IMG/VR virus record: IMGVR_UViG_3300038415_000014
Span: 32,001-96,000 of that record
Length of the DNA stretch: 64,000 nt
Strand: one strand, 5' to 3'
Source of the DNA: a virus
Made by a program: the position numbers and the translations under genes. Each line of letters begins with the position of its first letter. Position 1 is the first letter of the stretch. The notes below the pieces were generated by a model, which was given only the letters and a program-made list of their open reading frames with translations, did not search any database and had not been told where the DNA came from. Shown here piece after piece: positions 1 to 64,000 of the stretch.

Positions 1-2795
1 TGCCTCCCCAAACCTCGCGCGGTTGAAAGTGCTCCAATCACCGTTGGGTCATCATTGAATAGCCTCATCCCAGCATAGCTAATGATGAAGCTGTCCCCTG
101 TCGCGGTATTGTAGGTTAGTGGTAGTGAAGTCTGCAGATTTAGAGTAGAGAAGATAGCACAGGTAAGCTGTCCACCTGCTATCGAGTAGTTGATGTACTC
201 GGTGTTGAAGAGGGTAGTGTTTGTGGCAACCCTCTCTTGAGACATCAGCATGAAGTTGATGCCCCGATGGAAGTTCCCTCCACTTGTAACCGGAATAATC
301 GGTACCTCTACAGCACCCCAACCTGGAACTAGATGGCGGGGTAGGAGAGCATATCTTGTGTGATCAAACAAAGCCAGCGGATCAGACCCACTTGGTGTCA
401 TGATGCTACCAGTGATGGGACTTGGAACGGGGAACTGTATTGCCTGGAACGGGGTAATGGCTACAGTTTTTGACCCAAGATCTGCATAGGATTCTGCTGT
501 TACTGGCAGAAGACTCTTGTAGGTGTCGCCCCTGAACTTGCTCCAGAGCGCTGTCCAAGCTGTACGAAGTTGGAAGGTATTAGCTTGACTGTACTCCACC
601 TGATGGAGTAGTTGAGCGTTAGGGTTGAGTAGTGCAATGTTATGAATGGAGTCAGGTCGCCTTGATAGCCCACGACCACTACCATATTGAATATGCGTAG
701 TAGCATATAGGTTCAATACATTTGCAGGGGATAGAGGAGAATAAGTACCCGCAACTAGAGTAATGACTAGGTTATCAGTTGGACTGGGATTTGGAGGAGT
801 TACAGTGAAATAGTGCTGTGGTAAAGATGTTGCTTGACCCTCAACGCGGATCTGAACCGCTCCAGTACCTTTCCGAATGACATATGGAGTCAGGGTGGCC
901 GCAGGAATAGTCGTGGATACCGTCAATACTGTGGTGGTTACCTGAATGATGGTGTACGACCCAGCAGCAATAGGAGAATCATTAACGGTTATGACAAGAG
1001 TATCCCCAATCTCAACTCCGCTAGCTACATAGTCGTTGGTAGCGTCAATGAACTGGTCGGTACCTGAAGAAGTACCTGTCCCTGAGGCTGGCTGGTCATT
1101 GAGGAATCTGATCTGGTCAGCATCAGATACTGAGACTCCGGTCTTGAACTGATCTACCGGGATACTGAGTTGATCCCCTATAGTCCAAATTGCTGTGGTA
1201 GCTTGAGCTACAATGTTTGCATTCACATGCAAACCCCAAGGTTGTACAACCGCAACTGGGAAAGTTGGTGAGGGTCCTGACCAAGTTGTTGGCTTGAAGA
1301 TTACCTCTACGGGTTGTTGAACCGCCGCATCCGAGAAGATCATGCGAATGTGGTCAGGCCCATCAAGCTGAGTGACCCCCAAACTGATTGGTGGGGTCAA
1401 GCTGATCTTGTCTTCGTAGAGAAGATAAATCCCACGCGGGTCAGTTCCGGTTCTCTTCCAGTTGGCTCGTAGTTGCCCCTTGAGCAACTTGTCTAAGTTC
1501 GACCGAAGAGTGCTGTGGTAGTTGAAACCAGCTGGGTTGACTGCATGCCTAAGATCTAGAACGTCAGTCCCAGTGATCTGGTCTGAGTACAGTCCGTCGG
1601 GTCGAGTAGAGACAACCGTGATGGTTGCCCCAGCCTTATGAACAGCGGCCGCTGTACCATTAGCCCCCCTACCAGTAGTCGGGGTGATAGTAAGTATGGT
1701 ACCAGAAATACCAGAATAAGTGATAAGTTCTTCGTCGATCTTAATCGTCACCGACGACGCTGGGGTCAACGGAAGAGGGATATTTGAGGATGAGACCAGA
1801 GTTGCACTGAAAGAAGATGCACTAAGATCAGCGGCGAGAGTTGGTACCGTTGAGAATGTAAGAGTCCCAGTTCGGTCTACCGCGGTTGGATTGCGGTTGA
1901 ACCCACCATTCAGGTTCTGAGATGGCTCGCCTGCCCACAAGATGGCATTGCGACGGAAGACAATACAGATCGGGATTGCGTAGACATAACCATCCACTGT
2001 CCCAAGAACGTTCTGAGTCCCGTCTCCAGCCCTCCAGAGACCGGGGTCGCCCAGGGTCTCACGCATGTTGGCGAAGGTGTACCCGCCGACTGATGGAGGG
2101 GTTGCCTGTGCGCCTTGGGCCTTGACCACTGTTGGATCGAAGCCGTCAGGGTTGGTACTCAGATTGATGAGCCCCTTGACTACTCGAATGCGGTACTGTA
2201 GCTGTACACGCTCGGTGGTCTCTTCCCCGATAGCTGGGTCGAGGATATCATCGGGGAGGTAGCTAAACCCACCTTCGACATTGCCTAACTTAAAAATTGC
2301 GGACCCATTCGGCTTGTTGATGGTCGAGGGGTATGGAGCAATACGAGCTTTCCAGACTTCGAGGAACACGAAATCCGCTCGGGCGTCCCCCGCCGATCCT
2401 GGAGGAGGTTCGAGGGTAACCTTATTCCAAGTGTCAGTATCATCAGGGCTTCCTGGGGGGTCCCCTGTTTGAGTCCCCGCAACAGGAACTAACCAACCAT
2501 TGACGACCGCCCACATGATGGACTGCTTATCGCCGGAGCGCTGCCTGCCAAACTTGAACCAATTAGACCAAGTTGGGTCGGTTTGATAGTCCTTCGATGG
2601 GTTGATGTCGTTCCCGAACCAACCAGATGGGGTTCCAAGGAGAGACCTCTGGCGATCAAACCCAGCTGCGAGGTCACCAACGAGGTTCCACTCGGAGTCG
2701 AGTGGGCAGAGACCCGCTTGCCAGATTACACTCAGAAATTGAGTGGTCGCTGGATCAAGAACTCTGCTAACGCCTTCTCCTAGGTTATCAGTCAT
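1..2795 (-). CDS. Large tail/baseplate-associated virion protein, over 930 aa, runs off the left edge (absent from ORF track)
   Basis: Manual translation from ATG 2795 (overlaps upstream TGA): MTDNLGEGVSRVLDPATTQFLSVIWQAGLCPLDSEWN..., which resembles DUF4815/DUF6519-type N-termini. Later RPDGLYSDQITGTDVLDLRH. Frame was open at every stretch checked, down to position 3. Confidence 0.8.
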   Translation of the reverse strand, partial: MTDNLGEGVSRVLDPATTQFLSVIWQAGLCPLDSEWNLVGDLAAGFDRQRSLLGTPSGWFGNDINPSKDYQTDPTWSNWFKFGRQRSGDKQSIMWAVVNGWLVPVAGTQTGDPPGSPDDTDTWNKVTLEPPPGSAGDARADFVFLEVWKARIAPYPSTINKPNGSAIFKLGNVEGGFSYLPDDILDPAIGEETTERVQLQYRIRVVKGLINLSTNPDGFDPTVVKAQGAQATPPSVGGYTFANMRETLGDPGLWRAGDGTQNVLGTVDGYVYAIPICIVFRRNAILWAGEPSQNLNGGFNRNPTAVDRTGTLTFSTVPTLAADLSASSFSATLVSSSNIPLPLTPASSVTIKIDEELITYSGISGTILTITPTTGRGANGTAAAVHKAGATITVVSTRPDGLYSDQITGTDVLDLRHAVNPAGFNYHSTLRSNLDKLLKGQLRANWKRTGTDPRGIYLLYEDKISLTPPISLGVTQLDGPDHIRMIFSDAAVQQPVEVIFKPTTWSGPSPTFPVAVVQPWGLHVNANIVAQATTAIWTIGDQLSIPVDQFKTGVSVSDADQIRFLNDQPASGTGTSSGTDQFIDATNDYVASGVEIGDTLVITVNDSPIAAGSYTIIQVTTTVLTVSTTIPAATLTPYVIRKGTGAVQIRVEGQATSLPQHYFTVTPPNPSPTDNLVITLVAGTYSPLSPANVLNLYATTHIQYGSGRGLSRRPDSIHNIALLNPNAQLLHQVEYSQANTFQLRTAWTALWSKFRGDTYKSLLPVTAESYADLGSKTVAITPFQAIQFPVPSPITGSIMTPSGSDPLALFDHTRYALLPRHLVPGWGAVEVPIIPVTSGGNFHRGINFMLMSQERVATNTTLFNTEYINYSIAGGQLTCAIFSTLNLQTSLPLTYNTATGDSFIISYAGMRLFNDDPTVIGALSTARGLGR

Positions 2796-3708
2796 TTGTG
2801 GTCTCCATACAGATCTGCTTCTGCATGGAAGACCTGAAAGAAGGAATACCGACTTTCTTTCGGTAGGTGCACACATTGACAGGTGAGGTACTAAATCTAG
2901 TTGCTACCTCACGATCTGTTAGTTTTCCTGCGAACTTATGCCATGGTCTTATTGCTGGAGTTAGTACCCTACGAGTGGGAGCCCTCACTGAGGTTTGAAC
3001 CTCACCAGAACTGTTTCGCTCCCATACCATAGGGATCTCACTTATACCAGTACGTAGAGCCCCTTTTGCTTGAACCTGAGTTCTCTCTCGATGACAGTTT
3101 GCGCAGACTACCTCACATTTAGCCACTTCAGCAAGAATGGCCTTACAAGACTTCATCTGAGAAACAGATCCAACTTTAACACCACGTACATGGTCAAAAT
3201 CCATCTGACAGTAATGGAATGACCTCCCACAATCAGCACATGGCTTATCCTTGAGCTGAAGGATAAGTTCTCTCCTACTATCTATAACCTTTGGTGGTCT
3301 CCAAGTCCTCATACGATGACAGCGCACACAAACCACATCACATTTAGCTATTTCGCCTAAGATCCTAGCCCAAGGAGCTGTAGTCTTGTTCAGAAGATGA
3401 TTGATCTCATTTTCCTTGCAAGTAGGGTCTCGATGATCAAAATCCATGACATAGGGTGGGTAGGATAGACCGCAATCCTTACATGGAACACTCTTTAACC
3501 TGTCTACCGCTATATGCCGCTCAGCCTTCTTACGACGACAGATCTCAACATTCTTACGTCGATAGTGCTTCCGATTGAACTCTCTGTAGGCTTGAAAATC
3601 AGCCTTCTTCAAGGAATAGCGCTCCCTACCGTAGGCTCGCTCACACTCTCGACACTGGCGATGACCCTTTCGGAAATCACCTGGCCTACTGCACTTAGAA
3701 CAGATCAC
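2788..3708 (-). CDS. Free-standing HNH-type endonuclease with two tandem HNH domains
   Basis: Two copies of CxxC...MDFDH...KC(D/E)VVCxxCHRxRT; N-terminal CxxC...CxxC; C-terminal HTH-like segment; GTG start. Confidence 0.8.
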   Translation of the reverse strand: MICSKCSRPGDFRKGHRQCRECERAYGRERYSLKKADFQAYREFNRKHYRRKNVEICRRKKAERHIAVDRLKSVPCKDCGLSYPPYVMDFDHRDPTCKENEINHLLNKTTAPWARILGEIAKCDVVCVRCHRMRTWRPPKVIDSRRELILQLKDKPCADCGRSFHYCQMDFDHVRGVKVGSVSQMKSCKAILAEVAKCEVVCANCHRERTQVQAKGALRTGISEIPMVWERNSSGEVQTSVRAPTRRVLTPAIRPWHKFAGKLTDREVATRFSTSPVNVCTYRKKVGIPSFRSSMQKQICMETTND

Positions 3709-3729
3709 ACCTTCAATTACACCGACAGG

Positions 3730-4377
3730 TCAAAAAGTCAACCTCCAGACAATAGTTAAGGTCGACGTAGCTGGTTTGGTCTGCACAGCGAAGGTAAGGT
3801 AGTTGGCCATCGTTTCCTTGGTGGTCAGGTCAACCGTCGGGTCATACGGGCCATTTGGAGGAGAAACAGGATTCTTAATAGCTAGGTTAGTAGAAATGGT
3901 ACCACCTAGGATACCCATCTCAACGAGTGGCCCTACTGCCTCTGATTCTGTAAATGTAGTTACGAAGTCAACAACATTTGTAGGAATAGCTGTTGGATTA
4001 CCTAACGAGTCGATGAAAGTCGATGATGCAAAGACCTTGCGCGTCAACTCAGCAAATAGGGCTCGTTGGGTAAGCGTAGGAGCTGGTGGCGCCAGGGGGT
4101 TCCAACCGGTATCACCAGTACCTATAGCGAGGCAGAAACCCCCGTGAAGTCCGGTCTCAGCATTGTTTTTGAAGAGGCGCGCGACTAGTATCGAGGCGTC
4201 ACGGACTACAAGGTTGTCAAAGTGGCGTTGTTCTTGGATCTCCCCGGTCTTGCCATCTCGAAGGGTCATAAAGACCTCACCCTTCTTGATGCAAGTCATC
4301 CGATCCTCATAGCGGTTTACCCAAGCCATGCTGATGGCATCTCTGATTCGATTGAATGTATCGCTAACCTTGAACAT
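3730..4377 (-). CDS. Virion structural protein, tail-fibre/baseplate attachment type
   Basis: NLVV...LAIGTG...PTLTQRALFAELTRK pattern typical of fibre-anchoring proteins; RBS GGAG upstream. Confidence 0.6.
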   Translation of the reverse strand: MFKVSDTFNRIRDAISMAWVNRYEDRMTCIKKGEVFMTLRDGKTGEIQEQRHFDNLVVRDASILVARLFKNNAETGLHGGFCLAIGTGDTGWNPLAPPAPTLTQRALFAELTRKVFASSTFIDSLGNPTAIPTNVVDFVTTFTESEAVGPLVEMGILGGTISTNLAIKNPVSPPNGPYDPTVDLTTKETMANYLTFAVQTKPATSTLTIVWRLTF

Positions 4378-4408
4378 TACCTACTCCAATCTATAGAAGG
4401 GTCACCGC

Positions 4409-7400
4409 CTACCCTTCGTTAGCTTCCATTCCAGAGTCGCCTGAAAAGGTAATCGATAGGGAGACCACAGGTGGATCAAACACCATCGAGACCTGGTCAT
4501 CCGAGAAGGCAGACAACAAATCAGACTTCCCCGAAGTTTTCTCTATGACTTCGAGTCTATTGTACAGAACACCATCTGGGATGATGAATCTAACTTTGAG
4601 TGATGGGACGTTCCCTAATGGTCCGAACCCAAAGCCATCGACCCCCATGGCTGCCCCACCAAAACCGGTAGCACTGTAGGGTGCAAAGGGCGGTATGGTC
4701 TTCTTGCGAACATCATAGGTCTGAGTAGAAGGAACTAAGGGGGTCCCATCATTCAACTTGGTGAAGGCATGAACATTGGGGTTATTGACGTATGCCTCCC
4801 AAAGATACGGGACCCCAGTTGAAGCCGACGAGTACTGAGTATGGTTGTGCGCCACCCGCCCCAAGAGGTGCTCAGGGGAGCTCATGACGTTACGCTGATT
4901 CGATACTTGGTGCGGGGGGACCGCCTTGACTTCAATTGGAGCCCGAGTGATCCCATACTGCAGGAAGGGCCATGCACTCTGAGACAAGTTGGTTGGGTCA
5001 AACGCTCCCCAGGTGATCGAAGGCAAGCCCCGATTGAATTGATTGGGAAGACCAACAGAACTAGAAGGCAGTGTCGTGTTGTTGTACTCAACCTGGATGA
5101 TAGGGGTCGTACTAGAGTCGACAAACAAGGCTATGAACCCAGCAGGATCTCTAAGTAGCTGGTAGGTATGATTCATCGCCCACTCGAACTGGGCTGGGAT
5201 TCGGTACTCAACTACGGTATGCCCAGGTTGCGGGAGCAAGTTGACAAAGGTGATCGTGTTGGTACTTACAGTGAATACCGAGTAAACCCCTCGATTGTCC
5301 CCGAAATCGATGATGAGGTCATCTCCGATTTGGACCCCAGCACCTATGAAGTCAGCCAACAAGTCTGTGAGTTGGTTGCCTGAGGTACGCGCCTGACCCT
5401 TCGCCTTGAGAGGCAGGTAGTACCCAAGGAGGCTGCTCTGGTCCACACCCTTCCAGATACCAACGTAGTGGCTAACTCCGGAGACCGGTTGAGCCCTCCA
5501 ACCATTTACGTAATGCCAATCAATCACTGAGAGTGCTTGACCGCTGCTGGCCGTCGAAGAGCCAAAGGAGAACGTAGGAACCGAGACTGGTGAAACCGTG
5601 GTAAACCCAGAGTAGGCAAAGGACCCAATGAGAACCCCATCGATGTATAGAATCACCAAGTCAGCTGCAGTATTCTTAGCAACTCGATAGATGTGGGTCT
5701 TTCCATCTGCCCAGTTGAAGGCAAAGGCTTGAAGTACTAGACCATCTGAGTGGAAAGCCACCTGCGGGTTTACAGGATCTCTCCTGAGCATGACCCCAAT
5801 GGTCTTAGTCCCATCATAGACATCCACTGTTGCCCCACAGAAGTAATCAGTTGGGTCAGGAGTCGAGGATACTACCTCACACTTGAACTCGAAGTAATAG
5901 TCGATTGAGACGTAAAAGATCCTGTTGAGCGATGAACTTGACTCAAGATCCTCGATAGCAAAGACACGTCCGTCAGTTAGGCTTGAGTCTTGGATCTGGA
6001 GAATCCGACCCACCATGACCGCAGGTTGGCCCCCAAGAGAGGTCCAAGGGCGAGGGGTGGCTTCTTGAGGCAAGGAGCGCCCTGGGTAGCTGACCTTCGG
6101 TTGTGGAGTGGTGGGGAAGAAGCAGACCTGGACCAGCCGGTTACCATCGTCCACGGCTGCCATGATGGCGTTCGGAGTGATCCCGTGGGTGAGCGTTCGT
6201 AATGTAACCTCAAAGTCCAGTACGGTATTGGTCGATGCACTCAGTAAAGGTTCAATCCTGGTGAACCCCTTGAAGTCACCGCCAACAAGACCCACTTCTT
6301 CCGAAGTCGCTAAGTCAGTCGCTGAAGTCGAATCCAGTACTAGGACCCCACCCACAAGAGTCTCGTTCCCATGATAGCCAACCGGTGTCCAAGGGTTGGT
6401 GGCGTTCTCCGGCAAGACCGTCGGAGTGTAGGACACGAACGAAGACGGAATGCTCTGCTGGGGGTTGGTGGGGAGTACTAGATAGTGAACGAAGTCCCAT
6501 ACACTGGTACTCGTTGCTCCTCTGCTCAAAGATCCAAAGAAAATATTCTGGATCTCGTTGAATGAGTCGTTCAGCTCTTCCAAGAACGGAAGCTGGGCCT
6601 CGGAGATTGATAGGCTAGGTACAACCTCACCATCGACATAGAAGTTGACCGTACCGCTTGTATCTCTGAATAGTCGATAGGAGTGGATCGTAGACCAATC
6701 AAAGTCAAAGGTTGTCCACCCAGAGATCTTGGATGGGTCATCCCCATTGCCTCGTAGGAGGAAGCCGATCTTGCGAGTGCTACCGTCCAACAAGTAACCT
6801 AGGATTACTGCTCGAATACTATCGGACCAGCCCGTGCAAACCCCAGTAAAGACTCCATCAGGGGTCGTGGCGGTTATCTTCAAGCGCCAGGTGGTGGCGT
6901 AGGCATGCGGGAAAGTCAGATCGATCCCACGACTCCAATAGAAGGGCTGACCCTCAGGGAATGGGCCTATCGTGTTACTGGTGATTGTGAGAAGGCCCCC
7001 ACTTACTGTAGCGGTACCAGTACCCTTGCGATCCCAAGGGGTGGTAGGATCCGATTCAGGTAGGGTATTGGCATCATAGGCTACTGATACCTGAGAGATC
7101 TGACGGGAGAGGGGTGGGAATGCAACCCTATTCTTCGGAGTGTTCAGCAACAACGAGGTTGGGTCATTCGAGAGCGAGGTGTAAGCCCTCTCGTAGGCGC
7201 GGTAGAACACCTCGCGTAGAAGAGGCTGAGGCTGAGGGGCTCGAATATCATCAATGGGGATTCTACTGAGAGCTCCATTTGTAGATTGGATTGCATTCCG
7301 ATAGGGGAATACCCTCTCACCAGTGACCCCAGTTGACCGGTTCCACCTATTCGAAACGAACTCTAACGAGTTGAGCCGTCTGAATTCAACCGCTGGGTCA

Positions 7401-8332
7401 TTGATCCACGAATAATCAATCGAGATACTAGAACCAGGCGCCGGAGGGGTTGCAAGAACAATCTGACCCAGTAGCCCTACCACATGATCAACAGCAACAG
7501 GGGTGCTATTAACTCGCACTACTACATCTGATGGGCTATCAGCGATGAACCCAGTGTTGGGGTTGATGATTGCCCAATAGTTAGTGGCGACATTATCAGT
7601 TGGATCGGAGGTGGGTGCTCTGAAACTAGCTTGAACCCTGGCTCGGGTTGGGTTGATGACTGCTAGGATCTTGTAATCACCACCATTTACCGAGTCTACC
7701 AGCACGTTCGAGGCTTTGAGCCTCAGGTACAAACCAACGTGATTTGAACTCAAGCTTGCGCCCGTGAGTACCACATCACTAGTAGTGACGTTTCCGAAGA
7801 ATCTTGTTGGGGTCGTCTGAACCGACCATTGGTTGCCTGTCTGTACGACAGCTTCAGGTTTTACTATCGGACCCTTATTCGTAAAGAGGGACCGATCCGT
7901 ATAGGGGATCTGGGCCAGGAATTGTGCTGTGTTCCCACTAAGCATCAGCGGGTCGAGATCACTAGCATGCACCCCAGTTACTATCACCGTGTAGGTACCA
8001 GCTATTACTCCAGACACATGCAGTGCTACAACCGTTGCATTGACCGTGAACACTTCAAGAACTGTTACAGCAGAGGGGCCAGTGACGGAGTAAGAAGCTG
8101 GGTCGAGGAGAACCGAATCGATCATCAAAGGCTTGTTGAAAGTGACTAGTAGAATGCTACTGCTAAGAAGGAACTCTGCAGAGGCTACTGAAAACCCAGA
8201 GGATATTGAATTAGCGATCAGGGCAGAAGTCCCATTGAACGTTATCGCTAGGTCAACAGCTGCGCTACCAGCCCCCAGTAGGATATTTCCTGGCTGGCTG
8301 TTAGAAGTTCCGAGTATTCCTGTAAAGGCCAT
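4409..8332 (-). CDS. 1307-aa virion protein with about three ConA/LamG-like beta-sandwich repeats, candidate receptor-binding protein
   Basis: Three LP(E/Q)x...PW...G starts and repeated FxW...HxYR...(F/L)Y(V/I)DG ends; N-terminal Ig-like segment. Confidence 0.6.
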   Translation of the reverse strand: MAFTGILGTSNSQPGNILLGAGSAAVDLAITFNGTSALIANSISSGFSVASAEFLLSSSILLVTFNKPLMIDSVLLDPASYSVTGPSAVTVLEVFTVNATVVALHVSGVIAGTYTVIVTGVHASDLDPLMLSGNTAQFLAQIPYTDRSLFTNKGPIVKPEAVVQTGNQWSVQTTPTRFFGNVTTSDVVLTGASLSSNHVGLYLRLKASNVLVDSVNGGDYKILAVINPTRARVQASFRAPTSDPTDNVATNYWAIINPNTGFIADSPSDVVVRVNSTPVAVDHVVGLLGQIVLATPPAPGSSISIDYSWINDPAVEFRRLNSLEFVSNRWNRSTGVTGERVFPYRNAIQSTNGALSRIPIDDIRAPQPQPLLREVFYRAYERAYTSLSNDPTSLLLNTPKNRVAFPPLSRQISQVSVAYDANTLPESDPTTPWDRKGTGTATVSGGLLTITSNTIGPFPEGQPFYWSRGIDLTFPHAYATTWRLKITATTPDGVFTGVCTGWSDSIRAVILGYLLDGSTRKIGFLLRGNGDDPSKISGWTTFDFDWSTIHSYRLFRDTSGTVNFYVDGEVVPSLSISEAQLPFLEELNDSFNEIQNIFFGSLSRGATSTSVWDFVHYLVLPTNPQQSIPSSFVSYTPTVLPENATNPWTPVGYHGNETLVGGVLVLDSTSATDLATSEEVGLVGGDFKGFTRIEPLLSASTNTVLDFEVTLRTLTHGITPNAIMAAVDDGNRLVQVCFFPTTPQPKVSYPGRSLPQEATPRPWTSLGGQPAVMVGRILQIQDSSLTDGRVFAIEDLESSSSLNRIFYVSIDYYFEFKCEVVSSTPDPTDYFCGATVDVYDGTKTIGVMLRRDPVNPQVAFHSDGLVLQAFAFNWADGKTHIYRVAKNTAADLVILYIDGVLIGSFAYSGFTTVSPVSVPTFSFGSSTASSGQALSVIDWHYVNGWRAQPVSGVSHYVGIWKGVDQSSLLGYYLPLKAKGQARTSGNQLTDLLADFIGAGVQIGDDLIIDFGDNRGVYSVFTVSTNTITFVNLLPQPGHTVVEYRIPAQFEWAMNHTYQLLRDPAGFIALFVDSSTTPIIQVEYNNTTLPSSSVGLPNQFNRGLPSITWGAFDPTNLSQSAWPFLQYGITRAPIEVKAVPPHQVSNQRNVMSSPEHLLGRVAHNHTQYSSASTGVPYLWEAYVNNPNVHAFTKLNDGTPLVPSTQTYDVRKKTIPPFAPYSATGFGGAAMGVDGFGFGPLGNVPSLKVRFIIPDGVLYNRLEVIEKTSGKSDLLSAFSDDQVSMVFDPPVVSLSITFSGDSGMEANEG

Positions 8333-8339
8333 CAGATCC

Positions 8340-9152
8340 TCAGAAGTCCCCAGTGTGGTCTTCGCCTATGACAAGTTGATTGACCTTACGACCCATTCGG
8401 TCTTGGTCTAGTAACCCATGCTCATACACCCTGAAGTCCTCGTAGTAGTAACTCGATAGGCTGCTTCTTGATGCATCCAAGATCCCCAACCCACCATTCG
8501 GGTTGTATTGATCCGTGAATATGTACCTGATCTTGAACAGAGTGTGCGCGGGACGTATGATGTTCAGAATTAGACGAACATTAGCCTCAAGAGTGAAGGT
8601 ATCCGTGGGGAACCCAGTCGCTGTATCCGTGACATCTATTTGGAACCCAAACTCATCAGAGATATCGAGCCCTGAGTTGGGCATCCGAGCTTGTAGGAAA
8701 TCCTCAGTGAAGGTCAGGGCTCCTGTAAAGAAGAGCTGAACTCCCTGGATCATTGCCTTTGGAATCGAACCCTCGAAGTAGATCCCAATCACACTGAGGA
8801 GAAATTGTCTGAACTGCTCATCATCATAGTCAGTCGTCGGCAACTGGCCATTCATGAAGACCATGTAGCCAATCAAAGTGTATAGGAAATCAGTGCGAGT
8901 TGTCTCAAAGTCTATGTCGAATTTGACATCTTCGAGTGCTAGCTCCAACCGAGACAACTCCAGAGCCACCGCTTTAATTTCGACTGAATATGCTGGGCCT
9001 TCGATTGTGCTGATATAATTACTCGGGAGTAAGTCAAGTAAGTTCTTGAATATGCTCTGAGTCCTCTGGATCAGGCGTAAGTTGTATTCCTTCCCAGATT
9101 GGGGTATCGTGTGATTCAATCGATCTGGGTCGTTTACGAATCGATCAGCCAT
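8340..9152 (-). CDS. Baseplate wedge protein, P2 gpI-like
   Basis: DFLYTLIG...DDEQFRQFL...EGSIP...LNIIRPAHT pattern; lies downstream of the gpJ-like gene. Confidence 0.65.
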   Translation of the reverse strand: MADRFVNDPDRLNHTIPQSGKEYNLRLIQRTQSIFKNLLDLLPSNYISTIEGPAYSVEIKAVALELSRLELALEDVKFDIDFETTRTDFLYTLIGYMVFMNGQLPTTDYDDEQFRQFLLSVIGIYFEGSIPKAMIQGVQLFFTGALTFTEDFLQARMPNSGLDISDEFGFQIDVTDTATGFPTDTFTLEANVRLILNIIRPAHTLFKIRYIFTDQYNPNGGLGILDASRSSLSSYYYEDFRVYEHGLLDQDRMGRKVNQLVIGEDHTGDF

Positions 9153-10002
9153 TGGCCCTTCTCTCCCTGAGTCTAAGGATAATCAAAGAACGAGATATGC
9201 CCAACTCCTTTGCTACTTGTTCTTGAGTCTTACTGCTCAGGAGGTCGAGAATTTGATCTGTTGTAACGCGACTTGGCTTTACAGGCGCCAACGGGTTCCC
9301 GAGTCTTCTTGCTAACTCAACCCTTCTATTTACAAGTCTCACAGAAATTCCCAACTCATCAGCAACCTGAGCTCTAGGTATTCCACTATTTATCCTACTT
9401 AGAATGTAGTCAGTTGAAAGGTCGTGTCTGTAATTAGGGTGCTTGGACCCAGCGAATAAATCCTTACGAGATTCGCTCATTCTTTTCCTAGCCTCAAGTG
9501 ACGGGCGAATCCCCTTATGGCATTCGATGTACTTGAGGATAGTCTCTTGAGAGTGCTTGTAACCCTTGAGCTTAGATGGTCTTCCCTTATTGGCTCTAGA
9601 TATCTTGGAGCGAGATTCTGCACTCACTGCATGACCAGTCATCTTAACACGCATTTTTAGCTTAGTCTCAGGTGATACCTTGTACCCACTTCTACCCCCA
9701 CCACCTTCAACGATATTCGTGAGCAAAGCCCCCTGTTCTCTAGATTCTTGAATCAAACGAACCTCAAGTCGATCAAGCTCCTCGCGAGTATAAGCCTCAC
9801 CTAACTGTCGAACACTAGGTTCCAAGTTTAGACTCAGCAAGATCCGTAACCATCGTGTGACGTATCTTGAATCTTTGAGGTTGTGGGGGTTAAGGTGCGC
9901 CTGAAGTCGAACCTTTAGCATTCTGACGGTTTGACCAATATACCTAAGAGCCCCATCTCTCGGGTCGTATAGTCCGTAAACTATGCCGAACCTGTCAGCC
10001 AT
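9145..10002 (-). CDS. GIY-YIG homing endonuclease with NUMOD3 repeats and two HTH motifs
   Basis: VYGLYDPR...RYIGQT..L..RL..H, LDRLE, LTN..EGG; SPETKLKM/SAESRSKIS/SLEARKRMS repeats; two xQVAxELGIS motifs. Confidence 0.9.
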   Translation of the reverse strand: MADRFGIVYGLYDPRDGALRYIGQTVRMLKVRLQAHLNPHNLKDSRYVTRWLRILLSLNLEPSVRQLGEAYTREELDRLEVRLIQESREQGALLTNIVEGGGGRSGYKVSPETKLKMRVKMTGHAVSAESRSKISRANKGRPSKLKGYKHSQETILKYIECHKGIRPSLEARKRMSESRKDLFAGSKHPNYRHDLSTDYILSRINSGIPRAQVADELGISVRLVNRRVELARRLGNPLAPVKPSRVTTDQILDLLSSKTQEQVAKELGISRSLIILRLRERRANG

Positions 10003-13000
10003 TACGAAGCCCCTGCTGCTAGTGAGTAAGTAATCGTGAAGTTGCCCAGGGTGATGAACTCGACGCTCGTCGCCGGGATATCATGGGAGCCGGAGTCCCC
10101 ACGGATAACATAGGACACCGTGTAGGTGTGATCTGTTGGCAGATCTTGGATAATCCCGAATCCAGCAATCGAGATGACAACGTGGTTCGCAGTCCTTCTT
10201 AGGAGTTCTGCTTGTTGTGCTGCTGCGGTAGTAAATCCAGCAGCAACCAAGGTCGCTGTGTCCGTGTAGCCATTGATGACAGCTCCGCCGGAGCCAATGA
10301 TGAAGGCTTGATCAGCAGCTAATGCCACGTTAGCAAGAACACTCACCAAGGCCATGGCCTCATCGTCTTGGAAGACCCCCTTGTGCTCCGTAACCAGCCC
10401 GCCACCATCCGTCGTCGGGAAGGCTAAGGGGTTGGTCAGTAGGTAAGCAACGTTGCTCCCATGGTCCAAAGAACTCAGGTGCAAGTAAGCCGACGTGAGA
10501 GCTTCACGAAGCTTCCTGGACCCATCCGCATAGGCCATCCGAGCCAAAGGAACAACTGGGAAGTCAACACCCTGAGACTCATCAATTGCATGGATGACAT
10601 CACCTTGGGCAAGCCCGCGCCCAATGAGCCTCTGATCAGTTTCGAGGCTGGTATTGGTCCTGATATCAGGATCTGCCTTGTCCTTCGTAGCCCCAGGAAG
10701 AAGCTGTACGGTTGTCTCAAGGACAATTGAGTTCTCAATGGACTGCTTGATGACCACATCGGCTGTCGTGTGGCGCTTGCTATTCACCGTCCGTTGAAGC
10801 TGCTGCAGTAGGTCATTGATGACATAGTTGACCGTGAAGTTCTCGTCGTGCGAATAGTCCACAGATACTGTTGCCCCATTGACAATAGCTGAAGTAGAGG
10901 TACGGATGATCTTGGCTGGCGTAGTTGCCCCACCCTCAACAACCTCATAATCCGGAATAGTCGCATCAGGACCGTTGAACTCAATGGTCCTGTCCTCGCT
11001 GAATACTCGGATGCTCTTAGTGTTGATGCCGATGCTCCCGAGAGGCTCAGGTTGAGCACCAATCAAAACATGAGTTTCGTCGTTGACCTGGATACTAGCA
11101 CCAGAAGGGATACCACCAACTTGATTGATAGATAGGTAATCTGTGGAGATTGTGCTCTCCCCTTCGAGCAAAGGATCCGCCGTCTTGTAAAGGTTGTACC
11201 CAAGAGTGCTATTCAAGGCCCCAGATACCTCACCCACTACAGAGACTACTCGTCGTACAGGTTGGAAAGTGAACGTGAACTGGTTGACGCTGCGGAATCG
11301 ATAGTCAGCTGTCACCACATCATCAAAGTTCGTTACTACCTGACCTGGTAAGCTCGCATTGACTTGGAATGTCTGGTAATCCAGGATAGTCACCCCAGTC
11401 AGCAAGTAGTCCAAGCCCTGAGTGACATTCCGTACACCAAAACCAAGAGTGAGGTTATCCAAAATCTCGGTAATGGGTGTAGTTTGCGTGACCCTGCTGT
11501 CTTCTACTCGGAAGATGAGATTGACTGCATCTAGGATGATGCAGCTAATGTTCTGGGCAATGTCATAGGTGAACGCGAATCTCTCGGATACCTGACGTTC
11601 TTGAGTCCCTTGGATCCAGATATCGACTTTGCCACCAATGTGCTTGTGTCGAACCTCGTCGTAGTCACGCATCATCAAGTCGTCGCCGCTCTTGACGATC
11701 TTGGACTTCACAATTCCAACCTGCTCTGCGGACGTAGAGGCATACCCACCAGCAGTCCCCGTATCTACGGAGTACCCAAGCAAGCAACGAGTAGCCAAGT
11801 CCGAGTTACTCTCACGGTCGGACCCAAAAACTGTAGCATCTCGATTGACTACCTGGAAACCAGAGACACCTTGAACATTGGTGATCTGCCCCGCGGGTCT
11901 GTTGCCATCTGAGCCAACCTGCTCTGCGACGATGTCTACTGTGATCTCGTACTGCTTGGTATCGAAGTTGTAGTAGGTGTCCGCGATAGCGGATTGCATC
12001 ACGTATGATCCACCAACTCTGAACCTTACTGAGGGGATACCAAGAGACGAATCAGCACTTGTAGATACAATCGTCCCACTGGGTACGGGCTTATCGAAGG
12101 ATGGCCGAGCTGTAGTGTAGAATACCTCTTGTCCGAAAGCTGGTCGACCTGGCAAGCGGGTCTTATTGATGTTCCCAGCTAGCTTATCAAAGGCGGCATC
12201 AATGAGGCTCTGAACCGCGTCGTTCGTGGTGTACCCAAGAGCAGCCTTGAGCGCTGTCTTGTATGCGCTTCCGTCTACTGGGTCTGATACTCCGTCTCCG
12301 TTAGCATCATCGATCTGAAGAAGAGTCGGAAAGCTCTGAGTCCTATTGACGAAGTCTACTAGGAAGTATATACGCTCAGCTTCTGAGCTAAATGGATCAA
12401 TCGAGACGTCCCTTGTGGTGGACCCAGGAAGGAGGCCTATCTCAGTGTTAACCCGTTGGATGGCGCTGACATAGTCTGTGACCACCTGAAACTGAGTTCG
12501 ACCAGGCAATGAACGGATTGAGGTGTCAATGATTAGAGGTGAACCGAGAACTTCTTGAGAGAAAGCGCTCTCGACCTCTGAACTTGTCAGAGGATCATAG
12601 TACACTCCAGTCACGACGTAGTAGAGCGGATCAGTATCAGCTACCCCAGCCCATTGGTCATCGTTGATGCTGTCCACGCTACCTGATCGAACATGGTCGA
12701 ACTCGATGAACTCAGTTAGAGAGTAATCCTCGAAGCTAGAGGTGAAGCGGATCTTGTTACTGTAGACCGACGTGTTGTAGGTGCTACTCATCTTAGTCGC
12801 AAGGGTGTTTCCAAACTCATCCTTGCTTACTACGTTAACTTGAAGGAACTCGTCACCCGCATCGAAGATAGTCTGGTCTGCTGCAAACTGAGTGGCATTT
12901 TCCTCGAAGATGGTGGACTTTGCAGAGACTGTGGTAGCGTTGATCTTGTAATACCCAGTTGTACCACCCGCTGCTGTCGAGGCGTAAAAGTTGAACCCTA

Positions 13001-13457
13001 CGAAGTTGGTCGGAAGTGGGACTCCAGCGGTACTGAAGCGTTGAACTGGGAGGGCAGACAGGATTCGAACTGACCCCCGAAGTCTCCTCATTCTGATCCC
13101 AGATGGGGTTTCCACCTGAAGGATATCAGACTGACTGATGAGGGTCACAGAAACCGTTGACGGGACACTAACCCCACCCACGATGTCAATGGTGCGAATC
13201 TGGATTGTGTTAGCACCAGGGCTAAGCGCCAACCCATCTGGGTAGCTGCTCAGATTTGGGATAGTGAAGTTTGGGAGGTTGAAGTCAACGAGAGTCGAGT
13301 CCGAGACAAAGGCAGCACCGTTGATCGACACCTGAATGTCAGAGGTTGAGCTATCAACTGTACCTTGAATCACAATCGATTCTTGGTTTGTCGTGAAAAC
13401 AAGGTTCGTAGTGTAACCAGAACCATCCCTGAGCAAGATCTGTGGTGCGGTAGCCAT
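10002..13457 (-). CDS. Baseplate J-like wedge protein (gp6/gpJ), enlarged to 1151 aa
   Basis: GSTTRDVSID...VAEQVGSDGN...GSDRESNSDLATR...GGKVDIWI pattern of gpJ-like proteins; position after the gp25-like gene. Confidence 0.85.
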   Translation of the reverse strand: MATAPQILLRDGSGYTTNLVFTTNQESIVIQGTVDSSTSDIQVSINGAAFVSDSTLVDFNLPNFTIPNLSSYPDGLALSPGANTIQIRTIDIVGGVSVPSTVSVTLISQSDILQVETPSGIRMRRLRGSVRILSALPVQRFSTAGVPLPTNFVGFNFYASTAAGGTTGYYKINATTVSAKSTIFEENATQFAADQTIFDAGDEFLQVNVVSKDEFGNTLATKMSSTYNTSVYSNKIRFTSSFEDYSLTEFIEFDHVRSGSVDSINDDQWAGVADTDPLYYVVTGVYYDPLTSSEVESAFSQEVLGSPLIIDTSIRSLPGRTQFQVVTDYVSAIQRVNTEIGLLPGSTTRDVSIDPFSSEAERIYFLVDFVNRTQSFPTLLQIDDANGDGVSDPVDGSAYKTALKAALGYTTNDAVQSLIDAAFDKLAGNINKTRLPGRPAFGQEVFYTTARPSFDKPVPSGTIVSTSADSSLGIPSVRFRVGGSYVMQSAIADTYYNFDTKQYEITVDIVAEQVGSDGNRPAGQITNVQGVSGFQVVNRDATVFGSDRESNSDLATRCLLGYSVDTGTAGGYASTSAEQVGIVKSKIVKSGDDLMMRDYDEVRHKHIGGKVDIWIQGTQERQVSERFAFTYDIAQNISCIILDAVNLIFRVEDSRVTQTTPITEILDNLTLGFGVRNVTQGLDYLLTGVTILDYQTFQVNASLPGQVVTNFDDVVTADYRFRSVNQFTFTFQPVRRVVSVVGEVSGALNSTLGYNLYKTADPLLEGESTISTDYLSINQVGGIPSGASIQVNDETHVLIGAQPEPLGSIGINTKSIRVFSEDRTIEFNGPDATIPDYEVVEGGATTPAKIIRTSTSAIVNGATVSVDYSHDENFTVNYVINDLLQQLQRTVNSKRHTTADVVIKQSIENSIVLETTVQLLPGATKDKADPDIRTNTSLETDQRLIGRGLAQGDVIHAIDESQGVDFPVVPLARMAYADGSRKLREALTSAYLHLSSLDHGSNVAYLLTNPLAFPTTDGGGLVTEHKGVFQDDEAMALVSVLANVALAADQAFIIGSGGAVINGYTDTATLVAAGFTTAAAQQAELLRRTANHVVISIAGFGIIQDLPTDHTYTVSYVIRGDSGSHDIPATSVEFITLGNFTITYSLAAGAS

Positions 13458-13465
13458 ACTACGCC

Positions 13466-14602
13466 TTATTGAATCAATGAGTAGTTTTGCAAGTTGCTAA
13501 CGATCTCTTGTTGCTGTGTCGCCCCTAGCAGGTTATTTGGGTATGGGAGCCGCAACCCACGTGTCAATTGAATTGGTTTCAGGGATCTATTTGCAACGGT
13601 AACTGTGATGAATAGAACGGTAGGGTCATTCTGACTCTGCTCCAAGGTCACCCCTTGCAGCTGGAATGGGAACTCCTCATCAGAAACAGCTTGACCTACG
13701 GTCTCTTCCTGCTGCTTCTTGATGGATTGCCATCGCCCAAAGGCAGTGTAGATGTCAGATGTGATCCTATTCTGAAGGATTCCGCCTACTACAAGCTTCT
13801 CTCCAATTTGGTCTATGATTCTAGTACCGTACCAAGTATGAAATGAGTTAGTCCCTGCAACAGTGTAGATGATCTTCTGCACCTCTTGGATCAGAAGGAT
13901 CTCATCTCTGACTTGGATTACCTCACCAGTAACCCCATAGACCCAATCGTTTTCTATGCCAAGACCGCCGCACCTACGACACTCCTCACGGATTGTCGTG
14001 TAGTTAACCTCTAGATAGTTGAGATCGGCCCTGAGGGGCTCATCGAATACAATCTGACGAAGTGGGCGATCTGATAGAGTCCCGGGCTTGTTGACTAATG
14101 CCCATCCAGGGAACACGTTCTTGCCACTAAAGTGGCGGTTGACTGGGATTCCAAGTAGAGTAGCGAGGGTACTGACAGAATCAATGAAGACAGTGGCAGT
14201 TGGGCCCAGCAGATTGCTCCGAAAGAGCATCTTGTTGTTGTCAGTATAGAATTGGACCCCATTCACTCTTGTATTGATCAACAAGGCTAGCTGATCTGGT
14301 TGGATCCGATACCCACTTGGGATCCTGACATCTTGCCAAGGATCATTACCAACTTTTAGCCTCAGCCTGTCATTGACCCCAGTAGTGAGGGTGAACGGGC
14401 CTGAGCGAGATCCACCTGACTGCGCGGGAGTTTGAACCCCATAGGACGGGACCTCTGCAACCCCATTGGCTCGAACTATCACCGAGCTGAGGGATGCTAT
14501 CGGCCGCAAAGGGGTGGCTATCTGCCTGTCCCCTTGCATGAGCAGGTATTCCTCAGCTACCAGGTGAGTACACACTTGTTCTAGCTGACGATCATAACTC
14601 AT
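13466..14602 (-). CDS. gp25-like sheath initiator with about 200-aa N-terminal extension
   Basis: C-terminal LLIQEVQKIIYTVAGTNSFHTWYGTRI...DPTVLFITVTV; CRRC motif; position before the gpJ-like gene. Confidence 0.75.
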   Translation of the reverse strand: MSYDRQLEQVCTHLVAEEYLLMQGDRQIATPLRPIASLSSVIVRANGVAEVPSYGVQTPAQSGGSRSGPFTLTTGVNDRLRLKVGNDPWQDVRIPSGYRIQPDQLALLINTRVNGVQFYTDNNKMLFRSNLLGPTATVFIDSVSTLATLLGIPVNRHFSGKNVFPGWALVNKPGTLSDRPLRQIVFDEPLRADLNYLEVNYTTIREECRRCGGLGIENDWVYGVTGEVIQVRDEILLIQEVQKIIYTVAGTNSFHTWYGTRIIDQIGEKLVVGGILQNRITSDIYTAFGRWQSIKKQQEETVGQAVSDEEFPFQLQGVTLEQSQNDPTVLFITVTVANRSLKPIQLTRGLRLPYPNNLLGATQQQEIVSNLQNYSLIQ

Positions 14603-15348
14603 GAGCTCGACCCTCCACCTGAAGCGGTATACCCATCCGAGCCACGCTCAATCGCTGGACCATCTTGTGGAGCGCGGGTCCCACCCTGGTCGTACGACGA
14701 CATAGGAGCATAAGTGTACTTACCAAATGGGTCTTGCCCCTTGTCATCAGCGATTGCACGGTAACTAGGATCAATGAACAACTGGTTTACCAATGCTATG
14801 AGATTCTCAAGTGAGCCGTCGACATCGACTGACTTTTTGATGGTCTTGAGTTCGTTGATCTCGTCTTGTAGCTGGTCTGAGTAGTCGATCGCTCGTCGAA
14901 TCTTGCGCTCAAGTTTTTCGAGTCTGTCTAGGTTCCCCTCCGTCCAAGACCTCATCGAACGAACCGCATTCCCCGAGTCACCATCGGATAACCCTGGAAG
15001 CGGTAAGGGCTCACCGTTGGAAAGTATCTTAGAGGTAGCTGTCTCGGAACCCTTCAAGTAGTATACTGGCTGATTGAAGGACCTGACTTGAAGATCGTAG
15101 AATGGGTCCCCCCCTAACACTTCATACGCAGCTACCAATTTGCCTATAAAAGTTATGATTCCAGGTGACCCAGTCGATAGAGAGGTAGGCCTACCACCAG
15201 AGTCGTAATCAAATTTAAGGAATCCAATCCTTTGCTGCTCAATAGTGAGATGCTTGATCCTAGAATCAATATAAACAAGCTGGCTTCTAACATAAGCTAC
15301 GAAGCGAGTGAACTGTGACTTGTTAAATGTACCCAAGAAGTCCATCAT
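14599..15348 (-). CDS. Helical/coiled-coil hypothetical virion protein
   Basis: Start moved to MMDFLGTF, just past the upstream stop at 15353; heptad segment NLDRLEKLERKIRRAIDYSDQLQDEINEL. Confidence 0.7.
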   Translation of the reverse strand: MMDFLGTFNKSQFTRFVAYVRSQLVYIDSRIKHLTIEQQRIGFLKFDYDSGGRPTSLSTGSPGIITFIGKLVAAYEVLGGDPFYDLQVRSFNQPVYYLKGSETATSKILSNGEPLPLPGLSDGDSGNAVRSMRSWTEGNLDRLEKLERKIRRAIDYSDQLQDEINELKTIKKSVDVDGSLENLIALVNQLFIDPSYRAIADDKGQDPFGKYTYAPMSSYDQGGTRAPQDGPAIERGSDGYTASGGGSSS

Positions 15349-15352
15349 GGTT

Positions 15353-16228
15353 CTAGCCAGCCTTCTTCTTGAGGGTATCGGAGTACTTGAGTAAGTAATT
15401 GACTGCTGAATAAAGGAGATCGGTGGAGTCCCTGAACATCCCAATACCCGCATTACACTTACTACACAAGAAACCACGCGGTTCGTTGGTTACATGGTCA
15501 TGGTCGACTACGGCCCCTCCCTGCCCTACTCGAAGGGGTTCACCGCAAATCTCACAAGGCTTTGCATAGTCAATTACGGTACCGTACTTGTTCTTAGATC
15601 TGTAGCAACTTCTGCATAACCCTGAATTACTAACCCTAGGCTTATCAGGGTGACACACTGAAGGTGGTTGCTCCTCAAAGCGCTTTCTACCGTAGCATGA
15701 CTTACAGACCCCAGACCCAATGACATGTTCAGGTTTATTTGGGTGACACTTCGATGGGTTATGCTTACTCTCTTTTTTAGGAAAGCATGAGAAGCAAATA
15801 CCAGAACCGACTATGTACTCAGGCCTACCAGGATGACACTTTGAAGGGCTTCTTGTCATCCTAACTTGTTCTGAGCGGCACGACTTACACAAACCTGAAC
15901 CGACTATGTACTCAGGTTTGTCAGGGTGGCACTTTGATGGGGAGTGCTTACTTATTCGTTGTGAGTCGCAGCAGGACTTGCATAACCCAGAGCCAACCAC
16001 AAATTCAGGCTTATCGGGGTGACACTTTGATGGCGAGTGGGTAGCTACTCTTTTAGAATCATAGCAAGCAGAACACAAACCAGAACCAATCACAATCTCT
16101 GGCTTATCTGGGTGGCACTTAGATGGAGAATGCTTACTTACTAGCAAGGCATGATAGCAAGAATTACACAAGCCACTAGCCTTCTCAGGTCTATCCGGAT
16201 GGCAAGTAGCCTTCTTTTCCGATTTCAT
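15353..16228 (-). CDS. Endonuclease VII-family nuclease with seven N-terminal CH...CxxC repeats
   Basis: C-terminal CEICG...VDHDH.T...RGFLCSKCNAGIG; seven CHPxxP...SGxCxxC units. Confidence 0.85.
   Translation of the reverse strand: MKSEKKATCHPDRPEKASGLCNSCYHALLVSKHSPSKCHPDKPEIVIGSGLCSACYDSKRVATHSPSKCHPDKPEFVVGSGLCKSCCDSQRISKHSPSKCHPDKPEYIVGSGLCKSCRSEQVRMTRSPSKCHPGRPEYIVGSGICFSCFPKKESKHNPSKCHPNKPEHVIGSGVCKSCYGRKRFEEQPPSVCHPDKPRVSNSGLCRSCYRSKNKYGTVIDYAKPCEICGEPLRVGQGGAVVDHDHVTNEPRGFLCSKCNAGIGMFRDSTDLLYSAVNYLLKYSDTLKKKAG
15605..16204 (-). repeat. Seven degenerate coding tandem repeats of 29-31 aa (about 93 nt)
   Basis: Consensus CHPDKPEyivGSGLCksC...skhsPSK, visible in both protein and DNA. 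Confidence 0.95.
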
Positions 16229-16255
16229 TTGAATCTCTACACCTTACTAGGTCAA

Positions 16256-18400
16256 TCAAAAGATCAAACTGAAGGCTGACACGAAAGAGCTGACATCAGT
16301 CCCTGCATATGCCAGGGCAACTCCAGCCGAGTACCCACCAGGACCTGAGGGGGGCTTCGTACCTCCAGCACCATCGATGGCTTTGATCCAACCTGGGATA
16401 CCCCCAGTCGTAGTAGGTACATTCAAGAAGTAGAAACCAGCTGTGAAACTATCCAAGAAGTTCAAGATCTCAATCAGGTACTTGATGAATCGTTCCAGGA
16501 CATCAATCTTGCGGGATACTGCATCAATGTAGGCTTTGATCTCGTCGATAGCTGACCTGAAGGCATCGGCGAGAGCATCAATGCGATTGAGTAAGTCATA
16601 GATGAATTGACCACTCCATGGGATGATGTCTCTTAGCAAACTGATGGATACCCAGTCAGGTGGCGTACCACCAAGCGTGAACGACTTGATGAAGTTGACT
16701 GCATCCAATAGATTCAGCCTAACATTCACATTTGTGTAAGCTGCTTCAGTTGTAGCATAGACAGCTGGGTAACAAACCTGGTCACCGGGGAAACCCTCAG
16801 GGATATTGTTGTAGGCCGTTACCATGGCCTCAATGGTTGTGTTGTGGCCATTGAAGTTACCATCTGAGGGGATTGGTCTCGGGATAGCCCCTTGGAACAA
16901 GTCCCGAAGAGGTATCAGCATGGCGCTATTCTCTAGGAGGGAAGATCCAACGGTCTGGGCCAACTGCGCTGATTGAAGCTTCACTGACAGGTAGTTCTGA
17001 GTAACATCCGGATAGTCACCGGTAGTTGGGTCCGCCGAGATGTTCCCTCCAAAGGATAGAGGCTCGATTTGAGATAGGGCGCCACCGATGTTGGTGAGAG
17101 ATCCACAGCCTACCTGGCTCGCGGGGGTACCATTGATGGGGAGCCCATTCTTGTCGAACTGTGAGTCCTTAGCCAACGGCTGTTGAAACCCAAGGGCGAA
17201 AGCCATCCTGAAGGTGTCTTCGAGGACCGTAATCACATCAAAGTCGGGCGGAATATTAGGAAGCCGACAAGTGAGAATTGGACTTGGGCGACCCATGACC
17301 ACAGGGTCGTTTGGGTCAGAGGAGGGCCACCTCTGAATCATCTCTTTGGTAGTGGCATCCACCTCGGGGGCAGGGAAGGTGATTTCATTCTCAGAGTCGA
17401 CATCGAGAGCCCCACTGAAGGCTCGAATGCGGTAGTAGTAGGTTGTGTCCTTGTTGACAGCGCTATCTATGTACCGGAACTTACCGAGTTGAAGCAGGGA
17501 GAATATCGAGGTCGCTGAAGTCGGGTCAAGCACGAAGTACTTCTGGAACTGACGGAAGACGTCCCCTTGCTCGTCCCTTACGACTACTTTGCGACTGATG
17601 GCCTTGCCAGTCTTATCCTCGAAGTTGGTCTGCGAGGTTGTGGTCATCGGGGTTGGACCCCCAGAGAGACTCGTTCTCTCAATGAGCCAACTCTTAGGGA
17701 TCAGTTCACTGGATACACTGGCGACCAAGTCGTTGAAGCCTGGGTCAGGCGGGTACTGATTGGTCGCCAGAGTCCACTCAAGGGCAAACCCCTTCAAAGT
17801 TGCTCCGAAGACTGATGCCACCTGCAGAATCGGGTCAATACTTGGGGTAGCATTGGTCCCGCTAGAAGTCCCGGGCTTGGTCCCCGCCGGAAAGATTCGA
17901 GCATTGGCCGGAGCAACATACTTGGCTGCAGTGATCTCTTTACCGAAGAATCGGAGGAGAATCTTCATCAGGCGCAACAAGGAATAGATGTTCGTAGCAT
18001 CAGCTACAATGAGTACGAACCCACTCTGCATACTCCCCGCGAGAGGCTGAGGTCGATAGGGGTCCTTAGCGTCAAACAGGGAGGCCTTGAAGCGCCCAGT
18101 GAACGCTTGATATCCTCCCTTATAGAGATCGAAGTTTGGGTCCCTCGTCGGATTCGGTATATCGAAGTACCCGTACAACCCTGTCCGCTTCAAGCTCTCG
18201 AATAGCTGCTGAAGGACAGCTAAGAGGGCCGTTACAATAGCTCGGATTGGGTTCCCAAAATCGATGAGGAACAAGCTGATCGTATTGAGAAGAGCCTTGA
18301 TGACCTCCAAGAAGGTAACGAGAACTTCAAGGGTTGAACGAACACTTTCGAGTTCATCCTTACCCGGGATCTTGATTTCTAATGCCTTCCAATCAGACAT
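16256..18400 (-). CDS. 714-aa putative virion protein with amphipathic helical termini and a central FN3-like segment
   Basis: YIDSAVNKDTTYYYRIRAF FN3-like motif; long helices at both ends; baseplate gene context. Confidence 0.6.
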   Translation of the reverse strand: MSDWKALEIKIPGKDELESVRSTLEVLVTFLEVIKALLNTISLFLIDFGNPIRAIVTALLAVLQQLFESLKRTGLYGYFDIPNPTRDPNFDLYKGGYQAFTGRFKASLFDAKDPYRPQPLAGSMQSGFVLIVADATNIYSLLRLMKILLRFFGKEITAAKYVAPANARIFPAGTKPGTSSGTNATPSIDPILQVASVFGATLKGFALEWTLATNQYPPDPGFNDLVASVSSELIPKSWLIERTSLSGGPTPMTTTSQTNFEDKTGKAISRKVVVRDEQGDVFRQFQKYFVLDPTSATSIFSLLQLGKFRYIDSAVNKDTTYYYRIRAFSGALDVDSENEITFPAPEVDATTKEMIQRWPSSDPNDPVVMGRPSPILTCRLPNIPPDFDVITVLEDTFRMAFALGFQQPLAKDSQFDKNGLPINGTPASQVGCGSLTNIGGALSQIEPLSFGGNISADPTTGDYPDVTQNYLSVKLQSAQLAQTVGSSLLENSAMLIPLRDLFQGAIPRPIPSDGNFNGHNTTIEAMVTAYNNIPEGFPGDQVCYPAVYATTEAAYTNVNVRLNLLDAVNFIKSFTLGGTPPDWVSISLLRDIIPWSGQFIYDLLNRIDALADAFRSAIDEIKAYIDAVSRKIDVLERFIKYLIEILNFLDSFTAGFYFLNVPTTTGGIPGWIKAIDGAGGTKPPSGPGGYSAGVALAYAGTDVSSFVSAFSLIF

Positions 18401-18402
18401 AA

Positions 18403-18561
18403 TCAGCTTCCATAGGTGAGCCGCTCCAACTTTCGCCTCAAATCAGCTAGTTCTTTCTCTGAAGCAACTTGGGTGGCCTTCACGACTTCTCTGAGTTTGG
18501 AGACAATCCCAAACTCTTCCTTGTATTCCCATGCTGGTGGGGTCTGGTTGTCTTCTGGCAT
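18403..18561 (-). CDS. 52-aa small coiled-coil protein (absent from ORF track)
   Basis: MPEDNQTPPAWEYKEEFGIVSKLREVVKATQVASEKELADLRRKLERLTYGS; TGATG overlap upstream; ends 2 nt before the next ATG. Confidence 0.75.
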   Translation of the reverse strand: MPEDNQTPPAWEYKEEFGIVSKLREVVKATQVASEKELADLRRKLERLTYGS

Positions 18562-21500
18562 CACTGCACCGCCAATAGCTTGATCATTGCGTTGAGGGCG
18601 TCTTGTTGAGCCTTGATCCGATTGGTTACAGCCCGTTGTTGCTGCACGAGGATACCAGTCTGGAAGTTGATTCGTTCGTCAATCCATGCATATCTTGAGT
18701 CATAGAGCTTGTCTGTGTCTGCAAGGACGGACTGAATAAACGAGACGGCATTCGCAACCTGAGTCTGACGAGCAGTATCAAGAGCTGGCCGAGAAGCGAT
18801 TAGTGTTGGATCAAGTTCGTTGGCATACGCTGATATATCTGGGTCCACTGTAACAGAAGAAATAGTATTGTTGTACCAAGTGGCTAAAGGTCCACCAAAG
18901 GTCACGCACTGTTGTAGAATTGTGAAGATCCCTTGAAGGGCTGGTTTTGAAGCTCCAAAGACATGGGCTACCCTAAAACTGATTGACCCAGCACTAGGTG
19001 ACCCATCGACCAACAGGTTATGGGCATTGATCACCTGAGTGACTTGGAAGATCCCCTCACTAGCTTGTGAGATCGGCGCGTAGATATAGTCCCCGACAAT
19101 CACTCCAGAAGCTATAAAGTCCACCGAGTTATCGGTGATGGTGTTCCCTGTCACTGTACCACTAGCTGTTGCCGGGCTGAGTCTATCGGTGAAAACACTG
19201 TCGAAGTAGCTCTGAAGTGATGGAATCTCCAGGTTGTTAACAATATTCCAGAGCCCATATGCAGCATTTTGCAGAGGCCCTAGGTCACTGAAGGTGTTCA
19301 ATGTGTTGCAGATTCTGTATGAACCAGAATCCAAGTCAGCGGTGAAACCAGAGTCCAAGGTAAGTTGGGTTTCAGAATCCACCGACACTATCTGACGTCT
19401 TTGATAGGTCCCACTTGCCTGAACCGCAACTACCGTGTACCCAGGGATCACTCCAGAGGATATGAAGGTAGCTGTTGGATCGATAAGGATAGTCCCAGTC
19501 GTGGATGCTGTTGATCCAGAAACAACGTTATTGGAGGTAGTGATCTCGAAGCTAAAGTTGGTGTCATTAGCTGCAAAAGCTGTTTCAGTAATCAAGTAGT
19601 TCGGGAAGACATACCTGATCACATGGAATCTCGGGTCTACTGAAGGGATACTACCTGTCAGGACCCGAACCAGATCCCCAGGTTGGGGTATGGGGCTCGG
19701 GAATGTCCCAGAGCTCAAGTAAAGAAGGGCATTACTGATGTCAAGGGATCCAATACCGATGAGTGGGTCAGAAACTATAGGAGGGTTGAGAAGCCCCCCG
19801 GACTGCACATAGCTTAGCTCAGTGGTCAAGTAGTCCGAGCTCAATGAGTTGCTCTCACAATTCAACGAAGGGTTGATCAATGGATAGCGTTGATCCCCAC
19901 TATCGTCCAAGGTCTGACCATAGAGCGCTGGGAACTTCTTAGGTGAGGTCGAGATGTTGCCAAAGAAAACCGTCCCCTGAAGCATGTCACCGCCAACAGG
20001 AGCTTGACCAATCACCGGGATAGGAACCACATACAGCAGATACCCATTTGTGGTGTCAAGAGTGACGTTTATTCCGACTCTATAGCTCATTGGAGGATAG
20101 GTTATATCCTGAACGCTCAAGTAAACTGTAGACCCAGCCGGGATGTCCACTGGAAGTGATGACACCCCAAGAGCTGTTGGGGAGACTGAGGTGATCGTTA
20201 GGGGTGAGGCGTCTGAGACATAAACCGTTGTAGGGTCAGCGACATCAACTAGCATCCCAGTTTCGAAGGCTGGTCGAAGCGGCGAGCTCGTAACTTCAGC
20301 CGTATTATCCACAAATAGTACCAGATCCCCTGTCTTGGCATCTTCAATCACCAAGGCCCGCTGAAGTCTCTTGAAGAACGTTGGACTTGACCCTGTGATA
20401 GGCTTGATCCCAAAGTTCATGATGGGATCACCCGTGTGGACCCCCTGTAGAATGACTTGGGCCACCGATGACACGGTCGGGTAAAACCGACTCTGAGTCC
20501 CTGACTGGTAGGCTCGAATAACATCCCCAAAAGCCAGGCTTATGACGTCATCGATCTGGTTGTTGGCTGTACTGATACTGACAGCTGGATTGCCTGTTGT
20601 TCCATCAAACTTGAAGCGCCCATCCCAATCACCTACAACACGCCCATCCATCTCCTGAAGCACATCTTCGAGATGGTTGATAGTATCGTTGTAGAAAAGA
20701 AGAGTAGCCCTCGCGACAATGTCTTCGTTGGCATACTCACCCTCATCGTAGAAGGCCGACTTATTACCTTGCTCGAACAACTGGGGCTGAGATGCATTTG
20801 CTACACGTGGACCACTTGACGGAACTGAAGCCGAGGCATCAGCCTGAAAAGCCGTCGCCATCTGACCTCGGAAGTTGGTCATTGTCTCTACACGAATGTA
20901 AAAGGAATCCGGAATGTAAGTAGACGCCGAGTAGACTAAGACCTGATTCAGGAGCCCATTGTTCTGGGTTGGAACAATCGTATGCGTGTAGGAAGAGAGG
21001 AGAGTACCCGGTTGGACAATCCGATACTTCGTGTAAAGTATTGATATTGCTTCATTTTGTTGTAGCGGTACGACAAGAGTAACCTTCCCAGTTTCGTCGA
21101 TCTTGAAGTCAGCCGGGGAGGAAAGTATCTGCCCAACCTGCCCTGTGACCTTTCGATACAAGAGGACAGTGTCCAATAGCGTGGTTGGTGGGGTCGTGAT
21201 GGGGATCGCCGGTGTCCCACTGGTCTGAAGATTGACCGTGGTTGCCTCATAGACGGGCCTCACGGAACGATACAACGTCGAGGTGGCATACCGGTACTCT
21301 CGGACTGTCGGGACCGTCAGAGTGACCGTGGTGGCATTCGAAGTAGCATCGTAACTCGAACCAGAGACCAAGTAGAACTCGTTTGCCACCCCTCCGGTGA
21401 GATACAAGATCTCGCCGGTGACATAGGTTCCAGAGAGGTCCTCGCCGGGGAAGATCACCTGATTCATCCCGCGCGAGATGTCATTGAAAGCTGAGGACTC

Positions 21501-24176
21501 CAAGACGAAGTAGACCGGTTGCGTCGACGGGATGTTGACCGGCCCTGACGAGATGTAGATCTTCGGGTTCGTCGCCGAGTCGCTGAAAACTTGTGGACTC
21601 AACAAGTTAATGGTGGTGATATCCGTGGTCGGATCGTACGACGGCGTGGCTAGGTAATAGACTGCTTCGGTTTCAATCCTGATCAGATAGTTGGCTGGGA
21701 ACTCCGCCGTCTTGTCACCACGAACCGTGAATAACGAGGACCCCGAGTTGATCTGTACTGGAGTGAGAATCAAATCAGGCTTGAGGATGACAACGGTGTT
21801 CTCCCCACCAAGTGCTTCGTAGGTGTTGTAGTCTATGTATACGTTTTCATTGGGATTTACAACAGGACCGTGAGGGAGAGTATTATCAACCGCATTGAAT
21901 CCTGATGGGGTTGGGAAAACATCCGGGAGGAAAGTGATTGTCGAGTGGGTAGTGTCGATTTGAACCTGAGTGGAGTCCTGCGGGCGACCGCCTCTAAAGA
22001 CTACAGGGGTTGGGTTCGAGGCCACCGTCAAACCGGTTGGGTTGAAGGTCATCAACGGAGTGGTATGGGCTGCAAGCTCTTTCCGATGAAGGAAAGTTCC
22101 ACGCTCATTCGTGAGAATTGGGTTCAGAACTGTGGAGTCTGGATTATCCTGGCTTGACGGATAGGTCAAGTTAATCTGGTCCCCGCTTAACAGGCGGAAC
22201 GTAGTCTGGAACGTTCCCAAACCACCACTCACTATGTAGTCCTTGCCTTGGACCAGTGTCGTCGTGACGTTGTTTCGAACCAGCTGAACCACTACATGAG
22301 GATCGATGAACTGGACCAGTTGGAAGTAGCGGTCAGCTAGAACCTCGGAACCTCGACGGACTTGATAGGCTAGGTTAGTGGGAGACCCAGAGATCTGGGC
22401 ATCTATTGTGAGATGGTGCTGGTCAGTGACTCCCGTGATGTTGTACACACCCTCATGCGCCCCAGTCACAATCACAAGGAGATCTCCAGCTAGTACTGAA
22501 CTGAAGTCTCCTGCGCTATCAAAGAAGACCAGAGGGTTTGGGGCTGCGCCCGTGGTACCGCTAGTGATGACTTCACCATACTGAGTGATGAAGGAGACAA
22601 CACCTGCATTGGAATCAAGAAGGACATCATCCCCAATAACTTGCGGAGTTCCATTCAATGTGAATGAGGCATTCGAGGGATCTATGAAGGGGTCTAGAGT
22701 CAGTGCTCCGGTCGGATGTAGAATTGAGGTGATCTGAGAATTAACTCTAGAGGCAAAAAAGAATTGCTTTTGGTCAAAGTCTAAGGTATAGCCAATACCT
22801 GTTGGGGGCGACGAGACATCCAAGCGTGGGAGCGGTCCGATGAACGACCCTGTTCCCTGCTCGACCAAGAAGGTCATTGGGTGATTGACATCATCCACCG
22901 GTAACACTGGTAGGAAGACCATCGGAGCGCCGATGATGGGGCTCGCCAAGCTTGCATTCGTGATTGAGTAGAATGCGGTAACATCCTTGACGTTAGGGTC
23001 TGATCCATCCAAGTCAACTGGGGATCTGAAGAGACGCAGAGAGATCCCATTCTCGATGAGAAGGTCCCCGAACACAATCTTCAGTGTGTAGCTAGAGTAG
23101 TTCAGGAAGTCAGCTGAGTAGAACCTGATCTGACCCGTATCAGCGGTGATCTGGACTTGGCCCGCCTTGTCTGCAACGAAGTGGGCATTGTCTTGAACCA
23201 GTACAAAGTTAGGGAACTGGTGGACAATGGCCGATCCGTTCATCACAAGGATGGCCAGGTCCTCTCCCGCGAGTGGTATGGGGTTCACATACAAGGTACC
23301 AGAACCAATAGTCGCCCCCGAGCTCCAACTGGAAAGAGCTTGGACTTCAAAAAGGATCCCATCATAGTAGACGGGAAACCCACTATAAGTATTAGAATCA
23401 ATTGAGTTAAAGTTCACTAAGCCCGTGTTTTGCGCCCACTGGAAGCTACCAGATGGTGGGTCAGTGAAACTAGCCTCGTTCGGTACAGGGATAGGGGTCA
23501 GGTAACCGCCGAACCCAAACTTGAGAAGTGGATGTTGGCTCGACCCAGGGATTGGGTTCAAGAGGACCTGGTCAGCCCCAACAAGTCCAATTTTACCGGT
23601 TGATTCCTTCAGTGAGAGGGGGGCCTGCTGTTGGAATAGGACGGTTTGACCTTCGTAGCTGGTAAGATCTCCGGTGTTCCAATTCAAGTTCCCAGTGGAC
23701 AAGCTGACTTCCACGGATCTGCTCGCCGGTGAGCCAAAGGAGGCATCATCTGGGACTGTACCGATTGAGAATGTGATCCCGCTACCAAGATACCCAAGGG
23801 CAATTCGGTAAGGAGCTGATCCCACAGGGATCAAGATCTTCAGCCGAGTAGTGTTGGAGTCAGGCCCAAGGACTCCAACCACCGTCCGCGCGCCACCTGG
23901 TAGCGGCTTGAAGTTCCCCACGGTTCCGTCGTAGTCAAACCTTTGGTTCCCAGTCTCGTTCTTCGTCCACCCGAACTCTGCAACAGGTAGGTTCCCATCT
24001 TGTAGGGCAATGACTAAGTACTCAGTTCGCCCAGGGGTTGTCTCGTTGCCTGGTGGAAAAGCACTATTGAATGCACCAAGGTCAGAGACTAAGTCATCAG
24101 GGCTCGCAGTGAAGGGGCTGTTGGCAGAGCCAACGCGAGGCTTCTCTAGTAAATATCCCTGCAGACTGAATGGCAT
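18561..24176 (-). CDS. 1871-aa multi-domain beta-rich virion protein with C-terminal coiled coil
   Basis: Long open frame with repeated beta modules; ends in a helix (QQQRAVTNRIKAQQDALNAMIKLL). Confidence 0.7.
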   Translation of the reverse strand: MPFSLQGYLLEKPRVGSANSPFTASPDDLVSDLGAFNSAFPPGNETTPGRTEYLVIALQDGNLPVAEFGWTKNETGNQRFDYDGTVGNFKPLPGGARTVVGVLGPDSNTTRLKILIPVGSAPYRIALGYLGSGITFSIGTVPDDASFGSPASRSVEVSLSTGNLNWNTGDLTSYEGQTVLFQQQAPLSLKESTGKIGLVGADQVLLNPIPGSSQHPLLKFGFGGYLTPIPVPNEASFTDPPSGSFQWAQNTGLVNFNSIDSNTYSGFPVYYDGILFEVQALSSWSSGATIGSGTLYVNPIPLAGEDLAILVMNGSAIVHQFPNFVLVQDNAHFVADKAGQVQITADTGQIRFYSADFLNYSSYTLKIVFGDLLIENGISLRLFRSPVDLDGSDPNVKDVTAFYSITNASLASPIIGAPMVFLPVLPVDDVNHPMTFLVEQGTGSFIGPLPRLDVSSPPTGIGYTLDFDQKQFFFASRVNSQITSILHPTGALTLDPFIDPSNASFTLNGTPQVIGDDVLLDSNAGVVSFITQYGEVITSGTTGAAPNPLVFFDSAGDFSSVLAGDLLVIVTGAHEGVYNITGVTDQHHLTIDAQISGSPTNLAYQVRRGSEVLADRYFQLVQFIDPHVVVQLVRNNVTTTLVQGKDYIVSGGLGTFQTTFRLLSGDQINLTYPSSQDNPDSTVLNPILTNERGTFLHRKELAAHTTPLMTFNPTGLTVASNPTPVVFRGGRPQDSTQVQIDTTHSTITFLPDVFPTPSGFNAVDNTLPHGPVVNPNENVYIDYNTYEALGGENTVVILKPDLILTPVQINSGSSLFTVRGDKTAEFPANYLIRIETEAVYYLATPSYDPTTDITTINLLSPQVFSDSATNPKIYISSGPVNIPSTQPVYFVLESSAFNDISRGMNQVIFPGEDLSGTYVTGEILYLTGGVANEFYLVSGSSYDATSNATTVTLTVPTVREYRYATSTLYRSVRPVYEATTVNLQTSGTPAIPITTPPTTLLDTVLLYRKVTGQVGQILSSPADFKIDETGKVTLVVPLQQNEAISILYTKYRIVQPGTLLSSYTHTIVPTQNNGLLNQVLVYSASTYIPDSFYIRVETMTNFRGQMATAFQADASASVPSSGPRVANASQPQLFEQGNKSAFYDEGEYANEDIVARATLLFYNDTINHLEDVLQEMDGRVVGDWDGRFKFDGTTGNPAVSISTANNQIDDVISLAFGDVIRAYQSGTQSRFYPTVSSVAQVILQGVHTGDPIMNFGIKPITGSSPTFFKRLQRALVIEDAKTGDLVLFVDNTAEVTSSPLRPAFETGMLVDVADPTTVYVSDASPLTITSVSPTALGVSSLPVDIPAGSTVYLSVQDITYPPMSYRVGINVTLDTTNGYLLYVVPIPVIGQAPVGGDMLQGTVFFGNISTSPKKFPALYGQTLDDSGDQRYPLINPSLNCESNSLSSDYLTTELSYVQSGGLLNPPIVSDPLIGIGSLDISNALLYLSSGTFPSPIPQPGDLVRVLTGSIPSVDPRFHVIRYVFPNYLITETAFAANDTNFSFEITTSNNVVSGSTASTTGTILIDPTATFISSGVIPGYTVVAVQASGTYQRRQIVSVDSETQLTLDSGFTADLDSGSYRICNTLNTFSDLGPLQNAAYGLWNIVNNLEIPSLQSYFDSVFTDRLSPATASGTVTGNTITDNSVDFIASGVIVGDYIYAPISQASEGIFQVTQVINAHNLLVDGSPSAGSISFRVAHVFGASKPALQGIFTILQQCVTFGGPLATWYNNTISSVTVDPDISAYANELDPTLIASRPALDTARQTQVANAVSFIQSVLADTDKLYDSRYAWIDERINFQTGILVQQQRAVTNRIKAQQDALNAMIKLLAVQ

Positions 24177-24194
24177 CTGATCCTCATCTGAAAT

Positions 24195-24764
24195 CTAGAT
24201 TATCGAGCCGAAGCCTTTACCCGATGAGGGGGATGGGCCTCCTGCTCCTACAATGACAACTGGCAAAACAAGAGTCTGAAGAACCACCATGAGTGCAGAG
24301 GAGATCGCATTTGCCTTGGCAGAAGCCCCCTGGCCCGTGATACCAACGCTGGAAAACCCTTGCATAATCGAGGATACTGCGGGTGGTCCGCTGATCCTGG
24401 CTATCGCTCCTCCAGCCCCTACCGAAGGGTGAGTGGTATTCAAGATCCCTTGAGCCAAACCAATCGTGATCCCATTGGCTAACCCAACAGCCTCCAATGG
24501 AGCCATTGGCCCCAAGTGACCGTTAGCGGCATAGGCCACTAGAAGAGCCCCCATCAGAATCGGTTGAGGGACTAGGAACGGGAATAAGCCCTTACCAGTA
24601 CCAACAGCCCCGGTATCGACTGTAGATACCTTCAGTTTTTTGACCCAAAGAGTAAGCCCAAGACCTAACCCAGATGCTAACTTGGGCGTCGCCAGACCTA
24701 ACATCCCGCTACCGAGGAGAGCGGTTGTAATCGTGGCGCTGAGGACTGGGGCGACCAACGGCAT
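24195..24764 (-). CDS. Gly/Ala-rich hydrophobic protein directly after the spike gene
   Basis: 189 aa, very few charged residues, starts 1 nt after the spike stop. Confidence 0.6.
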   Translation of the reverse strand: MPLVAPVLSATITTALLGSGMLGLATPKLASGLGLGLTLWVKKLKVSTVDTGAVGTGKGLFPFLVPQPILMGALLVAYAANGHLGPMAPLEAVGLANGITIGLAQGILNTTHPSVGAGGAIARISGPPAVSSIMQGFSSVGITGQGASAKANAISSALMVVLQTLVLPVVIVGAGGPSPSSGKGFGSII

Positions 24765-24765
24765 G

Positions 24766-26958
24766 TCAATTCGACCCCACCATCAAGGCTCCTTGGAGCG
24801 GCAAACCAGTGATCCAGTCCAGGGATGGGGATCCTGGCGGCATCATCGGCGTTCCACGTGAAACACCGAGGACTGCCGTTGGTCCCCCAATCTGGACCCG
24901 AGGAGCAGTCAGCATGATGATGGTCGATGCTGTCAAGTTCATCGCCAACCCGGCTGTAATCGCAACCGCTCCGAGTCCGGCCGTCATCGAGATGGCGCCT
25001 GCGCCGGTGGAAAGGGTCACAGCTCCAACCCCAGTGGTAACAGAAATGGCGCCAGTACCAACCGTGACTGAGTATGCTCCCGCGGGACAGTTTACGGCTA
25101 TGGCTCCGGCGGCTACCGTAGTGGTCTTTGCGCCCGCGACGATGTTCTCGATATGGCCGCCCGCGAGGATCGTACAGAGCTTTCCGCCTAAGGCCACCGT
25201 CTCTTGGTAGATGAGGGCATAGTAGTTCTGAGTCTTCCCCGAGATAGTGGCGTTCCACCCGCCCACATTGACATTCAGACCGTTCAACCCGTGGAGGTTG
25301 ATGGTACTTGCCTTGGTCGTGTGACTACCATCTACGGTCTTCTGGTAGCTCCCCTGGACCACCTGGATGTCGGTTCCCGAGATGTTGACCTCGTTGTTCC
25401 CCTGGACGTCGACACTGTGGGCGACATCATCAACAGAGTTCGATCCCCCTCGGAAGATGTTCTTGATGGCCCCTCGATAGTTCGTCGTAATGCATTGGCC
25501 ATTGGCATCGGACCCGACGTCGAGGAAGATCCCACCGTCGCAGGTGAGATGAATCGAGTACTTCTCCGGTGTGTTGGCGCCTATCCGAGCCTTGAGGCAG
25601 CCTTCTAGGTTGGCCTCAACCGAGATGTTCTTCGACGAGTAGTTCTCGTTGGAAGAAGCCGGGATGTTTGCGAACAACTTCCCCTGCTTCGAGACCGCAA
25701 TCGCGAATGGGCTCCTTGATACGCCCCTCGGGGGAGAGATCTTGAATAGGTAGGCCGCAGCCATCGTCAGGGCCTCGTCCACCGTGGTGCTCGGCGGGCG
25801 GAGACACTCCTCCATCACGAACCCGGCCCCTGGAACGCCTATCTGGTCAAAGGACTCAAAGATCTTTGGTTTCAGGACCTTACCGTACTGGCGCTGACCC
25901 AGCGTAGAGAACGGGTCATTCCCAACTACGGTCCCAAGGACATACTCGATGTACGCGCGAGGGCGGTCCATGCCGAACCCATCGATCTCCTCAAGCACCT
26001 CTTGAGTCAGGTCCGTGTCGTGTCGAACCTCTATCCGGCGCTCAGTAAAAGCCCTGAGAGATCCACCGTTTAGTGGGTCCTCAAAGTTGATAGCCGCGTT
26101 GCCTGAGGCATAGAAGACTTGGCGCCCATTGGAGAAGGTCAGTGACGGGAACTCGGTCTCGTCATTGATACGGTCGAGAGCCTTGTGGGTAGTCGGGTCG
26201 ACGAAGGTTGACCCAGTAACACCAGCCGCAGACAGATCATCTCGACCAAAGTATCGAGAGTCTTGTCCTCGAACTACGTTGGTGATCGCCCCGTTGGCAT
26301 CCGTCTGGAAGATCTCCAGGGGCAGGTTCATGGCCCCTCGCCGGACAGCCCCAGAGAACATGTAGGCAGCCGAGTCTGACTCCGCTCGATGAAGGGCCTG
26401 AGTGACTAGGGTTCGGTCAACATCCCGCAGCTCGAAGCTGTCACCCCCACGGTTGAAGAAGCGAACATCCTGGGACAGCTGCATCTCGGCCCCGTCCGAC
26501 GACATCCCAATGATGTCCCCAGAGCGCCCCTTGATGCGCTTGTACCTGGTGGTCGGGCCGTAGACCTTGGTAACATCGTCCACGTCCTCAGCATCAAGCT
26601 CACCAGGAGGGACCGGGGCAAAGGGGTCGAACTTCAGTCCAAGCTTGTTCCCTACCGGGATATACCCAAGAATTACTGCATCATAGAGCTGCTTGGTGCG
26701 CCGCCGATATCCGATGATGACCACAGAACCGACTTCAGGAATCCCACCAAGGAAGCTACGCGGGCCTGCCATGGGTTGGGTCAAGTCCAACTCGAAGCGG
26801 TTCCCGGACCCGGTGATGATCTTAACGTCAGCTTTGAGGTTCAGCTCATCTACTCGCGTGATGATCCCAACCTTCAGCGTGGCATGAGGGTTGTCATTGC
26901 TGGCAAAGTCACTGTTCGGGACTTTGCCATAGGGGATGTTGGGACCTAGATGGGGCAT
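24766..26958 (-). CDS. Baseplate central spike, gp5/gpV/VgrG-like
   Basis: N-terminal OB-fold pattern (GIITRVD...ADVKI...GGIPEVGSVVIIGY); C-terminal beta-helix repeats (GAISVTTG/GAVTLSTG/GAISMTAG); tip-like DWITGLP end. Confidence 0.85.
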   Translation of the reverse strand: MPHLGPNIPYGKVPNSDFASNDNPHATLKVGIITRVDELNLKADVKIITGSGNRFELDLTQPMAGPRSFLGGIPEVGSVVIIGYRRRTKQLYDAVILGYIPVGNKLGLKFDPFAPVPPGELDAEDVDDVTKVYGPTTRYKRIKGRSGDIIGMSSDGAEMQLSQDVRFFNRGGDSFELRDVDRTLVTQALHRAESDSAAYMFSGAVRRGAMNLPLEIFQTDANGAITNVVRGQDSRYFGRDDLSAAGVTGSTFVDPTTHKALDRINDETEFPSLTFSNGRQVFYASGNAAINFEDPLNGGSLRAFTERRIEVRHDTDLTQEVLEEIDGFGMDRPRAYIEYVLGTVVGNDPFSTLGQRQYGKVLKPKIFESFDQIGVPGAGFVMEECLRPPSTTVDEALTMAAAYLFKISPPRGVSRSPFAIAVSKQGKLFANIPASSNENYSSKNISVEANLEGCLKARIGANTPEKYSIHLTCDGGIFLDVGSDANGQCITTNYRGAIKNIFRGGSNSVDDVAHSVDVQGNNEVNISGTDIQVVQGSYQKTVDGSHTTKASTINLHGLNGLNVNVGGWNATISGKTQNYYALIYQETVALGGKLCTILAGGHIENIVAGAKTTTVAAGAIAVNCPAGAYSVTVGTGAISVTTGVGAVTLSTGAGAISMTAGLGAVAITAGLAMNLTASTIIMLTAPRVQIGGPTAVLGVSRGTPMMPPGSPSLDWITGLPLQGALMVGSN

Positions 26959-26960
26959 GA

Positions 26961-29900
26961 TTATCCAAGCTGATTCAATTGAAGCTGTAGATTGGCTATG
27001 GTCTGAGGATCACCCTTGTTGGCTTGTAGGTTGGCTATCTGCTGAGATAACTGAGCTTTCTTTTGGTTCTTCTGTAGGTTGGACCCAAAACTTGAGAACG
27101 CCTGTGACAGGTTGTTTCTAGATGACACCGCCTGTTGAGCTGTAGCTACAGGATCCCCCAAGGCTGCTCTATTAGGAGAAGAGAACGGTGGTGCAAAGTT
27201 CCCGTATGCTTGATCCTGAGCAGAGGTAGTGAACAGGTCAGGTTGTTTTCGAACATCTGGGGTTACCCCAGATGGGTCACCTCGTAGGGAGTTCTCCAGT
27301 TGCTGGTGAGGACCATCCAAAGCCTTGTAGAGAGTAGCCAAGTACTGTTCGACTCTTTGAAACACATCACTGGACTTGGCTATTGAGGGCAGGGGCTGGG
27401 TAAGATCTTCTTCAGCCAGTAGCGAGAACGAGGTGCTAGAGCCACCTGCCGTACTACTACCTTGAAGTGACTCACCAGCTGCTGAGGATGACTGGCTGAT
27501 AGAGCTAACTTGATAGCCCACATTGATGAAGGCCAAGTCGTCCCGTCCTGTTTGACAGCTACACTGAGGATCGCCAGGTACTAGGTCAGAACGAATCGTC
27601 ATCTCAGCCAGAGTTAGGGCGCGCGAGAGGGTCGAGGCCTCTACACTTGCGGGTACCCCTTGAGCTTCAGGAGACCCAAGAGGGGCGATGTCCACGAAGT
27701 TGTTCGAGGTTGATGTGAACTGAGGAGTCTTCAAACCATCCTGCCCAGTAACCAGGGCTGCAGCTGTCTGCACATCATCGGGAGTGAGCCGAGCTACGGT
27801 GTCAGCTGGGTTGGTATAGGCAGTCGTGACCGCCGTAATGCCCTGGGATTGAGCATTGAGCGTGGACAAGAGGTCACCCGCGAGAGCCAACTGAACCCCC
27901 ACTTGCACAGAAGTGTTCTTGCCCCCTGGGTTGTAAATCAGAGACCCGTCACTTAGAGAGACTCCACGTCCGTACCTAAAGTGTCCGATAACCTCAAAAC
28001 CCCTCTCGTCAGAAACTGGACGAACCATGGTATTCGGGTTGTCGAGCTTAATCGTGGTATCCTTGAACGTAACGTTCGAAGTGTCCCCTGATACCGTGAT
28101 GTTCTTTGATGGCATCAAGGCAAACTGAGTGACGGACTTGTTCACATCATAGGCATAGACGTAGACACCTGCAGAATTGAGGCCATATGAGTACCTGTTG
28201 TGAGAATACTTGTTCTGGATGTTGGCCCACTTGTCTAGTGAAACTCTAACTTCGTCCAAGGCTTGTTGCTGTTCTTGTCGTTGCGCTACCTTGCTCTTGT
28301 TGGACTTACTCACTACGGTGTTGGTACCAGGATTCTTTTGACCGGCGACATTGGTATATGCTGAACGAGGGTCATAGGGTCTGGAGTAGACCATCACCAC
28401 ATTGGGGTACCCGACGATCTTGCCCGTTTTTGGGTGACGAAGAATCAGTGGTTGGTAGGGGTCAAGCGTCTTCGGGTCATCCGGATTGACATTGATAGGC
28501 GGCAAGGTTGCCGCATCCCCTAGATCCAACTTGAAGGAGGTTTGAGCTAGCTGACGGGTGGTGAGGGGCGATGTGGTAGCATCAGTCTGGGTAGTCACTA
28601 CCTTGGAATTCTGGTTGGTAGCAGACTTGGACTTAAGGGCCCCAGTGTTCAACGTGGAAATCCCTTTGGGTGCAACGAACTTCTGCCTACGCGCAGTGAG
28701 GGATAGTGATGTTGTTGTCCTACCCCCAAATTGAATGTTGTGGTTTAACCCACGGATGTACCAGATCTCGTCGAGAGGGGCGATGTAGACTGGGAACCCA
28801 AGACGAAGCTCAGGTCGATGAGGGATAGTGATAGTAGCCTGGTTGCGCTTGCTATTGATCCTATCGAGGATGTCCAACCCATGGTAGAACATCCGCATGG
28901 TATCGCCCATGAACTCAGACGGATAGGTGTGAGATCTCCAACCATACTTTCTAAGCAGGTGGTAGTCCGTGACGCTGGTGAACGGGGTGACCTCAGCTCC
29001 TAACCCATAGTCGATGCTACCTCCGAAGTTACCTTCGATGGTCAGCTGAGTGACTACCTCGGACTCAGAGTCCGTAAAGTCCCAATCGAGAATATCGATG
29101 TCCTGAATCCAAGAGATTGGCTTGTTGGATAGGATATCCAGATTGTAGAAGGGGGGCTTAAAGACGATGTCCCCAGTGACATCCATGTAGAACTCGAACC
29201 CTACTGCCTCCTTGCAGAGATTAGCAATTTCAAGCTTGGTCTGGTACTCTGACTGCCAGAAGTTGACCTCACCTGCTGAAGGAAATTGGGTCCTAAATGC
29301 AGTAACTCCTGGGTCAGTCGGGTCGAAGATCAGCTGAGCTGCCGCGGCCCCTCCGTTAGCATTTCTAACTGCATTGGCAATTGTTTGCTGTCCAGGAGTG
29401 GCCTTTCCTGACTTGTAGGCATGCGCAAGAGAGTCACCTCGGATGGCAATCCCATTGACCCCATAGAGCAGCAGGTTGGAGCGGATCTTAGTGAACCTGC
29501 TCTCCCAATACTGCATAATGTCGCCCATCGCCGCCCTGAAAGTGGCCTTCTGAGCTTGCTCCTTGGTCAAGCTTGTGAGCGACCCTGTGGCGACGATGGC
29601 ATCACCAAAAGCCATGTTGGACAGTGAGAAGATCGTATCATAGACGTTGGTCCCGTAGAGCGTGTTTCCAAAGATAGATCGGCCCAACTGAGGGTTGGCC
29701 CCGGTAAATGCCGGGTTGATATTCATCCTGCAGAGTTCCCACCACTTCAGGATGTCCGCACATTGAATGGTTACTGTATGCTCTCCGCCGGAGAAACTAC
29801 TCCCGACTTCGGTTACTAAACCCCAGAATAAGGGGTAATACTGGGGTAACCCCTCCAGTGTGTAGTAGCCTTTGGAGTAAATCTCGACCTCCATCATCGT

Positions 29901-30167
29901 CGTGATGACGGGGTTACCGTTGAAATAGAAGTCATCGAGCGTGTGGCGAGGAACACTCAGGCTGATGCTGGCGCTACCAGGGACGCTATCAATGTCGAGG
30001 TTCACCTGGATGCTCGTGATGTACTTGCCTAGGTCGAATTTTCTTTTACAGCTCGGGCAGCCAATTAGATCGGTCTCTCCATTGATGAAGACCATAGCAT
30101 CTGGCGCAATGGCTATTGTAGGCCTCAGATTAGGCTGGTAATTACCTTGGAATGGTCCGCGCGGCAT
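26961..30167 (-). CDS. Baseplate hub protein, gp27/gp44/gpD-like
   Basis: ITSIQVNL...GSASISL; KLEIANLCKEAVGFEFYMDVTGDIVFKPPFY; ATITIPHRPELRLG; upstream of the spike. Confidence 0.8.
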   Translation of the reverse strand: MPRGPFQGNYQPNLRPTIAIAPDAMVFINGETDLIGCPSCKRKFDLGKYITSIQVNLDIDSVPGSASISLSVPRHTLDDFYFNGNPVITTMMEVEIYSKGYYTLEGLPQYYPLFWGLVTEVGSSFSGGEHTVTIQCADILKWWELCRMNINPAFTGANPQLGRSIFGNTLYGTNVYDTIFSLSNMAFGDAIVATGSLTSLTKEQAQKATFRAAMGDIMQYWESRFTKIRSNLLLYGVNGIAIRGDSLAHAYKSGKATPGQQTIANAVRNANGGAAAAQLIFDPTDPGVTAFRTQFPSAGEVNFWQSEYQTKLEIANLCKEAVGFEFYMDVTGDIVFKPPFYNLDILSNKPISWIQDIDILDWDFTDSESEVVTQLTIEGNFGGSIDYGLGAEVTPFTSVTDYHLLRKYGWRSHTYPSEFMGDTMRMFYHGLDILDRINSKRNQATITIPHRPELRLGFPVYIAPLDEIWYIRGLNHNIQFGGRTTTSLSLTARRQKFVAPKGISTLNTGALKSKSATNQNSKVVTTQTDATTSPLTTRQLAQTSFKLDLGDAATLPPINVNPDDPKTLDPYQPLILRHPKTGKIVGYPNVVMVYSRPYDPRSAYTNVAGQKNPGTNTVVSKSNKSKVAQRQEQQQALDEVRVSLDKWANIQNKYSHNRYSYGLNSAGVYVYAYDVNKSVTQFALMPSKNITVSGDTSNVTFKDTTIKLDNPNTMVRPVSDERGFEVIGHFRYGRGVSLSDGSLIYNPGGKNTSVQVGVQLALAGDLLSTLNAQSQGITAVTTAYTNPADTVARLTPDDVQTAAALVTGQDGLKTPQFTSTSNNFVDIAPLGSPEAQGVPASVEASTLSRALTLAEMTIRSDLVPGDPQCSCQTGRDDLAFINVGYQVSSISQSSSAAGESLQGSSTAGGSSTSFSLLAEEDLTQPLPSIAKSSDVFQRVEQYLATLYKALDGPHQQLENSLRGDPSGVTPDVRKQPDLFTTSAQDQAYGNFAPPFSSPNRAALGDPVATAQQAVSSRNNLSQAFSSFGSNLQKNQKKAQLSQQIANLQANKGDPQTIANLQLQLNQLG

Positions 30168-30170
30168 GAG

Positions 30171-32285
30171 TTAGGTACCACCTGTTGAGGGGTTACGAGC
30201 ATCGAAGCTTGCAGCTTCAGTAGCATTGAGGGAGGCGTAGACCGAAGGATCTAGCCCTGGTGGTAGAGCTACTTGACCCCCTCCAGTGTTTGAAACCAAA
30301 CTCTGATTGGAAGTTGTCGGTAGTGGCTGCACATTCTGCGCCGACTTGAGGACATTGAAGTCAGTTTCTGTAGGCCCATCCAGAAGGAATGTAGCCCTTA
30401 CAGTGAATTCAATGTTGTATTCCAACGAGTATGGGGTAGTGTCCGCCTCGGTGACATTGAAACTATCAAACGATCCAATGTACAAGGTGTTGTCATAGTA
30501 GATGTAGATCGACCCAACGAGTGACAATCTTGCCAGTAGGTTGTTCTTGATGGTTGTATCGTTGAAGGTGTTCACGAACAACCCACCGTTGTTCCTATAA
30601 AGTAGGTACAAGCTCAAGAAGTTCTGGTAACTAGCTGAGTACTGACGAGCCACGCGCGTTAGACCAGGGCCACCACCTAGATTGTTTGGGTCCTTGCTAG
30701 GTTGTGAGTCGATGGCAAAGAAGGCCGCGATCTTGCCCGAGAGGCTCATCTTGTCTTGTTGCTCACCCCAGTGTTCAATGATAGGGCCTTCTCGCGTGAA
30801 GTTCCCATCCGAGACAACCCTCTCAGAGCTGATCTTGAAGCTAGCTGGGTTGACTAGGAGACGCAACGGAGGTGTAGTCCGCATGATGTCCAGGGCCAGA
30901 GCAGTCATAGCCGCTTCAGCTTTCTGGGCATTCTGATATTGTTGACCGAGCTCGGTCTTGTTCAGGTCAACCCTATCGGCGGTCTTGTCGTCATTCTTCC
31001 GAGCTGCACTCGCGTTAGGTGAACCGTCGGTGTTCCAATCCCCATTGGAACCATCTTGAGGTTGGACCGCCTGGGCTAGCAATGGACAGTTAGCCCCATA
31101 GACAGAGCCAGAGTTGAACCGGTATTTATTCTGTGGAGTTAGACCCCTTCCACCATTGGTGCTAGACCCTGGAGACGTCATATCCATGTACTGAAACTGA
31201 GTCTGATTAAAGGCGCAACAATCAGGAGCACCTTTTGGGATGCCACTAGCATCACTTAGACTTACCCCTGTACCTTTCATACCATTCGCAACCTGGGACA
31301 AGTTAGCAGGGAACCCATCGTAATAACCCCTAACAGAAGCGGTGAAATACCCTGCTTGAGCCAAAGAGGTGATATACCCAAGGGCGTCCCCACTCTGAGC
31401 TGCAGTTACTGTATTTGGGCTATTAGTTACATGCCTGATGAAGGCCTGTGCTCCAGCTTGTGTGTTATCAAACGCCTTGTAGTAGTTGCCATCGGATGCC
31501 AAGTAACTAGGAGTGTTTGCTGGTGGGGTATTCCCATAATTGACCATATTCCCGAAGTTATTACTGTATGAGTTACCACTAGTCTCCCTGAGACACTGAG
31601 CAGTATAGAACTGAATCTCAGTTGGGGTAGGCTCAGTACCAGTCACAGCTCGATAAGCATCAGTCATAGTGCTGTAGAGTTGGGGTACAGAGAAGTGCGT
31701 CAGTCGGGCATCAGTGCTCTTAGGGTCTATAGGCGCTCCTGCTGGTGACTTGATACCCCCATTCAAGGCCCCAGATCCTTGATCTATTGAGTATCCAGCT
31801 GAAGTAATATATGGCCCACCTGCTGAACCACCAGGCCCCAAAGTCCCTCCAGCTGCTGTAGACTTGGGACCATTGAAGTCCAACTCCTGAGTTGGATACC
31901 CCTGAGTCGCGCCTATCGAGGCCGACCTGTCCAAAGTCTTTCCAGTGATATTCGCTGTAGGAGGGATGAGCCCAACCACGAATAGCTTTGGATTAGCTTT
32001 GGTCTGAGCTATCGGGATGAAGTCTTCGTTGAGATCCGAACTTAGCTCCAACGACGAGTGGAACCCCAAGAGCTGGTAGATGGCTGGACCGTAATAGTCA
32101 GCCGCTTGCTCTATCTGATTGATGACCCGAGACTGACCCCCTTTGAGTTGTGGGGGCAGTGGATTGGCATTTGAGCTGCCACTACTGACAGGGGCAAATG
32201 TCTTCCCCTGAGCCGTCGTAGGATCAGTCGGGGTGTTCCCCCAAAAGTCCAAGTAGCCCTGTGGATTTGCTTCATTCCCTGCCAT
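30171..32285 (-). CDS. GH73-like peptidoglycan hydrolase fused to a tube-initiator (gp48/gp54-like) domain
   Basis: AQCLRETSG...NNFG...YKAF...LAQAGYFT resembles FlgJ/GH73; C-terminal LLVNPASF...EHWGEQ...SGK is paralogous to 32296-33018. Confidence 0.7.
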   Translation of the reverse strand: MAGNEANPQGYLDFWGNTPTDPTTAQGKTFAPVSSGSSNANPLPPQLKGGQSRVINQIEQAADYYGPAIYQLLGFHSSLELSSDLNEDFIPIAQTKANPKLFVVGLIPPTANITGKTLDRSASIGATQGYPTQELDFNGPKSTAAGGTLGPGGSAGGPYITSAGYSIDQGSGALNGGIKSPAGAPIDPKSTDARLTHFSVPQLYSTMTDAYRAVTGTEPTPTEIQFYTAQCLRETSGNSYSNNFGNMVNYGNTPPANTPSYLASDGNYYKAFDNTQAGAQAFIRHVTNSPNTVTAAQSGDALGYITSLAQAGYFTASVRGYYDGFPANLSQVANGMKGTGVSLSDASGIPKGAPDCCAFNQTQFQYMDMTSPGSSTNGGRGLTPQNKYRFNSGSVYGANCPLLAQAVQPQDGSNGDWNTDGSPNASAARKNDDKTADRVDLNKTELGQQYQNAQKAEAAMTALALDIMRTTPPLRLLVNPASFKISSERVVSDGNFTREGPIIEHWGEQQDKMSLSGKIAAFFAIDSQPSKDPNNLGGGPGLTRVARQYSASYQNFLSLYLLYRNNGGLFVNTFNDTTIKNNLLARLSLVGSIYIYYDNTLYIGSFDSFNVTEADTTPYSLEYNIEFTVRATFLLDGPTETDFNVLKSAQNVQPLPTTSNQSLVSNTGGGQVALPPGLDPSVYASLNATEAASFDARNPSTGGT

Positions 32286-32295
32286 GGTGATGCAC

Positions 32296-33018
32296 TCAAT
32301 CTACGTTAATAGGATTCCCAGGGGTACCAAGAGCCGGCTGAGCCACTGGACTTCCACTCGTAGGATTCAGCGCTCCGACCGTAGACCTGTTCGTGGATTG
32401 GAATTGAGCTGTCCTGAAGGGGACCAACTTCGCTGTCTGTGGGATCTGGTGAATGATTCTTTCGACCTTGAAGGTCCACGAGATCTTGAAAGCGAATGGA
32501 CTCTCCTCGGTCTCTTCAACCGAGAAGCTCCTAAAAGTTCCGACGTAAGTCCCACGATCGTACATCAAAAGTATCCACCCTTGAAGTACAATGGCCCCAT
32601 CAGGGTTGTACAAGCTGCCATTGTTCCTGTAGAGATCATACAGATCCCGGTAGCGATCCCAGGCAATGGTCCTTTGGCGCAGCAACGAAGACAACCCAGT
32701 GTAGAGATTGATAAATGCCCCTGTTGACTGTTCGCAAGAGACCTCAGTCAAGTCATCACCCCAATGCCACTCGATGTACCCACCTCGTGAGGGGGCTCTC
32801 TCGACCTTCTTGTTGAAGGTCTCATCAAAGCTCGATGGGTTCACATGCATGACTAGTGCATGTGGAAGGAGAGCCTTGTTGATATCAAAGGGTGTGGTAA
32901 CTTGGAAAGCTAGTGGGACATAGTGTTGGCGCGTATCTGCCCCATGGACATAGACAGGCTTACCCAACGGTTCAATGGGTGTGAAGTTCGATTGGTTAGC
33001 TGAAGGGATGTAAGCCAT
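32296..33018 (-). CDS. Tail tube initiator, gp48/gp54-like
   Basis: MHVNPSSF...GYIEWHWGDD...YVGTFRSFSVEE...FKISWTF; directly after the tape measure gene. Confidence 0.7.
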   Translation of the reverse strand: MAYIPSANQSNFTPIEPLGKPVYVHGADTRQHYVPLAFQVTTPFDINKALLPHALVMHVNPSSFDETFNKKVERAPSRGGYIEWHWGDDLTEVSCEQSTGAFINLYTGLSSLLRQRTIAWDRYRDLYDLYRNNGSLYNPDGAIVLQGWILLMYDRGTYVGTFRSFSVEETEESPFAFKISWTFKVERIIHQIPQTAKLVPFRTAQFQSTNRSTVGALNPTSGSPVAQPALGTPGNPINVD

Positions 33019-36000
33019 TAGTTGAACTTCTCCCTACGCTTGTACTCGTGGACCCCCTGAGCAACAACACGTTTGAGGTGGTTGGCAAGATCAGACCCAC
33101 CAATACCATCGACATGGAGGTGAATGTCCCCACCACCACCGGCTCCCGCGGGTAGGATTCGCTCCCCACGCCCAATAGAAGTCAGACCCCCACCAGGAGC
33201 TGGGTTGATGTTGGCGAGTCCTCCATTGATCCCAGTGACAACACCTCCAGCGGCATGTCCAACAAGATTAGCCTGATTGTTAGCTTTAGCTTGGTCCTGT
33301 TGCTTCTGGAAGGCATCAGCCATGGTGTTGAGGCCACCAAATCCAGAGTCCTTCATCTTCTTCAGGGTGTCCGCTGGATTCTGTGAGGTGTAGAGCGCGT
33401 ACTCGAACAAGGCTCTCTGAGCACCCTTGTAGATTACCTCCTGATACTCACCCTTAAGCTGGACCTTGTCGAGCTTGATGCCCTTCATCCTCATGGCTTT
33501 CCACAAGTCTTGAAGGCTATTGACCACAGCACCACCTGTGAAGTCGACTTGGTCCATGACCGCATCGTTCATCTTCTGCTCATCAGGTAGTGTGGGTGGG
33601 GTAAAGAAACCACCACCAGCGGGGGTTGCTGTGGCTGCTGGCGATGTAGCTGCCGGAGGGGCAGCAACAGGGACTGCTGCCCCTCCGGTACCAGGGTTCT
33701 CACTCTTGGCTGCAGCTGCTTGTTGACCAGTCGGAGCGGATGCGGGTGACCCACCAATACCCTTCAAACCAGAGGCTTGGTCCATCACCGTGGTCCTACC
33801 GGTGGCCCCGGTGAACCAAAGAGCCATTTTAGAATAGAGATCGGCTTCAGCCTTATCACTTAAGCCCCCAGCTGCTATAGAGGAGCCAACCGACTTTCCA
33901 CTCGCTTGAGCACTCAGTATCCTCTCAGCATCACTACCACCTATGCCAGCTTCCTTAAGTGCGCTGGCCAGATCATCGGCAACCTTCCCTGTCAAAGAAT
34001 CTGCGCTGAAGGCCCCAGCTATACTAGACTTTTGAGCTTCCTTCTTGGCGAGATCGTCCGGGTTAGTAGAGTGAAGTAGGGCGTCAATACCCTTGGCTGT
34101 AGATGAACCTGCTAGAGCCCCCATGTACTTGCCAACATCACCTTGAGAAGTACCCCAAGCAGCGTTAACATCAGCATTCTTTGAGGCTAGGGCTTGCTCT
34201 CTGATGGCTGACTTCTTACCAGACTTGAAACTAAGAGTGTCAGCGATATCCATCATAACACCATAGATTCGGTTGTACAGGGCATCGAAGATCAAGTCTA
34301 GCTTACTGAGCATGTCCTGAGTTCGTTGACCCTGCTGCTCACCCATCTCACGCATAGCTTTGGCGTCTTTTTCAGCTTGAGTCATGTTAGCCTCGGCGTT
34401 TTTATCGTCGAGACTCTTCCACAACTCGTCTTCAGTCATAGACGCGACCTGGTTTTTCAGGTAGTTCTTGTCACTCAGGGCCGCCTTCTCGTCATACTTC
34501 TTTAGCTTCTTCAGGACTGCAATGACGTCTTTACTACTGTCAGGGTCGTCAATCGCCCCCTCCAAGTCGTTCTTCTGCTGCTCTATTGCTCGCTCAATCC
34601 CAACGAAGGCTTCAAGTTGTTCTTCGCCTCCAGCTGCCAAAATCGCTGCTTGATGCCCTCGAACTCCCTGAGTCGAAGCCTCGGTGAACGACTTAGCCCC
34701 ACCTATTCTTAGGCCAGCTTTTTGAGCCTTATAGGCAGCATAACCCCCTGCGGTCTCCGCTGCTTGAGCTGCTCCATAAGCCCCTTGTTTCGATTGTTTA
34801 GCGGCCATTTCCAACTTCTGGAAGGCTTCAATCATCGCCCCAGCACCTTGGATCTTGCCAGCCTTCTCAAGCTTCCTCATGCTCTGGCCACCAACCGTTT
34901 TACCAGACAACAAGGATCGGGCAGACTTCTCATCAAGACCTGTAGCATCAACAACCTTGGACACTAGGTCCTTCAACTGGCCACTGATGTCATCCTGAAT
35001 AGCCTTGATCGCTGCAGGACCCCCAAGAAGCATAGACTTCAAACGATCTTGAATTGACTTTCCTTTGAAGCCCTTAGCGAACTCGGTAAGGAACTTCTGA
35101 GCAGTTCGAGGGCTCATCACCTTCCCCAACTGACCAAGCATCTTGGTGGTCTCTCCAATTCTCACCCCATAGAGGGCAAGGTCCGAGGAAACCCCACGAA
35201 GCATCGCAAAGAACTTGTTCTGAGCAATACCTGAGTCCTCAGCAGCTCGACCAATCATGTCGAACTCTTTGCCTAGATCATTCAACCCAGCGCCCATCTG
35301 CTGCATCATCTCAGCCTGCATCTGGGCGATCTCTTCAACCGAGACACCAAACAAGCGCGAGTACACAATGGACTGCTTGGAGATGTCAGTATAGTGGCCA
35401 AAGCTGACGGTCAACTTCTTCAGAGTTATACCCTCACGCTCCAAGGTATTGATCACCTGTTGGTGATCCTTGGCTGTGGTCCCCATGCTGAGGTTCATTT
35501 GCAAGTCAGTGGTCTCATCACGTAACCTACGTAGAGACTTGTCCAAGTTGTTCATGCCGATTTCTACGTTTTTTCCACCATCGGCATAGGTGTCCCAAGT
35601 AGATGCCCCCTCCAACACGGTACGGTTCATTTCCTTGACCGCGGCATCGGCATCAAGGAATAGCTTTACCAGGGCAAACATGGCGCTCCCCAGCATGGGA
35701 CCAAGCTTGGCTAAGCTACCAAGCAGTGGACCAATTCCCTGCATAGCTTTGCCGATGCCTTTAACAGCACCGCCCATCTTGCCACCCATCTCGCCACCCT
35801 TTGCAGATACCCCAGCACCCTTGGCCATTGCCATCTTGGCGAAGCCTTTAAGAAGGCTCCCGGACACTCTCCCACCAGCCTTAGCTAGTCCGAAGATGTC
35901 CTTCCCAGCCATCGAGCCAACAGCATCCTTGAAGCCCTCGGCTAGCTCGGCCCCCGTCTTGTGGGACTTGATCCCCTCAATGAACTCCTTGGCTTGCCTA

Positions 36001-36515
36001 GCTTGATCCGTACGCTTGTCGAGGTCCGCCGATGCTCCAGAGGATATCAGTTTTCTACCAAAAGCACCCCTCTTCTTGGTATAGTCCCTTTGAGCAAGAC
36101 GAACCAACTTTGAGCTGGACTTCCTCTCTTGCTTGAGTTGCTCCTCTAGAGCCTGCCTCTGCTCTTTGTCAGAAGTCTTACGTAGCTTTCGCTCTAGTTT
36201 CTGAATCTTCAGGTGCTCCCTTGTCACAGTCTGAGTGAGGCCCTTGTAGGACTTACCCATGTCATGGAAGTCCTTGTCGAACTTCTTCCGCTGTTTAGGG
36301 GACATCGAAAAGGATATGGCTCTGAGGGTACTCCTTGAATGGACTAGTTGCTTGTTGAAGTCACGGAGTGACTTCGAGTCGAAGGCCTTGATTTGAAGCT
36401 TGCTACTGACAGTTTTCCTCAGCTGCTTGTCGATCTTGGAGATCGCGCCCATCGCCCTTCGAGTCTCAAGCTCGATATTGAACGCTAGCTCAATATTCTC
36501 GCGATCAGTAGCCAC
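33018..36515 (-). CDS. Tape measure protein
   Basis: 1165 aa, helical, A/G/K-rich; C-terminal HAAGGVV...GERILP motif; follows the tube and chaperone genes. Confidence 0.9.
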   Translation of the reverse strand: MATDRENIELAFNIELETRRAMGAISKIDKQLRKTVSSKLQIKAFDSKSLRDFNKQLVHSRSTLRAISFSMSPKQRKKFDKDFHDMGKSYKGLTQTVTREHLKIQKLERKLRKTSDKEQRQALEEQLKQERKSSSKLVRLAQRDYTKKRGAFGRKLISSGASADLDKRTDQARQAKEFIEGIKSHKTGAELAEGFKDAVGSMAGKDIFGLAKAGGRVSGSLLKGFAKMAMAKGAGVSAKGGEMGGKMGGAVKGIGKAMQGIGPLLGSLAKLGPMLGSAMFALVKLFLDADAAVKEMNRTVLEGASTWDTYADGGKNVEIGMNNLDKSLRRLRDETTDLQMNLSMGTTAKDHQQVINTLEREGITLKKLTVSFGHYTDISKQSIVYSRLFGVSVEEIAQMQAEMMQQMGAGLNDLGKEFDMIGRAAEDSGIAQNKFFAMLRGVSSDLALYGVRIGETTKMLGQLGKVMSPRTAQKFLTEFAKGFKGKSIQDRLKSMLLGGPAAIKAIQDDISGQLKDLVSKVVDATGLDEKSARSLLSGKTVGGQSMRKLEKAGKIQGAGAMIEAFQKLEMAAKQSKQGAYGAAQAAETAGGYAAYKAQKAGLRIGGAKSFTEASTQGVRGHQAAILAAGGEEQLEAFVGIERAIEQQKNDLEGAIDDPDSSKDVIAVLKKLKKYDEKAALSDKNYLKNQVASMTEDELWKSLDDKNAEANMTQAEKDAKAMREMGEQQGQRTQDMLSKLDLIFDALYNRIYGVMMDIADTLSFKSGKKSAIREQALASKNADVNAAWGTSQGDVGKYMGALAGSSTAKGIDALLHSTNPDDLAKKEAQKSSIAGAFSADSLTGKVADDLASALKEAGIGGSDAERILSAQASGKSVGSSIAAGGLSDKAEADLYSKMALWFTGATGRTTVMDQASGLKGIGGSPASAPTGQQAAAAKSENPGTGGAAVPVAAPPAATSPAATATPAGGGFFTPPTLPDEQKMNDAVMDQVDFTGGAVVNSLQDLWKAMRMKGIKLDKVQLKGEYQEVIYKGAQRALFEYALYTSQNPADTLKKMKDSGFGGLNTMADAFQKQQDQAKANNQANLVGHAAGGVVTGINGGLANINPAPGGGLTSIGRGERILPAGAGGGGDIHLHVDGIGGSDLANHLKRVVAQGVHEYKRREKFN

Positions 36516-36518
36516 AGG

Positions 36519-37817
36519 TTATCTCCTAAACGGGGTTGCAGTAGGGCGAGGCGGGGGTAGAACCCTAATCTCAGAGGGGTCACGGGTGGTAGTACCCACC
36601 CCAGACGTTTGATAAGTGTTGTCACCTTGGTCCACATACTTGTTCAGGAAAGTCTCTAACCTCTCGTCAACCATCTCAGGGTAAACGATTCGCGAGGCGG
36701 CCGCTTGAGCGTTCAGTTGCTTCTTCCGCTTAACACGCTCCTCAACCTCGCTCTTGGTCAGACCCTGCATGTTGGTATCGGTCACATACGGGAGTGTGTT
36801 GTCCTTTCTCTTTTCCTCGTAAAGGGTCTTGAGCTTCTGCTGCCGTTCCTGTATCTGATCCCGTCTTCGTTGTTCTTCACGTGCAACAACCTCATCATGC
36901 CAATCGCGCTCCCCACGAAGGCTCTGCTCAAGCTGGGATGCCAACTCGTCTGAGGTTCGGGCTACCTTCAGGAAGTACCTTCCCTGTGTCTCAGCCTCTT
37001 CAGGGCTCTCATGAAGCAGCACTTGGCGGATGATCTTATCGCGCCTTTGAACTTTCTCCTCACGTTCCTTGACCCGTCGCTCCCTATCCTGGTTGTAGAT
37101 CTTGCGGATCTCTTTCCCAGCAAAGCATGAGCCAGTGAACTTAGCATTATCCCACTCACGCTCTGCTAAGTCTTTCAAGTCTTCATACTTATTGAGAGCT
37201 CTCCAAACGAGTTGTGCATAGTTTAGGCCAAGAATTTGAGTACCTGAAATTCCAGTACATGATGGGGACATCAAGTCTAGCCCGTCAAATTGCTTCCAAC
37301 GGTACCTGGAGTAACTCTCGACTTGGTAGGCTTCCGTGAGAGTCACAGCGTTCGAGGCTTTCTGGTTCACCTCGGACAAGTATTGGGTGATCTTGCTCTT
37401 GGCCCCTGCGGGGAGGGCAGCAAACATGTCTTCGAGCTGGGGTACCCATACATCCCTATCAGCAAGAATATTCTGCCCGTCGATCATGAACACTCCGTAG
37501 GCCATGAAGGCGCGGTAGTAGCGATCAATCGATTTCCCAGTGATGTCCCCTACGGGGCCTGACACCCACTGCAGGTACTCGAATTCCTTGTGATTAATCG
37601 ACTTGAAGACGAACTGGACACCATTGATGGTAGCTGGGAGGACGAGGAACCCCCTGAAGAGCAGACTCTCCACGTCACGGTAGATCCTAGGGTCTACCTC
37701 GGGTTCTTTCGGAGCAGTGATCCGAATGTTTTCGGGATCAACCTCTTCTGAGGCGACGGCTTCCTCGGCCCCCTCCACAAGTTGATTGATCCTGTCGTTG
37801 ATGGAGAGGTAACGCAT
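36519..37817 (-). CDS. Second tail assembly chaperone (GT-like)
   Basis: Position before the tape measure gene; INGVQFVFKSINHKEF resembles IDGCEVVLRSLQPDEY of the upstream gene. Confidence 0.6.
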   Translation of the reverse strand: MRYLSINDRINQLVEGAEEAVASEEVDPENIRITAPKEPEVDPRIYRDVESLLFRGFLVLPATINGVQFVFKSINHKEFEYLQWVSGPVGDITGKSIDRYYRAFMAYGVFMIDGQNILADRDVWVPQLEDMFAALPAGAKSKITQYLSEVNQKASNAVTLTEAYQVESYSRYRWKQFDGLDLMSPSCTGISGTQILGLNYAQLVWRALNKYEDLKDLAEREWDNAKFTGSCFAGKEIRKIYNQDRERRVKEREEKVQRRDKIIRQVLLHESPEEAETQGRYFLKVARTSDELASQLEQSLRGERDWHDEVVAREEQRRRDQIQERQQKLKTLYEEKRKDNTLPYVTDTNMQGLTKSEVEERVKRKKQLNAQAAASRIVYPEMVDERLETFLNKYVDQGDNTYQTSGVGTTTRDPSEIRVLPPPRPTATPFRR

Positions 37818-37820
37818 GGA

Positions 37821-38897
37821 TCAAACCCTCGGGGGTGATCGGTACCTTGGATTAACCCCCCCTACTGGTTTTCTATCCAAGATAGCCCCAAGGCTATTGG
37901 GGTCAGGTCTAGCTTGGCCACTTTGCACAGCAGGAGACGAGATAGGCATCCCAGGAACTGACTCGGCTACCCTAGTCGAACTCTGGACACTACGACCCCC
38001 ACTAGCGACTGGGTCCGCCTCCAGCGCTTCCAGCTCGCGCGACCTACGCATCACATCAGGTGACAATGGGATTGCGGGGGCTGCTGGCCTGACTACAACT
38101 TCTTCAGAAGGGGCTGCTCGGGTCACCGGTGGTGTTACTGGGACCGGTACACTGACCGGCATTTGATTCAAGGGGACTCTGGGCGGTCTCTGAGCTGAAG
38201 ACGAATCATAGTCCGCAACCTGAGCTGAGTACGTCTGGAGTGGCGCTACGGGACTCTCAGAGGAGGTTTCTGGGGCCACCCTCGATAGCCGCTGATCTAC
38301 CGACTCAAGTTCCTCTTTCGAACTTCTTGACAGATAGCCTGCGTCATTGAGCATTCTGCCTGCCAGCTCAAAGGGTATCTGCCCTTCAAGTTCCTTGACC
38401 TCTAAGAGCAAGCGTCGGAACTTGTCCTCTGGGGTCTCATCTGGGAGTCGGAACTCAATTCCATCAATAGCCAAGGCTTCAGCCTTGTCGAGTACGTCCC
38501 CAAACTTACGAAACGCAGTATCGATTGCCGGAATGGACCAAGATCTCAGGATGTAGTCAGCTACGAACTTATGCCGTTCGATAGCGATGGGCCTGAGCTG
38601 CTTGACACCATCTACCTCTTCTTCGCTCTCGACCTCGACGAAGTCATACTCTCGAAGACTCTCGCCATTGATCTCTATCAGAGATCGACACAGATGTCCC
38701 TCCCTGTAAGCCTTGGCGTAAGCCGCGTCTTCAAGGTCCGCGATCTCATCCAAGATGGCTTGATACTCGTCAGGCTGTAGGCTACGCAGTACGACTTCAC
38801 AACCGTCTATCGTGAACTTCTCTTCTGCTTCACCTACTCGCTGAGCCTTCTGAATCGCATCTTGAATCTTAGTTGCTTTTAGTCTTTTCGTTGCCAT
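37821..38897 (-). CDS. Tail assembly chaperone (G-like) with Pro-rich tail
   Basis: First gene after the tube; acidic N-terminal domain and low-complexity P/A/V C-terminus. Confidence 0.65.
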   Translation of the reverse strand: MATKRLKATKIQDAIQKAQRVGEAEEKFTIDGCEVVLRSLQPDEYQAILDEIADLEDAAYAKAYREGHLCRSLIEINGESLREYDFVEVESEEEVDGVKQLRPIAIERHKFVADYILRSWSIPAIDTAFRKFGDVLDKAEALAIDGIEFRLPDETPEDKFRRLLLEVKELEGQIPFELAGRMLNDAGYLSRSSKEELESVDQRLSRVAPETSSESPVAPLQTYSAQVADYDSSSAQRPPRVPLNQMPVSVPVPVTPPVTRAAPSEEVVVRPAAPAIPLSPDVMRRSRELEALEADPVASGGRSVQSSTRVAESVPGMPISSPAVQSGQARPDPNSLGAILDRKPVGGVNPRYRSPPRV

Positions 38898-38949
38898 TCT
38901 CGCACCTCAATTGGTGTGAGAAGGACTGAGCGGGAGAACGGGGAAAAGT

Positions 38950-39053
38950 AATTTACATCTACATCCCAGCTAGAACTTATGATCTAGGCTCCACAAGTGG
39001 AGATTGGGTCAAAACTGATCTGAATCTAATCTGATTTTACTACATCTACATCC
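38950..39053 (-). promoter_or_regulatory. Intergenic element: 13-nt direct repeat flanking two hairpins
   Basis: tacatctacatcc at 38954-38966 and 39041-39053; ctaga/tctag (38970-38987) and ctccac-aa-gtggag (38989-39002). Confidence 0.55.
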
Positions 39054-39114
39054 GTGTCCGCTGGTCCATCTCATCTATGCCTCGGAGATAACCATGTCTC
39101 AGAACCAAGCTATA

Positions 39115-39837
39115 TTACGGGAGCTGTCCAGTTATCGGCTGCGCTCCACCTGCAAACCTGAGAGAGTACCCAGCGCCGGCAGTACCACCACCACCTGGGG
39201 ACAGACCGGTGTCGATGAACTCTCCGTAGTTGGAGACTCCGTCGATGATGTCGGTCACTGTAACCGAGCTGTTCTCAGCCACGATAGAAGCGTCTGATGT
39301 GTAAGATACCGAGAAGCTGTTGAGCCAGCAACCCTCAAAGAACGTGAAAAGAGCCTTGATATCGTTGGTGTACATGTTGTTCACACCAGCGGGCTGAGTT
39401 GTTGCGTCCTTGGTCGCAATTGGGAGTCCAACGATGTCCTCTTTTGAGGAGAGCTCGCTGAACACGATCTCTTGCTTGATATCGAATGGCCATCGGTGAT
39501 GGCGCAACGACCTTGCAAGCCCTTCAACACCACCCTTGTACCCGAGTACTTGGAAAATGTTGACCGTGTACATCAAGGTACGATTCAAGGTCAGCGTCAT
39601 CGGCTCGGTGACACCAGGGACGAGTTCGGAGACCATGTCCCCGAAACCAACCCCACGCACCGGGTCAATTGTACGAGACTCGTCAAGACCAAATTCAGAG
39701 ACAGCACCTATCTGCTGAAACTTGTTCTTGCCGACCATGTAACCGTACACCTTATTTTTCTGCGATACTACGTACCGAGTGTTCGGAGCCGTCCCTTGCC
39801 TGTAAATGTAGGTATCGAGGTCACGCGGAGATCCCAT
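39115..39837 (-). CDS. Tail tube protein
   Basis: IGAVSEFGLDESRTIDPVRGVG...ELVPG...LTLNRT...FFEGCWLNSFSVSY contractile tube pattern; ATG 39837 has GGAG RBS. Confidence 0.85.
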   Translation of the reverse strand: MGSPRDLDTYIYRQGTAPNTRYVVSQKNKVYGYMVGKNKFQQIGAVSEFGLDESRTIDPVRGVGFGDMVSELVPGVTEPMTLTLNRTLMYTVNIFQVLGYKGGVEGLARSLRHHRWPFDIKQEIVFSELSSKEDIVGLPIATKDATTQPAGVNNMYTNDIKALFTFFEGCWLNSFSVSYTSDASIVAENSSVTVTDIIDGVSNYGEFIDTGLSPGGGGTAGAGYSLRFAGGAQPITGQLP

Positions 39838-39839
39838 GA

Positions 39840-40568
39840 TCAAACTCCAATTCCATTTAGGTTAGACTGAATCCCTTGGATCACAAACTTGAAGAACGAA
39901 GGGTCCTTTGCCCCTTTCTTGGAGTTGCATGAACTACAAGAGGGGACGACATTCTCTTTTGAGTGGGGTCCACCCTTAGAGATTGGGATAACATGATCCA
40001 TGGTCAGCTTAGCGTCAGACCTTCCACAGTAGGCGCAACTATGGTTGAACTCTGATAGAACGGACAACCATTCTTCAGTTGTAAGAGTATTCGTAACTTT
40101 AGCTAGATCAGCTCGCCTCTTCTGCCACCAACCAGGATTTCTGAGCCTCCAAGATTTGACCTTCTCAGTCACCGCTTCTGGGTTCTTACTCTCCCAACGT
40201 GAGCAGATAACCCTCCACTCTTCTGAGTGACTTTTAACCCAACTCAAGAAGTTCTTGTAGGCTCTCTCCCTGTTGGCGTAATACCAAGCTGACGCTCGGT
40301 CTCTAGCAGCCTGTTTCTGATCTTCTGTTCTAGAAGTAACCGCCCAAGACTCCCTTTTCTTACGATTCAAGTCAGTTCTACGAGGGGTTGCATACAGTTT
40401 CTGCAAGTCAGCGCAGCACTTCCTACATGCCGCCTTCTTTCCAAACTTACCTCTTGCTTGATCACCAAATTCCCCGAGCATCTTGAGGTCTCCGCACTCT
40501 GAACATACCTTTCCACCCCCAAGCGGTACTTGAGTCTCGGCAGCTTGGAGAATGGTTCTCTGGAGCAT
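39840..40568 (-). CDS. Free-standing HNH endonuclease
   Basis: CAYCG...TMDHVIPISKGG...NVVPSCSSCNSKK; TAATG coupling to the upstream gene. Confidence 0.9.
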   Translation of the reverse strand: MLQRTILQAAETQVPLGGGKVCSECGDLKMLGEFGDQARGKFGKKAACRKCCADLQKLYATPRRTDLNRKKRESWAVTSRTEDQKQAARDRASAWYYANRERAYKNFLSWVKSHSEEWRVICSRWESKNPEAVTEKVKSWRLRNPGWWQKRRADLAKVTNTLTTEEWLSVLSEFNHSCAYCGRSDAKLTMDHVIPISKGGPHSKENVVPSCSSCNSKKGAKDPSFFKFVIQGIQSNLNGIGV

Positions 40569-42046
40569 TAGGAGAAGTGAGTTTGGATCTTGTCAACCAT
40601 CCCAGACAGCTTACGTAGAGCTACGCTGAGAGATGGATCATCAAGGCTTGATGCCTCGATGAGGGTCGCCAATCTTGAGGCTATGATGTTCAAGTCTTTC
40701 TTGGCAATCTCGCCACCCTTCTTCGAACTTGCTTCGACGGTTCTCAGGGTAGACTCAACCTTGGACATCACTGAGTCAGCAATAGCCTCATTGATGAATG
40801 GGACATCCGCGGCAGCCAGCTTGTAATAGGTGTTGTTCTTGCTCTGATCCTTGCCAGCATAGGGATTCTCGACCTTCGTCGTCTTGGCAACCTCCTCAGA
40901 GGTACCTTCAACAGGGGCCGTACCCACATCAGCCTCGTCGGCTAACTTGTAGTAGGTGTCATTGTCGCTCAAGGGCTTGCCCTTGTACGGGTCATCAACC
41001 CCAGTAGCCTGAGCAACTGCAGGAGCAGGTCCAGAAACCTCCCCATCACCCTCAGCAGCCGTCTTGGTCTTCAGATCCCCATACTCACCATTACGGATGA
41101 CTTCCTCATATCTCTTCGCTAAACGATCAGCTAATGCTTTCTTGAGTTCCATGGGAAACATAGTCCTTGGGTTGGCTGAGAATTCACGTACATAGGCCTT
41201 GACCCCATCCTCAACCCAGTACATCCAGGCTTGAGGAGCCCTATCTGAGTTGTAATCACCAGACTCCATCTTCTTCTTCAGGTTGTTGATGACGGTCATT
41301 TTCTTGGAGTGCAACGAGCTCGTGTTCTCCATGAACAGTTCGAGGTCTTCAAGAACATCCTCGTCTACAGCCGCCTTAAGAGTCTTGCCAGCTACCTCCA
41401 TGAAAAGGTCGGAGGCAGTCGTGTGGAAGGTGGTTAGATCAGCCTCAGTGGCGCAACCGCAACCCTCAACCTTGGTTAGAGTTTCTTCAAGACTTGCCAG
41501 CTTGAAATAGAAGGCATGGTTGTCACTCTGCCCCTTGGGTTCCTTGCCAAGCTCTGACACAAGACGCTTCAAGGACTCAATTGAACCTTGAATCTGATCA
41601 TTGCTCTGAGAACCAGCGGCATGTTCTTTAGCTGTCTGCTCAATCAGAGCGATCTGACTTTCGAGCTCAGCAATCTGAGCTTTAATCGCTTCAGATTGAG
41701 TCTTTTCTGGGTCCATACTAGCGCCTTTACTTGGTTGCAGAGTCCCAGCAAGCGGGGCAATCACTGAAACAGTTGGGATAAACGGATCATCATAAGCCGC
41801 CCATCGTGCTCGCTTTGGTTTCAACATGTCCTCCAAAGCTGAGAGATCCACAGATATGATGGCCTGTTTGCTCTTGAGAAATGCATCAAGCGCACTTCGG
41901 CATTGGTATGATCCGCGTACTAGTGACGATACCAACTTGAGGACAGAAACAGACCCAAGATTGACCCTTCTTCCATCAGGAAGGTCAACATAATCTCGGA
42001 AACCATCAGTAGCTACTGTGACTAGGGATTGTTGAGGCATCTTCAT
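40568..42046 (-). CDS. Multi-domain hypothetical protein with repeated (Y/F)(Y/F)KLA motifs
   Basis: Open frame; start probably ATG 42046 or 42040 rather than the track's TTG; three GxxxSxNxx(Y/F)(Y/F)KLA-like units. Confidence 0.7.
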   Translation of the reverse strand: MKMPQQSLVTVATDGFRDYVDLPDGRRVNLGSVSVLKLVSSLVRGSYQCRSALDAFLKSKQAIISVDLSALEDMLKPKRARWAAYDDPFIPTVSVIAPLAGTLQPSKGASMDPEKTQSEAIKAQIAELESQIALIEQTAKEHAAGSQSNDQIQGSIESLKRLVSELGKEPKGQSDNHAFYFKLASLEETLTKVEGCGCATEADLTTFHTTASDLFMEVAGKTLKAAVDEDVLEDLELFMENTSSLHSKKMTVINNLKKKMESGDYNSDRAPQAWMYWVEDGVKAYVREFSANPRTMFPMELKKALADRLAKRYEEVIRNGEYGDLKTKTAAEGDGEVSGPAPAVAQATGVDDPYKGKPLSDNDTYYKLADEADVGTAPVEGTSEEVAKTTKVENPYAGKDQSKNNTYYKLAAADVPFINEAIADSVMSKVESTLRTVEASSKKGGEIAKKDLNIIASRLATLIEASSLDDPSLSVALRKLSGMVDKIQTHFS

Positions 42047-42070
42047 CCAAGCGCGAGTACTCAGGACCCA

Positions 42071-42096
42071 ACTACACTTGGCGGATAACAACAAGA
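42071..42096 (-). promoter_or_regulatory. Candidate promoter motif TCTTGT-N12-AGTGTAGT, copy 1
   Basis: Same boxes and spacing as 47354-47379; intergenic. Confidence 0.5.
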
Positions 42097-42246
42097 TTAC
42101 TCAAGCTCTAACTCTTCCCAGTCAGGTGGCGGGCATGGGATCGTATCGCTGGCAGAGTCTGGTTCAAGGTCAGCGTCATACTCGACAAGGGTGAAGTCCA
42201 AAGCCCTGGTGGTATCTGATGTAGTATCTTTAGTGATAAGACACAT
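42097..42246 (-). CDS. 49-aa acidic small protein (absent from ORF track)
   Basis: MCLITKDTTSDTTRALDFTLVEYDADLEPDSASDTIPCPPPDWEELELE fills the gap between two genes. Confidence 0.55.
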   Translation of the reverse strand: MCLITKDTTSDTTRALDFTLVEYDADLEPDSASDTIPCPPPDWEELELE

Positions 42247-42256
42247 TGGTCACTAA

Positions 42257-43102
42257 CTAGATCCCCAAAAATACTTTCAGCAGGTGGGATACTAGTACAT
42301 TAGTACCTACAGCAGGGGAATACACGAAATCACTCTCGTACTTCCACTCAGGAACCCCGCCAGATAGCGACTCAACCTCATTTAGAAAGGGTATGGACTT
42401 AGGTAAACTTTCCCAAGCTCGCTCATTTTTCCTGGAAGCTATCAGCTTGCGCCGACCTTCAACCTCGGGCCCCAGTAATACTCCTCGGAGGTGACCTTCA
42501 CGGTAAAGCACCTCCCAGGCGTCAAGTGTGAGATCCAATGCCTCAGCGAGTACGAACCCATTTGTCCCAACATCGAGTACCCTAACCTCGGGTGCGGACC
42601 CCCACAGGTTGGGAATTTTACCATCAGTCAGGTACTCCCCAGCCCACTGAACCATGATTGAGACTCGCTCACCGACCTCACGCTTGGTTAGGTTTGGTAT
42701 GAAAAACCGTGGAAATGCCTTAAAGAACCCGGATGTGATGGGGTCCAGGTGTGAAAGTAGTTGGGGCCCAAAACGATGAGCAAGATCCACTCCGTAGACC
42801 AGTCCAGGAGTAGCTGGTAGGATTAACAAGTCGCGCCTGAGGAACAAGGCTATCGCCAGGATAGTATCCGGGCCCCTAACTTCACGAGCTACGAATGTGA
42901 GTGGGAGCTTGGTTCCAATGATGAGGTCCTCAAACAGACGAGTAAGAGCTCCCGGAGAGAACTGGTCGAATCCCTCACCATGGTGCTCATAGATCCCAGG
43001 TCCTAGACTCTGAGGACTGACCCCTGTCTCAAAACAGACAGCCTCTGCACTAACAACAGGAGTTTCCGGACCAATGACGACCTGGAACTGTAGCTCTTCC
43101 AC
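42257..43102 (-). CDS. Hypothetical protein, possibly a degenerate DHH-like phosphoesterase
   Basis: IYEHHG (EHH in place of DHH) and GPDTILAIAL; weak motif evidence only. Confidence 0.45.
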   Translation of the reverse strand: MEELQFQVVIGPETPVVSAEAVCFETGVSPQSLGPGIYEHHGEGFDQFSPGALTRLFEDLIIGTKLPLTFVAREVRGPDTILAIALFLRRDLLILPATPGLVYGVDLAHRFGPQLLSHLDPITSGFFKAFPRFFIPNLTKREVGERVSIMVQWAGEYLTDGKIPNLWGSAPEVRVLDVGTNGFVLAEALDLTLDAWEVLYREGHLRGVLLGPEVEGRRKLIASRKNERAWESLPKSIPFLNEVESLSGGVPEWKYESDFVYSPAVGTNVLVSHLLKVFLGI

Positions 43103-43110
43103 CCAGGGGG

Positions 43111-43941
43111 CTACACCGAGTCATCCTCAAAGATGGAGGCAATGATGGGATCCACATCCGTAGCCTTCCACGAACTAGCCGTCTTGGCTACAACCGGAGG
43201 AGGCTCAGAACTCTTGCAGTTGCCTCCACAGGTGCATGTCCCTCCACAGGTGCACTCAGTATTCCCACAGGCTCCGTCACAGGCTAGCTTAGACTCAAAC
43301 ATCTCAGACTGAAGTGCTGCTCTGACTTGATCCCGGAGGATTGCGCGAACATCTACCGAGTCCGTCCCATCCTCGCTCGCGTATCGGCGCCCGAGCCCAT
43401 GGCCCAAGAGAGTCTCAATCACCTTGCTCGCTTCCTTGGAGGTGAGTGTTCTGACCTCACCCTCATCCACTGGCCATGATAGGTCAGTGTCCGTCCACTG
43501 CTCCTCAGAGGCCCCACGAGCTAGACTCAAGATGAACTTGACTTGCTTGTCCGAAGCGGTTGGTCCCTTGGAACCAGGTTCGGCGCCCCCTCGCTCATCC
43601 CAGTATTCAGCTTTCTCTTCATAGAGTTCGAGGTAGTCTTCGATCTTCTCCTGAAGAGAATTCTTCCAACTGTTGGTTCTTTTAACGATTGGGGCTTTTC
43701 CACTGACAAGAGGACGGTTTACCTTGGACCCGTAAAACTGTATTCGAATGGCGTCGTCACCAACGCCAGCCGCGCCACCCCAGGACTTGATTGAGGTCCA
43801 AACTCGAATGATCACAGTTGGACTCAGCTTCAAGTCGTAGTAGTACTCACTGTTCTGACTACCTTTCTCAGGGCGTAACGCGCGGAAAGCCCTCTTGAGG
43901 AAGGTCTCCATCTCGGTCAAAGAGATATCGACATAAGCCAT
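43111..43941 (-). CDS. Hypothetical protein with central ASxKQ...EAS helical motif and C-terminal Cys cluster
   Basis: ASDKQVKFILSL...LTSKEASKVIETL; CDGACGNTECTCGGTCTCGGNC. Confidence 0.7.
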   Translation of the reverse strand: MAYVDISLTEMETFLKRAFRALRPEKGSQNSEYYYDLKLSPTVIIRVWTSIKSWGGAAGVGDDAIRIQFYGSKVNRPLVSGKAPIVKRTNSWKNSLQEKIEDYLELYEEKAEYWDERGGAEPGSKGPTASDKQVKFILSLARGASEEQWTDTDLSWPVDEGEVRTLTSKEASKVIETLLGHGLGRRYASEDGTDSVDVRAILRDQVRAALQSEMFESKLACDGACGNTECTCGGTCTCGGNCKSSEPPPVVAKTASSWKATDVDPIIASIFEDDSV

Positions 43942-43944
43942 GGC

Positions 43945-46900
43945 TTAGAACTCCTCAACGAAAGCTGGTGTCCAAATCTGTGAGGTGGAGGCTTGAACGG
44001 TCACCTCTTCAGGGTGATCCAGACTAGCTTTCTGAACATTTTCCCCGGGTGCAAGCCCTGCATCAAAAACAAATGGGCTGATACCCTTATTCATCGGGCA
44101 GACCACTTCAAGATTGACCGCAGCCCGAGTGAGAGCCACATAGGCCAGGTTCCTCTCCGCCTTCATCCGAGCTGCTTCAGCAACTGGGTCAGGAGGGGGC
44201 TCGTCTTCCTTGAGCTTGCGCTCCATTGGGAATAGTCCCTTGGGCATAAGAACTGTTACGTTCTTCCACTGAGCCCCTTTGACTGAATGCACGGTTGATA
44301 ATGAGATTGCAGGTGGCTTCTCCCTGCGCACACCCGGATCAAGCTTCTGCTGATCTTTCTCCCACTTGTCAGGATCAATTCGAAGGGTCTCAGCAATCTT
44401 CGAATATCGACTCAGCTTGTCAACGAACCCCTGAGCCACGGAGGGGTCAGTTAGGTTAGCCTGATCATGCTCGTTTGGCTTGGATAGCGCAAAGAGGAAC
44501 TGTACTGCACCAAGCCCCTTGGCGGTTTGAGCCTTCTCTCTGGTAGGCATCAAGCCCTCTTCCCCAAGCTCAGGGGGTGGAACCGAGTCCTTATCATCCT
44601 CGTCCACATCATCTTCGTCATCTGAGAAGATGGCCACGTCATCTGTGATCTGTTGTCTCAAGGATGTAGTCTCGGTCACATTTCTACCAAGTGACCTATC
44701 CCAACTGATGACATTGGACTGCATGTTGTCGAGGACGTAGTTTAGTAGTTCCTCAGTGGGCTTATTTTCGCTGATGGCAGCTCGAAGATCTCTTACGTTC
44801 TCAGACATTCCCCGAAGGTTGGACTCCATCTCATCCACCCGGTTCTTGTACATCCACTCGCCCTTACGATTGTCACCCTTGGCGTATGAGATGATTCGGA
44901 GACGATGAGGCAGCTTCAACTTGTCGGCTAGGACTCGGACGTACCTGGACTCCAAAAGGAGATCCGGACGTACCGACTTCACATCCACTCGCTCCCGTCG
45001 AGCCACGTCATTGAGGGCTTCATCAACCGCCTTCTCGATGTCGTCAGTACTCAAGAAGAGAGCCCGGTCCGGCTTCATCAGAGCGGCAACGAGAGACTTC
45101 TTCATCTTCTCGTAGTCGTTACCCACGGCCAAGTCGATGAATCCCAGGACCGCGCGAGACTCGGGGGCCTCCAAGAAACCCTTCCCTCCGCGACGTATGT
45201 ATGGGATTTCATTGATGATACAAGCTGTTTCGACGTCATTCAACTCAGCATTGGTTCTGGCAAGTACCGCAAAGTTCTCCGCATCAGACCCCTCATCGAT
45301 CTCCCGTCGGTACCTGCCAATGGTCTCAATGGCCGCCTCAACGTTGTCCTCTGGAGTGGAGACCTGAATCGATGCTCGACCTCGGTCCTTGCGCGGGTCA
45401 GCCAGCGAAGCCACCACTGTCCCATCACTGTCATGGGCGATGAGAGCGTTGGCCGCTTCGACAATTTCTGGCTGACACCGATAGTTGGTGCGGATGTTCT
45501 TGGTAGTCCAACCCTCATCAAGTGCTTGAAACAACTCTGGTTTAGCACCACGGAATTGGTAGATGGCCTGCTTCTCGTCACCCACCATCCAGATCGACTT
45601 GTCCTTGGAATCCTGGGTGATCTGCTCAGACATCATCGCGAAGATCTGATGCTGAATGGTATTGAGGTCCTGTGCTTCGTCGACCAAGATGTGGTCGTAC
45701 ATGCCCTGAATGATCGACTTAGCTTTGGGGTCTCGTTTCAAAATATCCCGGAGGATCTTGAGCATATCGTCAAGATCCCCGAGGCGCTCGCCACCCTTAC
45801 GGTTCCGATTCATGAAGTTCGCATAGGGCTTAGAGTCTGTACAAGGGGGCCGCCATCCGGGGATGTCTCCCTTGAGTCCAAGGTACATCTCGTACCAGAT
45901 ACACGCCTGAGCTTCTGCTTTGGAGGTAACCGAGGCTTTCGCCTGTTCGAGGGTAACGTCGTTACCTCGCCAAGCATTGAGGAGCAGGCCAGCCTTCTTC
46001 GCCTTGGGAGGCTCTTCGACCCACTTTCTTGGGTACTTGTACATCGAGACCAAGGAGTCGGGTCCGCATTCGATCCACATATTCCGAATCGTTTGAGACA
46101 GACTTGCTGGGTTGATGCTCTTCACCCCTTTACCGGAAGGGGCAATGAGGCGCGGGGGGCGGAGCATGTCCTGCTCCTCCCGAGTACCAAAGCCAGGGGT
46201 GTCCCTGGTCCCAACAATGAGTTTCGCGAATAGCGAATGCATGGTCCCGACTTGGATTCCGGAGGCCCCACCACCAACCTTCTTGGCGATCCTTTCCTTC
46301 AGCTCCAGAGCGGCCTTACGGTTGAAGGAGCAGGCCATTACGCGTGCTGGATTGATCCTAGCTTCCTTCACCAAGTAGTCGATGCGCGCGACCAAAGTAG
46401 TACTCTTACCACTACCCGCGCCGGCAGATATCCTAACCCGGCCACCGGTAAGAGCTGCTGATCTTTGCTCCTCATCCAAATCCCGTAGGGGAATCGGGAT
46501 GTTCTGGATGAGACTGGGATCGCTGATAGCCGCTACAGCTGCCGCGGTCGCTATACCGACCACCTTGGATTCCTTCGGTGGCTCATCAGGCTGTTGGTTG
46601 ACTTCCAATGACTTTCGGGCCGCCTCGGTAGCATTGGCCTGAACCTTGTGAATCATCTCGGCTCTAGATTCCTGATCCACCTTAGTGGATTGGGCTCCAG
46701 TCTCCGCTACCTCTTTGATACTTGTGGACTTGATCTCCGGTGCGGCCGAGACTTCATTCGAGGCGCTATCCACCGGTGAGGGGGCAAATGTACCTGAGCC
46801 TGATTGCTTGGCAGCGGCATCTATCCAAGCACGCATCCGGATGTTGATCAACGGAATAGCGGAAAATACGTCAAGAGCCTTGTCCGCGTCTTCGAGCATC

Positions 46901-47331
46901 GAGGCTGCGATTGCAGTCTTAACTTGTCGAACATACTTGGGATTATCCAAGATGCCCTTGACCGTCTGAGTCCCACCCCTGGTGAGGATAGTCCTAAACT
47001 GCAGGGCCCGTCTGGCCGCTCCCGCCGGGTTGAAGACCTTCAGGTTCAGAGCCCGACGCAACATCGAGATCTGGGCTGGTTTAGTCAGATGGGTTTCGAG
47101 GTATTCCCGGTACTGGTCGATCTGAGTATCTGCCATCCGAAGAATCTTGAGGCCGCGCTTGATGAGCGCATCCTCAGTATCGTCAATCCCAGATGTCTCC
47201 TCGGCGTACCTCTGATAGGTGTCGAGGGCCAAGAGGAAGATGATGTACTCAGCTACCTGAAACTCACCGATCTCCAGATCATCATCTTCAGGCTCACTGA
47301 CTGCTAGCTTCAGCTGGATCGGGATTAGCAT
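43945..47331 (-). CDS. uvrD: UvrD/Rep/PcrA-family SF1A helicase with about 280-aa N-terminal extension
   Basis: LDEEQ, AGAGSGKST, FNRKAA, TMHS, LVDEAQD, VGDEKQAIYQFRGA, NYR, VLARTN, STVHSVKG, ERNLAYVALTRA. Confidence 0.95.
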   Translation of the reverse strand: MLIPIQLKLAVSEPEDDDLEIGEFQVAEYIIFLLALDTYQRYAEETSGIDDTEDALIKRGLKILRMADTQIDQYREYLETHLTKPAQISMLRRALNLKVFNPAGAARRALQFRTILTRGGTQTVKGILDNPKYVRQVKTAIAASMLEDADKALDVFSAIPLINIRMRAWIDAAAKQSGSGTFAPSPVDSASNEVSAAPEIKSTSIKEVAETGAQSTKVDQESRAEMIHKVQANATEAARKSLEVNQQPDEPPKESKVVGIATAAAVAAISDPSLIQNIPIPLRDLDEEQRSAALTGGRVRISAGAGSGKSTTLVARIDYLVKEARINPARVMACSFNRKAALELKERIAKKVGGGASGIQVGTMHSLFAKLIVGTRDTPGFGTREEQDMLRPPRLIAPSGKGVKSINPASLSQTIRNMWIECGPDSLVSMYKYPRKWVEEPPKAKKAGLLLNAWRGNDVTLEQAKASVTSKAEAQACIWYEMYLGLKGDIPGWRPPCTDSKPYANFMNRNRKGGERLGDLDDMLKILRDILKRDPKAKSIIQGMYDHILVDEAQDLNTIQHQIFAMMSEQITQDSKDKSIWMVGDEKQAIYQFRGAKPELFQALDEGWTTKNIRTNYRCQPEIVEAANALIAHDSDGTVVASLADPRKDRGRASIQVSTPEDNVEAAIETIGRYRREIDEGSDAENFAVLARTNAELNDVETACIINEIPYIRRGGKGFLEAPESRAVLGFIDLAVGNDYEKMKKSLVAALMKPDRALFLSTDDIEKAVDEALNDVARRERVDVKSVRPDLLLESRYVRVLADKLKLPHRLRIISYAKGDNRKGEWMYKNRVDEMESNLRGMSENVRDLRAAISENKPTEELLNYVLDNMQSNVISWDRSLGRNVTETTSLRQQITDDVAIFSDDEDDVDEDDKDSVPPPELGEEGLMPTREKAQTAKGLGAVQFLFALSKPNEHDQANLTDPSVAQGFVDKLSRYSKIAETLRIDPDKWEKDQQKLDPGVRREKPPAISLSTVHSVKGAQWKNVTVLMPKGLFPMERKLKEDEPPPDPVAEAARMKAERNLAYVALTRAAVNLEVVCPMNKGISPFVFDAGLAPGENVQKASLDHPEEVTVQASTSQIWTPAFVEEF

Positions 47332-47353
47332 TGATTTCCTACGCTGTTGACGT

Positions 47354-47379
47354 ACTACACTGATGGGTATTTCACAAGA
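47354..47379 (-). promoter_or_regulatory. Candidate promoter motif TCTTGT-N12-AGTGTAGT, copy 2, upstream of the helicase
   Basis: Matches 42071-42096 in both boxes with identical spacing. Confidence 0.5.
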
Positions 47380-47388
47380 GATTTATGA

Positions 47389-49011
47389 CTACTTGCCTGG
47401 GTCCAGGACTCCTTCATCAATCAGCCGCCCAAGAAGATAGTCCGGGTCCGCGTAGGGCTCGTCTTCTCGTACCAGGAAGTAGCGAAGAGTTGGATCGGAG
47501 TGAATGAGGTTCTCCTTGATCCGGTCACGCTCTTGGAGCGCGAAGAACTGAGCCTCGTCTTTGAAGTAGAAGTTGGGGAAGGTCCAGTGTTGGTAACCAT
47601 GGAACTCAACCACCAAGTTGAACTTAGGGAAATACCCATCATAACGGAAAGACCACCCTGTGATCGGGTTCACTGCCCACTTTGGGGACCACTCGACCTC
47701 GTAGGCCGCTCCACCCAGAACCTGGGATAGGTTCTCCAAACATAAAGCTTCTTGAATATGCTTCCTAGATACCTCTAGCCCATGACGTTCGCACTCACGC
47801 TTGATAGTCACGAAGGCATGGTCCAGTGCGGCCATCGCTCTCCCAACTGAGATCTTTCCGTTCTTGAGCTTGAATGAGCTGAGCAAGTCCTTGTCTAGTT
47901 GAATTAGATCAACGGACCTCCAGAACTTCGTTGACCGAATCTCCTTCATGGAGGTAGCTAGCTTTTCAGCGGCCCTTGCTATCGATGGATCTGTGTCCTT
48001 GGTATGCCCTAACTTCCAACCAGCAGAGTTAGACATATTTCTTTTAGTTTCTTCAGTCTTGACTCGAATTAGAGAGTTGAGAGCGATGACTTGGGTTCCA
48101 GGGAAGACCTTTTGGTACTCACCCTCTAATTCTGGATGGGCATTACGAATGTGACTCACCAAGCTCTCAGCACGGTAACCACAAGCTTGGCAAGTCACAT
48201 AGTCTAGGCCCTCCACAAGAGTAGACCACCGGAGTTCCTCATCCAACTCAATGCAATCAGGACATCTTGACTCATGCATCCCAGGAGCGAAGGTCAATCC
48301 TACAAGTCGAGGTTTATTGCATGAGGGGCATCGAATCTCCTTAGTCAGACCCTTGCGAGGATTCTCTTGGTGCTGACGAGTAGCGATCTCAGATCTTGCT
48401 GATTTTAGGTTTTCTGATTGGACTTCAGCATTGGAGAACTTAGCTCGATACTCAACAATACTCAGGCTATGTCCAGAAGACACATGACGATCAATTCGAA
48501 CACCACGATGTCCACAGATTAAGCATCGAACGAAGTCAACACCTTCTTCTTGTCCAGCCCATACTGAGTCTTCTTGGGCTTCTTGATACTTGTCGTGCTC
48601 TCTGTCGTCAACCTGGGCAAGGTGCATAGCCAAACCCTTGATCCCTACACATCCCTGGTTACAGACCGGGCAAGTCCTATCCACCCCTCGTTCAGACTCT
48701 GAGCAAGTAGCACACAGAAGCTTTGTTGAACGAGCTTTTCGAATAAGGTTGACCTGGATGGAAGCCCCGCATGATATACAAGACTCAGTAACCTTCCTGA
48801 CTTGGTAAGTTGAACCCTTCTTGGAATGCCCTACAGCTGCTGCAGCCTTTGATTGGAGTCTCTTACCCCTAGTATCGAAAGCTTCCTTACCAAACCACTC
48901 AACCCATTGCTTTCGGAGGGTATTCGGGCTCGTCTTGAGACGAGCTGCTACTGCCTTGAAAGGCTCTTCAGTGTCAAAGGCCTGATGCGCCAACGTCCTC
49001 TTGTCCGTCAT
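47389..49011 (-). CDS. Putative homing endonuclease: HTH, multiple zinc fingers, NUMOD3-like motif and Vsr/DUF559-like nuclease
   Basis: C-terminal FRYDGYFPKFNLVVEFHGYQH...ERDRIK; C2H2-like CLICG...RHVSSGH and CQACG...SHIRNAH; start set at ATG 49011 below the promoter. Confidence 0.75.
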   Translation of the reverse strand: MTDKRTLAHQAFDTEEPFKAVAARLKTSPNTLRKQWVEWFGKEAFDTRGKRLQSKAAAAVGHSKKGSTYQVRKVTESCISCGASIQVNLIRKARSTKLLCATCSESERGVDRTCPVCNQGCVGIKGLAMHLAQVDDREHDKYQEAQEDSVWAGQEEGVDFVRCLICGHRGVRIDRHVSSGHSLSIVEYRAKFSNAEVQSENLKSARSEIATRQHQENPRKGLTKEIRCPSCNKPRLVGLTFAPGMHESRCPDCIELDEELRWSTLVEGLDYVTCQACGYRAESLVSHIRNAHPELEGEYQKVFPGTQVIALNSLIRVKTEETKRNMSNSAGWKLGHTKDTDPSIARAAEKLATSMKEIRSTKFWRSVDLIQLDKDLLSSFKLKNGKISVGRAMAALDHAFVTIKRECERHGLEVSRKHIQEALCLENLSQVLGGAAYEVEWSPKWAVNPITGWSFRYDGYFPKFNLVVEFHGYQHWTFPNFYFKDEAQFFALQERDRIKENLIHSDPTLRYFLVREDEPYADPDYLLGRLIDEGVLDPGK

Positions 49012-49044
49012 GGTGTCCCAACCACTATAGTACAAGAGGACGTT
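48992..49044. repeat. Perfect 13-bp inverted repeat enclosing the -10 box, RBS and start codon
   Basis: aacgtcctcttgt (48992-49004) and acaagaggacgtt (49032-49044), 27-nt loop. Confidence 0.9.
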
Positions 49045-49051
49045 CTGTCAA
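49024..49051 (-). promoter_or_regulatory. Sigma70-type promoter of the endonuclease gene
   Basis: TTGACA-16 nt-TATAGT, 12 nt upstream of ATG 49011. Confidence 0.7.
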
Positions 49052-49099
49052 GCAATCTGTTTGCTTACGGGGTCTGACTTATCGAAAAACCTAATAATT

Positions 49100-52000
49100 T
49101 CAGATACTTGCGCGCAGATTGAATGTCAGGACCAAATAGAGCAATGGGAAGATTGGTTGATAGTACGCTTCAGCATCCAATGTAGTTGGGTCATTGGCAT
49201 CAACCGTAGCCGAGATGCCGGTGAAGGCAGCCACGATCTCTTGCTGAATCAACTGCTTGAAGAACGAAGTCAGGCTGACTTCAACCTCGTTGGTCCTCGT
49301 GGACAAGAACTTGGTACCCACGAAGGCATCGAGGATCGACCTGGAACCCTTGGACACGTAGTCCGCGATCTGGGTCACCGTCGGCAGCCTGGTCAGGACC
49401 GAGGTCATGTTGGTCGTGAGACCCTGACGAATCCTGATGATGGGCTGCAGGTCTTCGAGGACTGTGATACCAGCGACAGCCGTCTGATTGGCCTCGACCG
49501 GATCCATGATCCTCGGGATTCGAGTGAACCCTTGGATATGCCTGTGCGTGTACGGGGTGGCTACGTCGACCGCCGGTGAGCAAACCGCGCCTGCTACTGC
49601 AGCCGCGTAGAACGTACCGTCAACCAACGACTCGTAGGTGTTGCCCAACTCGTCGGTGAATGTGACCACACCTGAATCTGGGTAGAGCGCTACAATCCTT
49701 GAGCTGAAGAGGTTCCTTGCAACCGTCTGAGCTGAGGTCGGAGTAGTACCACTCGCGAAGCCAATCATGCCCATTCGCTCTGACTGGTTGCGAATGTTGC
49801 TCATGACTTCACAATGCTGGGTCAGATACGAGTAGACCGAAGTGTCCGTGCTGAGTGGTACGAGCACATCGGGCTTGATGTTTCCCGGCAGAGGAGTGGC
49901 CAAGCCTTGGATTGCCGCGATGAAGTCGGCAGCTGACCCTTGGTTTGTATTAGTGACCTTCTTGACCTGGGTGATGCCTACCAAGACTGCTCCGTTGAGG
50001 ATCGCCAGGTACGCAGCCAGGGTGACCCGGTTGGTAGAGTTGAGCTCACCGTAGTTGGCTTGGATGGTCTTGAACGTCGTGTAGATCTTCGACGAGAAGT
50101 CCTGCTTCATGTACAGGTAACTGATGTAGTAGTAGTCACCATTCGCAGGTTCCAACCCGCTTGGGTTGAAGGTCTGGACGTTGGCCGTATCGTTCACCCC
50201 AACACCAACGGTATTGGTGACGATGGTCTCCAACCCCGGGATGTAGTAGTACGGAACCCCTGGGTTGACCAAAAAGGTCTGGGAGATGACTAGGGTGAAG
50301 GTACCATTCGTTGCGTACGGGGTTGTAGGAGCCGTTGCACACGGTAGGATCGTGAACCTCAGACCTGTAACAGCATCCATGTAGGTCTGTCCCGGGATAC
50401 CGGTACCAGACGAACCATTCGGGTTCGAGGATGTTACTACGAAGTTGTTGGTTGCACTCTCACCATTGTCACCGGAGGTACCCGGTACGATCCCAGTCCC
50501 AGCAGTAGAGTTGAATGCCGAGTGAGTACCATCGACGAATCCAACACTTGAGGCTACTGCGCCCACCGTAAGTGACTCAATAGTCAGATAGGTCTGATTA
50601 TTGATAACATCCGGATAGGCTACACAACCATTCACATTGGGGGTCGGAGAACCAGACCACGAAGTGACCGCAAAGTTAGCTGTACCCATGAGGGCATCAA
50701 CAACCTCTTGGACGCTCACCAAGGTCTGACTGGCAGACTGACCCTCAGTATACCCTAGGACTGAGTTGGCAGTACCACCTTGGATCAGAACAGCTGACTG
50801 AGGTGAGTTGTTACTGCTGGTGATCCTGACCTTGTTCAGATTACCCAAGGTAGCATCTGAGGCTGCGCCTTGAGACGTGATAACCGAGGTGATCTGGCTC
50901 GCAATCACTCCAGCCGATTGCGATTGAATATCAACCGCAACAGTACCGGCGAAGGTTGTGTCAGGTACGATACTCAGAGAGGCAGTCGATGACGCTGTAA
51001 TAGTAAACGTAGTCGTCGTATTGACTGCTGTTTCAGTGACTCCACCGAATGACAGCGTTACCCCAGTAGTTCCTGAGGTAGGAACAACGGTAAGGGTTAC
51101 CGTGTATACTGCACCGATGATCGCTGCCATCGGATTGGTTAAGGCTGCTGTATTACCACTTGTATGGGTGAAGGTGGGGTAAGGCCCCGCCCAGCCAGTA
51201 CCTGTAACCCAACCTGTGGTAGGCGTTATCTCGTTGCTGAGGGTGACCTGGAAGTCAACTCCGTTGACCCTAACCTTGAACACATCGTTCAAGCCAGTGG
51301 TGATATTGAACGGACCTGGGATAGACCCGAGCAAAGTAGCTGGCTTGTTGATCGCACCTGGGGTTCCAGAAGCAGTCTGGAACGTGGTGAACCCGAGGAG
51401 AGTCTCCGCTGTACCCTGATCAATGGTGACACTACTCTTCTGGTCGAAACCACCAGGTAGTGATGCCGGAGTCGAGTATCCTCGAATCACGAAGAAGGTG
51501 CTGCTCGACCCAGGACCTGGGATTGGTGTAAACAGGTAATTAGGAGCCGTTCCTGAGAACGCGGCGTTGGCATCGATGACGCCATTGACTGCTGTTGCTA
51601 CCCCAGCTGGGGTAATCGTACCTGCAGACAACGAAACCGCGATAGCCACTCCGTCAATGGTGAGGTTGAGGGTAGCCCCTCCAACCGGTATGGTGATGTC
51701 CCCACCACTCAGTGGAACTTCCTGGCTCACCAAGTAAGCTCTGGCAGCTGAGCTCAACAGAGTAGTTACTGGGGTTCCATTGACATTGGTCCTCCAGGTA
51801 TCTGAGGCGCCACTGTAGAACGAATAGGGCTGGGCTCCTAGGTTCGTGTATACAGCATTACGGGCTACCGTTTGACCGAAGGTGACTGTGACAGTCTCAC
51901 TCACCGGGGTCCCACCAACATGCATGGCATCTGGGATCTGCTCGACTCCCCGCGGCCACTGAACGGTCTGAGTGAGACCTCCGCCCTTGGTTCCAAAACG

Positions 52001-53707
52001 AACTTGGTACAGACCTTTGTTGAACAGGGTCGAGAACACGTTGTACTGACCAACCCCAAGCGGTCCTGGAACCGTATTGGTGAGGATGTACGTGTCGTCT
52101 ACAATCCTGTTGTAATAGAAGGTGGCGTAGACATTCCAATCTGGTGGTAGCGCAGTCTTGAGGGTGATCTTCTGGTTGGGTCCGTCAACCGCGAGTACGG
52201 TTGCCGCCGGACGACCAAGAGCATCTTCAAGAGTCCTACCCACACGAGCCACAACGAGGTCGGGTCGGTTCGTGACCAGGTCCTGACGGTTGTTGGCAAC
52301 CGCGTTGAACAAGGACTGCCCAAGAACTGTGTCACGCCCGTTACCTGTTGTAGGAATCTCAGGTAGGAGGAACACGGTGTTGCTGACAACCGCCGGGACC
52401 ACCGTAGTGTCAACGAACGGGGCGCATTGTACTAAGTACAACTTGTCATCAACCAGGGTCGGAACAATCTGCGAGGAAGCGAAAGGTTCGGTCCCAGGAG
52501 TGTTCAAGGTCGAGGACACCGAGTAGCTAGTTCCCCAATGAACGATTGAGACGTCTGGGGTCGGGTTCACGACTACGAAGTCTTGGTTCTGGATGTAGTC
52601 TGAACGACCAGCGCTGATACCACAACGAATGACGCTCGTCACCAACGTGTTGGGGAGGTAGTCGAACGTATCCTGCCAAGTATTGGCCCAGTAGTTGATC
52701 GTGACCACGGAGCCAGGAGGGGGCGCCAGAGCCAGGGTAACAATGCCATTAGTCCCGTCTACTGCGGTCGGGATGACCTGGACATTGTTGACCTTGACCA
52801 CGACCTTAGAGGTGTCCGTGGTAGTGATGCCGCCAGAGGTTCCGTCTACGATGGGGCGTTGAAACACTCGGAACTGAGTATTGCCATTTGCAGATTGACC
52901 TGCAGACAACCCGAGGATGCCATTGATCGTCCCTGACCCGATACTCACTGAGGAGGCTGCTGTTAGGACCAGATGATTGAGACCTTCGTTGTCCGTAAAC
53001 ACCGAAGTCTGGAGTCCAACAATAGCAGCTGCGTCGATTTGATTCTTCAAGCTCAAAGCTGTTGAAGACCCAGCAATGAAAGTAACAGTCGTGGAGGACC
53101 CACCGTTCACTCCGACAATCAGAGTATCGTTGACACTCGCCACGATGACGAATGGCTCGAACCCTGGGGTCGTGATAGATGGGTTGACCGACGATACCTG
53201 AGCGGATACATCGTCCGTGAAGGCGGTGTCGCCTCGGTGAAAGTAATAGGTGACCCGGACTGTGTCCGTTGGTTGCGGGGGAACTTGAAGGGTGATCTCA
53301 CCCAAGGATCCAAGCACACTTCCAATAGCCACCGGGCTACCATTCACGGTCACGGTTACGGATCGAACATCATTAGTGACGCGGCCCATGCCTTGGCCGT
53401 CTACTATCGGGATGTTGCGAACTTGGAAGGTTACCCGAGTCCCATCATTTGCCCCAAGAACTGGGTTGTTGGGGTTCGTGTTGTCCACGATCCAGCGCAA
53501 GGTTACGTCTTCACTGACGATCTGTTCATCGAGCGTAGACGAAGAACCGCGCACCATTTCGAGGTCATCTTGCTCCAGCTCTTCCTGACCGACACCAATA
53601 ATGAATGGTAGTCGGAGGCCAGCAATGAGCGAAGCAACGTTTGCCTCGGTCAGAGTGCGGGAGTAAACACCTGGAGGAAGGTATGTCGCGAAAGGGCCGA
53701 AACTCAT
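49100..53707 (-). CDS. Tail sheath protein, 1535 aa with large inserted domains
   Basis: N-terminal PGVYSRT...IIGVG; C-terminal IRIRQGLTT...VTQIADYVSKG...FVGTK...YYQPIFPLLYLVLTF; GGAG RBS. Confidence 0.92.
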   Translation of the reverse strand: MSFGPFATYLPPGVYSRTLTEANVASLIAGLRLPFIIGVGQEELEQDDLEMVRGSSSTLDEQIVSEDVTLRWIVDNTNPNNPVLGANDGTRVTFQVRNIPIVDGQGMGRVTNDVRSVTVTVNGSPVAIGSVLGSLGEITLQVPPQPTDTVRVTYYFHRGDTAFTDDVSAQVSSVNPSITTPGFEPFVIVASVNDTLIVGVNGGSSTTVTFIAGSSTALSLKNQIDAAAIVGLQTSVFTDNEGLNHLVLTAASSVSIGSGTINGILGLSAGQSANGNTQFRVFQRPIVDGTSGGITTTDTSKVVVKVNNVQVIPTAVDGTNGIVTLALAPPPGSVVTINYWANTWQDTFDYLPNTLVTSVIRCGISAGRSDYIQNQDFVVVNPTPDVSIVHWGTSYSVSSTLNTPGTEPFASSQIVPTLVDDKLYLVQCAPFVDTTVVPAVVSNTVFLLPEIPTTGNGRDTVLGQSLFNAVANNRQDLVTNRPDLVVARVGRTLEDALGRPAATVLAVDGPNQKITLKTALPPDWNVYATFYYNRIVDDTYILTNTVPGPLGVGQYNVFSTLFNKGLYQVRFGTKGGGLTQTVQWPRGVEQIPDAMHVGGTPVSETVTVTFGQTVARNAVYTNLGAQPYSFYSGASDTWRTNVNGTPVTTLLSSAARAYLVSQEVPLSGGDITIPVGGATLNLTIDGVAIAVSLSAGTITPAGVATAVNGVIDANAAFSGTAPNYLFTPIPGPGSSSTFFVIRGYSTPASLPGGFDQKSSVTIDQGTAETLLGFTTFQTASGTPGAINKPATLLGSIPGPFNITTGLNDVFKVRVNGVDFQVTLSNEITPTTGWVTGTGWAGPYPTFTHTSGNTAALTNPMAAIIGAVYTVTLTVVPTSGTTGVTLSFGGVTETAVNTTTTFTITASSTASLSIVPDTTFAGTVAVDIQSQSAGVIASQITSVITSQGAASDATLGNLNKVRITSSNNSPQSAVLIQGGTANSVLGYTEGQSASQTLVSVQEVVDALMGTANFAVTSWSGSPTPNVNGCVAYPDVINNQTYLTIESLTVGAVASSVGFVDGTHSAFNSTAGTGIVPGTSGDNGESATNNFVVTSSNPNGSSGTGIPGQTYMDAVTGLRFTILPCATAPTTPYATNGTFTLVISQTFLVNPGVPYYYIPGLETIVTNTVGVGVNDTANVQTFNPSGLEPANGDYYYISYLYMKQDFSSKIYTTFKTIQANYGELNSTNRVTLAAYLAILNGAVLVGITQVKKVTNTNQGSAADFIAAIQGLATPLPGNIKPDVLVPLSTDTSVYSYLTQHCEVMSNIRNQSERMGMIGFASGTTPTSAQTVARNLFSSRIVALYPDSGVVTFTDELGNTYESLVDGTFYAAAVAGAVCSPAVDVATPYTHRHIQGFTRIPRIMDPVEANQTAVAGITVLEDLQPIIRIRQGLTTNMTSVLTRLPTVTQIADYVSKGSRSILDAFVGTKFLSTRTNEVEVSLTSFFKQLIQQEIVAAFTGISATVDANDPTTLDAEAYYQPIFPLLYLVLTFNLRASI

Positions 53708-53762
53708 GATAAATCTCCTGACTCAAATAGTCTGAACAGGTCTGATTTCGATTTGATCTTAG

Positions 53763-53784
53763 AAGTAGCCTGTCAAGGCTACCT
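53763..53784 (-). promoter_or_regulatory. Stable hairpin in the sheath leader region
   Basis: GTAGCCT-TGAC-AGGCTAC perfect 7-bp stem, extendable by G-U and A-U pairs; weak U tract. Confidence 0.5.
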
Positions 53785-53884
53785 AATAGATAGAACAGTG
53801 GTTCATCTGAGTCTGGATTTACATTTCATGCCCGGCCCTTAGAACCGGATGAACTTCTTAACTTTGACTACGCGGAACAAGACT

Positions 53885-54322
53885 TTATTGGGCGGGCTTC
53901 CCTGGCTGTTGTCTTTCGATGTCCACAGCCAGATCTACAAGTTTTGCGCGAGCATCCAGTTGAGGCTGGCCCATTGCTGCATAATCTGTATAGCCGTCAC
54001 CATCTAGTCGCTCAAGAGCAGCACTCCCACCAACCTGCCTCACTTGCTTCTTGACTTTATCCCTCTCCCGATAAGTAGCCCATCGAGCCTCAGCACTTCT
54101 ACCGACTACCTTGTCTGCACTTGGGTAGTCTTGATCATGGACTCCTGAGTTAGCTGGGGCAGTACCACCAGCGGCGAACCCGAATCCGAAGGCTGACTTA
54201 TCAAACAGCCTAGGTGCTTCCTCCTTACATGAAGGGCATGGGTGAGTTGGGTGGTCCCCCATCTTCAAAGTACGGTCAAACCTAGTCGAGCATTGTTGAC
54301 ACTCGAAGGTGTAGCGAGGCAT
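53885..54322 (-). CDS. FmdB-family zinc-ribbon protein
   Basis: MPRYTFECQQC...CPSC...RLF. Confidence 0.8.
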   Translation of the reverse strand: MPRYTFECQQCSTRFDRTLKMGDHPTHPCPSCKEEAPRLFDKSAFGFGFAAGGTAPANSGVHDQDYPSADKVVGRSAEARWATYRERDKVKKQVRQVGGSAALERLDGDGYTDYAAMGQPQLDARAKLVDLAVDIERQQPGKPAQ

Positions 54323-54334
54323 ATTGAACCCCTT

Positions 54335-55498
54335 TCATCCGATCCGTTCGTAATTTGCATTTCGCCCAGGTATAGTGGGCGTAGTATTGAAGAAAAGTGA
54401 AGCTTGTGAGAGAGCTTGGATGCTTGGGGTTCCATCCGACTTCGTGTATGCCGACACTTTACTGATCGTGTACGGTATCGGGATATGCATCTCCCAGTCA
54501 GATTGAATCTGAACTGTCATCGAGGAATTGTAGTAGTACAACTCGGCGGAGTCATCGTAGATCTCTTCTGACTCACCACCCATCGAAGTATCCATCACTT
54601 CGAGGCCCTCAAAGGACAGAGCGCTACGCTTCTCTCCCCAGAGGTACATGAGCACTAGGTCAGCGATCTCCTCCGACTGCATTGGGTCCCGAGAGATCAC
54701 ATCGAGGTCGAATGATATATCGAACCGTCCACCATAGGCTTGCGCGGTCTCTACTCGATCCGAGTACACGACGATGGCTTGCTTGTCACCAGTCTTGCCC
54801 CTCTTACCAAAGGCGAGTACCACACCAGGAAGGGTCTTCCAGTCCGCCATGTTCCAAGCCCACCTGATAGGACCAATCGAGGGGGCCGCATACCGGTATC
54901 CAGCTGTGACTATGGTCCCAGGGAAGAAACCACTCTTGAAAGTGATCTCTTGGTTAGCATAGTCAACAGTATAGTCTGAACCCTCAACAAGCAATTGGTT
55001 TCGGTTCGCCCACAACCTCAGGGTTCCTTGGACGGGCTGATTCTGGATAGCGGCTGAGATTACAACTCCAGATTGAGTTTGAATGATTGGCTCATCGTTA
55101 ACCGTCAGAAGAGGGTCAATGATGAACTCCCCAAACTCCCCAGGCATTGTAGGGGCCGAAAGACACTCTATATAGTAGACCCCAGCGGGGATAGGCATCC
55201 CCCCGCACTCCTTGACCTTGTTCAGATCCTCTCTGACCCACTCAAGTAAGTAGGCTGGCTCATTGTAGTACGTCAACATGACGTGGCTCTCAATGGTTCC
55301 AAGGAAGTTCTGAGGGGATACTTGAACCTTGTTCGCAGAGGACCCCTTCACCACGATGCCATACTGAGGTCGCTCGTCAAAGGCAAATCGATTCTGTATA
55401 AACGGTACGATCTTTTCGAAGACAGGATGCCTAGAAAAGCTGTCCTGCAACTCAAGTATGAGCCGGCGCTTCAACGAGGATATCAGGTAGAAGTACAT
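54335..55498 (-). CDS. Tail terminator/completion protein with inserted beta domain
   Basis: FDISFDLDVISRDPMQSEEIADLV...YYNSSMTVQIQSDWE; position before the sheath. Confidence 0.6.
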   Translation of the reverse strand: MYFYLISSLKRRLILELQDSFSRHPVFEKIVPFIQNRFAFDERPQYGIVVKGSSANKVQVSPQNFLGTIESHVMLTYYNEPAYLLEWVREDLNKVKECGGMPIPAGVYYIECLSAPTMPGEFGEFIIDPLLTVNDEPIIQTQSGVVISAAIQNQPVQGTLRLWANRNQLLVEGSDYTVDYANQEITFKSGFFPGTIVTAGYRYAAPSIGPIRWAWNMADWKTLPGVVLAFGKRGKTGDKQAIVVYSDRVETAQAYGGRFDISFDLDVISRDPMQSEEIADLVLMYLWGEKRSALSFEGLEVMDTSMGGESEEIYDDSAELYYYNSSMTVQIQSDWEMHIPIPYTISKVSAYTKSDGTPSIQALSQASLFFNTTPTIPGRNANYERIG

Positions 55499-56535
55499 CA
55501 GTCCTTGTACTCATGGCCAGCGAGAACCAACAACCCATCGGCTACCGCATCCAAAGGTCGCTCAACCCTGAATACCTTCGAGATTGGGATTGGGAATCCC
55601 TTCTTCCTGATGGTGTTGAACTCCTCATTGAACACATCCATGAAGCCACCGGCTAAAGAAGTACCTCCAGAGACAACTAGGGGTATCTCATCCAAGTGAT
55701 CGTTTTGCTCTTGCTTGACTCTCTCAGAGATCTTCTCTAGACAATGACGGATCATCGTCCTGACATATAAGGATATTGCTTCAAGATCAGCATTTCCAAC
55801 CGGTGGAGTTGCGAGGTTGAACCCACCCTTCTCTTTCAGGGTACACATCCTCGCCGCTGTTGACCCGACTGCCTTTGCTGAGTGCAGGTCAACCCAGTCA
55901 CCACCACCTCGGGCGATGGAGAAGTTCAATCCCTTGATGCCATAAGAGGCAAGGGCCACATTGCACAAACCTGACCCAAACGAAATAGCTAACCCAGAAA
56001 ACTCAGTGTCAAAGCACTGAGAGTAGATGATGGCCATAGCCTCATTCGTGGACTGAGCCTTGTAACCAAGTCTAGTGATGATCTGATTGAACGAGTTTTC
56101 ATGGAACTTTACATCCTGATCCGGAAGGTCAATGGGGTCAGCTGGAACACTGTAGAAGCAGGGCTCATCCTTGCACGCCGGCTTACCTAATACGTTCTCG
56201 ATTAGGTTGTTGAGGACATGCTGAGCCTTTATGGCTCCTGGAGAGATCAATCCCTTGGAGAGGGGCCGCTTGACCTCCTGCTTGAACAAGTTTGCCATTT
56301 GGAAAGACTTGTCCCCGATGACTACGACTTCGCTTTGCTCCGGGAACTCTACGAAGGTGATGTTACTCATCTTCAGAGTCTTTTCATTCTCGGCATCAAT
56401 CTCGATATAGGCGTCTTTGACCCTCTTGTGATCGATCCCACCACTCTCATCGTACCTAGCGGCTACGAAGTTCATGGTACCTACATCCAAGCCTACTCCT
56501 AATGACTTATCTGACATCTGGGTATTCCTTTTCAT
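55498..56535 (-). CDS. Actin-fold ATPase, volactin-like
   Basis: GLDVGTMN (phosphate 1), NEAMA (connect 1), ISFGSG (phosphate 2), ARGGGDWVD, VVSGGTS (adenosine), PLDAVADG (connect 2). Likely start is ATG 56517. Confidence 0.88.
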   Translation of the reverse strand: MKRNTQMSDKSLGVGLDVGTMNFVAARYDESGGIDHKRVKDAYIEIDAENEKTLKMSNITFVEFPEQSEVVVIGDKSFQMANLFKQEVKRPLSKGLISPGAIKAQHVLNNLIENVLGKPACKDEPCFYSVPADPIDLPDQDVKFHENSFNQIITRLGYKAQSTNEAMAIIYSQCFDTEFSGLAISFGSGLCNVALASYGIKGLNFSIARGGGDWVDLHSAKAVGSTAARMCTLKEKGGFNLATPPVGNADLEAISLYVRTMIRHCLEKISERVKQEQNDHLDEIPLVVSGGTSLAGGFMDVFNEEFNTIRKKGFPIPISKVFRVERPLDAVADGLLVLAGHEYKD

Positions 56536-56551
56536 CTAATTTGATTGGGTT

Positions 56552-57253
56552 TTATGTTAATCGCTGTCTAAGGAGGTAGAGGTGACCCTCATGCTTGTCT
56601 TCGATGCCGGCCAACATGTTGTCGACACCCCGAGACAGGTCTCCCCTCTCCTTCATAACCTTGGCGATCTCAGTCATACAAGCCATGAACTCACTCTCAG
56701 CTAAAAGACTGACTTCAAGGTATGCTTTCGGGTTCTCACCCCCAGGGTTGGCTACTCCATCCCCACAGAACTTCTTGACGATGTGAGCTACGATGCAGCT
56801 CTGAAGACCTGGATGCATCTTGTCCAGTGGGACTCCGGTCCCTACAGCCTTCTCTGCCACCCCGTCTATATCCTCAGCGGTCTGATTGTACAGGCGCTCA
56901 AACAAGAGGTGGTCAGCGAAGTAGGTCTCACCGTAGGTCAACCAATGGTGGTACTGGTGGATGGTGGCGAGCGCCTTCAGGAAGACAAGAGCTGTGGGAA
57001 GCCCGTAACCAACCCCATGAGCCATCTTGGCAGCAGTCGCCACCAAGGACCTTGTCGAGGCTTGCTTGTCTAGGCGAACCTTCATTCCAGGAAGGTAGGG
57101 CGGTCCGTGGAAGAATGGGTTGTATGAAGACGGGTCCTGCCAAATGACGAAGGTCGCATCATCCGGAGGAGTACCCGGGTTGCTGACCCCTGGGTGATCC
57201 GGGGTCGGTGAGAAGGAAGGGTCCATCCCAGCAGTCTTCCAACGCGGGTCCAT
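56552..57253 (-). CDS. Dps/ferritin-like four-helix protein with N-terminal extension
   Basis: HQYHHWLTYGETYFADHLLFERLY...IDGVAEK and DNMLAGIEDKHEGHLYLL; start at the TAATG overlap (57253). Confidence 0.75.
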   Translation of the reverse strand: MDPRWKTAGMDPSFSPTPDHPGVSNPGTPPDDATFVIWQDPSSYNPFFHGPPYLPGMKVRLDKQASTRSLVATAAKMAHGVGYGLPTALVFLKALATIHQYHHWLTYGETYFADHLLFERLYNQTAEDIDGVAEKAVGTGVPLDKMHPGLQSCIVAHIVKKFCGDGVANPGGENPKAYLEVSLLAESEFMACMTEIAKVMKERGDLSRGVDNMLAGIEDKHEGHLYLLRQRLT

Positions 57254-58119
57254 TAGGCTTTTCCTAGGCGTTGTTCTAGTTGTTTGGCTACAATGGTACA
57301 TTCTTTGGCCAAACCAAGTATCTCTGGCTGTACCTCGGTCATCACGAAGGTCGGGTCTTCAGTGTGACCAACCCCGATCTGTTGCATCCTCTTTGAGCGC
57401 TGTTCGCACTCCTTCAAAGCCTTGATAATCTTGTCGTACTGCTCTTTGAGAGCCTTAATCGCTGGGTGATCCTCACCCTCTTTGATGATCTCAGCTGCTA
57501 ACTCCCATTGTTCCTGAGAGGTCGCGCTCTTGGCTACTGGTGTTGGAACAGCAGACTTCTTCGGTACGTTGTAGTTCACCTCGAACTGAGCTGTATCCTT
57601 GAGGCGTTCCGCGAGTTCCTCTGGACCCATACCCTCATCCTGAAGTGTGGTAGCAAAAGCTGGGTCGTACCCTTTGGCTGACAACATAGTCTGCATTTCT
57701 TGAAGGAACTTACTTGCAGGATCTGGGGCTACCTCCAACTTCAGCTCTTTGCCCACCTGACTCAGAGTGAACCTCTGAGGCTTGGCCGGGAACGTCTTGC
57801 CAGTGAACGGGGACTTGACCGTACCGGTCAACCGCTGATCACAGTAGAAGTCCCTGCCCTCGGGGTCCACATAGCGCCAGAGGGACCCTTTAATCTTGGC
57901 ATCCCCAGCCCGAAGCTCTTTGCCAATGTCACTCAGAGATTGACGAATCGGCTTTGGGGTGAAAGCCCTACCGGTGAACGGAGAGCGAATCGTACTCGTA
58001 ATGCGCTCCGAGAGATAGAACACGATCCCTTCGGTGTCCACATACTTCCAAAGTATTGCGGCAGCTATCTTCTCAACGATGGACCCTACCCGATTTAGAA
58101 GTCTGTCCTTGGCGCTCAT
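57253..58119 (-). CDS. Hypothetical protein with a duplicated 48-aa domain and C-terminal helical bundle
   Basis: LW(K/R)YVDxEG..FY...SPFTG..F..KP....S..GKEL twice with 57-aa period. Confidence 0.75.
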   Translation of the reverse strand: MSAKDRLLNRVGSIVEKIAAAILWKYVDTEGIVFYLSERITSTIRSPFTGRAFTPKPIRQSLSDIGKELRAGDAKIKGSLWRYVDPEGRDFYCDQRLTGTVKSPFTGKTFPAKPQRFTLSQVGKELKLEVAPDPASKFLQEMQTMLSAKGYDPAFATTLQDEGMGPEELAERLKDTAQFEVNYNVPKKSAVPTPVAKSATSQEQWELAAEIIKEGEDHPAIKALKEQYDKIIKALKECEQRSKRMQQIGVGHTEDPTFVMTEVQPEILGLAKECTIVAKQLEQRLGKA

Positions 58120-58153
58120 GGTCAATCTCCGTAACTGTCAGATCCTAAGTACA

Positions 58154-58822
58154 TTAACTACGCTTCCCCTTGCGTAAGTTCTGGAGTGCTTTGCCCGCGG
58201 CCTGTGCAGCGCTCCCGTCAACCTTGTCCTCTTTAACGACCATCTTCTTGGTGGGACCGAAGGTTGGAACAAAGACCGGTATATCTTCTTCCACTGCTGG
58301 CTTAGTCGGAAGTACCTCACTCGAACTAGCTTGGATCACAACCCTACTCGGAAGGTTATCGATCTTGCTCAGAATTGTGGACAACTTTGAGTCTTCCTCT
58401 TTGAGCTTTGTAATCTCGGTTCGAAGTTGGTTACTCTCTGCCAATAACCTGCCGCATTCAGCACGAGATTCCCCTAGATCTCTAGTCAGCCTCTGAACCT
58501 CAGCGGATGAAGCCATCAACTCGACCATGGCTTTTTGAATTGTGGCCCTCAGCTCTACCAACTCAGTTGAGTCAGGTGGTGATTCAACTGATCCCTCGTG
58601 TTCACTTTTCGGCTGAGTCGATAGGGTGCTATCCAACCTTGGGTTTGAATCAAGCTTGATGATACGCTTTTGAGACATGAACCTGCCCAAGTCTCGCGAG
58701 TCACAGGCTAGGTTACCTGGAATCGTAATCGGACGCCCTCGTGGTACACTAAAGTGTATATCCTCGATGACTAGATCCTCTCTAACGGCTTGAACAATCA
58801 TATCGCCTTGGCTCGGAGTCAT
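58154..58822 (-). CDS. Coiled-coil protein
   Basis: Long heptad segment ELVELRATIQ...LSTILSKIDNL; ATGA overlap with the neck gene. Confidence 0.7.
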   Translation of the reverse strand: MTPSQGDMIVQAVREDLVIEDIHFSVPRGRPITIPGNLACDSRDLGRFMSQKRIIKLDSNPRLDSTLSTQPKSEHEGSVESPPDSTELVELRATIQKAMVELMASSAEVQRLTRDLGESRAECGRLLAESNQLRTEITKLKEEDSKLSTILSKIDNLPSRVVIQASSSEVLPTKPAVEEDIPVFVPTFGPTKKMVVKEDKVDGSAAQAAGKALQNLRKGKRS

Positions 58823-59325
58823 GACATTCTGATCACTTTCTTAGCTGCATTTTTAGCGGCCATCGCAACCTCAGACACGATGGCCTTTCTGATTTGGGTC
58901 TTGGCTTCCTTCTTTGCCTTCTCAATGAAGTCGTAAGGTGGACGTCCTGGGTGTATCCACTTTCCGTCTTTCATCGATTTGATGGTCGCCGATCTGAAGA
59001 TTAACTCACCTTGTTCAGTGATAATAGGAATAGGAGCCCGAGCCTTGGTCAACCACCTCATTTGACCCTTGCGCTGTCCTCTCATCAAGTGTGTGAAAGC
59101 AGGGTGCTTAGAGTAAAATGTAATCGATGAGGGCCCGGTCTCTACCATGAGGGACTTGGAGAGAGCTTTCTTGGCTCGATCTGAAAAGGTGGATTGGACC
59201 AGCTTGTCCCGTAACCTACGAAGTACACTATGCTTTACCCGATTCAGGGCATTATCCGGACTAGCCCCCAAGCCTCGAAGGAGGGGCTTACCGTAGAGAG
59301 AGGCTAGCTTGTATTCTTGAGCCAT
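58819..59325 (-). CDS. Neck protein, HK97 gp10/Ne1-like
   Basis: Basic 168-aa protein with WIHPGRPPYDFIEKA motif; follows the head-closure gene. Confidence 0.6.
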   Translation of the reverse strand: MAQEYKLASLYGKPLLRGLGASPDNALNRVKHSVLRRLRDKLVQSTFSDRAKKALSKSLMVETGPSSITFYSKHPAFTHLMRGQRKGQMRWLTKARAPIPIITEQGELIFRSATIKSMKDGKWIHPGRPPYDFIEKAKKEAKTQIRKAIVSEVAMAAKNAAKKVIRMS

Positions 59326-59327
59326 TA

Positions 59328-60677
59328 TCAGTAGTTAGAGTTCTTCCAAGCCAAAGTGCGCCCTCGGTACTGGCGTTCCTTCGGAGTATTGGGATCATCT
59401 GTGATGCGCTCGGAGGCTTCATACTCAGGGCCACTCGGGGCAAACTGGGTTGCCGCAAACTTGATGGGGTTGCCCACAGGGACTTGATACCGAATGTCCT
59501 TCTCGTCGAAACAGTTGATTGTAAAGTGCTGTTGTAGGACTGTCCCACGATTCGAGGGCCTTCTCACAGCTCCGATACTGTAACGGTCCCCATCAATCTT
59601 CAGGATGAAGTCCCTCTGGTTGAGGATCGGTTGCGGGCCTGTGAAGACTTCATACGAGGTAGCTACTGTCCGTCCTGACTCGACCTGGGTTATCTTGACC
59701 TCTGCATCAGGTGGGGCAATGAGGATCTCGTAGGGTCCCTCGTAGCCGCCGATTATCCCAGTCGCGTAGCACTTCAGACAATCCCCCAGGGGTTGCTTGT
59801 GGGTCTGGTCATAGCAAGGGCATTGAATACCAACGACCTTCTGTAGGTAGACCTTCACGCGCTCGCCACCCTGTTCGAGAATCCAACGGTTGCGTCGAAT
59901 TGCTTCCCTCCAGTAGTTGTCGAGCTTCTCGACCTCCAGAGTGTTGGTAGCCGTAGCGTGCGCTAGAGGGGTCTCCACCAGGCTATCAGGGGTCGCTTCA
60001 GCCCAATTGCTCGTGACAGGGTAGCCCACGGTTGTGACTCGATAGAAGATACGCTGAGCTAGGTCCGTCTTCACGAGATCCCTCGTGTACCGATAGGTAC
60101 ACGTTACCCGACTCGTGGAAGTCGGGATCACTGGGATGATGTTCTTCTGGAGAGCGGTATCCATGTAGACGTGGGCGTCGATCTCGATTTCCCCAGTCTG
60201 CCCGTTCACCCAGAAAACCTTGGCCTCTACCCCATCCACGTAGACCCTGACTTCATGCGGGCTGTTGGTTGGGATTCCACGAGCTGCCTCTCCTACGATG
60301 GGGTACCTGTCTGTCTTGAACACATAGCGCGGCCCATCCTGCCCAGTAGCCTGAGTCCCAAAGAGGATGAACGAGTCCGTGACGTCTTCTTCGATTATCA
60401 GCTCGTTATCGGTCTGGTCCTGCCAAAAAGTTGATCCAATGGGGAGTTCTGTGATCCTCTTGTAGGGGCCAAACTCTGAATCAAAGCTACGATAGACGTT
60501 GACCCCCAACAGCTTGAATCGGCTATTCAACATGAGGATAGATGGGTCATCCCATTGGAGGTTGATAATCCCAACTAACCCACTCGACATGAACAGATTC
60601 AACGGCGGAGCTGGCCAAGGGATCTTGGTCAGCTCCGTAAGTCCCGGCGTCCTGTCACGATTGCTCACATCCGCCAT
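59328..60677 (-). CDS. Head-closure/head-tail joining protein with FN3-like N-terminus and Zn-binding insert
   Basis: WILEQGGERVKVY...CPC...CLKC...GYEGP...RDFILKIDGDRYSI; PAPPLNL...QWDDP. Confidence 0.55.
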   Translation of the reverse strand: MADVSNRDRTPGLTELTKIPWPAPPLNLFMSSGLVGIINLQWDDPSILMLNSRFKLLGVNVYRSFDSEFGPYKRITELPIGSTFWQDQTDNELIIEEDVTDSFILFGTQATGQDGPRYVFKTDRYPIVGEAARGIPTNSPHEVRVYVDGVEAKVFWVNGQTGEIEIDAHVYMDTALQKNIIPVIPTSTSRVTCTYRYTRDLVKTDLAQRIFYRVTTVGYPVTSNWAEATPDSLVETPLAHATATNTLEVEKLDNYWREAIRRNRWILEQGGERVKVYLQKVVGIQCPCYDQTHKQPLGDCLKCYATGIIGGYEGPYEILIAPPDAEVKITQVESGRTVATSYEVFTGPQPILNQRDFILKIDGDRYSIGAVRRPSNRGTVLQQHFTINCFDEKDIRYQVPVGNPIKFAATQFAPSGPEYEASERITDDPNTPKERQYRGRTLAWKNSNY

Positions 60678-60735
60678 GTTGAGTAGTCCTCACTAAGGGC
60701 TCCCAATAAGGTGAAGTTTGAGCATGCTACCTGAA

Positions 60736-61074
60736 TCAACCCACAGGGGTGTTCGGCGCCGATTGACCCGACCTGATACTATCAAGCTCAGCTTGAGTGA
60801 GGGCCTTGAGTTGTCCTGTAGCTGAGTCAATCGAAACCGGTTGATTCGGAGACAACCCACGCTCAATGAGAACCCTCTCGAACAACTTCTGGCGCTCGTT
60901 ATCAATCGCACTGGCTGAACGGATCAATTTGACCCTCTCCAGCTCAATGTCCAACAAGCGGTCACCTACTCGAAGACGAGACTCGTTGAGTAAGTTGAAT
61001 CGACCCTTGGTCTCGTCATCGACTGGGTCATCTATAGTAAGTCGCTTCTTCTCTGGGTCAATCTGGGTATCCAT
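60736..61074 (-). CDS. Small helical hypothetical protein
   Basis: ATG 61074 with GGAG upstream; coiled-coil-like core. Confidence 0.6.
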   Translation of the reverse strand: MDTQIDPEKKRLTIDDPVDDETKGRFNLLNESRLRVGDRLLDIELERVKLIRSASAIDNERQKLFERVLIERGLSPNQPVSIDSATGQLKALTQAELDSIRSGQSAPNTPVG

Positions 61075-61118
61075 CTGAATATCTCCCGAAACGGTAACAG
61101 TCACTTCCAACAAGTAGA

Positions 61119-61334
61119 TTAGTCAGGGCATCCTGCGCACCCTCTACGGATGATGTAGGAAATGGAAGGGGCTTGGTCTGGTACTAATTGCAGAACCCCA
61201 TTGACAAACCTGAGTTTGACCAATCTAGCCCCTCTTAGCTTCAACTTGTCGGTACCTTCATTGACTGCACTCAAGCACTTACCAAGGTCATCCGGTAACA
61301 GCACTTCATTGCACTCAAAGGGTACTGGGAACAC
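61119..61334 (-). CDS. 71-aa hypothetical protein
   Basis: Fills the gap on the coding strand; GTG start; ends GCAGCPD. Confidence 0.4.
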   Translation of the reverse strand: MFPVPFECNEVLLPDDLGKCLSAVNEGTDKLKLRGARLVKLRFVNGVLQLVPDQAPSISYIIRRGCAGCPD

Positions 61335-61368
61335 GAGTGAGTATACACCAAGAGTAGTCGTTCACTCA

Positions 61369-62262
61369 CTACACCCCTAGGAACTTTGAAGGGGCTAGAA
61401 CACCTCGTCCCACGTAAGGACCAAAGCTCGACCTGATACCAGCCCCGTACTTGGGCTGCTGTAAGCCCTTGATGTATTTCACGGTAGCCTTGGCGCGCTC
61501 TAGCTGCTTGTCGAATTGATCAGCAGCCCCTTGCTTCAAGGACTCATACTTGCTTGACTTGTCCAAGTTCAAACTGACCCCACCAATGGAGTAATCGAAC
61601 TCGTCAGCGATCCAATTGGCTTGGAGAGCCCCAATGGCATGAACCTGAGCCCCCATTAGAAGAAGGGTTCTCCACTCAGGCCGTTGCTGCATCAAGTGAT
61701 CTACATGATTGAATGGGGTTCGAGGAGGAGCTGCAATAACCATGTCCAAAGCAAAGTCTATGAATTGAGCAAGCTCTTCACTTTCCCAGATGTAACCAAA
61801 GACCTTGCTAAATTGGTCGATAGTCTCTTCGTGGGCTGGAGGGCGGAACTTGTAGTTCCGGTCCGGGTTCGCATCTCGGAGCATGAACCTCAAGTTTTTG
61901 ATTAGCTCAATCTGGTAACCTGAGAAGAAGTCGTTGGGTGTCGCCACCTCACGATCCTGGATGTTGAACTCTTGCACCACCGACTGAAGAGGACCACCCA
62001 GCATCTCGCGCATGGTCCACCGGACTCGATAGTCTCCAATGTTAGCATCGAGTGGGACAACCAAGCTAACGAAGTACTCACCTATGGAGGAGTTGACCGG
62101 GATCCTCCTCTGGGGGCCAACGAGCACCTCTTGCCCAGTGGTATTGTCGTAGATGGCGTAGTTGATCTCTGCCGCATTGACAGGGTGGCCAGAGGAGTTG
62201 GTCAAGAAGATGTTCAGATCACTACGACCCAGTTGCTGACCTCTTAGAAACGAAGTTCCCAT
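61369..62262 (-). CDS. Head-tail adaptor with N-terminal Ig-like domain
   Basis: LRFMLRD...YIWESEELAQFIDFAL...FDYSIGGVSLNLDKSSKY adaptor-like pattern. Confidence 0.6.
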   Translation of the reverse strand: MGTSFLRGQQLGRSDLNIFLTNSSGHPVNAAEINYAIYDNTTGQEVLVGPQRRIPVNSSIGEYFVSLVVPLDANIGDYRVRWTMREMLGGPLQSVVQEFNIQDREVATPNDFFSGYQIELIKNLRFMLRDANPDRNYKFRPPAHEETIDQFSKVFGYIWESEELAQFIDFALDMVIAAPPRTPFNHVDHLMQQRPEWRTLLLMGAQVHAIGALQANWIADEFDYSIGGVSLNLDKSSKYESLKQGAADQFDKQLERAKATVKYIKGLQQPKYGAGIRSSFGPYVGRGVLAPSKFLGV

Positions 62263-62265
62263 GTA

Positions 62266-62754
62266 TCACCACCCTCTGGAATTTGCGCAACCACAAGGGT
62301 TAGGCCTGCAGCACCACCGGCAAAAGGGTCGAATGCCCTCATCATGCTCTCCACCTCTCCGACCCATCATTCCTACTCCAGGAGGAAAATACTGAGCAGT
62401 GTCGAATACTTCGAACCCAAACTGCTCTTCCATAAGCGGTCCTTGAAAATACTCCTGAAGTACCCAATTCACGAACCACTGTCCTGGCTGCCCACACTCA
62501 CCGGCGCAGCCCGTGACATAATACTCCCCCAGGGCCGCTTGAACTGGAACTCGATGGCAACAACCAGCGATAAGAGGGTGATGGGGAACCGCCGGACGGT
62601 CCTCGTAGTGCTTCTTTGGTTGGTAAAGGAGAGTGTACCTGACGCTATGAGGGTCAAGTGGGTTACCAGCAGTGTCGGTGATGTAGATGGGCAGATCCCC
62701 GCGCTGGAACGGGTGACCCCATTTGAACACACCTGGACTGGACTTAACTATCAT
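62266..62754 (-). CDS. Ig-like protein paralogous to the adaptor N-terminal domain, Cys-rich tail
   Basis: RGDLPIYITD.AGNP...RVPV...GEYYV...GPL aligns by eye with RSDLNIFLTN.SGHP...RIPV...GEYFV...GPL. Confidence 0.65.
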   Translation of the reverse strand: MIVKSSPGVFKWGHPFQRGDLPIYITDTAGNPLDPHSVRYTLLYQPKKHYEDRPAVPHHPLIAGCCHRVPVQAALGEYYVTGCAGECGQPGQWFVNWVLQEYFQGPLMEEQFGFEVFDTAQYFPPGVGMMGRRGGEHDEGIRPFCRWCCRPNPCGCANSRGW

Positions 62755-63157
62755 CCTTACCTACGGGTCCGACAAATGAAACCTTCAAGCCTCCGCCAGG
62801 GGGCTCGATTCCCGTCCCAGAGTGCACATCGTAATCCTGTCCGAGAACCTGAAGCGCGGGCGGGTAACTCAACAGGAGTCGCCAATACCCTGTAGCATTA
62901 GGACGCCATCTGATTCCGTACAACCCGGTAGAGGTCGGATCAAAGTAGACCTGCCCAGAGGTTACCTGAGAATCAAGTACCCCATCACCCGACACGAGGG
63001 GCCAAGAGAGAACATTGTTCTCGTAATAGACTTCCAGCTCCAATTGAGAGTGGATCAGATCTGTGACTCGGGTATATCCGTCACTCACCTCAAAGAACTG
63101 AGCCAGGTCGTACACGACCTGGTTGTTGTATACGAGCCGTCCTCTAGTCGTTTGCAT
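62744..63157 (-). CDS. Ig-like virion accessory protein
   Basis: SWPLV.G..V.D.QVT.GQVY...PN..G.WR.LL.YP shared with 63190-63843. Confidence 0.7.
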   Translation of the reverse strand: MQTTRGRLVYNNQVVYDLAQFFEVSDGYTRVTDLIHSQLELEVYYENNVLSWPLVSGDGVLDSQVTSGQVYFDPTSTGLYGIRWRPNATGYWRLLLSYPPALQVLGQDYDVHSGTGIEPPGGGLKVSFVGPVGKDDS

Positions 63158-63189
63158 GTCATTGGATAGCTTCTAACAAATGTTCCTGA

Positions 63190-63843
63190 CTACCTCTTGA
63201 TGAATGACGCACGTATACCAGATGAGACTGGAACGAACGTTGGCAAAGCCACATCATAAGCCAGAGACACCGCTTGGTCATACAATGGATAGGTAAGGAG
63301 AATCCGCCATGAACCAATCACATTGGGGAAGAACCGAACCGTGTAGAACCCACTCAGGAATTCAGTCCAATACACTTGCCCTGCAGTGACTTGAAGATCT
63401 TGAACAGTCGCCCCATTCACCAACGGCCAGCTCACCTGAGACCCATTGAAGAACAACTTCAGGTTCAAGTCAGCTACGGTGACTCCTTGCGAGCGGGTCT
63501 TACCATCAGGCCTGAAGAAGTCCACCTGGTCGAGCACCAGCCTACTGACGTTGACATTCCTACTCGGAGGCTGATACCGGATCGGAGATTGAACCCCAAG
63601 ACTGACTGTTGGCTCTGGTACTAGCCCTGAGGATCCATCAAATCGTGCGCGAGCAGTATACTTGACCCCCGCATGGGCTGAGAACGAGGAAGAGCCCACC
63701 AGGTTGGTTCTTCCAGCATACTTGACCCTAGCATGAGCTGAGAAGGATGATGACCCTCCTAGACCTATTGCAAATGCTTCAGAAGCATGTGTGTCTAGAG
63801 AGGAGCTACCCGATAAAACAACACTCAGATCAATCAAAGCCAT
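63190..63843 (-). CDS. Virion accessory protein: N-terminal 20-aa GSSS repeats plus Ig-like domain
   Basis: GSSSFSAHAxVKY twice at exact 60-nt period; C-terminal domain paralogous to 62744-63157. Confidence 0.7.
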   Translation of the reverse strand: MALIDLSVVLSGSSSLDTHASEAFAIGLGGSSSFSAHARVKYAGRTNLVGSSSFSAHAGVKYTARARFDGSSGLVPEPTVSLGVQSPIRYQPPSRNVNVSRLVLDQVDFFRPDGKTRSQGVTVADLNLKLFFNGSQVSWPLVNGATVQDLQVTAGQVYWTEFLSGFYTVRFFPNVIGSWRILLTYPLYDQAVSLAYDVALPTFVPVSSGIRASFIKR

Positions 63844-63882
63844 TGGTCACCCTCGGAAATCACCCCGTTGGGTACTCAATGA

Positions 63883-64000
63883 TTAGGTCTCGTTGACAAT
63901 GACTGCGCCAATTGCGAACGAAACCTGGTCACCTATGCCGACAATCTTTTGGACAGCCAAGGGTCCCTCGTAAAGCATTGTACCGATACCGAGGGTAGCA
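63883..64000 (-). CDS. 3' end of a small phage tail-associated protein (partial, starts beyond the window)
   Basis: ATLGIGTMLYEGPLAVQKIVGIGDQVSFAIGAVIVNET-stop; L..G.L...K.V..GD...F..G pattern of small virion proteins. Confidence 0.6.
   Translation of the reverse strand, partial: ATLGIGTMLYEGPLAVQKIVGIGDQVSFAIGAVIVNET

Follow-up and report, generated by a model that had tools for sequence, protein, structure and literature searches.

A seven-unit repeat array on an Endonuclease VII-motif nuclease, probably a homing endonuclease, in a huge uncultured phage

What kind of phage gene joins seven copies of a small repeat rich in cysteine, histidine and proline to a DNA-cutting domain? The question is raised by an open reading frame at 15353..16228 on the minus strand of a 64,000-nucleotide stretch of viral DNA (the window; positions 32,001 to 96,000 of IMG/VR record IMGVR_UViG_3300038415_000014), which encodes 291 amino acids. 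The host is a huge uncultured phage, in whose genome the gene sits between two conserved structural genes of the tail. The best explanation, with a probability of roughly 0.7, is that the gene encodes a free-standing homing endonuclease with the Endonuclease VII motif (DHHRN, His-Me finger), whose array on DNA sets the target. The gene call draws on the open reading frame list, the Pfam family PF02945, the PHROG endonuclease VII families and the variable occupancy of the insertion slot.

An Endonuclease VII-motif gene between two conserved neighbors

The gene is bounded upstream by a conserved 714-aa structural-module gene (16256..18400), identified by its identity across loci, and downstream by a conserved 249-aa gene (14599..15348, ATG at 15348), placed by the open reading frame list, locus comparison and junction sequences; the two form the left and right edges of the slot and, like every part of the nuclease gene described below, lie on the minus strand. 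Junction sequences define a 27-nt spacer (16229..16255) from the stop of the 714-aa gene to the nuclease ATG, as well as a C-terminal tail (15353..15388) that ends in KKAG before the stop. A purine-rich AGAAGG overlaps the last codons of the nuclease gene, 13 nt upstream of the ATG of the 249-aa gene, for which it may act as the ribosome-binding site; the stretch AGAAGGCT is likewise found in an empty slot of a related locus (L016). For the 249-aa gene the listed start is a GTG at 15477; the reading frame then overlaps the nuclease gene and has probably been extended too far. A simple scan of the nuclease gene's strand found no promoter- or terminator-like site. The gene has a G+C content of 0.468 against 0.516 for the window, a sign of mobile origin.

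Residues 222-280 (15389..15565) match PF02945, Endonuclease_7, at E 3.1e-14 and 53.1 bits (cut-off 23.6), and a residue check, alignments and Foldseek agree on an Endonuclease VII / His-Me (DHHRN) domain. The DHHRN family is defined by CX2-4C, D-H-x-H, R and CX2C-N in the published description (PMC6083498). The window protein carries C225, C228, D242, H243, D244, H245, R251, C255, C258 and N259, and the nine of these that belong to the definition are invariant across 22 aligned proteins. The nuclease domain is intact in that no DHHRN residue is missing and each of the two Cys pairs is kept.

Hpy99I (PDB 3fc3) is the closest solved catalytic domain by both sequence (E 5.6e-7) and fold (Foldseek, E 8.4e-4), followed by fold by HNH domains (VIA, best Z 4.0). 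Hpy99I is a restriction enzyme, dimeric and paired with a methylase, that contains a beta-barrel; unlike the window protein it has neither a tandem array nor a homing setting. Its structural zinc sites likewise number more than one, as described (PMC2699513). T4 Endonuclease VII aligns over its residues 22-70 of 157 only (E 0.14). A homing enzyme with this motif is known from cyanophage S-PM2, whose F-CphI is described as a 'DHHRN' family member (PMC6083498). Compared with F-CphI by that description only, the window protein shares the C-terminal catalytic motif (CX2-4C, DHDH, R, CX2C-N) and the setting of a homing-type phage gene, but its nuclease follows seven modules that span 215 aa, and its gene stands alone between structural genes. 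The same source reports that a C-terminal motif marks an 'endonuclease clade', unlike the resolvase clade (PMC6083498); the motif is C-terminal in the window protein as well, an assignment made by position and not from a tree.

A repeat of about 30 residues in seven copies

A regular expression recovers seven unit starts, at residues 9, 38, 69, 100, 131, 161 and 192, with units 1-6 measuring 29, 31, 31, 31, 30 and 31 aa. No unit departs from C, H, the prolines at positions 3 and 6, an S-G that precedes [LIV]C, and CxxC. H is separated from CxxC by 10 residues in unit 1, by 11 in unit 7 and by 12 in the five units between. In an AlphaFold model (pLDDT 84.4), a helix begins at the CxxC of every unit. 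Unit 1 (aa 9-37, 16118..16204) continues after CxxC into the helix YHALLVSKH (modeled over residues 22-32). The helices of unit 2 (aa 38-68, 16025..16117), unit 3 (aa 69-99, 15932..16024) and unit 4 (aa 100-130, 15839..15931) are modeled over residues 53-63, 84-94 and 115-125, and unit 3 has an extra Cys in place of the usual Tyr after CxxC. Unit 5 (aa 131-160, 15749..15838) has a short helix (149-153), unit 6 (aa 161-191, 15656..15748) one over 176-186, and unit 7 (aa 192-221, 15566..15655) one over 206-215 that runs on into the nuclease domain.

The original prediction drew much of this from the sequence. Its seven units of 29-31 aa with invariant C, H, P, P, SG and CxxC are recovered by the regular expression, which together with the PF02945 match bears out an array on an Endonuclease VII domain. 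Its CH-x10/12-CxxC spacing holds for units 1-6 and fails for unit 7, where the spacing is x11, and the six helix strings that it quoted are all correct, with the seventh, YRSKNK, left out. It was also right not to recognize the repeat as a named family, which no Pfam or NCBIfam model matches.

The array is not a chance pattern, given that none of 20,000 shuffles of the protein gave at least three motif matches (19,482 gave none, 510 gave one and 8 gave two) against the seven observed. When the window was scanned end to end in six frames, the motif turned up at these seven places only. Tandem Repeats Finder detects no tandem array in the DNA; the repeat exists at the protein level only. Between units, third-codon identity is 22-61% and scaffold amino-acid identity 72-89%, and the near-saturated third codon positions in the scaffold indicate that the unit duplications are old. 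With those positions near saturation, a scenario of recent unit duplication and diversifying selection on the helix is unsupported.

The post-CxxC helix is the fastest-evolving portion of the unit: identity between the window protein and eight close homologs is 21.9% in the helix (63/288 positions) and 65% in the scaffold. The 12-residue stretch that follows CxxC has high entropy and, averaged over 320 units, contains 2.9 K/R and 1.1 D/E; the array as a whole has 38 K+R against 18 D+E. A basic, variable helix of this kind is compatible with a DNA-contacting surface. C, H, C and C are the sole ligand-type residues invariant across the aligned units of 22 homologs, and relatives exchange the C-H pair for CxH, CxxH or CxxC at the equal position. 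Both observations are compatible with one CHCC zinc site per unit.

The array resists assignment to a known family. Pfam searches of the array found no match to zf-C2H2 even at E 10, and none to zf-A20 (PF01754) or DZR_2 (PF18912) at E up to 10. A C2H2 zinc-finger array (CX2-4C-X12-HX3-5H) was rejected as an identity, the units being CH-x10-12-CxxC with no zf-C2H2 match. The unit was also considered as a derived or degenerate copy of the His-Me core and rejected, with an hhalign probability of 7.4% and just five aligned columns, 'LCxxC'. Among relatives, the cousin array of one protein (P0134) matches zf-A20 at 25.1 bits (cut-off 21.6), and Cys4 versions of the unit in another (P0029) match DZR_2 at 32.7 bits (cut-off 27). 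The nearest Pfam family to the cousin units is zf-A20, known from protein-binding fingers.

Fold searches gave no clear match for the array. Searches with the full model picked up the C-terminal domain only. With a three-unit sub-model (pLDDT 81.1), Foldseek returned nothing at E 0.001 or better; its top hit was at E 1.4, and weak scores included GATA1 (E 3.8) and A20 ZF7 (E 8.1, rmsd 2.7 over 30 columns). VIA placed two of 48,161 chains at Z of at least 2 (ZFAT ZF3-5 at 2.5 and Rabex-5 at 2.2). An ESM Atlas search with residues 1-215 gave feature scores of 0.80 or lower and structure TM values all below 0.5, with DZR_2, Stc1 and Zf_WRKY19 as leads. Such weak scores from a predicted model do not show a new fold. 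The zf-A20 match of the P0134 units and the weak fold searches count against reading the array as DNA-binding.

The unit itself is widespread. Between one and six copies occur in 97 of 186 retrieved relatives, where the unit pairs with HNH-type domains (P0034, P0040), pairs with two Endonuclease VII domains (P0010, P0053) or stands in a protein with no recognized nuclease (P0134). These varied partners, read from sequence, are the behavior of a portable module. No longer fused form of the array was found among 638 candidates of 511-2000 aa, which is weak evidence. A tblastn search with the array alone (aa 1-220) gave no match at E 1e-3 in 50,697 phage records, where the low-complexity filter may hide matches, and the 6-kb region has no DNA match among cultured phages. 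Narrow peptide patterns found one confirmed locus in species-representative cellular genomes, for the nuclease domain only. Neither a description of the repeat nor a biochemical study of the module was found in the literature searched, from whose scope most subscription journals were absent. By these searches the unit is widespread yet has no Pfam or NCBIfam model, and seven copies make an unusually long example.

Several known systems resemble the window protein in part. Engineered zinc-finger nucleases are C2H2 arrays on FokI. They share with it tandem (putative) zinc modules of about 30 aa, each with a variable helix, tethered to a nuclease, whereas the window units are CHCC with adjacent Cys and His and CxxC at the helix start, and the nuclease is His-Me and not FokI. 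Zinc modules joined to phage His-Me nucleases are a known design, described for I-TevIII (PMC1865063) and zinc-ribbon HNH nickases (PMC3592412). In I-TevIII, an HNH homing endonuclease of phage RB3, mutation is reported to show that two zinc fingers are needed for DNA binding (PMC1865063). Both proteins combine a His-Me nuclease with a separate zinc-finger DNA-binding domain, putative in the window protein. I-TevIII is intron-encoded and has an HNH motif and two CX2CX12-13HX3C fingers C-terminal to the nuclease; the window protein has an Endonuclease VII motif and seven CH-x10-12-CxxC units N-terminal to it. Mycobacterium phage Bongo gp77 starts with a single unit that fits the consensus (CxxH-P-D-R-P ... 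G-L-C-x-x-C-Y), ahead of an Endonuclease VII domain. It belongs to the cultured-phage proteins annotated as 'endonuclease VII' or HNH that carry Cys-rich modules; these have a single unit or differ in ligand pattern, and all are uncharacterized.

One insertion slot in six related loci

The interval between the 714-aa and 249-aa genes was compared in six related loci, the window and L014-L018. The window slot holds a 907-nt insert with the intact seven-unit gene. In L018, whose flanking genes are 83% and 81% identical to those of the window, the slot holds a six-unit copy that is 49% identical and has an in-frame stop after the first CxxC. Judged by eye on the unit sequences, unit 4 has no counterpart in this copy, and its helices, also by eye, differ strongly from those of the window protein. 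The 206-nt slot of L015 contains a 58-aa deletion relic that retains just the first C-H-P and the half of the nuclease domain after DHDH (Pfam profile positions 45-81). The 625-nt slot of L014 is occupied by a different gene of the Endonuclease VII type, which starts with a helix-turn-helix-like part, and the slots of L016 (17 nt) and L017 (about 57 nt) are empty. Flanking genes are collinear across L014-L017, and likewise in L018; the 714-aa flank is 72-83% identical in L014-L016 and L018 and 44% identical in L017.

Like a free-standing homing gene, the nuclease gene is thus its own intergenic ORF with a patchy distribution among relatives. Copies that have decayed or been replaced, as in a homing cycle, are found in L018, L015 and L014. 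The original prediction, correct in placing a modular array on Endonuclease VII, overlooked the homing-gene identity to which this patchy slot points. A second homing-type gene in the window (GIY-YIG/NUMOD3/HTH, 9145..10002) is missing at the matching junction in L015-L017, another sign of mobile origin. Against this, both empty slots belong to the most diverged loci (flank identity 72% and 44%), which, with six loci compared, weakens the homing reading. A target-site search comparing the flanks of occupied and empty slots gave no clear diagnostic positions.

Homing and its alternatives

As a homing endonuclease, the protein would divide its work between its two parts. The C-terminal beta-beta-alpha-metal domain, with one structural zinc and the catalytic D-H-x-H...N, would cleave DNA. 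The N-terminal 215 residues would form a beads-on-a-string series of seven zinc modules of about 30 aa, each of which would bind one zinc through its Cys-His pair and a CxxC that opens a short basic helix, for a predicted total of eight zinc ions per chain. Lying along DNA, the array would supply most of the binding energy and the choice of a long target site, expected close to where the slot stands empty in relatives without the gene. In a mixed infection, the genome without the gene would be cut and then repaired from the genome that carries it, copying the gene in. Phage homing enzymes are described as elongated strings of small DNA-binding modules with contacts of up to 30 bp (PMC3943268).

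The leading alternative keeps a homing-type nuclease and removes sequence reading from the repeats, which would instead clamp DNA non-specifically by charge, set distance as a ruler or spacer, or serve for protein binding or dimerization, while the His-Me domain supplies a short specificity. The helices, poorly conserved in close homologs (21.9%) and different in the same-slot L018 copy, are less conserved than one shared target would predict; they retain mainly a basic bias, and the unit number varies from seven to six in one slot. Cousin units exceed the zf-A20 cut-off (P0134), and zinc-ribbon HNH nickases are reported to specify just 3-7 bp (PMC3592412). However, seven units with a scaffold under purifying selection (72-89% amino-acid identity at near-random third codon positions) would be a costly spacer, and the Endonuclease VII gene in the L014 slot has a helix-turn-helix front end, which suggests that the array fills the role of a DNA-binding domain. 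The requirement of the I-TevIII fingers for DNA binding, as reported (PMC1865063), also argues against a passive array, and this alternative is judged unlikely, though far from negligible. A Holliday-junction resolvase or packaging nuclease of the phage's own, like T4 gp49 (Endonuclease VII), shares the Pfam family and would suit a gene inside a structural block with no separate promoter-like site in a simple scan. An essential resolvase would be conserved, yet each of the five related loci examined lacks the gene, has another in its place or keeps a truncated or interrupted copy. The C-terminal part of T4 Endonuclease VII has no counterpart, since only residues 22-70 of 157 align, and the C-terminal place of the motif matches the endonuclease clade, not the resolvase clade, as described (PMC6083498). 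The protein thus departs from T4 gp49-type junction resolvases in motif position, in the T4 C-terminal part and in conservation among relatives, and a non-selfish role of this kind is highly improbable.

The remaining alternatives ask more of the array. It is doubtful that the CH...CxxC units form a modular DNA-reading array with a learnable code, which phages retarget by gain, loss and mutation of units. The strong form of the original prediction, a separable and portable code in which each variable helix reads a few base pairs and arrays can be rebuilt as in ZFN or TALEN, is less probable still. Regular units of 29-31 aa, a rigid conserved scaffold with a hypervariable helix, a range of one to seven copies among relatives and the joining of the unit to different nuclease domains all speak for such a code. 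DNA contact by the helices is, however, putative, no structural match to DNA-reading fingers emerged (best Z 2.5, Foldseek best E 1.4), and the units are old duplicates in which neither recent duplication nor clear diversifying selection is seen. Known phage homing enzymes, moreover, are described as sequence-tolerant and context-dependent and not coded (PMC3943268). DNA binding, a recognition code and reprogrammability may be properties of the array and, as read from sequence, are candidates for it. The free-standing homing endonuclease whose array sets the target remains the preferred reading.

Overall, the gene probably represents a known design, zinc modules on a homing nuclease, in an unusually long version. 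Phage homing endonucleases, each a small nuclease with loosely tethered DNA-binding modules, are a natural model for engineered nucleases. The module here is very regular, with about 30 aa, one predicted zinc, a rigid scaffold and a single hypervariable helix, and it occurs in one to seven copies on several nuclease types. Should the helices not set specificity, the phage, which has several selfish genes, would simply have one more ordinary one. If they do, the module would be a compact new DNA-targeting scaffold and a tractable system for how selfish nucleases switch targets; were the modular reading true, viruses would have their own natural version of zinc-finger nucleases, with a learnable code and a compact His-Me cutter of about 75 aa. 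For huge uncultured phages, the slot comparison captures stages of the putative homing cycle, with the gene intact, interrupted, reduced to a relic, replaced or missing from an empty slot.

Units, nuclease domain and fold

The nuclease gene (15353..16228, minus strand, 291 aa) appears to encode an Endonuclease VII-type homing endonuclease, free-standing and equipped with a putative seven-unit zinc-module DNA-binding arm. Its coordinates in the ORF list match the originally predicted feature exactly. A regular-expression scan places the units at residues 9, 38, 69, 100, 131, 161 and 192, each of the form C-H-P-x-[RK]-P, 4-6 residues, S-G-[LIV]-C-x-x-C and a variable stretch, with a linker ending S/P-x-P-S-K closing units 1-5. 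Units 1-6 span 29, 31, 31, 31, 30 and 31 aa, and the H-to-CxxC spacing in units 1-7 is 10, 12, 12, 12, 12, 12 and 11. These seven matches lie far above chance, as none of 20,000 protein shuffles contains more than two. The motif occurs nowhere else in a six-frame scan of the 64-kb window, and Tandem Repeats Finder reports no DNA-level tandem repeat in the gene; the repeat exists at the protein level only. Among units 2, 3, 4 and 6, scaffold amino acids are 72-89% identical whereas third codon positions are 22-61% identical, suggesting that the units are old duplicates whose scaffold is under purifying selection.

The Pfam Endonuclease_7 profile (PF02945) covers residues 222-280 with E 3.1e-14 and 53.1 bits, against a cut-off of 23.6. 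Together with the unit scan, this match bears out the original prediction of seven units on an Endonuclease VII domain. PHROG matches to the protein include several 'endonuclease VII' families, and NCBIfam returns none. The residues that define the Endonuclease VII or 'DHHRN' motif, as set out in PMC6083498, are present in full (C225, C228, D242, H243, H245, R251, C255, C258, N259) and invariant across 22 aligned homologs. The restriction enzyme Hpy99I ranks first among solved relatives in the sequence comparison (E 5.6e-7) and again when the AlphaFold model is searched with Foldseek (E 8.4e-4). In an exhaustive VIA search residues 217-291 alone align, to HNH domains (McrA, Z 4.0; IscB/Cas9 HNH, Z 3.0-3.6). 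Alignment to T4 Endonuclease VII is confined to T4 residues 22-70 of 157 (E 0.14), and the T4-type C-terminal part is therefore absent. PMC6083498 also reports an 'endonuclease clade', made up of homing and restriction enzymes whose Endonuclease VII motif is C-terminal, apart from resolvases with an N-terminal motif; the motif of the window protein is likewise C-terminal.

In an AlphaFold2 model built from the 22-sequence alignment (mean pLDDT 84.4, pTM 0.49), every unit forms short beta bridges around C-H and ahead of CxxC, and helices begin at CxxC (22-32, 53-63, 84-94, 115-125, 149-153, 176-186, 206-215). The predicted secondary structure, with one ligand pair in a knuckle and the other in the first helix turn, can be read as a treble-clef-type finger layout. 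A 3-unit sub-model (residues 96-191; pLDDT 81.1) has no clear counterpart among solved structures. Derivation of the unit as a degenerate copy of the His-Me core was ruled out (hhalign probability 7.4%).

A word-indexed search recovered 46 relatives, 44 of them with PF02945. An exhaustive search returned 52,662 proteins at E <=0.001 and only 3 at E <=1e-30, most of the 52,662 sharing the nuclease domain alone. The seven units of the window protein exceed the count in any of 186 fetched relatives (0 CH-type units in 89, 1 in 19, 2 in 30, 3 in 27, 4 in 12, 5 in 7 and 6 in 2), and the closest homologs (46-56% identity) carry 4-5 each. The first ligand pair is C-H in most units, CxH in the relatives P0010, P0012 and P0015, CxxH in the single unit of Mycobacterium phage Bongo gp77 (annotated 'endonuclease VII'), and CxxC in P0029 and in one unit of the otherwise CH-type array of P0049. 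This interchange, and the invariance of C, H, C and C in the alignment of 22 homologs, provide the best evidence for the prediction that each unit binds a single zinc through these four residues. Units precede two tandem Endonuclease VII domains in P0010 and P0053 and HNH-like domains in P0034 and P0040, and P0134 has five units without a recognised nuclease; the unit thus looks like a portable module.

No Pfam model matches the window array even at E 10, in keeping with the earlier statement that the repeat was not recognised as a named family. The Cys4 units of P0029 match DZR_2 at 32.7 bits, and those of P0134 match zf-A20 at 25.1 bits (cut-off 21.6). With the low-complexity filter on, a tblastn search of 50,697 cultured-phage records with the array alone gave nothing at E 1e-3. 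A search for longer fused forms found none, which is weak evidence, and narrow patterns run against species-representative cellular genomes yielded a match to the nuclease domain only.

Genome setting and the insertion slot

The source IMG/VR record (183,533 bases, 38% complete by CheckV) covers only part of a very large phage genome. Large ORFs around the nuclease gene all lie on the minus strand and include baseplate-wedge and baseplate-hub/lysozyme matches, with a helicase further on. In the direction of transcription, the order is a 714-aa gene, the nuclease, a 249-aa gene, a 378-aa gene and a 1151-aa baseplate-wedge-like gene. The 249-aa gene is listed as an ORF at 14599..15477 (minus strand) that overlaps the nuclease gene by 125 nt; its GTG start at 15477 is probably wrong and the 249-aa form likely, because the proteins of relatives begin at the ATG at 15348. 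The nuclease gene starts 27 nt past the upstream stop and ends 4 nt ahead of the downstream ATG, its G+C is 0.468 against 0.516 for the window, and a simple search of its strand revealed nothing resembling a promoter or terminator. Low G+C, tight junctions and the missing promoter- or terminator-like site are consistent with a mobile gene.

Four related viral loci were obtained through the 714-aa neighbour and one metagenome contig (L018) through the nuclease itself. Window proteins map collinearly onto all five, and what occupies the slot separating the 714-aa gene from the 249-aa gene varies from locus to locus. The window slot (907 nt) holds the intact 7-unit gene. In L018 the slot holds a 6-unit copy (1627..2421, plus strand; 49% identical, with flanks 83% and 81% identical) in which an in-frame stop replaces the conserved Tyr directly after the first CxxC and several scaffold prolines are altered. 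The 206-nt slot of L015 contains a 58-aa ORF (8154..8330, plus strand) that covers Pfam profile positions 45-81 only and fuses the first C-H-P straight to the post-DHDH half of the nuclease. Both are decayed copies. The 625-nt slot of L014 carries a different, 210-aa Endonuclease VII gene (8121..8753, plus strand), just 37% identical to the window nuclease over 81 C-terminal residues; its front end has a segment resembling a helix-turn-helix (CENP-B_N, 19.6 bits, below cut-off) and a CxxC...CxxC ribbon, with no CH-unit array, an instance of modules being exchanged on a single type of nuclease at a single site. The slots of L016 (17 nt) and L017 (about 57 nt) are empty. Such a range of states, intact, interrupted, relic, replaced and empty, is what a free-standing homing endonuclease gene would be expected to produce.

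The 9-nt string AAGAAGGCT lies near both ends of the nuclease ORF (about 16196..16204 and 15359..15367, minus strand), encoding K-K-A each time, and AGAAGGCT also lies within the 17-nt empty slot of L016 (8128..8144). The string may simply mark the downstream gene's ribosome-binding region, or it may be microhomology through which the insert is gained or lost. Near both slot edges (compared over 16256..16375 and 15229..15348, minus strand), where the other relatives differ, the window and L018, each with a CH-array copy, are identical over stretches of about 20 nt. These stretches, from few genomes, may mean that the flanks were co-converted along with the gene.

A second free-standing homing-type gene (9145..10002, minus strand, 285 aa) combines GIY-YIG (21.8 bits, just under cut-off), NUMOD3 and HTH segments and matches a PHROG 'homing endonuclease' family (E 2e-14). 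It sits between the 1151-aa baseplate-wedge-like gene and a 270-aa gene, about 5 kb from the nuclease gene, and is missing at the corresponding junction in L015, L016 and L017. An HNH protein (39840..40568, minus strand, 242 aa; Pfam HNH E 1e-14) has an N-terminal CxxC...CxxC segment. A 306-aa protein (2788..3708, minus strand) matches HNH PHROGs in two halves (E 4e-41) and has no Pfam match at E 0.01. Counting the nuclease gene, the 64-kb window therefore encodes at least four homing-type nucleases.

Probable DNA binding by the array

Unit statistics draw on 320 units from 116 of 188 proteins, about 12% of the regular-expression matches being the nuclease core of DHCH-type relatives. Entropy is low in the scaffold columns (P 81%, G 79%, L 70%, and Y 72% after CxxC), whereas helix positions reach 3.3-4.0 bits and are basic, with 2.9 K/R versus 1.1 D/E per 12 residues. 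Set against eight close homologs over its units 4-7, the query shows 64.5% identity (365/566) in the scaffold and 21.9% (63/288) in the helices; its nuclease domain shows 47.6% (240/504). A rigid scaffold bearing a fast-evolving basic helix would be the expected look of a DNA-contacting, specificity-determining surface.

The helix pattern is also compatible with a surface that is free of constraint apart from a bias in charge. By eye, the L018 occupant of the slot is one unit shorter and its helices differ; no DNA-reading structural analogue of the array was found; and the I-TevI finger is described as a spacer, not a binder, in PMC1865063. That same source reports that the zinc fingers of I-TevIII are necessary for DNA binding, and PMC3943268 describes phage homing enzymes as chains of small modules spanning up to 30 bp. 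Weighed against the alternative, the I-TevIII precedent and the basic, fast-evolving helix on its rigid scaffold favour the array as the DNA-binding arm of the nuclease, at a probability of roughly 60%. A separable recognition code, unit by unit, is improbable. The architecture in the original prediction, seven units on an intact Endonuclease VII domain, stands; its suggestion of programmability is so far a conjecture.

Known kind and new features

The nuclease is of a known kind, the free-standing phage homing endonuclease that joins a His-Me nuclease to zinc-containing DNA-binding modules. F-CphI establishes Endonuclease VII-motif homing enzymes (PMC6083498), and I-TevIII does the same for His-Me homing enzymes with zinc-finger DNA-binding domains (PMC1865063). 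Natural HNH nickases of the zinc-ribbon type, with one or two sites, are described by Xu and Gupta (PMC3592412). A literature search over titles and abstract starts, with most subscription journals outside its scope, found no description of the CH...CxxC unit. What is new is this unnamed unit, in which Cys and His stand side by side, its array of seven, longer than any other seen, along with the marked contrast between scaffold and helix and a well-documented insertion slot.

What the first reader, a model, noticed from the sequence alone, without database searches (positions are those of the whole stretch)
55498..56535. Phage-encoded volactin-like actin coupled to the tail terminator gene
Seen: all actin-fold ATPase motifs, plus family-type strings GLDVGTMN, ANLF..EVKRPLSKG, YSVPADPID, NEAMAIIYS, GLAISFGSG and FSIARGG.DWVD. 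From memory these closely parallel haloarchaeal volactin (Haloferax cell-shape actin) rather than MreB, ParM or FtsA. Its TGA overlaps the terminator ATG, so it should be made with virion proteins. Established: some jumbo phages use tubulin PhuZ, and a few phages use Alp actins, to position DNA or capsids. Inference: a late actin filament system for virion assembly, transport or host reshaping in a bacterial host.
Basis: partly seen in the sequence, partly recalled or inferred. Interest (0 to 1): 0.88.

Follow-up and report, generated by a model that had tools for sequence, protein, structure and literature searches.

The report
Huge-phage volactin-type actin with adaptor
A roughly half-megabase uncultured phage carries, between its neck and tail-terminator genes, a well-conserved actin of the "volactin" family and a coiled-coil partner predicted to grip it, so these phages probably build their own actin filaments; no paper I could search describes this.

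Summary
On the minus strand, 55498-56535 (likely start 56517, 339 aa) encodes a full-length member of Pfam Volactin (PF25216, E 1e-58). The model (pLDDT 94.6) is closest to the MamK and BeeR filament structures. Its TGA shares one base with the ATG of the next gene, and that gene's model has the tail-terminator fold (T5 p142, lambda gpU, Mu, T4 gp15).

The window lies in a 183.5-kb IMG/VR contig, estimated 38% complete. Complete relatives are 435-529 kb, carry one volactin gene each and have no tubulin.

The order g449, g168, coiled-coil protein, [g290], [Dps-like], actin, terminator, Zn-ribbon, 1,400-1,700-aa protein is collinear in 65 of 65 testable loci. The phage actins form their own clade (support 99), separate from the haloarchaeal, Omnitrophota and Magnetococcales branches.

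The coiled-coil protein (58154-58822) ends in a conserved A..AL+.LRK tail that is predicted to dock on the actin (ipSAE 0.70; best control 0.01).

Most likely this is a late-expressed, filament-forming phage actin with an adaptor. The cargo is unresolved. This scan has noted the same system on other DNA (121 notes in at least 102 genomes). I found no paper describing it.

The parts
55498..56535 (-). Volactin-family actin (345 aa from the first ATG; likely start 56517, 339 aa)
   Evidence: PF25216 E 1.1e-58, full length. 35% identity, E 4e-68, to a Haloferax denitrificans orthologue. AF2 model pLDDT 94.6. MamK filament Z 28.4, rmsd 3.0 over 296 residues; BeeR filament Z 26.8. AAGGA precedes the second ATG.
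58154..58822 (-). Coiled-coil adaptor candidate (cc222): N-terminal beta-rich domain, coiled coil, P.FIPS motif, C-terminal A..AL+.LRK tail
   Evidence: Alignments A5 and A6. A tail pattern finds it in 58 of the 69 loci with enough upstream DNA, and it lies directly before the actin in the distant loci L007, L081, L088 and L089. Docking prediction: ipSAE 0.70, best control 0.01. Only coiled-coil Pfam hits.
57253..58125 (-). g290, protein with an internal 171-nt (57-aa) duplication; function unknown; present in about half of the relatives
   Evidence: Direct repeats D1 and D2 spaced 171 nt apart. BLAST detects it in 41 of 82 loci. No Pfam or PHROG match.
56552..57301 (-). Dps/ferritin-like protein with a conserved N-terminal peptide W.DP..YD...GPPYLP (likely start 57253, 233 aa, sharing one base with the g290 stop)
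   Evidence: Weak matches to Ferritin, DpsA and phrog_3636. A4 shows invariant HQ.HHW ... DHLLFERLY ... AE residues and the N-terminal peptide. The public call in a relative is 233 aa. Found in 67 of 82 loci.
54335..55498 (-). Tail terminator protein with an inserted beta domain (about residues 131-204)
   Evidence: AF2 model pLDDT 80. VIA-align matches: phage 812 neck Z 14.8, Pa193 neck 13.2, GTA 12.7, T5 p142 terminator 12.5 (rmsd 3.5 over 139), lambda gpU 10.8, Mu terminator 10.9, T4 gp15 9.3. The insertion explains the weak DUF2460/TIGR02217 hit. Found in 78 of 82 loci, always after the actin.
53885..54322 (-). Zn-ribbon protein (145 aa), conserved after the terminator
   Evidence: PF09723 Zn_ribbon_8, E 4.9e-10. 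Found in 74 of 82 loci.
49100..53707 (-). Giant conserved protein (1535 aa), probably the tail sheath; evidence is weak
   Evidence: Weak Phage_sheath_1C match at the C-terminus, E 0.003, seen in 3 of 26 orthologues; DUF2460-like N-terminal domain in 23 of 26. It sits after the terminator. Found in 77 of 82 loci at median 61% identity. No PDB sequence match.
58819..60677 (-). g168 (58819-59325) and g449 (59328-60677): conserved upstream genes, presumed neck or head-completion genes, not identified
   Evidence: Found in 68 and 66 of 82 loci, collinear. Only weak PHROG 'virion structural protein' hits. Profile searches of the PDB gave nothing.

Best explanation
The gene encodes a filament-forming actin of the volactin family. 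It is a fixed, vertically inherited gene of a clade of roughly 0.4-0.6 Mb tailed phages. It lies in one tightly packed same-strand block with the neck, tail-terminator and probable sheath genes, so it is most likely made late, together with virion proteins (inferred). It works with the coiled-coil protein encoded two genes upstream. That protein probably dimerises through its coiled coil, binds an unknown cargo with its N-terminal domain, and inserts its conserved C-terminal tail (strand 197-203 plus helix 206-216) along the edge strand 33-38 of the actin and into the groove formed by the C-terminal helix (333-341) and residues 171-179. That mode resembles the way ParR grips ParM and would tether filament ends to the cargo. 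Given the fixed position between the neck and tail genes and the absence of a nearby centromere, I take the cargo to be a virion assembly intermediate or assembly site (heads, tails or their joining), which would be positioned or moved by polymerisation. Shown: family membership, fold, conservation and synteny. Predicted: adaptor docking. Inferred: polymerisation, timing and cargo.
For: Family: PF25216 E 1e-58; 35% identity to Haloferax orthologues; shared motifs including the S.G.G phosphate-2; monophyly with the haloarchaeal volactins against MreB and MamK-like proteins, support 99. Nucleotide-site residues D17, G19, T20, E165, G187, G189, G290, G291 and G334 are invariant or nearly so across 80 diverse homologues. 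Fold: pLDDT 94.6; the best matches are filament formers, MamK Z 28.4 and BeeR Z 26.8; profile against the PDB gives MamK at 1e-15. Relatives polymerise: volactin forms dynamic filaments anchored at the membrane by their tips (PMC10869688); Mad28, which has the same Asp-to-Ser phosphate-2, polymerises in vitro and forms filaments in E. coli (PMC10653835). Conservation: 1,099 clusters at 90% identity, many on 280-570 kb contigs; 271 IMG/VR loci; collinear in 65 of 65 loci; median 53% identity, similar to the terminator (57%) and g1535 (61%); the phage clade has support 99. Three complete 435-529 kb relatives and LR745208 each have one volactin gene and no tubulin. Inteins sit at several sites in the nucleotide-binding loops of family members. 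Adaptor: present in nearly all loci with a conserved tail. Docking score 0.70 against a best of 3 controls of 0.01; that mark was reached by 58 of 80 solved complexes and 2 of 110 mismatched pairs (these counts hold only roughly, because my own alignments were used); the runs agree in at least 91% of contacts; partner pLDDT is at least 66. The actin helix 330-339 is almost invariant in the phage clade. Operon: 1-nt overlaps or short gaps between genes, and promoter- and terminator-like sites are no more frequent than in shuffles.
Against: Polymerisation is inferred from relatives that are only 35% identical or less. The docking is a model's confidence, not a measurement, and solved actin-peptide complexes such as ParM-ParR could bias it. 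The cargo is unknown: the adaptor's N-terminal domain matches nothing. Other family members are fused to ParB-HTH or HU DNA-binding domains, which points to DNA rather than virion parts. The stop/start coupling to the terminator gene is present in only about half of the relatives. The upstream 'neck' genes and the 'sheath' are not firmly identified.
Confidence: 0.5

Rival explanations
1. A ParMRC/AlpAC-like DNA-moving system. The adaptor's N-terminal domain binds phage DNA, and the actin pushes or positions replicating or packaging-ready genomes, or partitions a plasmid-like prophage.
For: The architecture is the same as ParM-ParR and AlpC-AlpA: an actin plus a dimeric adaptor with a C-terminal actin-binding tail (PMC5539076 for AlpAC). 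Other volactin-family proteins are fused to ParB-HTH (P0170, P0213) or HU (an Atlas cluster of 69 members). An Omnitrophota homologue lies next to a ParA-like gene. A Dps-like, possibly DNA-binding, protein is encoded right before the actin.
Against: There is no iteron or centromere-like repeat array within 9.5 kb. No DNA-binding domain is detectable in the adaptor. The gene sits in the virion morphogenesis block, not among replication genes, in 65 of 65 loci.
Confidence: 0.25
2. Host-cell remodelling. The phage actin replaces or perturbs the host MreB-type cytoskeleton, changing cell shape or size as volactin does in Haloferax, to make room for very large virions.
For: Volactin is a cell-shape determinant (PMC10869688). 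Mad28 localises according to cell curvature (PMC12713370). The fold is close to MreB.
Against: The dedicated phage-encoded adaptor and the fixed position among neck and tail genes point to a phage cargo. No membrane-targeting element was noted in the actin or the adaptor; this was not formally tested.
Confidence: 0.1
3. A non-polymerising actin-fold ATPase that acts as an assembly chaperone (Hsp70- or EutJ-like) for neck or tail proteins.
For: Its position inside the assembly operon. A weak EutJ match (NCBIfam 7e-4). Hsp70 homologues are the top hits among viral models.
Against: The best sequence and fold matches are filament formers, not Hsp70 or sugar kinases. The characterised relatives in the family polymerise. 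There is no substrate-binding domain.
Confidence: 0.07

Closest known systems
Volactin (VolA, HVO_2015) of Haloferax volcanii; Pfam PF25216 (PMC10869688)
   Same: Same Pfam family, with a full-length match. 35% identity to Haloferax orthologues. Shared motifs: GLDVGTMN, RRP..G.IS, YS.PADPID, NE.MA.IYS, SFG.G, ARGGDWID, SGGTS..GF. Volactin filaments are dynamic and tip-anchored, which fits an adaptor that binds filament ends.
   Different: Encoded by a phage rather than an archaeon. The phage sequences form a separate clade. The gene lies among virion genes and has a phage-specific coiled-coil adaptor. A role in cell shape is unlikely. The phage clade has four invariant cysteines (C126, C174, C191, C231).
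Mad28, second actin of deep-branching magnetotactic bacteria (PMC10653835, PMC12713370)
   Same: The papers describe the same unusual phosphate-2 (S.G.G in place of D.G.G) and an altered connect-1 motif. Mad28 polymerises in vitro and works within a network of coiled-coil proteins. Cellular homologues at about 35-37% identity come from MAGs of Omnitrophota and Magnetococcales, groups that include magnetotactic bacteria.
   Different: I had no Mad28 sequence by reference, so membership of Mad28 in PF25216 was not tested. Mad28 organises magnetosomes, not virions.
MamK (PDB 5ljv, 5jyg) and BeeR (8r2n)
   Same: The closest solved structures: Z 28.4 and 26.8; profile E 1e-15 and 4e-11. Both form filaments.
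   Different: 16-19% identity. MamK-like proteins form a separate clade. They have the canonical D.G.G phosphate-2.
ParM-ParR-parC and AlpC-AlpA-alpS (prophage CGP3; PMC5539076)
   Same: An actin plus an adaptor that couples filaments to a cargo. AlpAC is phage-encoded. The adaptor tail is predicted to dock in the groove next to the actin's C-terminal helix.
   Different: A different actin family. No centromere repeats nearby. The adaptor has no recognisable DNA-binding fold. The locus is in the late structural operon.
PhuZ tubulin spindle of nucleus-forming jumbo phages (PMC7950403, PMC9067925)
   Same: A phage-encoded cytoskeleton in very large phages. PhuZ positions the replication compartment and delivers capsids, a comparable logistical problem.
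   Different: Tubulin fold, not actin. No tubulin is present in this contig or in four full-length relatives (three DTR genomes and LR745208).

Membership tests
Volactin family (Pfam PF25216) | Full-length profile match above the curated cut-off | tested here: met
   199.7 bits against a cut-off of 35, E 1.1e-58, profile positions 3-321 of 321. The same model passes its cut-off in only one of 14 control genomes; Haloferax volcanii is among the four it rings in.
Volactin family (Pfam PF25216) | Direct similarity to haloarchaeal volactin orthologues over the whole protein | tested here: met
   BLASTP against the Haloferax denitrificans orthologue: 35% identity, E 4e-68, residues 15-342 against 4-324. 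About 50 Halobacteria loci at 33-36% identity.
Volactin family (Pfam PF25216) | Groups with volactins rather than with MreB or MamK in a tree | tested here: met
   A 72-row clade separated from MreB and MamK-like rows with SH-aLRT 99. Within it, the phage clade (99) and the Halobacteria clade (100) are distinct (quick LG+G4 tree).
Volactin family (Pfam PF25216) | Dynamic filament formation in vivo and a role in the rod-to-disk shape transition | not testable with these tools
   Needs microscopy and genetics. A role in cell shape is not expected for a phage gene.
Polymerising actin-fold ATPases (MamK, MreB, ParM, actin) | The five nucleotide-binding and hinge motifs of the actin fold | tested here: met
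   Phosphate-1 D17/G19/T20, connect-1 E165, phosphate-2 S185/G187/G189 (Asp replaced by Ser across the family), adenosine G290/G291 and connect-2 G334 are conserved in 80 homologues.
Polymerising actin-fold ATPases (MamK, MreB, ParM, actin) | Four-subdomain actin fold closest to filament formers | tested here: met
   pLDDT 94.6. MamK filament Z 28.4 (rmsd 3.0 over 296), BeeR 26.8, MreB about 25, F-actin about 24.5.
Polymerising actin-fold ATPases (MamK, MreB, ParM, actin) | ATP-dependent polymerisation | not testable with these tools
Polymerisation is inferred only from relatives (PMC10869688, PMC10653835).
ParMRC / AlpACS type DNA-segregation cassette | An adaptor protein whose tail binds the actin | tested here: inconclusive
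   Prediction passes: 0.70 against a best control of 0.01. This is a model, not a measurement.
ParMRC / AlpACS type DNA-segregation cassette | A centromere-like repeat array next to the genes | tested here: not met
   No iteron family or tandem array in 53000-62500; only two-copy chance-level repeats and a coding duplication inside g290.
ParMRC / AlpACS type DNA-segregation cassette | A DNA-binding domain in the adaptor | tested here: inconclusive
   No Pfam, PDB-profile or Atlas match for the N-terminal domain in 40 orthologues. No fold model was made.
Phage tail terminator (lambda gpU / T5 p142 / T4 gp15 fold), for the downstream gene | Tail-terminator fold | tested here: met
   Z 9.3-14.8 to terminator, collar and cap proteins of many phages, pyocin, GTA and contractile injection systems, covering model residues 1 to about 345 apart from the insertion. 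Foldseek top hits are phage neck chains.

The most novel reading that the evidence does not exclude
A large clade of 0.4-0.6 Mb phages runs an actin-based transport or positioning system for its own virion parts. Filaments of a volactin-type actin would be coupled, through an end-binding coiled-coil adaptor, to heads, tails or their joining site. This would be the first actin cytoskeleton dedicated to virion assembly in a virus of prokaryotes. The same actin-plus-tail-adaptor pairing in Halobacteria, Omnitrophota, Magnetococcales and phages would mark an ancient cytomotive module that spans domains.
Probability: 0.3. Interest if true: 0.85.

Novelty: new variant of a known kind. Interest (0 to 1): 0.72.

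Why it matters
The phage cytoskeletons known so far are the PhuZ/TubZ tubulins and a few ParM/Alp-type actins that move DNA. Here a different actin family, characterised so far only as a haloarchaeal cell-shape protein (and probably as Mad28 of magnetotactic bacteria), is a core gene of a widespread clade of the largest known phages. It sits inside the virion operon and has its own adaptor. If it polymerises, huge phages would be solving intracellular logistics with actin instead of tubulin. That would give a tractable two-protein system (339 aa plus about 220 aa) for studying how volactin-type filaments engage cargo. It would also widen the family's known range to viruses. The gene is also a handy marker for this phage clade.

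Tried and rejected
- PHROGs gave no family for the actin.
- A single-sequence search of the PDB gave nothing. The viral model library (BFVD) holds no close relative, only Hsp70 homologues and phage G gp506.
- The search for related loci with the diverse alignment A1 failed for lack of conserved stretches. The closer alignment A2 worked.
- The adaptor's N-terminal domain gave only coiled-coil noise in Pfam, the PDB profile search and the Atlas. I thought its V.IP....S.DL stretch resembled AbrB/MazE DNA-binding domains, but no scan supports this, so I dropped it.
- g1535, g449 and g168 gave no useful PDB sequence match. Calling g1535 the sheath rests on a weak C-terminal Pfam hit in 3 of 26 orthologues plus its position.
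- Promoter- and terminator-like sites occur at chance frequency.
- No centromere-like repeats.
- No tubulin in this contig or in four full-length relatives.
- No tRNA in the window.
- A haloarchaeal virus or recent transfer from Halobacteria was rejected: the phage clade is separate from the Halobacteria clade, and three MAG contigs with phage synteny were binned with Proteobacteria.
- Literature: 17 papers mention volactin and none of those listed concerns phages. None contains PF25216. The huge-phage paper PMC7162821 mentions tubulin but not actin. Other searches found nothing relevant.
Full report
**1. What is at the coordinates**

The ORF at 55498-56535 lies on the minus strand. From the first ATG it gives 345 aa. 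The second ATG, at 56517, is preceded by AAGGA and is the start used in public gene calls, giving 339 aa. The stop TGA shares one base with the ATG of the next minus-strand ORF, 54335-55498, giving TGATG.

**2. Family**

- Pfam assigns the protein to Volactin (PF25216) over the whole profile: E 1.1e-58, 199.7 bits against a cut-off of 35. No other actin family scores.
- NCBIfam gives only faint EutJ and MamK signals. PHROGs gives nothing.
- BLASTP against the orthologue in Haloferax denitrificans gives 35% identity over 329 residues, E 4e-68.
- An alignment with haloarchaeal, Omnitrophota, Magnetococcales and Desulfosarcina homologues, a MamK-like protein and MreB shows shared family motifs. 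These include phosphate-2 S-F-G-x-G, where MamK and MreB have D-x-G-x-G.
- Across 80 diverse homologues the nucleotide-site residues are invariant or nearly so: D17, G19, T20, E165, G187, G189, G290, G291 and G334.

**3. Fold**

- With that alignment AlphaFold2 gives a confident model: pLDDT 94.6, pTM 0.92.
- Foldseek and VIA-align both rank filament-forming actins first: MamK filament Z 28.4 (rmsd 3.0 over 296 residues), BeeR filament Z 26.8, then MreB at about 25 and F-actin at about 24.5.
- A family profile finds MamK at 1e-15 and BeeR at 4e-11 in the PDB.

**4. What the genome is**

- The window is part of a 183,533-bp IMG/VR virus contig that CheckV estimates to be 38% complete.
- tblastn against GenBank phages finds only two uncultured huge phages: LR745208 (485 kb, 45% identity) and LR756511 (595 kb, 28% identity).
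- The 5.8-billion-protein search gives 1,099 clusters. The top 120 all carry PF25216, and many lie on 280-570 kb contigs. The 50%-identity representative search gives 851 clusters.
- Three complete relatives (435, 513 and 529 kb; two are classed as having direct terminal repeats and one as a provirus; all 100% complete by CheckV) and LR745208 each have exactly one volactin gene and no tubulin.

**5. Synteny**

- 271 IMG/VR loci encode a relative, and I fetched the best 80.
- BLAST of the window's neighbours against their ORFs shows the same order throughout: g449, g168, coiled-coil protein, [g290], [Dps-like], actin, g387, Zn-ribbon, giant protein.
- The order is collinear in 65 of 65 loci that hold g168, actin, g387 and g1535.
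- Median identity of the actin is 53%. That is comparable with g387 (57%) and g1535 (61%), so the actin is conserved like the core structural genes.
- The gap between the actin and g387 is 20 nt or less in 38 of 77 loci. Coupling is therefore common but not universal.
- In the window the whole block is tightly packed on one strand. Promoter- and terminator-like sites are no more frequent than in shuffled sequence.

**6. The downstream gene**

- A model of g387 (pLDDT 80) matches neck chains of phage 812, E217/Pa193, Bas63 and PhiTE in Foldseek.
- In an all-against-representatives VIA-align search it matches tail terminators and related caps: T5 p142 (Z 12.5, rmsd 3.5 over 139 residues), lambda gpU (10.8), Mu terminator (10.9), T4 gp15 (9.3), the pyocin and diffocin collars, PVC/AFP caps and the GTA.
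- Residues ~131-204 are an inserted beta domain like those of Dit and tailspike proteins. This explains the weak DUF2460/TIGR02217 hits.
- 'Tail terminator' is thus supported.
- The 1535-aa protein after it is probably the sheath, but only a weak C-terminal Phage_sheath_1C hit supports this (3 of 26 orthologues).
- g449 and g168 remain unidentified.

**7. Phylogeny and origin**

- A scan of one genome per prokaryotic species found 454 loci.
- The closest are short MAG contigs binned as Betaproteobacteria, Methylobacter and Legionellales. They carry the phage synteny (g449, g387, g1535), so they are phage contigs. This is a weak hint of proteobacterial hosts.
- Genuine cellular homologues follow at 33-38% identity: Halobacteria (including many Haloferax), Omnitrophota, Planctomycetes, Magnetococcales and Desulfosarcina.
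- In an 81-row tree rooted on MreB, the volactin family separates from MreB and MamK-like proteins with support 99. Within it, the phage sequences plus the three misbinned contigs form one clade (99), distinct from the Halobacteria clade (100) and from the two bacterial groups.
- The gene is therefore old and vertically inherited in these phages, not a sporadic host pick-up.

**8. The adaptor**

- The protein at 58154-58822 has a conserved ~60-aa N-terminal domain, a coiled coil, a P.FIPS motif and a basic C-terminal tail of the form [SD].A..AL+.LRK.
- A simple tail pattern finds it between g168 and the actin in 58 of the 69 loci with enough upstream DNA. Several of the 11 misses (for example L048, L065, L077) do hold it but fall outside the pattern. 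In the most distant loci, which lack g290 and the Dps-like gene, it lies immediately before the actin (L007, L081, L088, L089).
- The complex prediction of the actin (46-row alignment) with adaptor residues 168-222 (40-row alignment) scored 0.70. The best of 3 controls scored 0.01. That mark was reached by 58 of 80 solved complexes and 2 of 110 mismatched pairs; these counts hold only roughly because my own alignments were used. The three runs agree in at least 91% of contacts, and partner pLDDT is at least 66.
- Contacts: adaptor residues 197-203 pair with the actin edge strand 33-38. The helix 206-216 lies against residues 171-179 and the C-terminal helix 333-341. From the model's secondary structure I read this as the cleft between subdomains IA and IIA, the site where ParR binds ParM. 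That comparison rests on my own knowledge and was not tested. A pass shows that the model supports binding, not that binding occurs.
- Helix 330-339 is almost invariant in the phage clade.
- Similar tails end small proteins next to the cellular homologues, for example A..KLRSM in Magnetococcales, LAKQL in Desulfosarcina and LERLRKLR in Omnitrophota. The pairing may therefore be older than the phages; I did not follow this up.

**9. Function**

- Relatives polymerise. Volactin forms dynamic filaments that touch the membrane with their tips (PMC10869688).
- Mad28 is described as having the same Ser-for-Asp phosphate-2. It polymerises in vitro with ATP-gamma-S and forms filaments in E. coli (PMC10653835). 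I could not test by sequence whether Mad28 is in PF25216.
- Inteins with LAGLIDADG domains interrupt family members at several different sites in the phosphate-2 loop and the GDW motif, each with C...HN|C junctions. Inteins typically sit in conserved, functionally important sites.
- I therefore commit to a filament-forming actin with an end-binding adaptor, expressed with the late genes.
- The cargo is open. The fixed position between the neck and tail genes and the lack of any centromere-like repeats favour virion intermediates or an assembly site. Fusions of other family members to ParB-HTH or HU domains and the adjacent Dps-like protein keep a DNA cargo alive as the main rival.

**10. Novelty**

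- Phage cytoskeletons are known: PhuZ tubulin, and AlpC and ParM-like actins.
- In the searchable library I found no paper that reports volactin-family actins in phages.
- This scan itself has noted the same system repeatedly on other DNA: 121 notes in at least 102 genomes.
- I class it as a new variant of a known kind.

Noticed in passing
proteins P0122-P0269 (representative search); no window coordinates: Many volactin-family proteins of ~470-800 aa are interrupted by inteins. P0123 matches Intein_splicing and LAGLIDADG_3; the others show C...HN|C junctions. There are at least four insertion sites: after the IS of phosphate-2, before C191, after GMVN, and before GDW. Other long forms are a tandem double actin (P0127), ParB-HTH fusions (P0170, P0213) and a fusion to a Wzz/BY-kinase (P0223).
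   Followed up: partly
window 56552-57301 (-): A Dps/ferritin-like protein with conserved metal-site-like residues (HQ.HHW, DH..FERLY, AE). It carries a strongly conserved N-terminal peptide W.DP..YD...GPPYLP and often a C-terminal WK/Y.[FY] tail. It is present in 67 of 82 related loci, right before the actin. The peptide looks like a docking or targeting signal; its partner is unknown.
   Followed up: partly
window 57253-58125 (-): g290 contains an internal duplication of 171 nt (57 aa) (repeats D1 and D2). It is present in only about half of the relatives and has no family match.
   Followed up: no
window 49100-53707 (-) and 54335-55498 (-): The giant 1535-aa protein and the tail terminator both carry a DUF2460 (GTA distal-tail-protein-like) beta domain, at residues 75-157 and 153-206 respectively. 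This suggests a shared inserted module in neighbouring tail proteins.
   Followed up: no
window 47389-49035 (-), 43945-47331 (-), 39840-40568 (-): Downstream of the giant protein lie three genes: a 548-aa protein with a ROS/MucR zinc-finger regulator domain, a 1128-aa UvrD-type helicase, and an HNH endonuclease. ROS/MucR regulators are typical of Alphaproteobacteria (my own knowledge), which is a faint host hint.
   Followed up: no
L100:3360-8118 (Omnitrophota MAG): This cellular locus has two tandem volactin-type paralogues (347 and 465 aa). Upstream is a ParA-like ATPase, and downstream a 184-aa protein ending in ...LERLRKLRQMKK. It is a possible bacterial counterpart of the actin-adaptor pair, perhaps the Mad28 system.
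   Followed up: no
L091, L092, L093 (GTDB MAG contigs): Contigs of 2.7-19 kb binned as Betaproteobacteria, Methylobacter and Legionellales carry the huge-phage neck-actin-terminator-sheath block. They are phage DNA inside MAG bins.
   Followed up: partly
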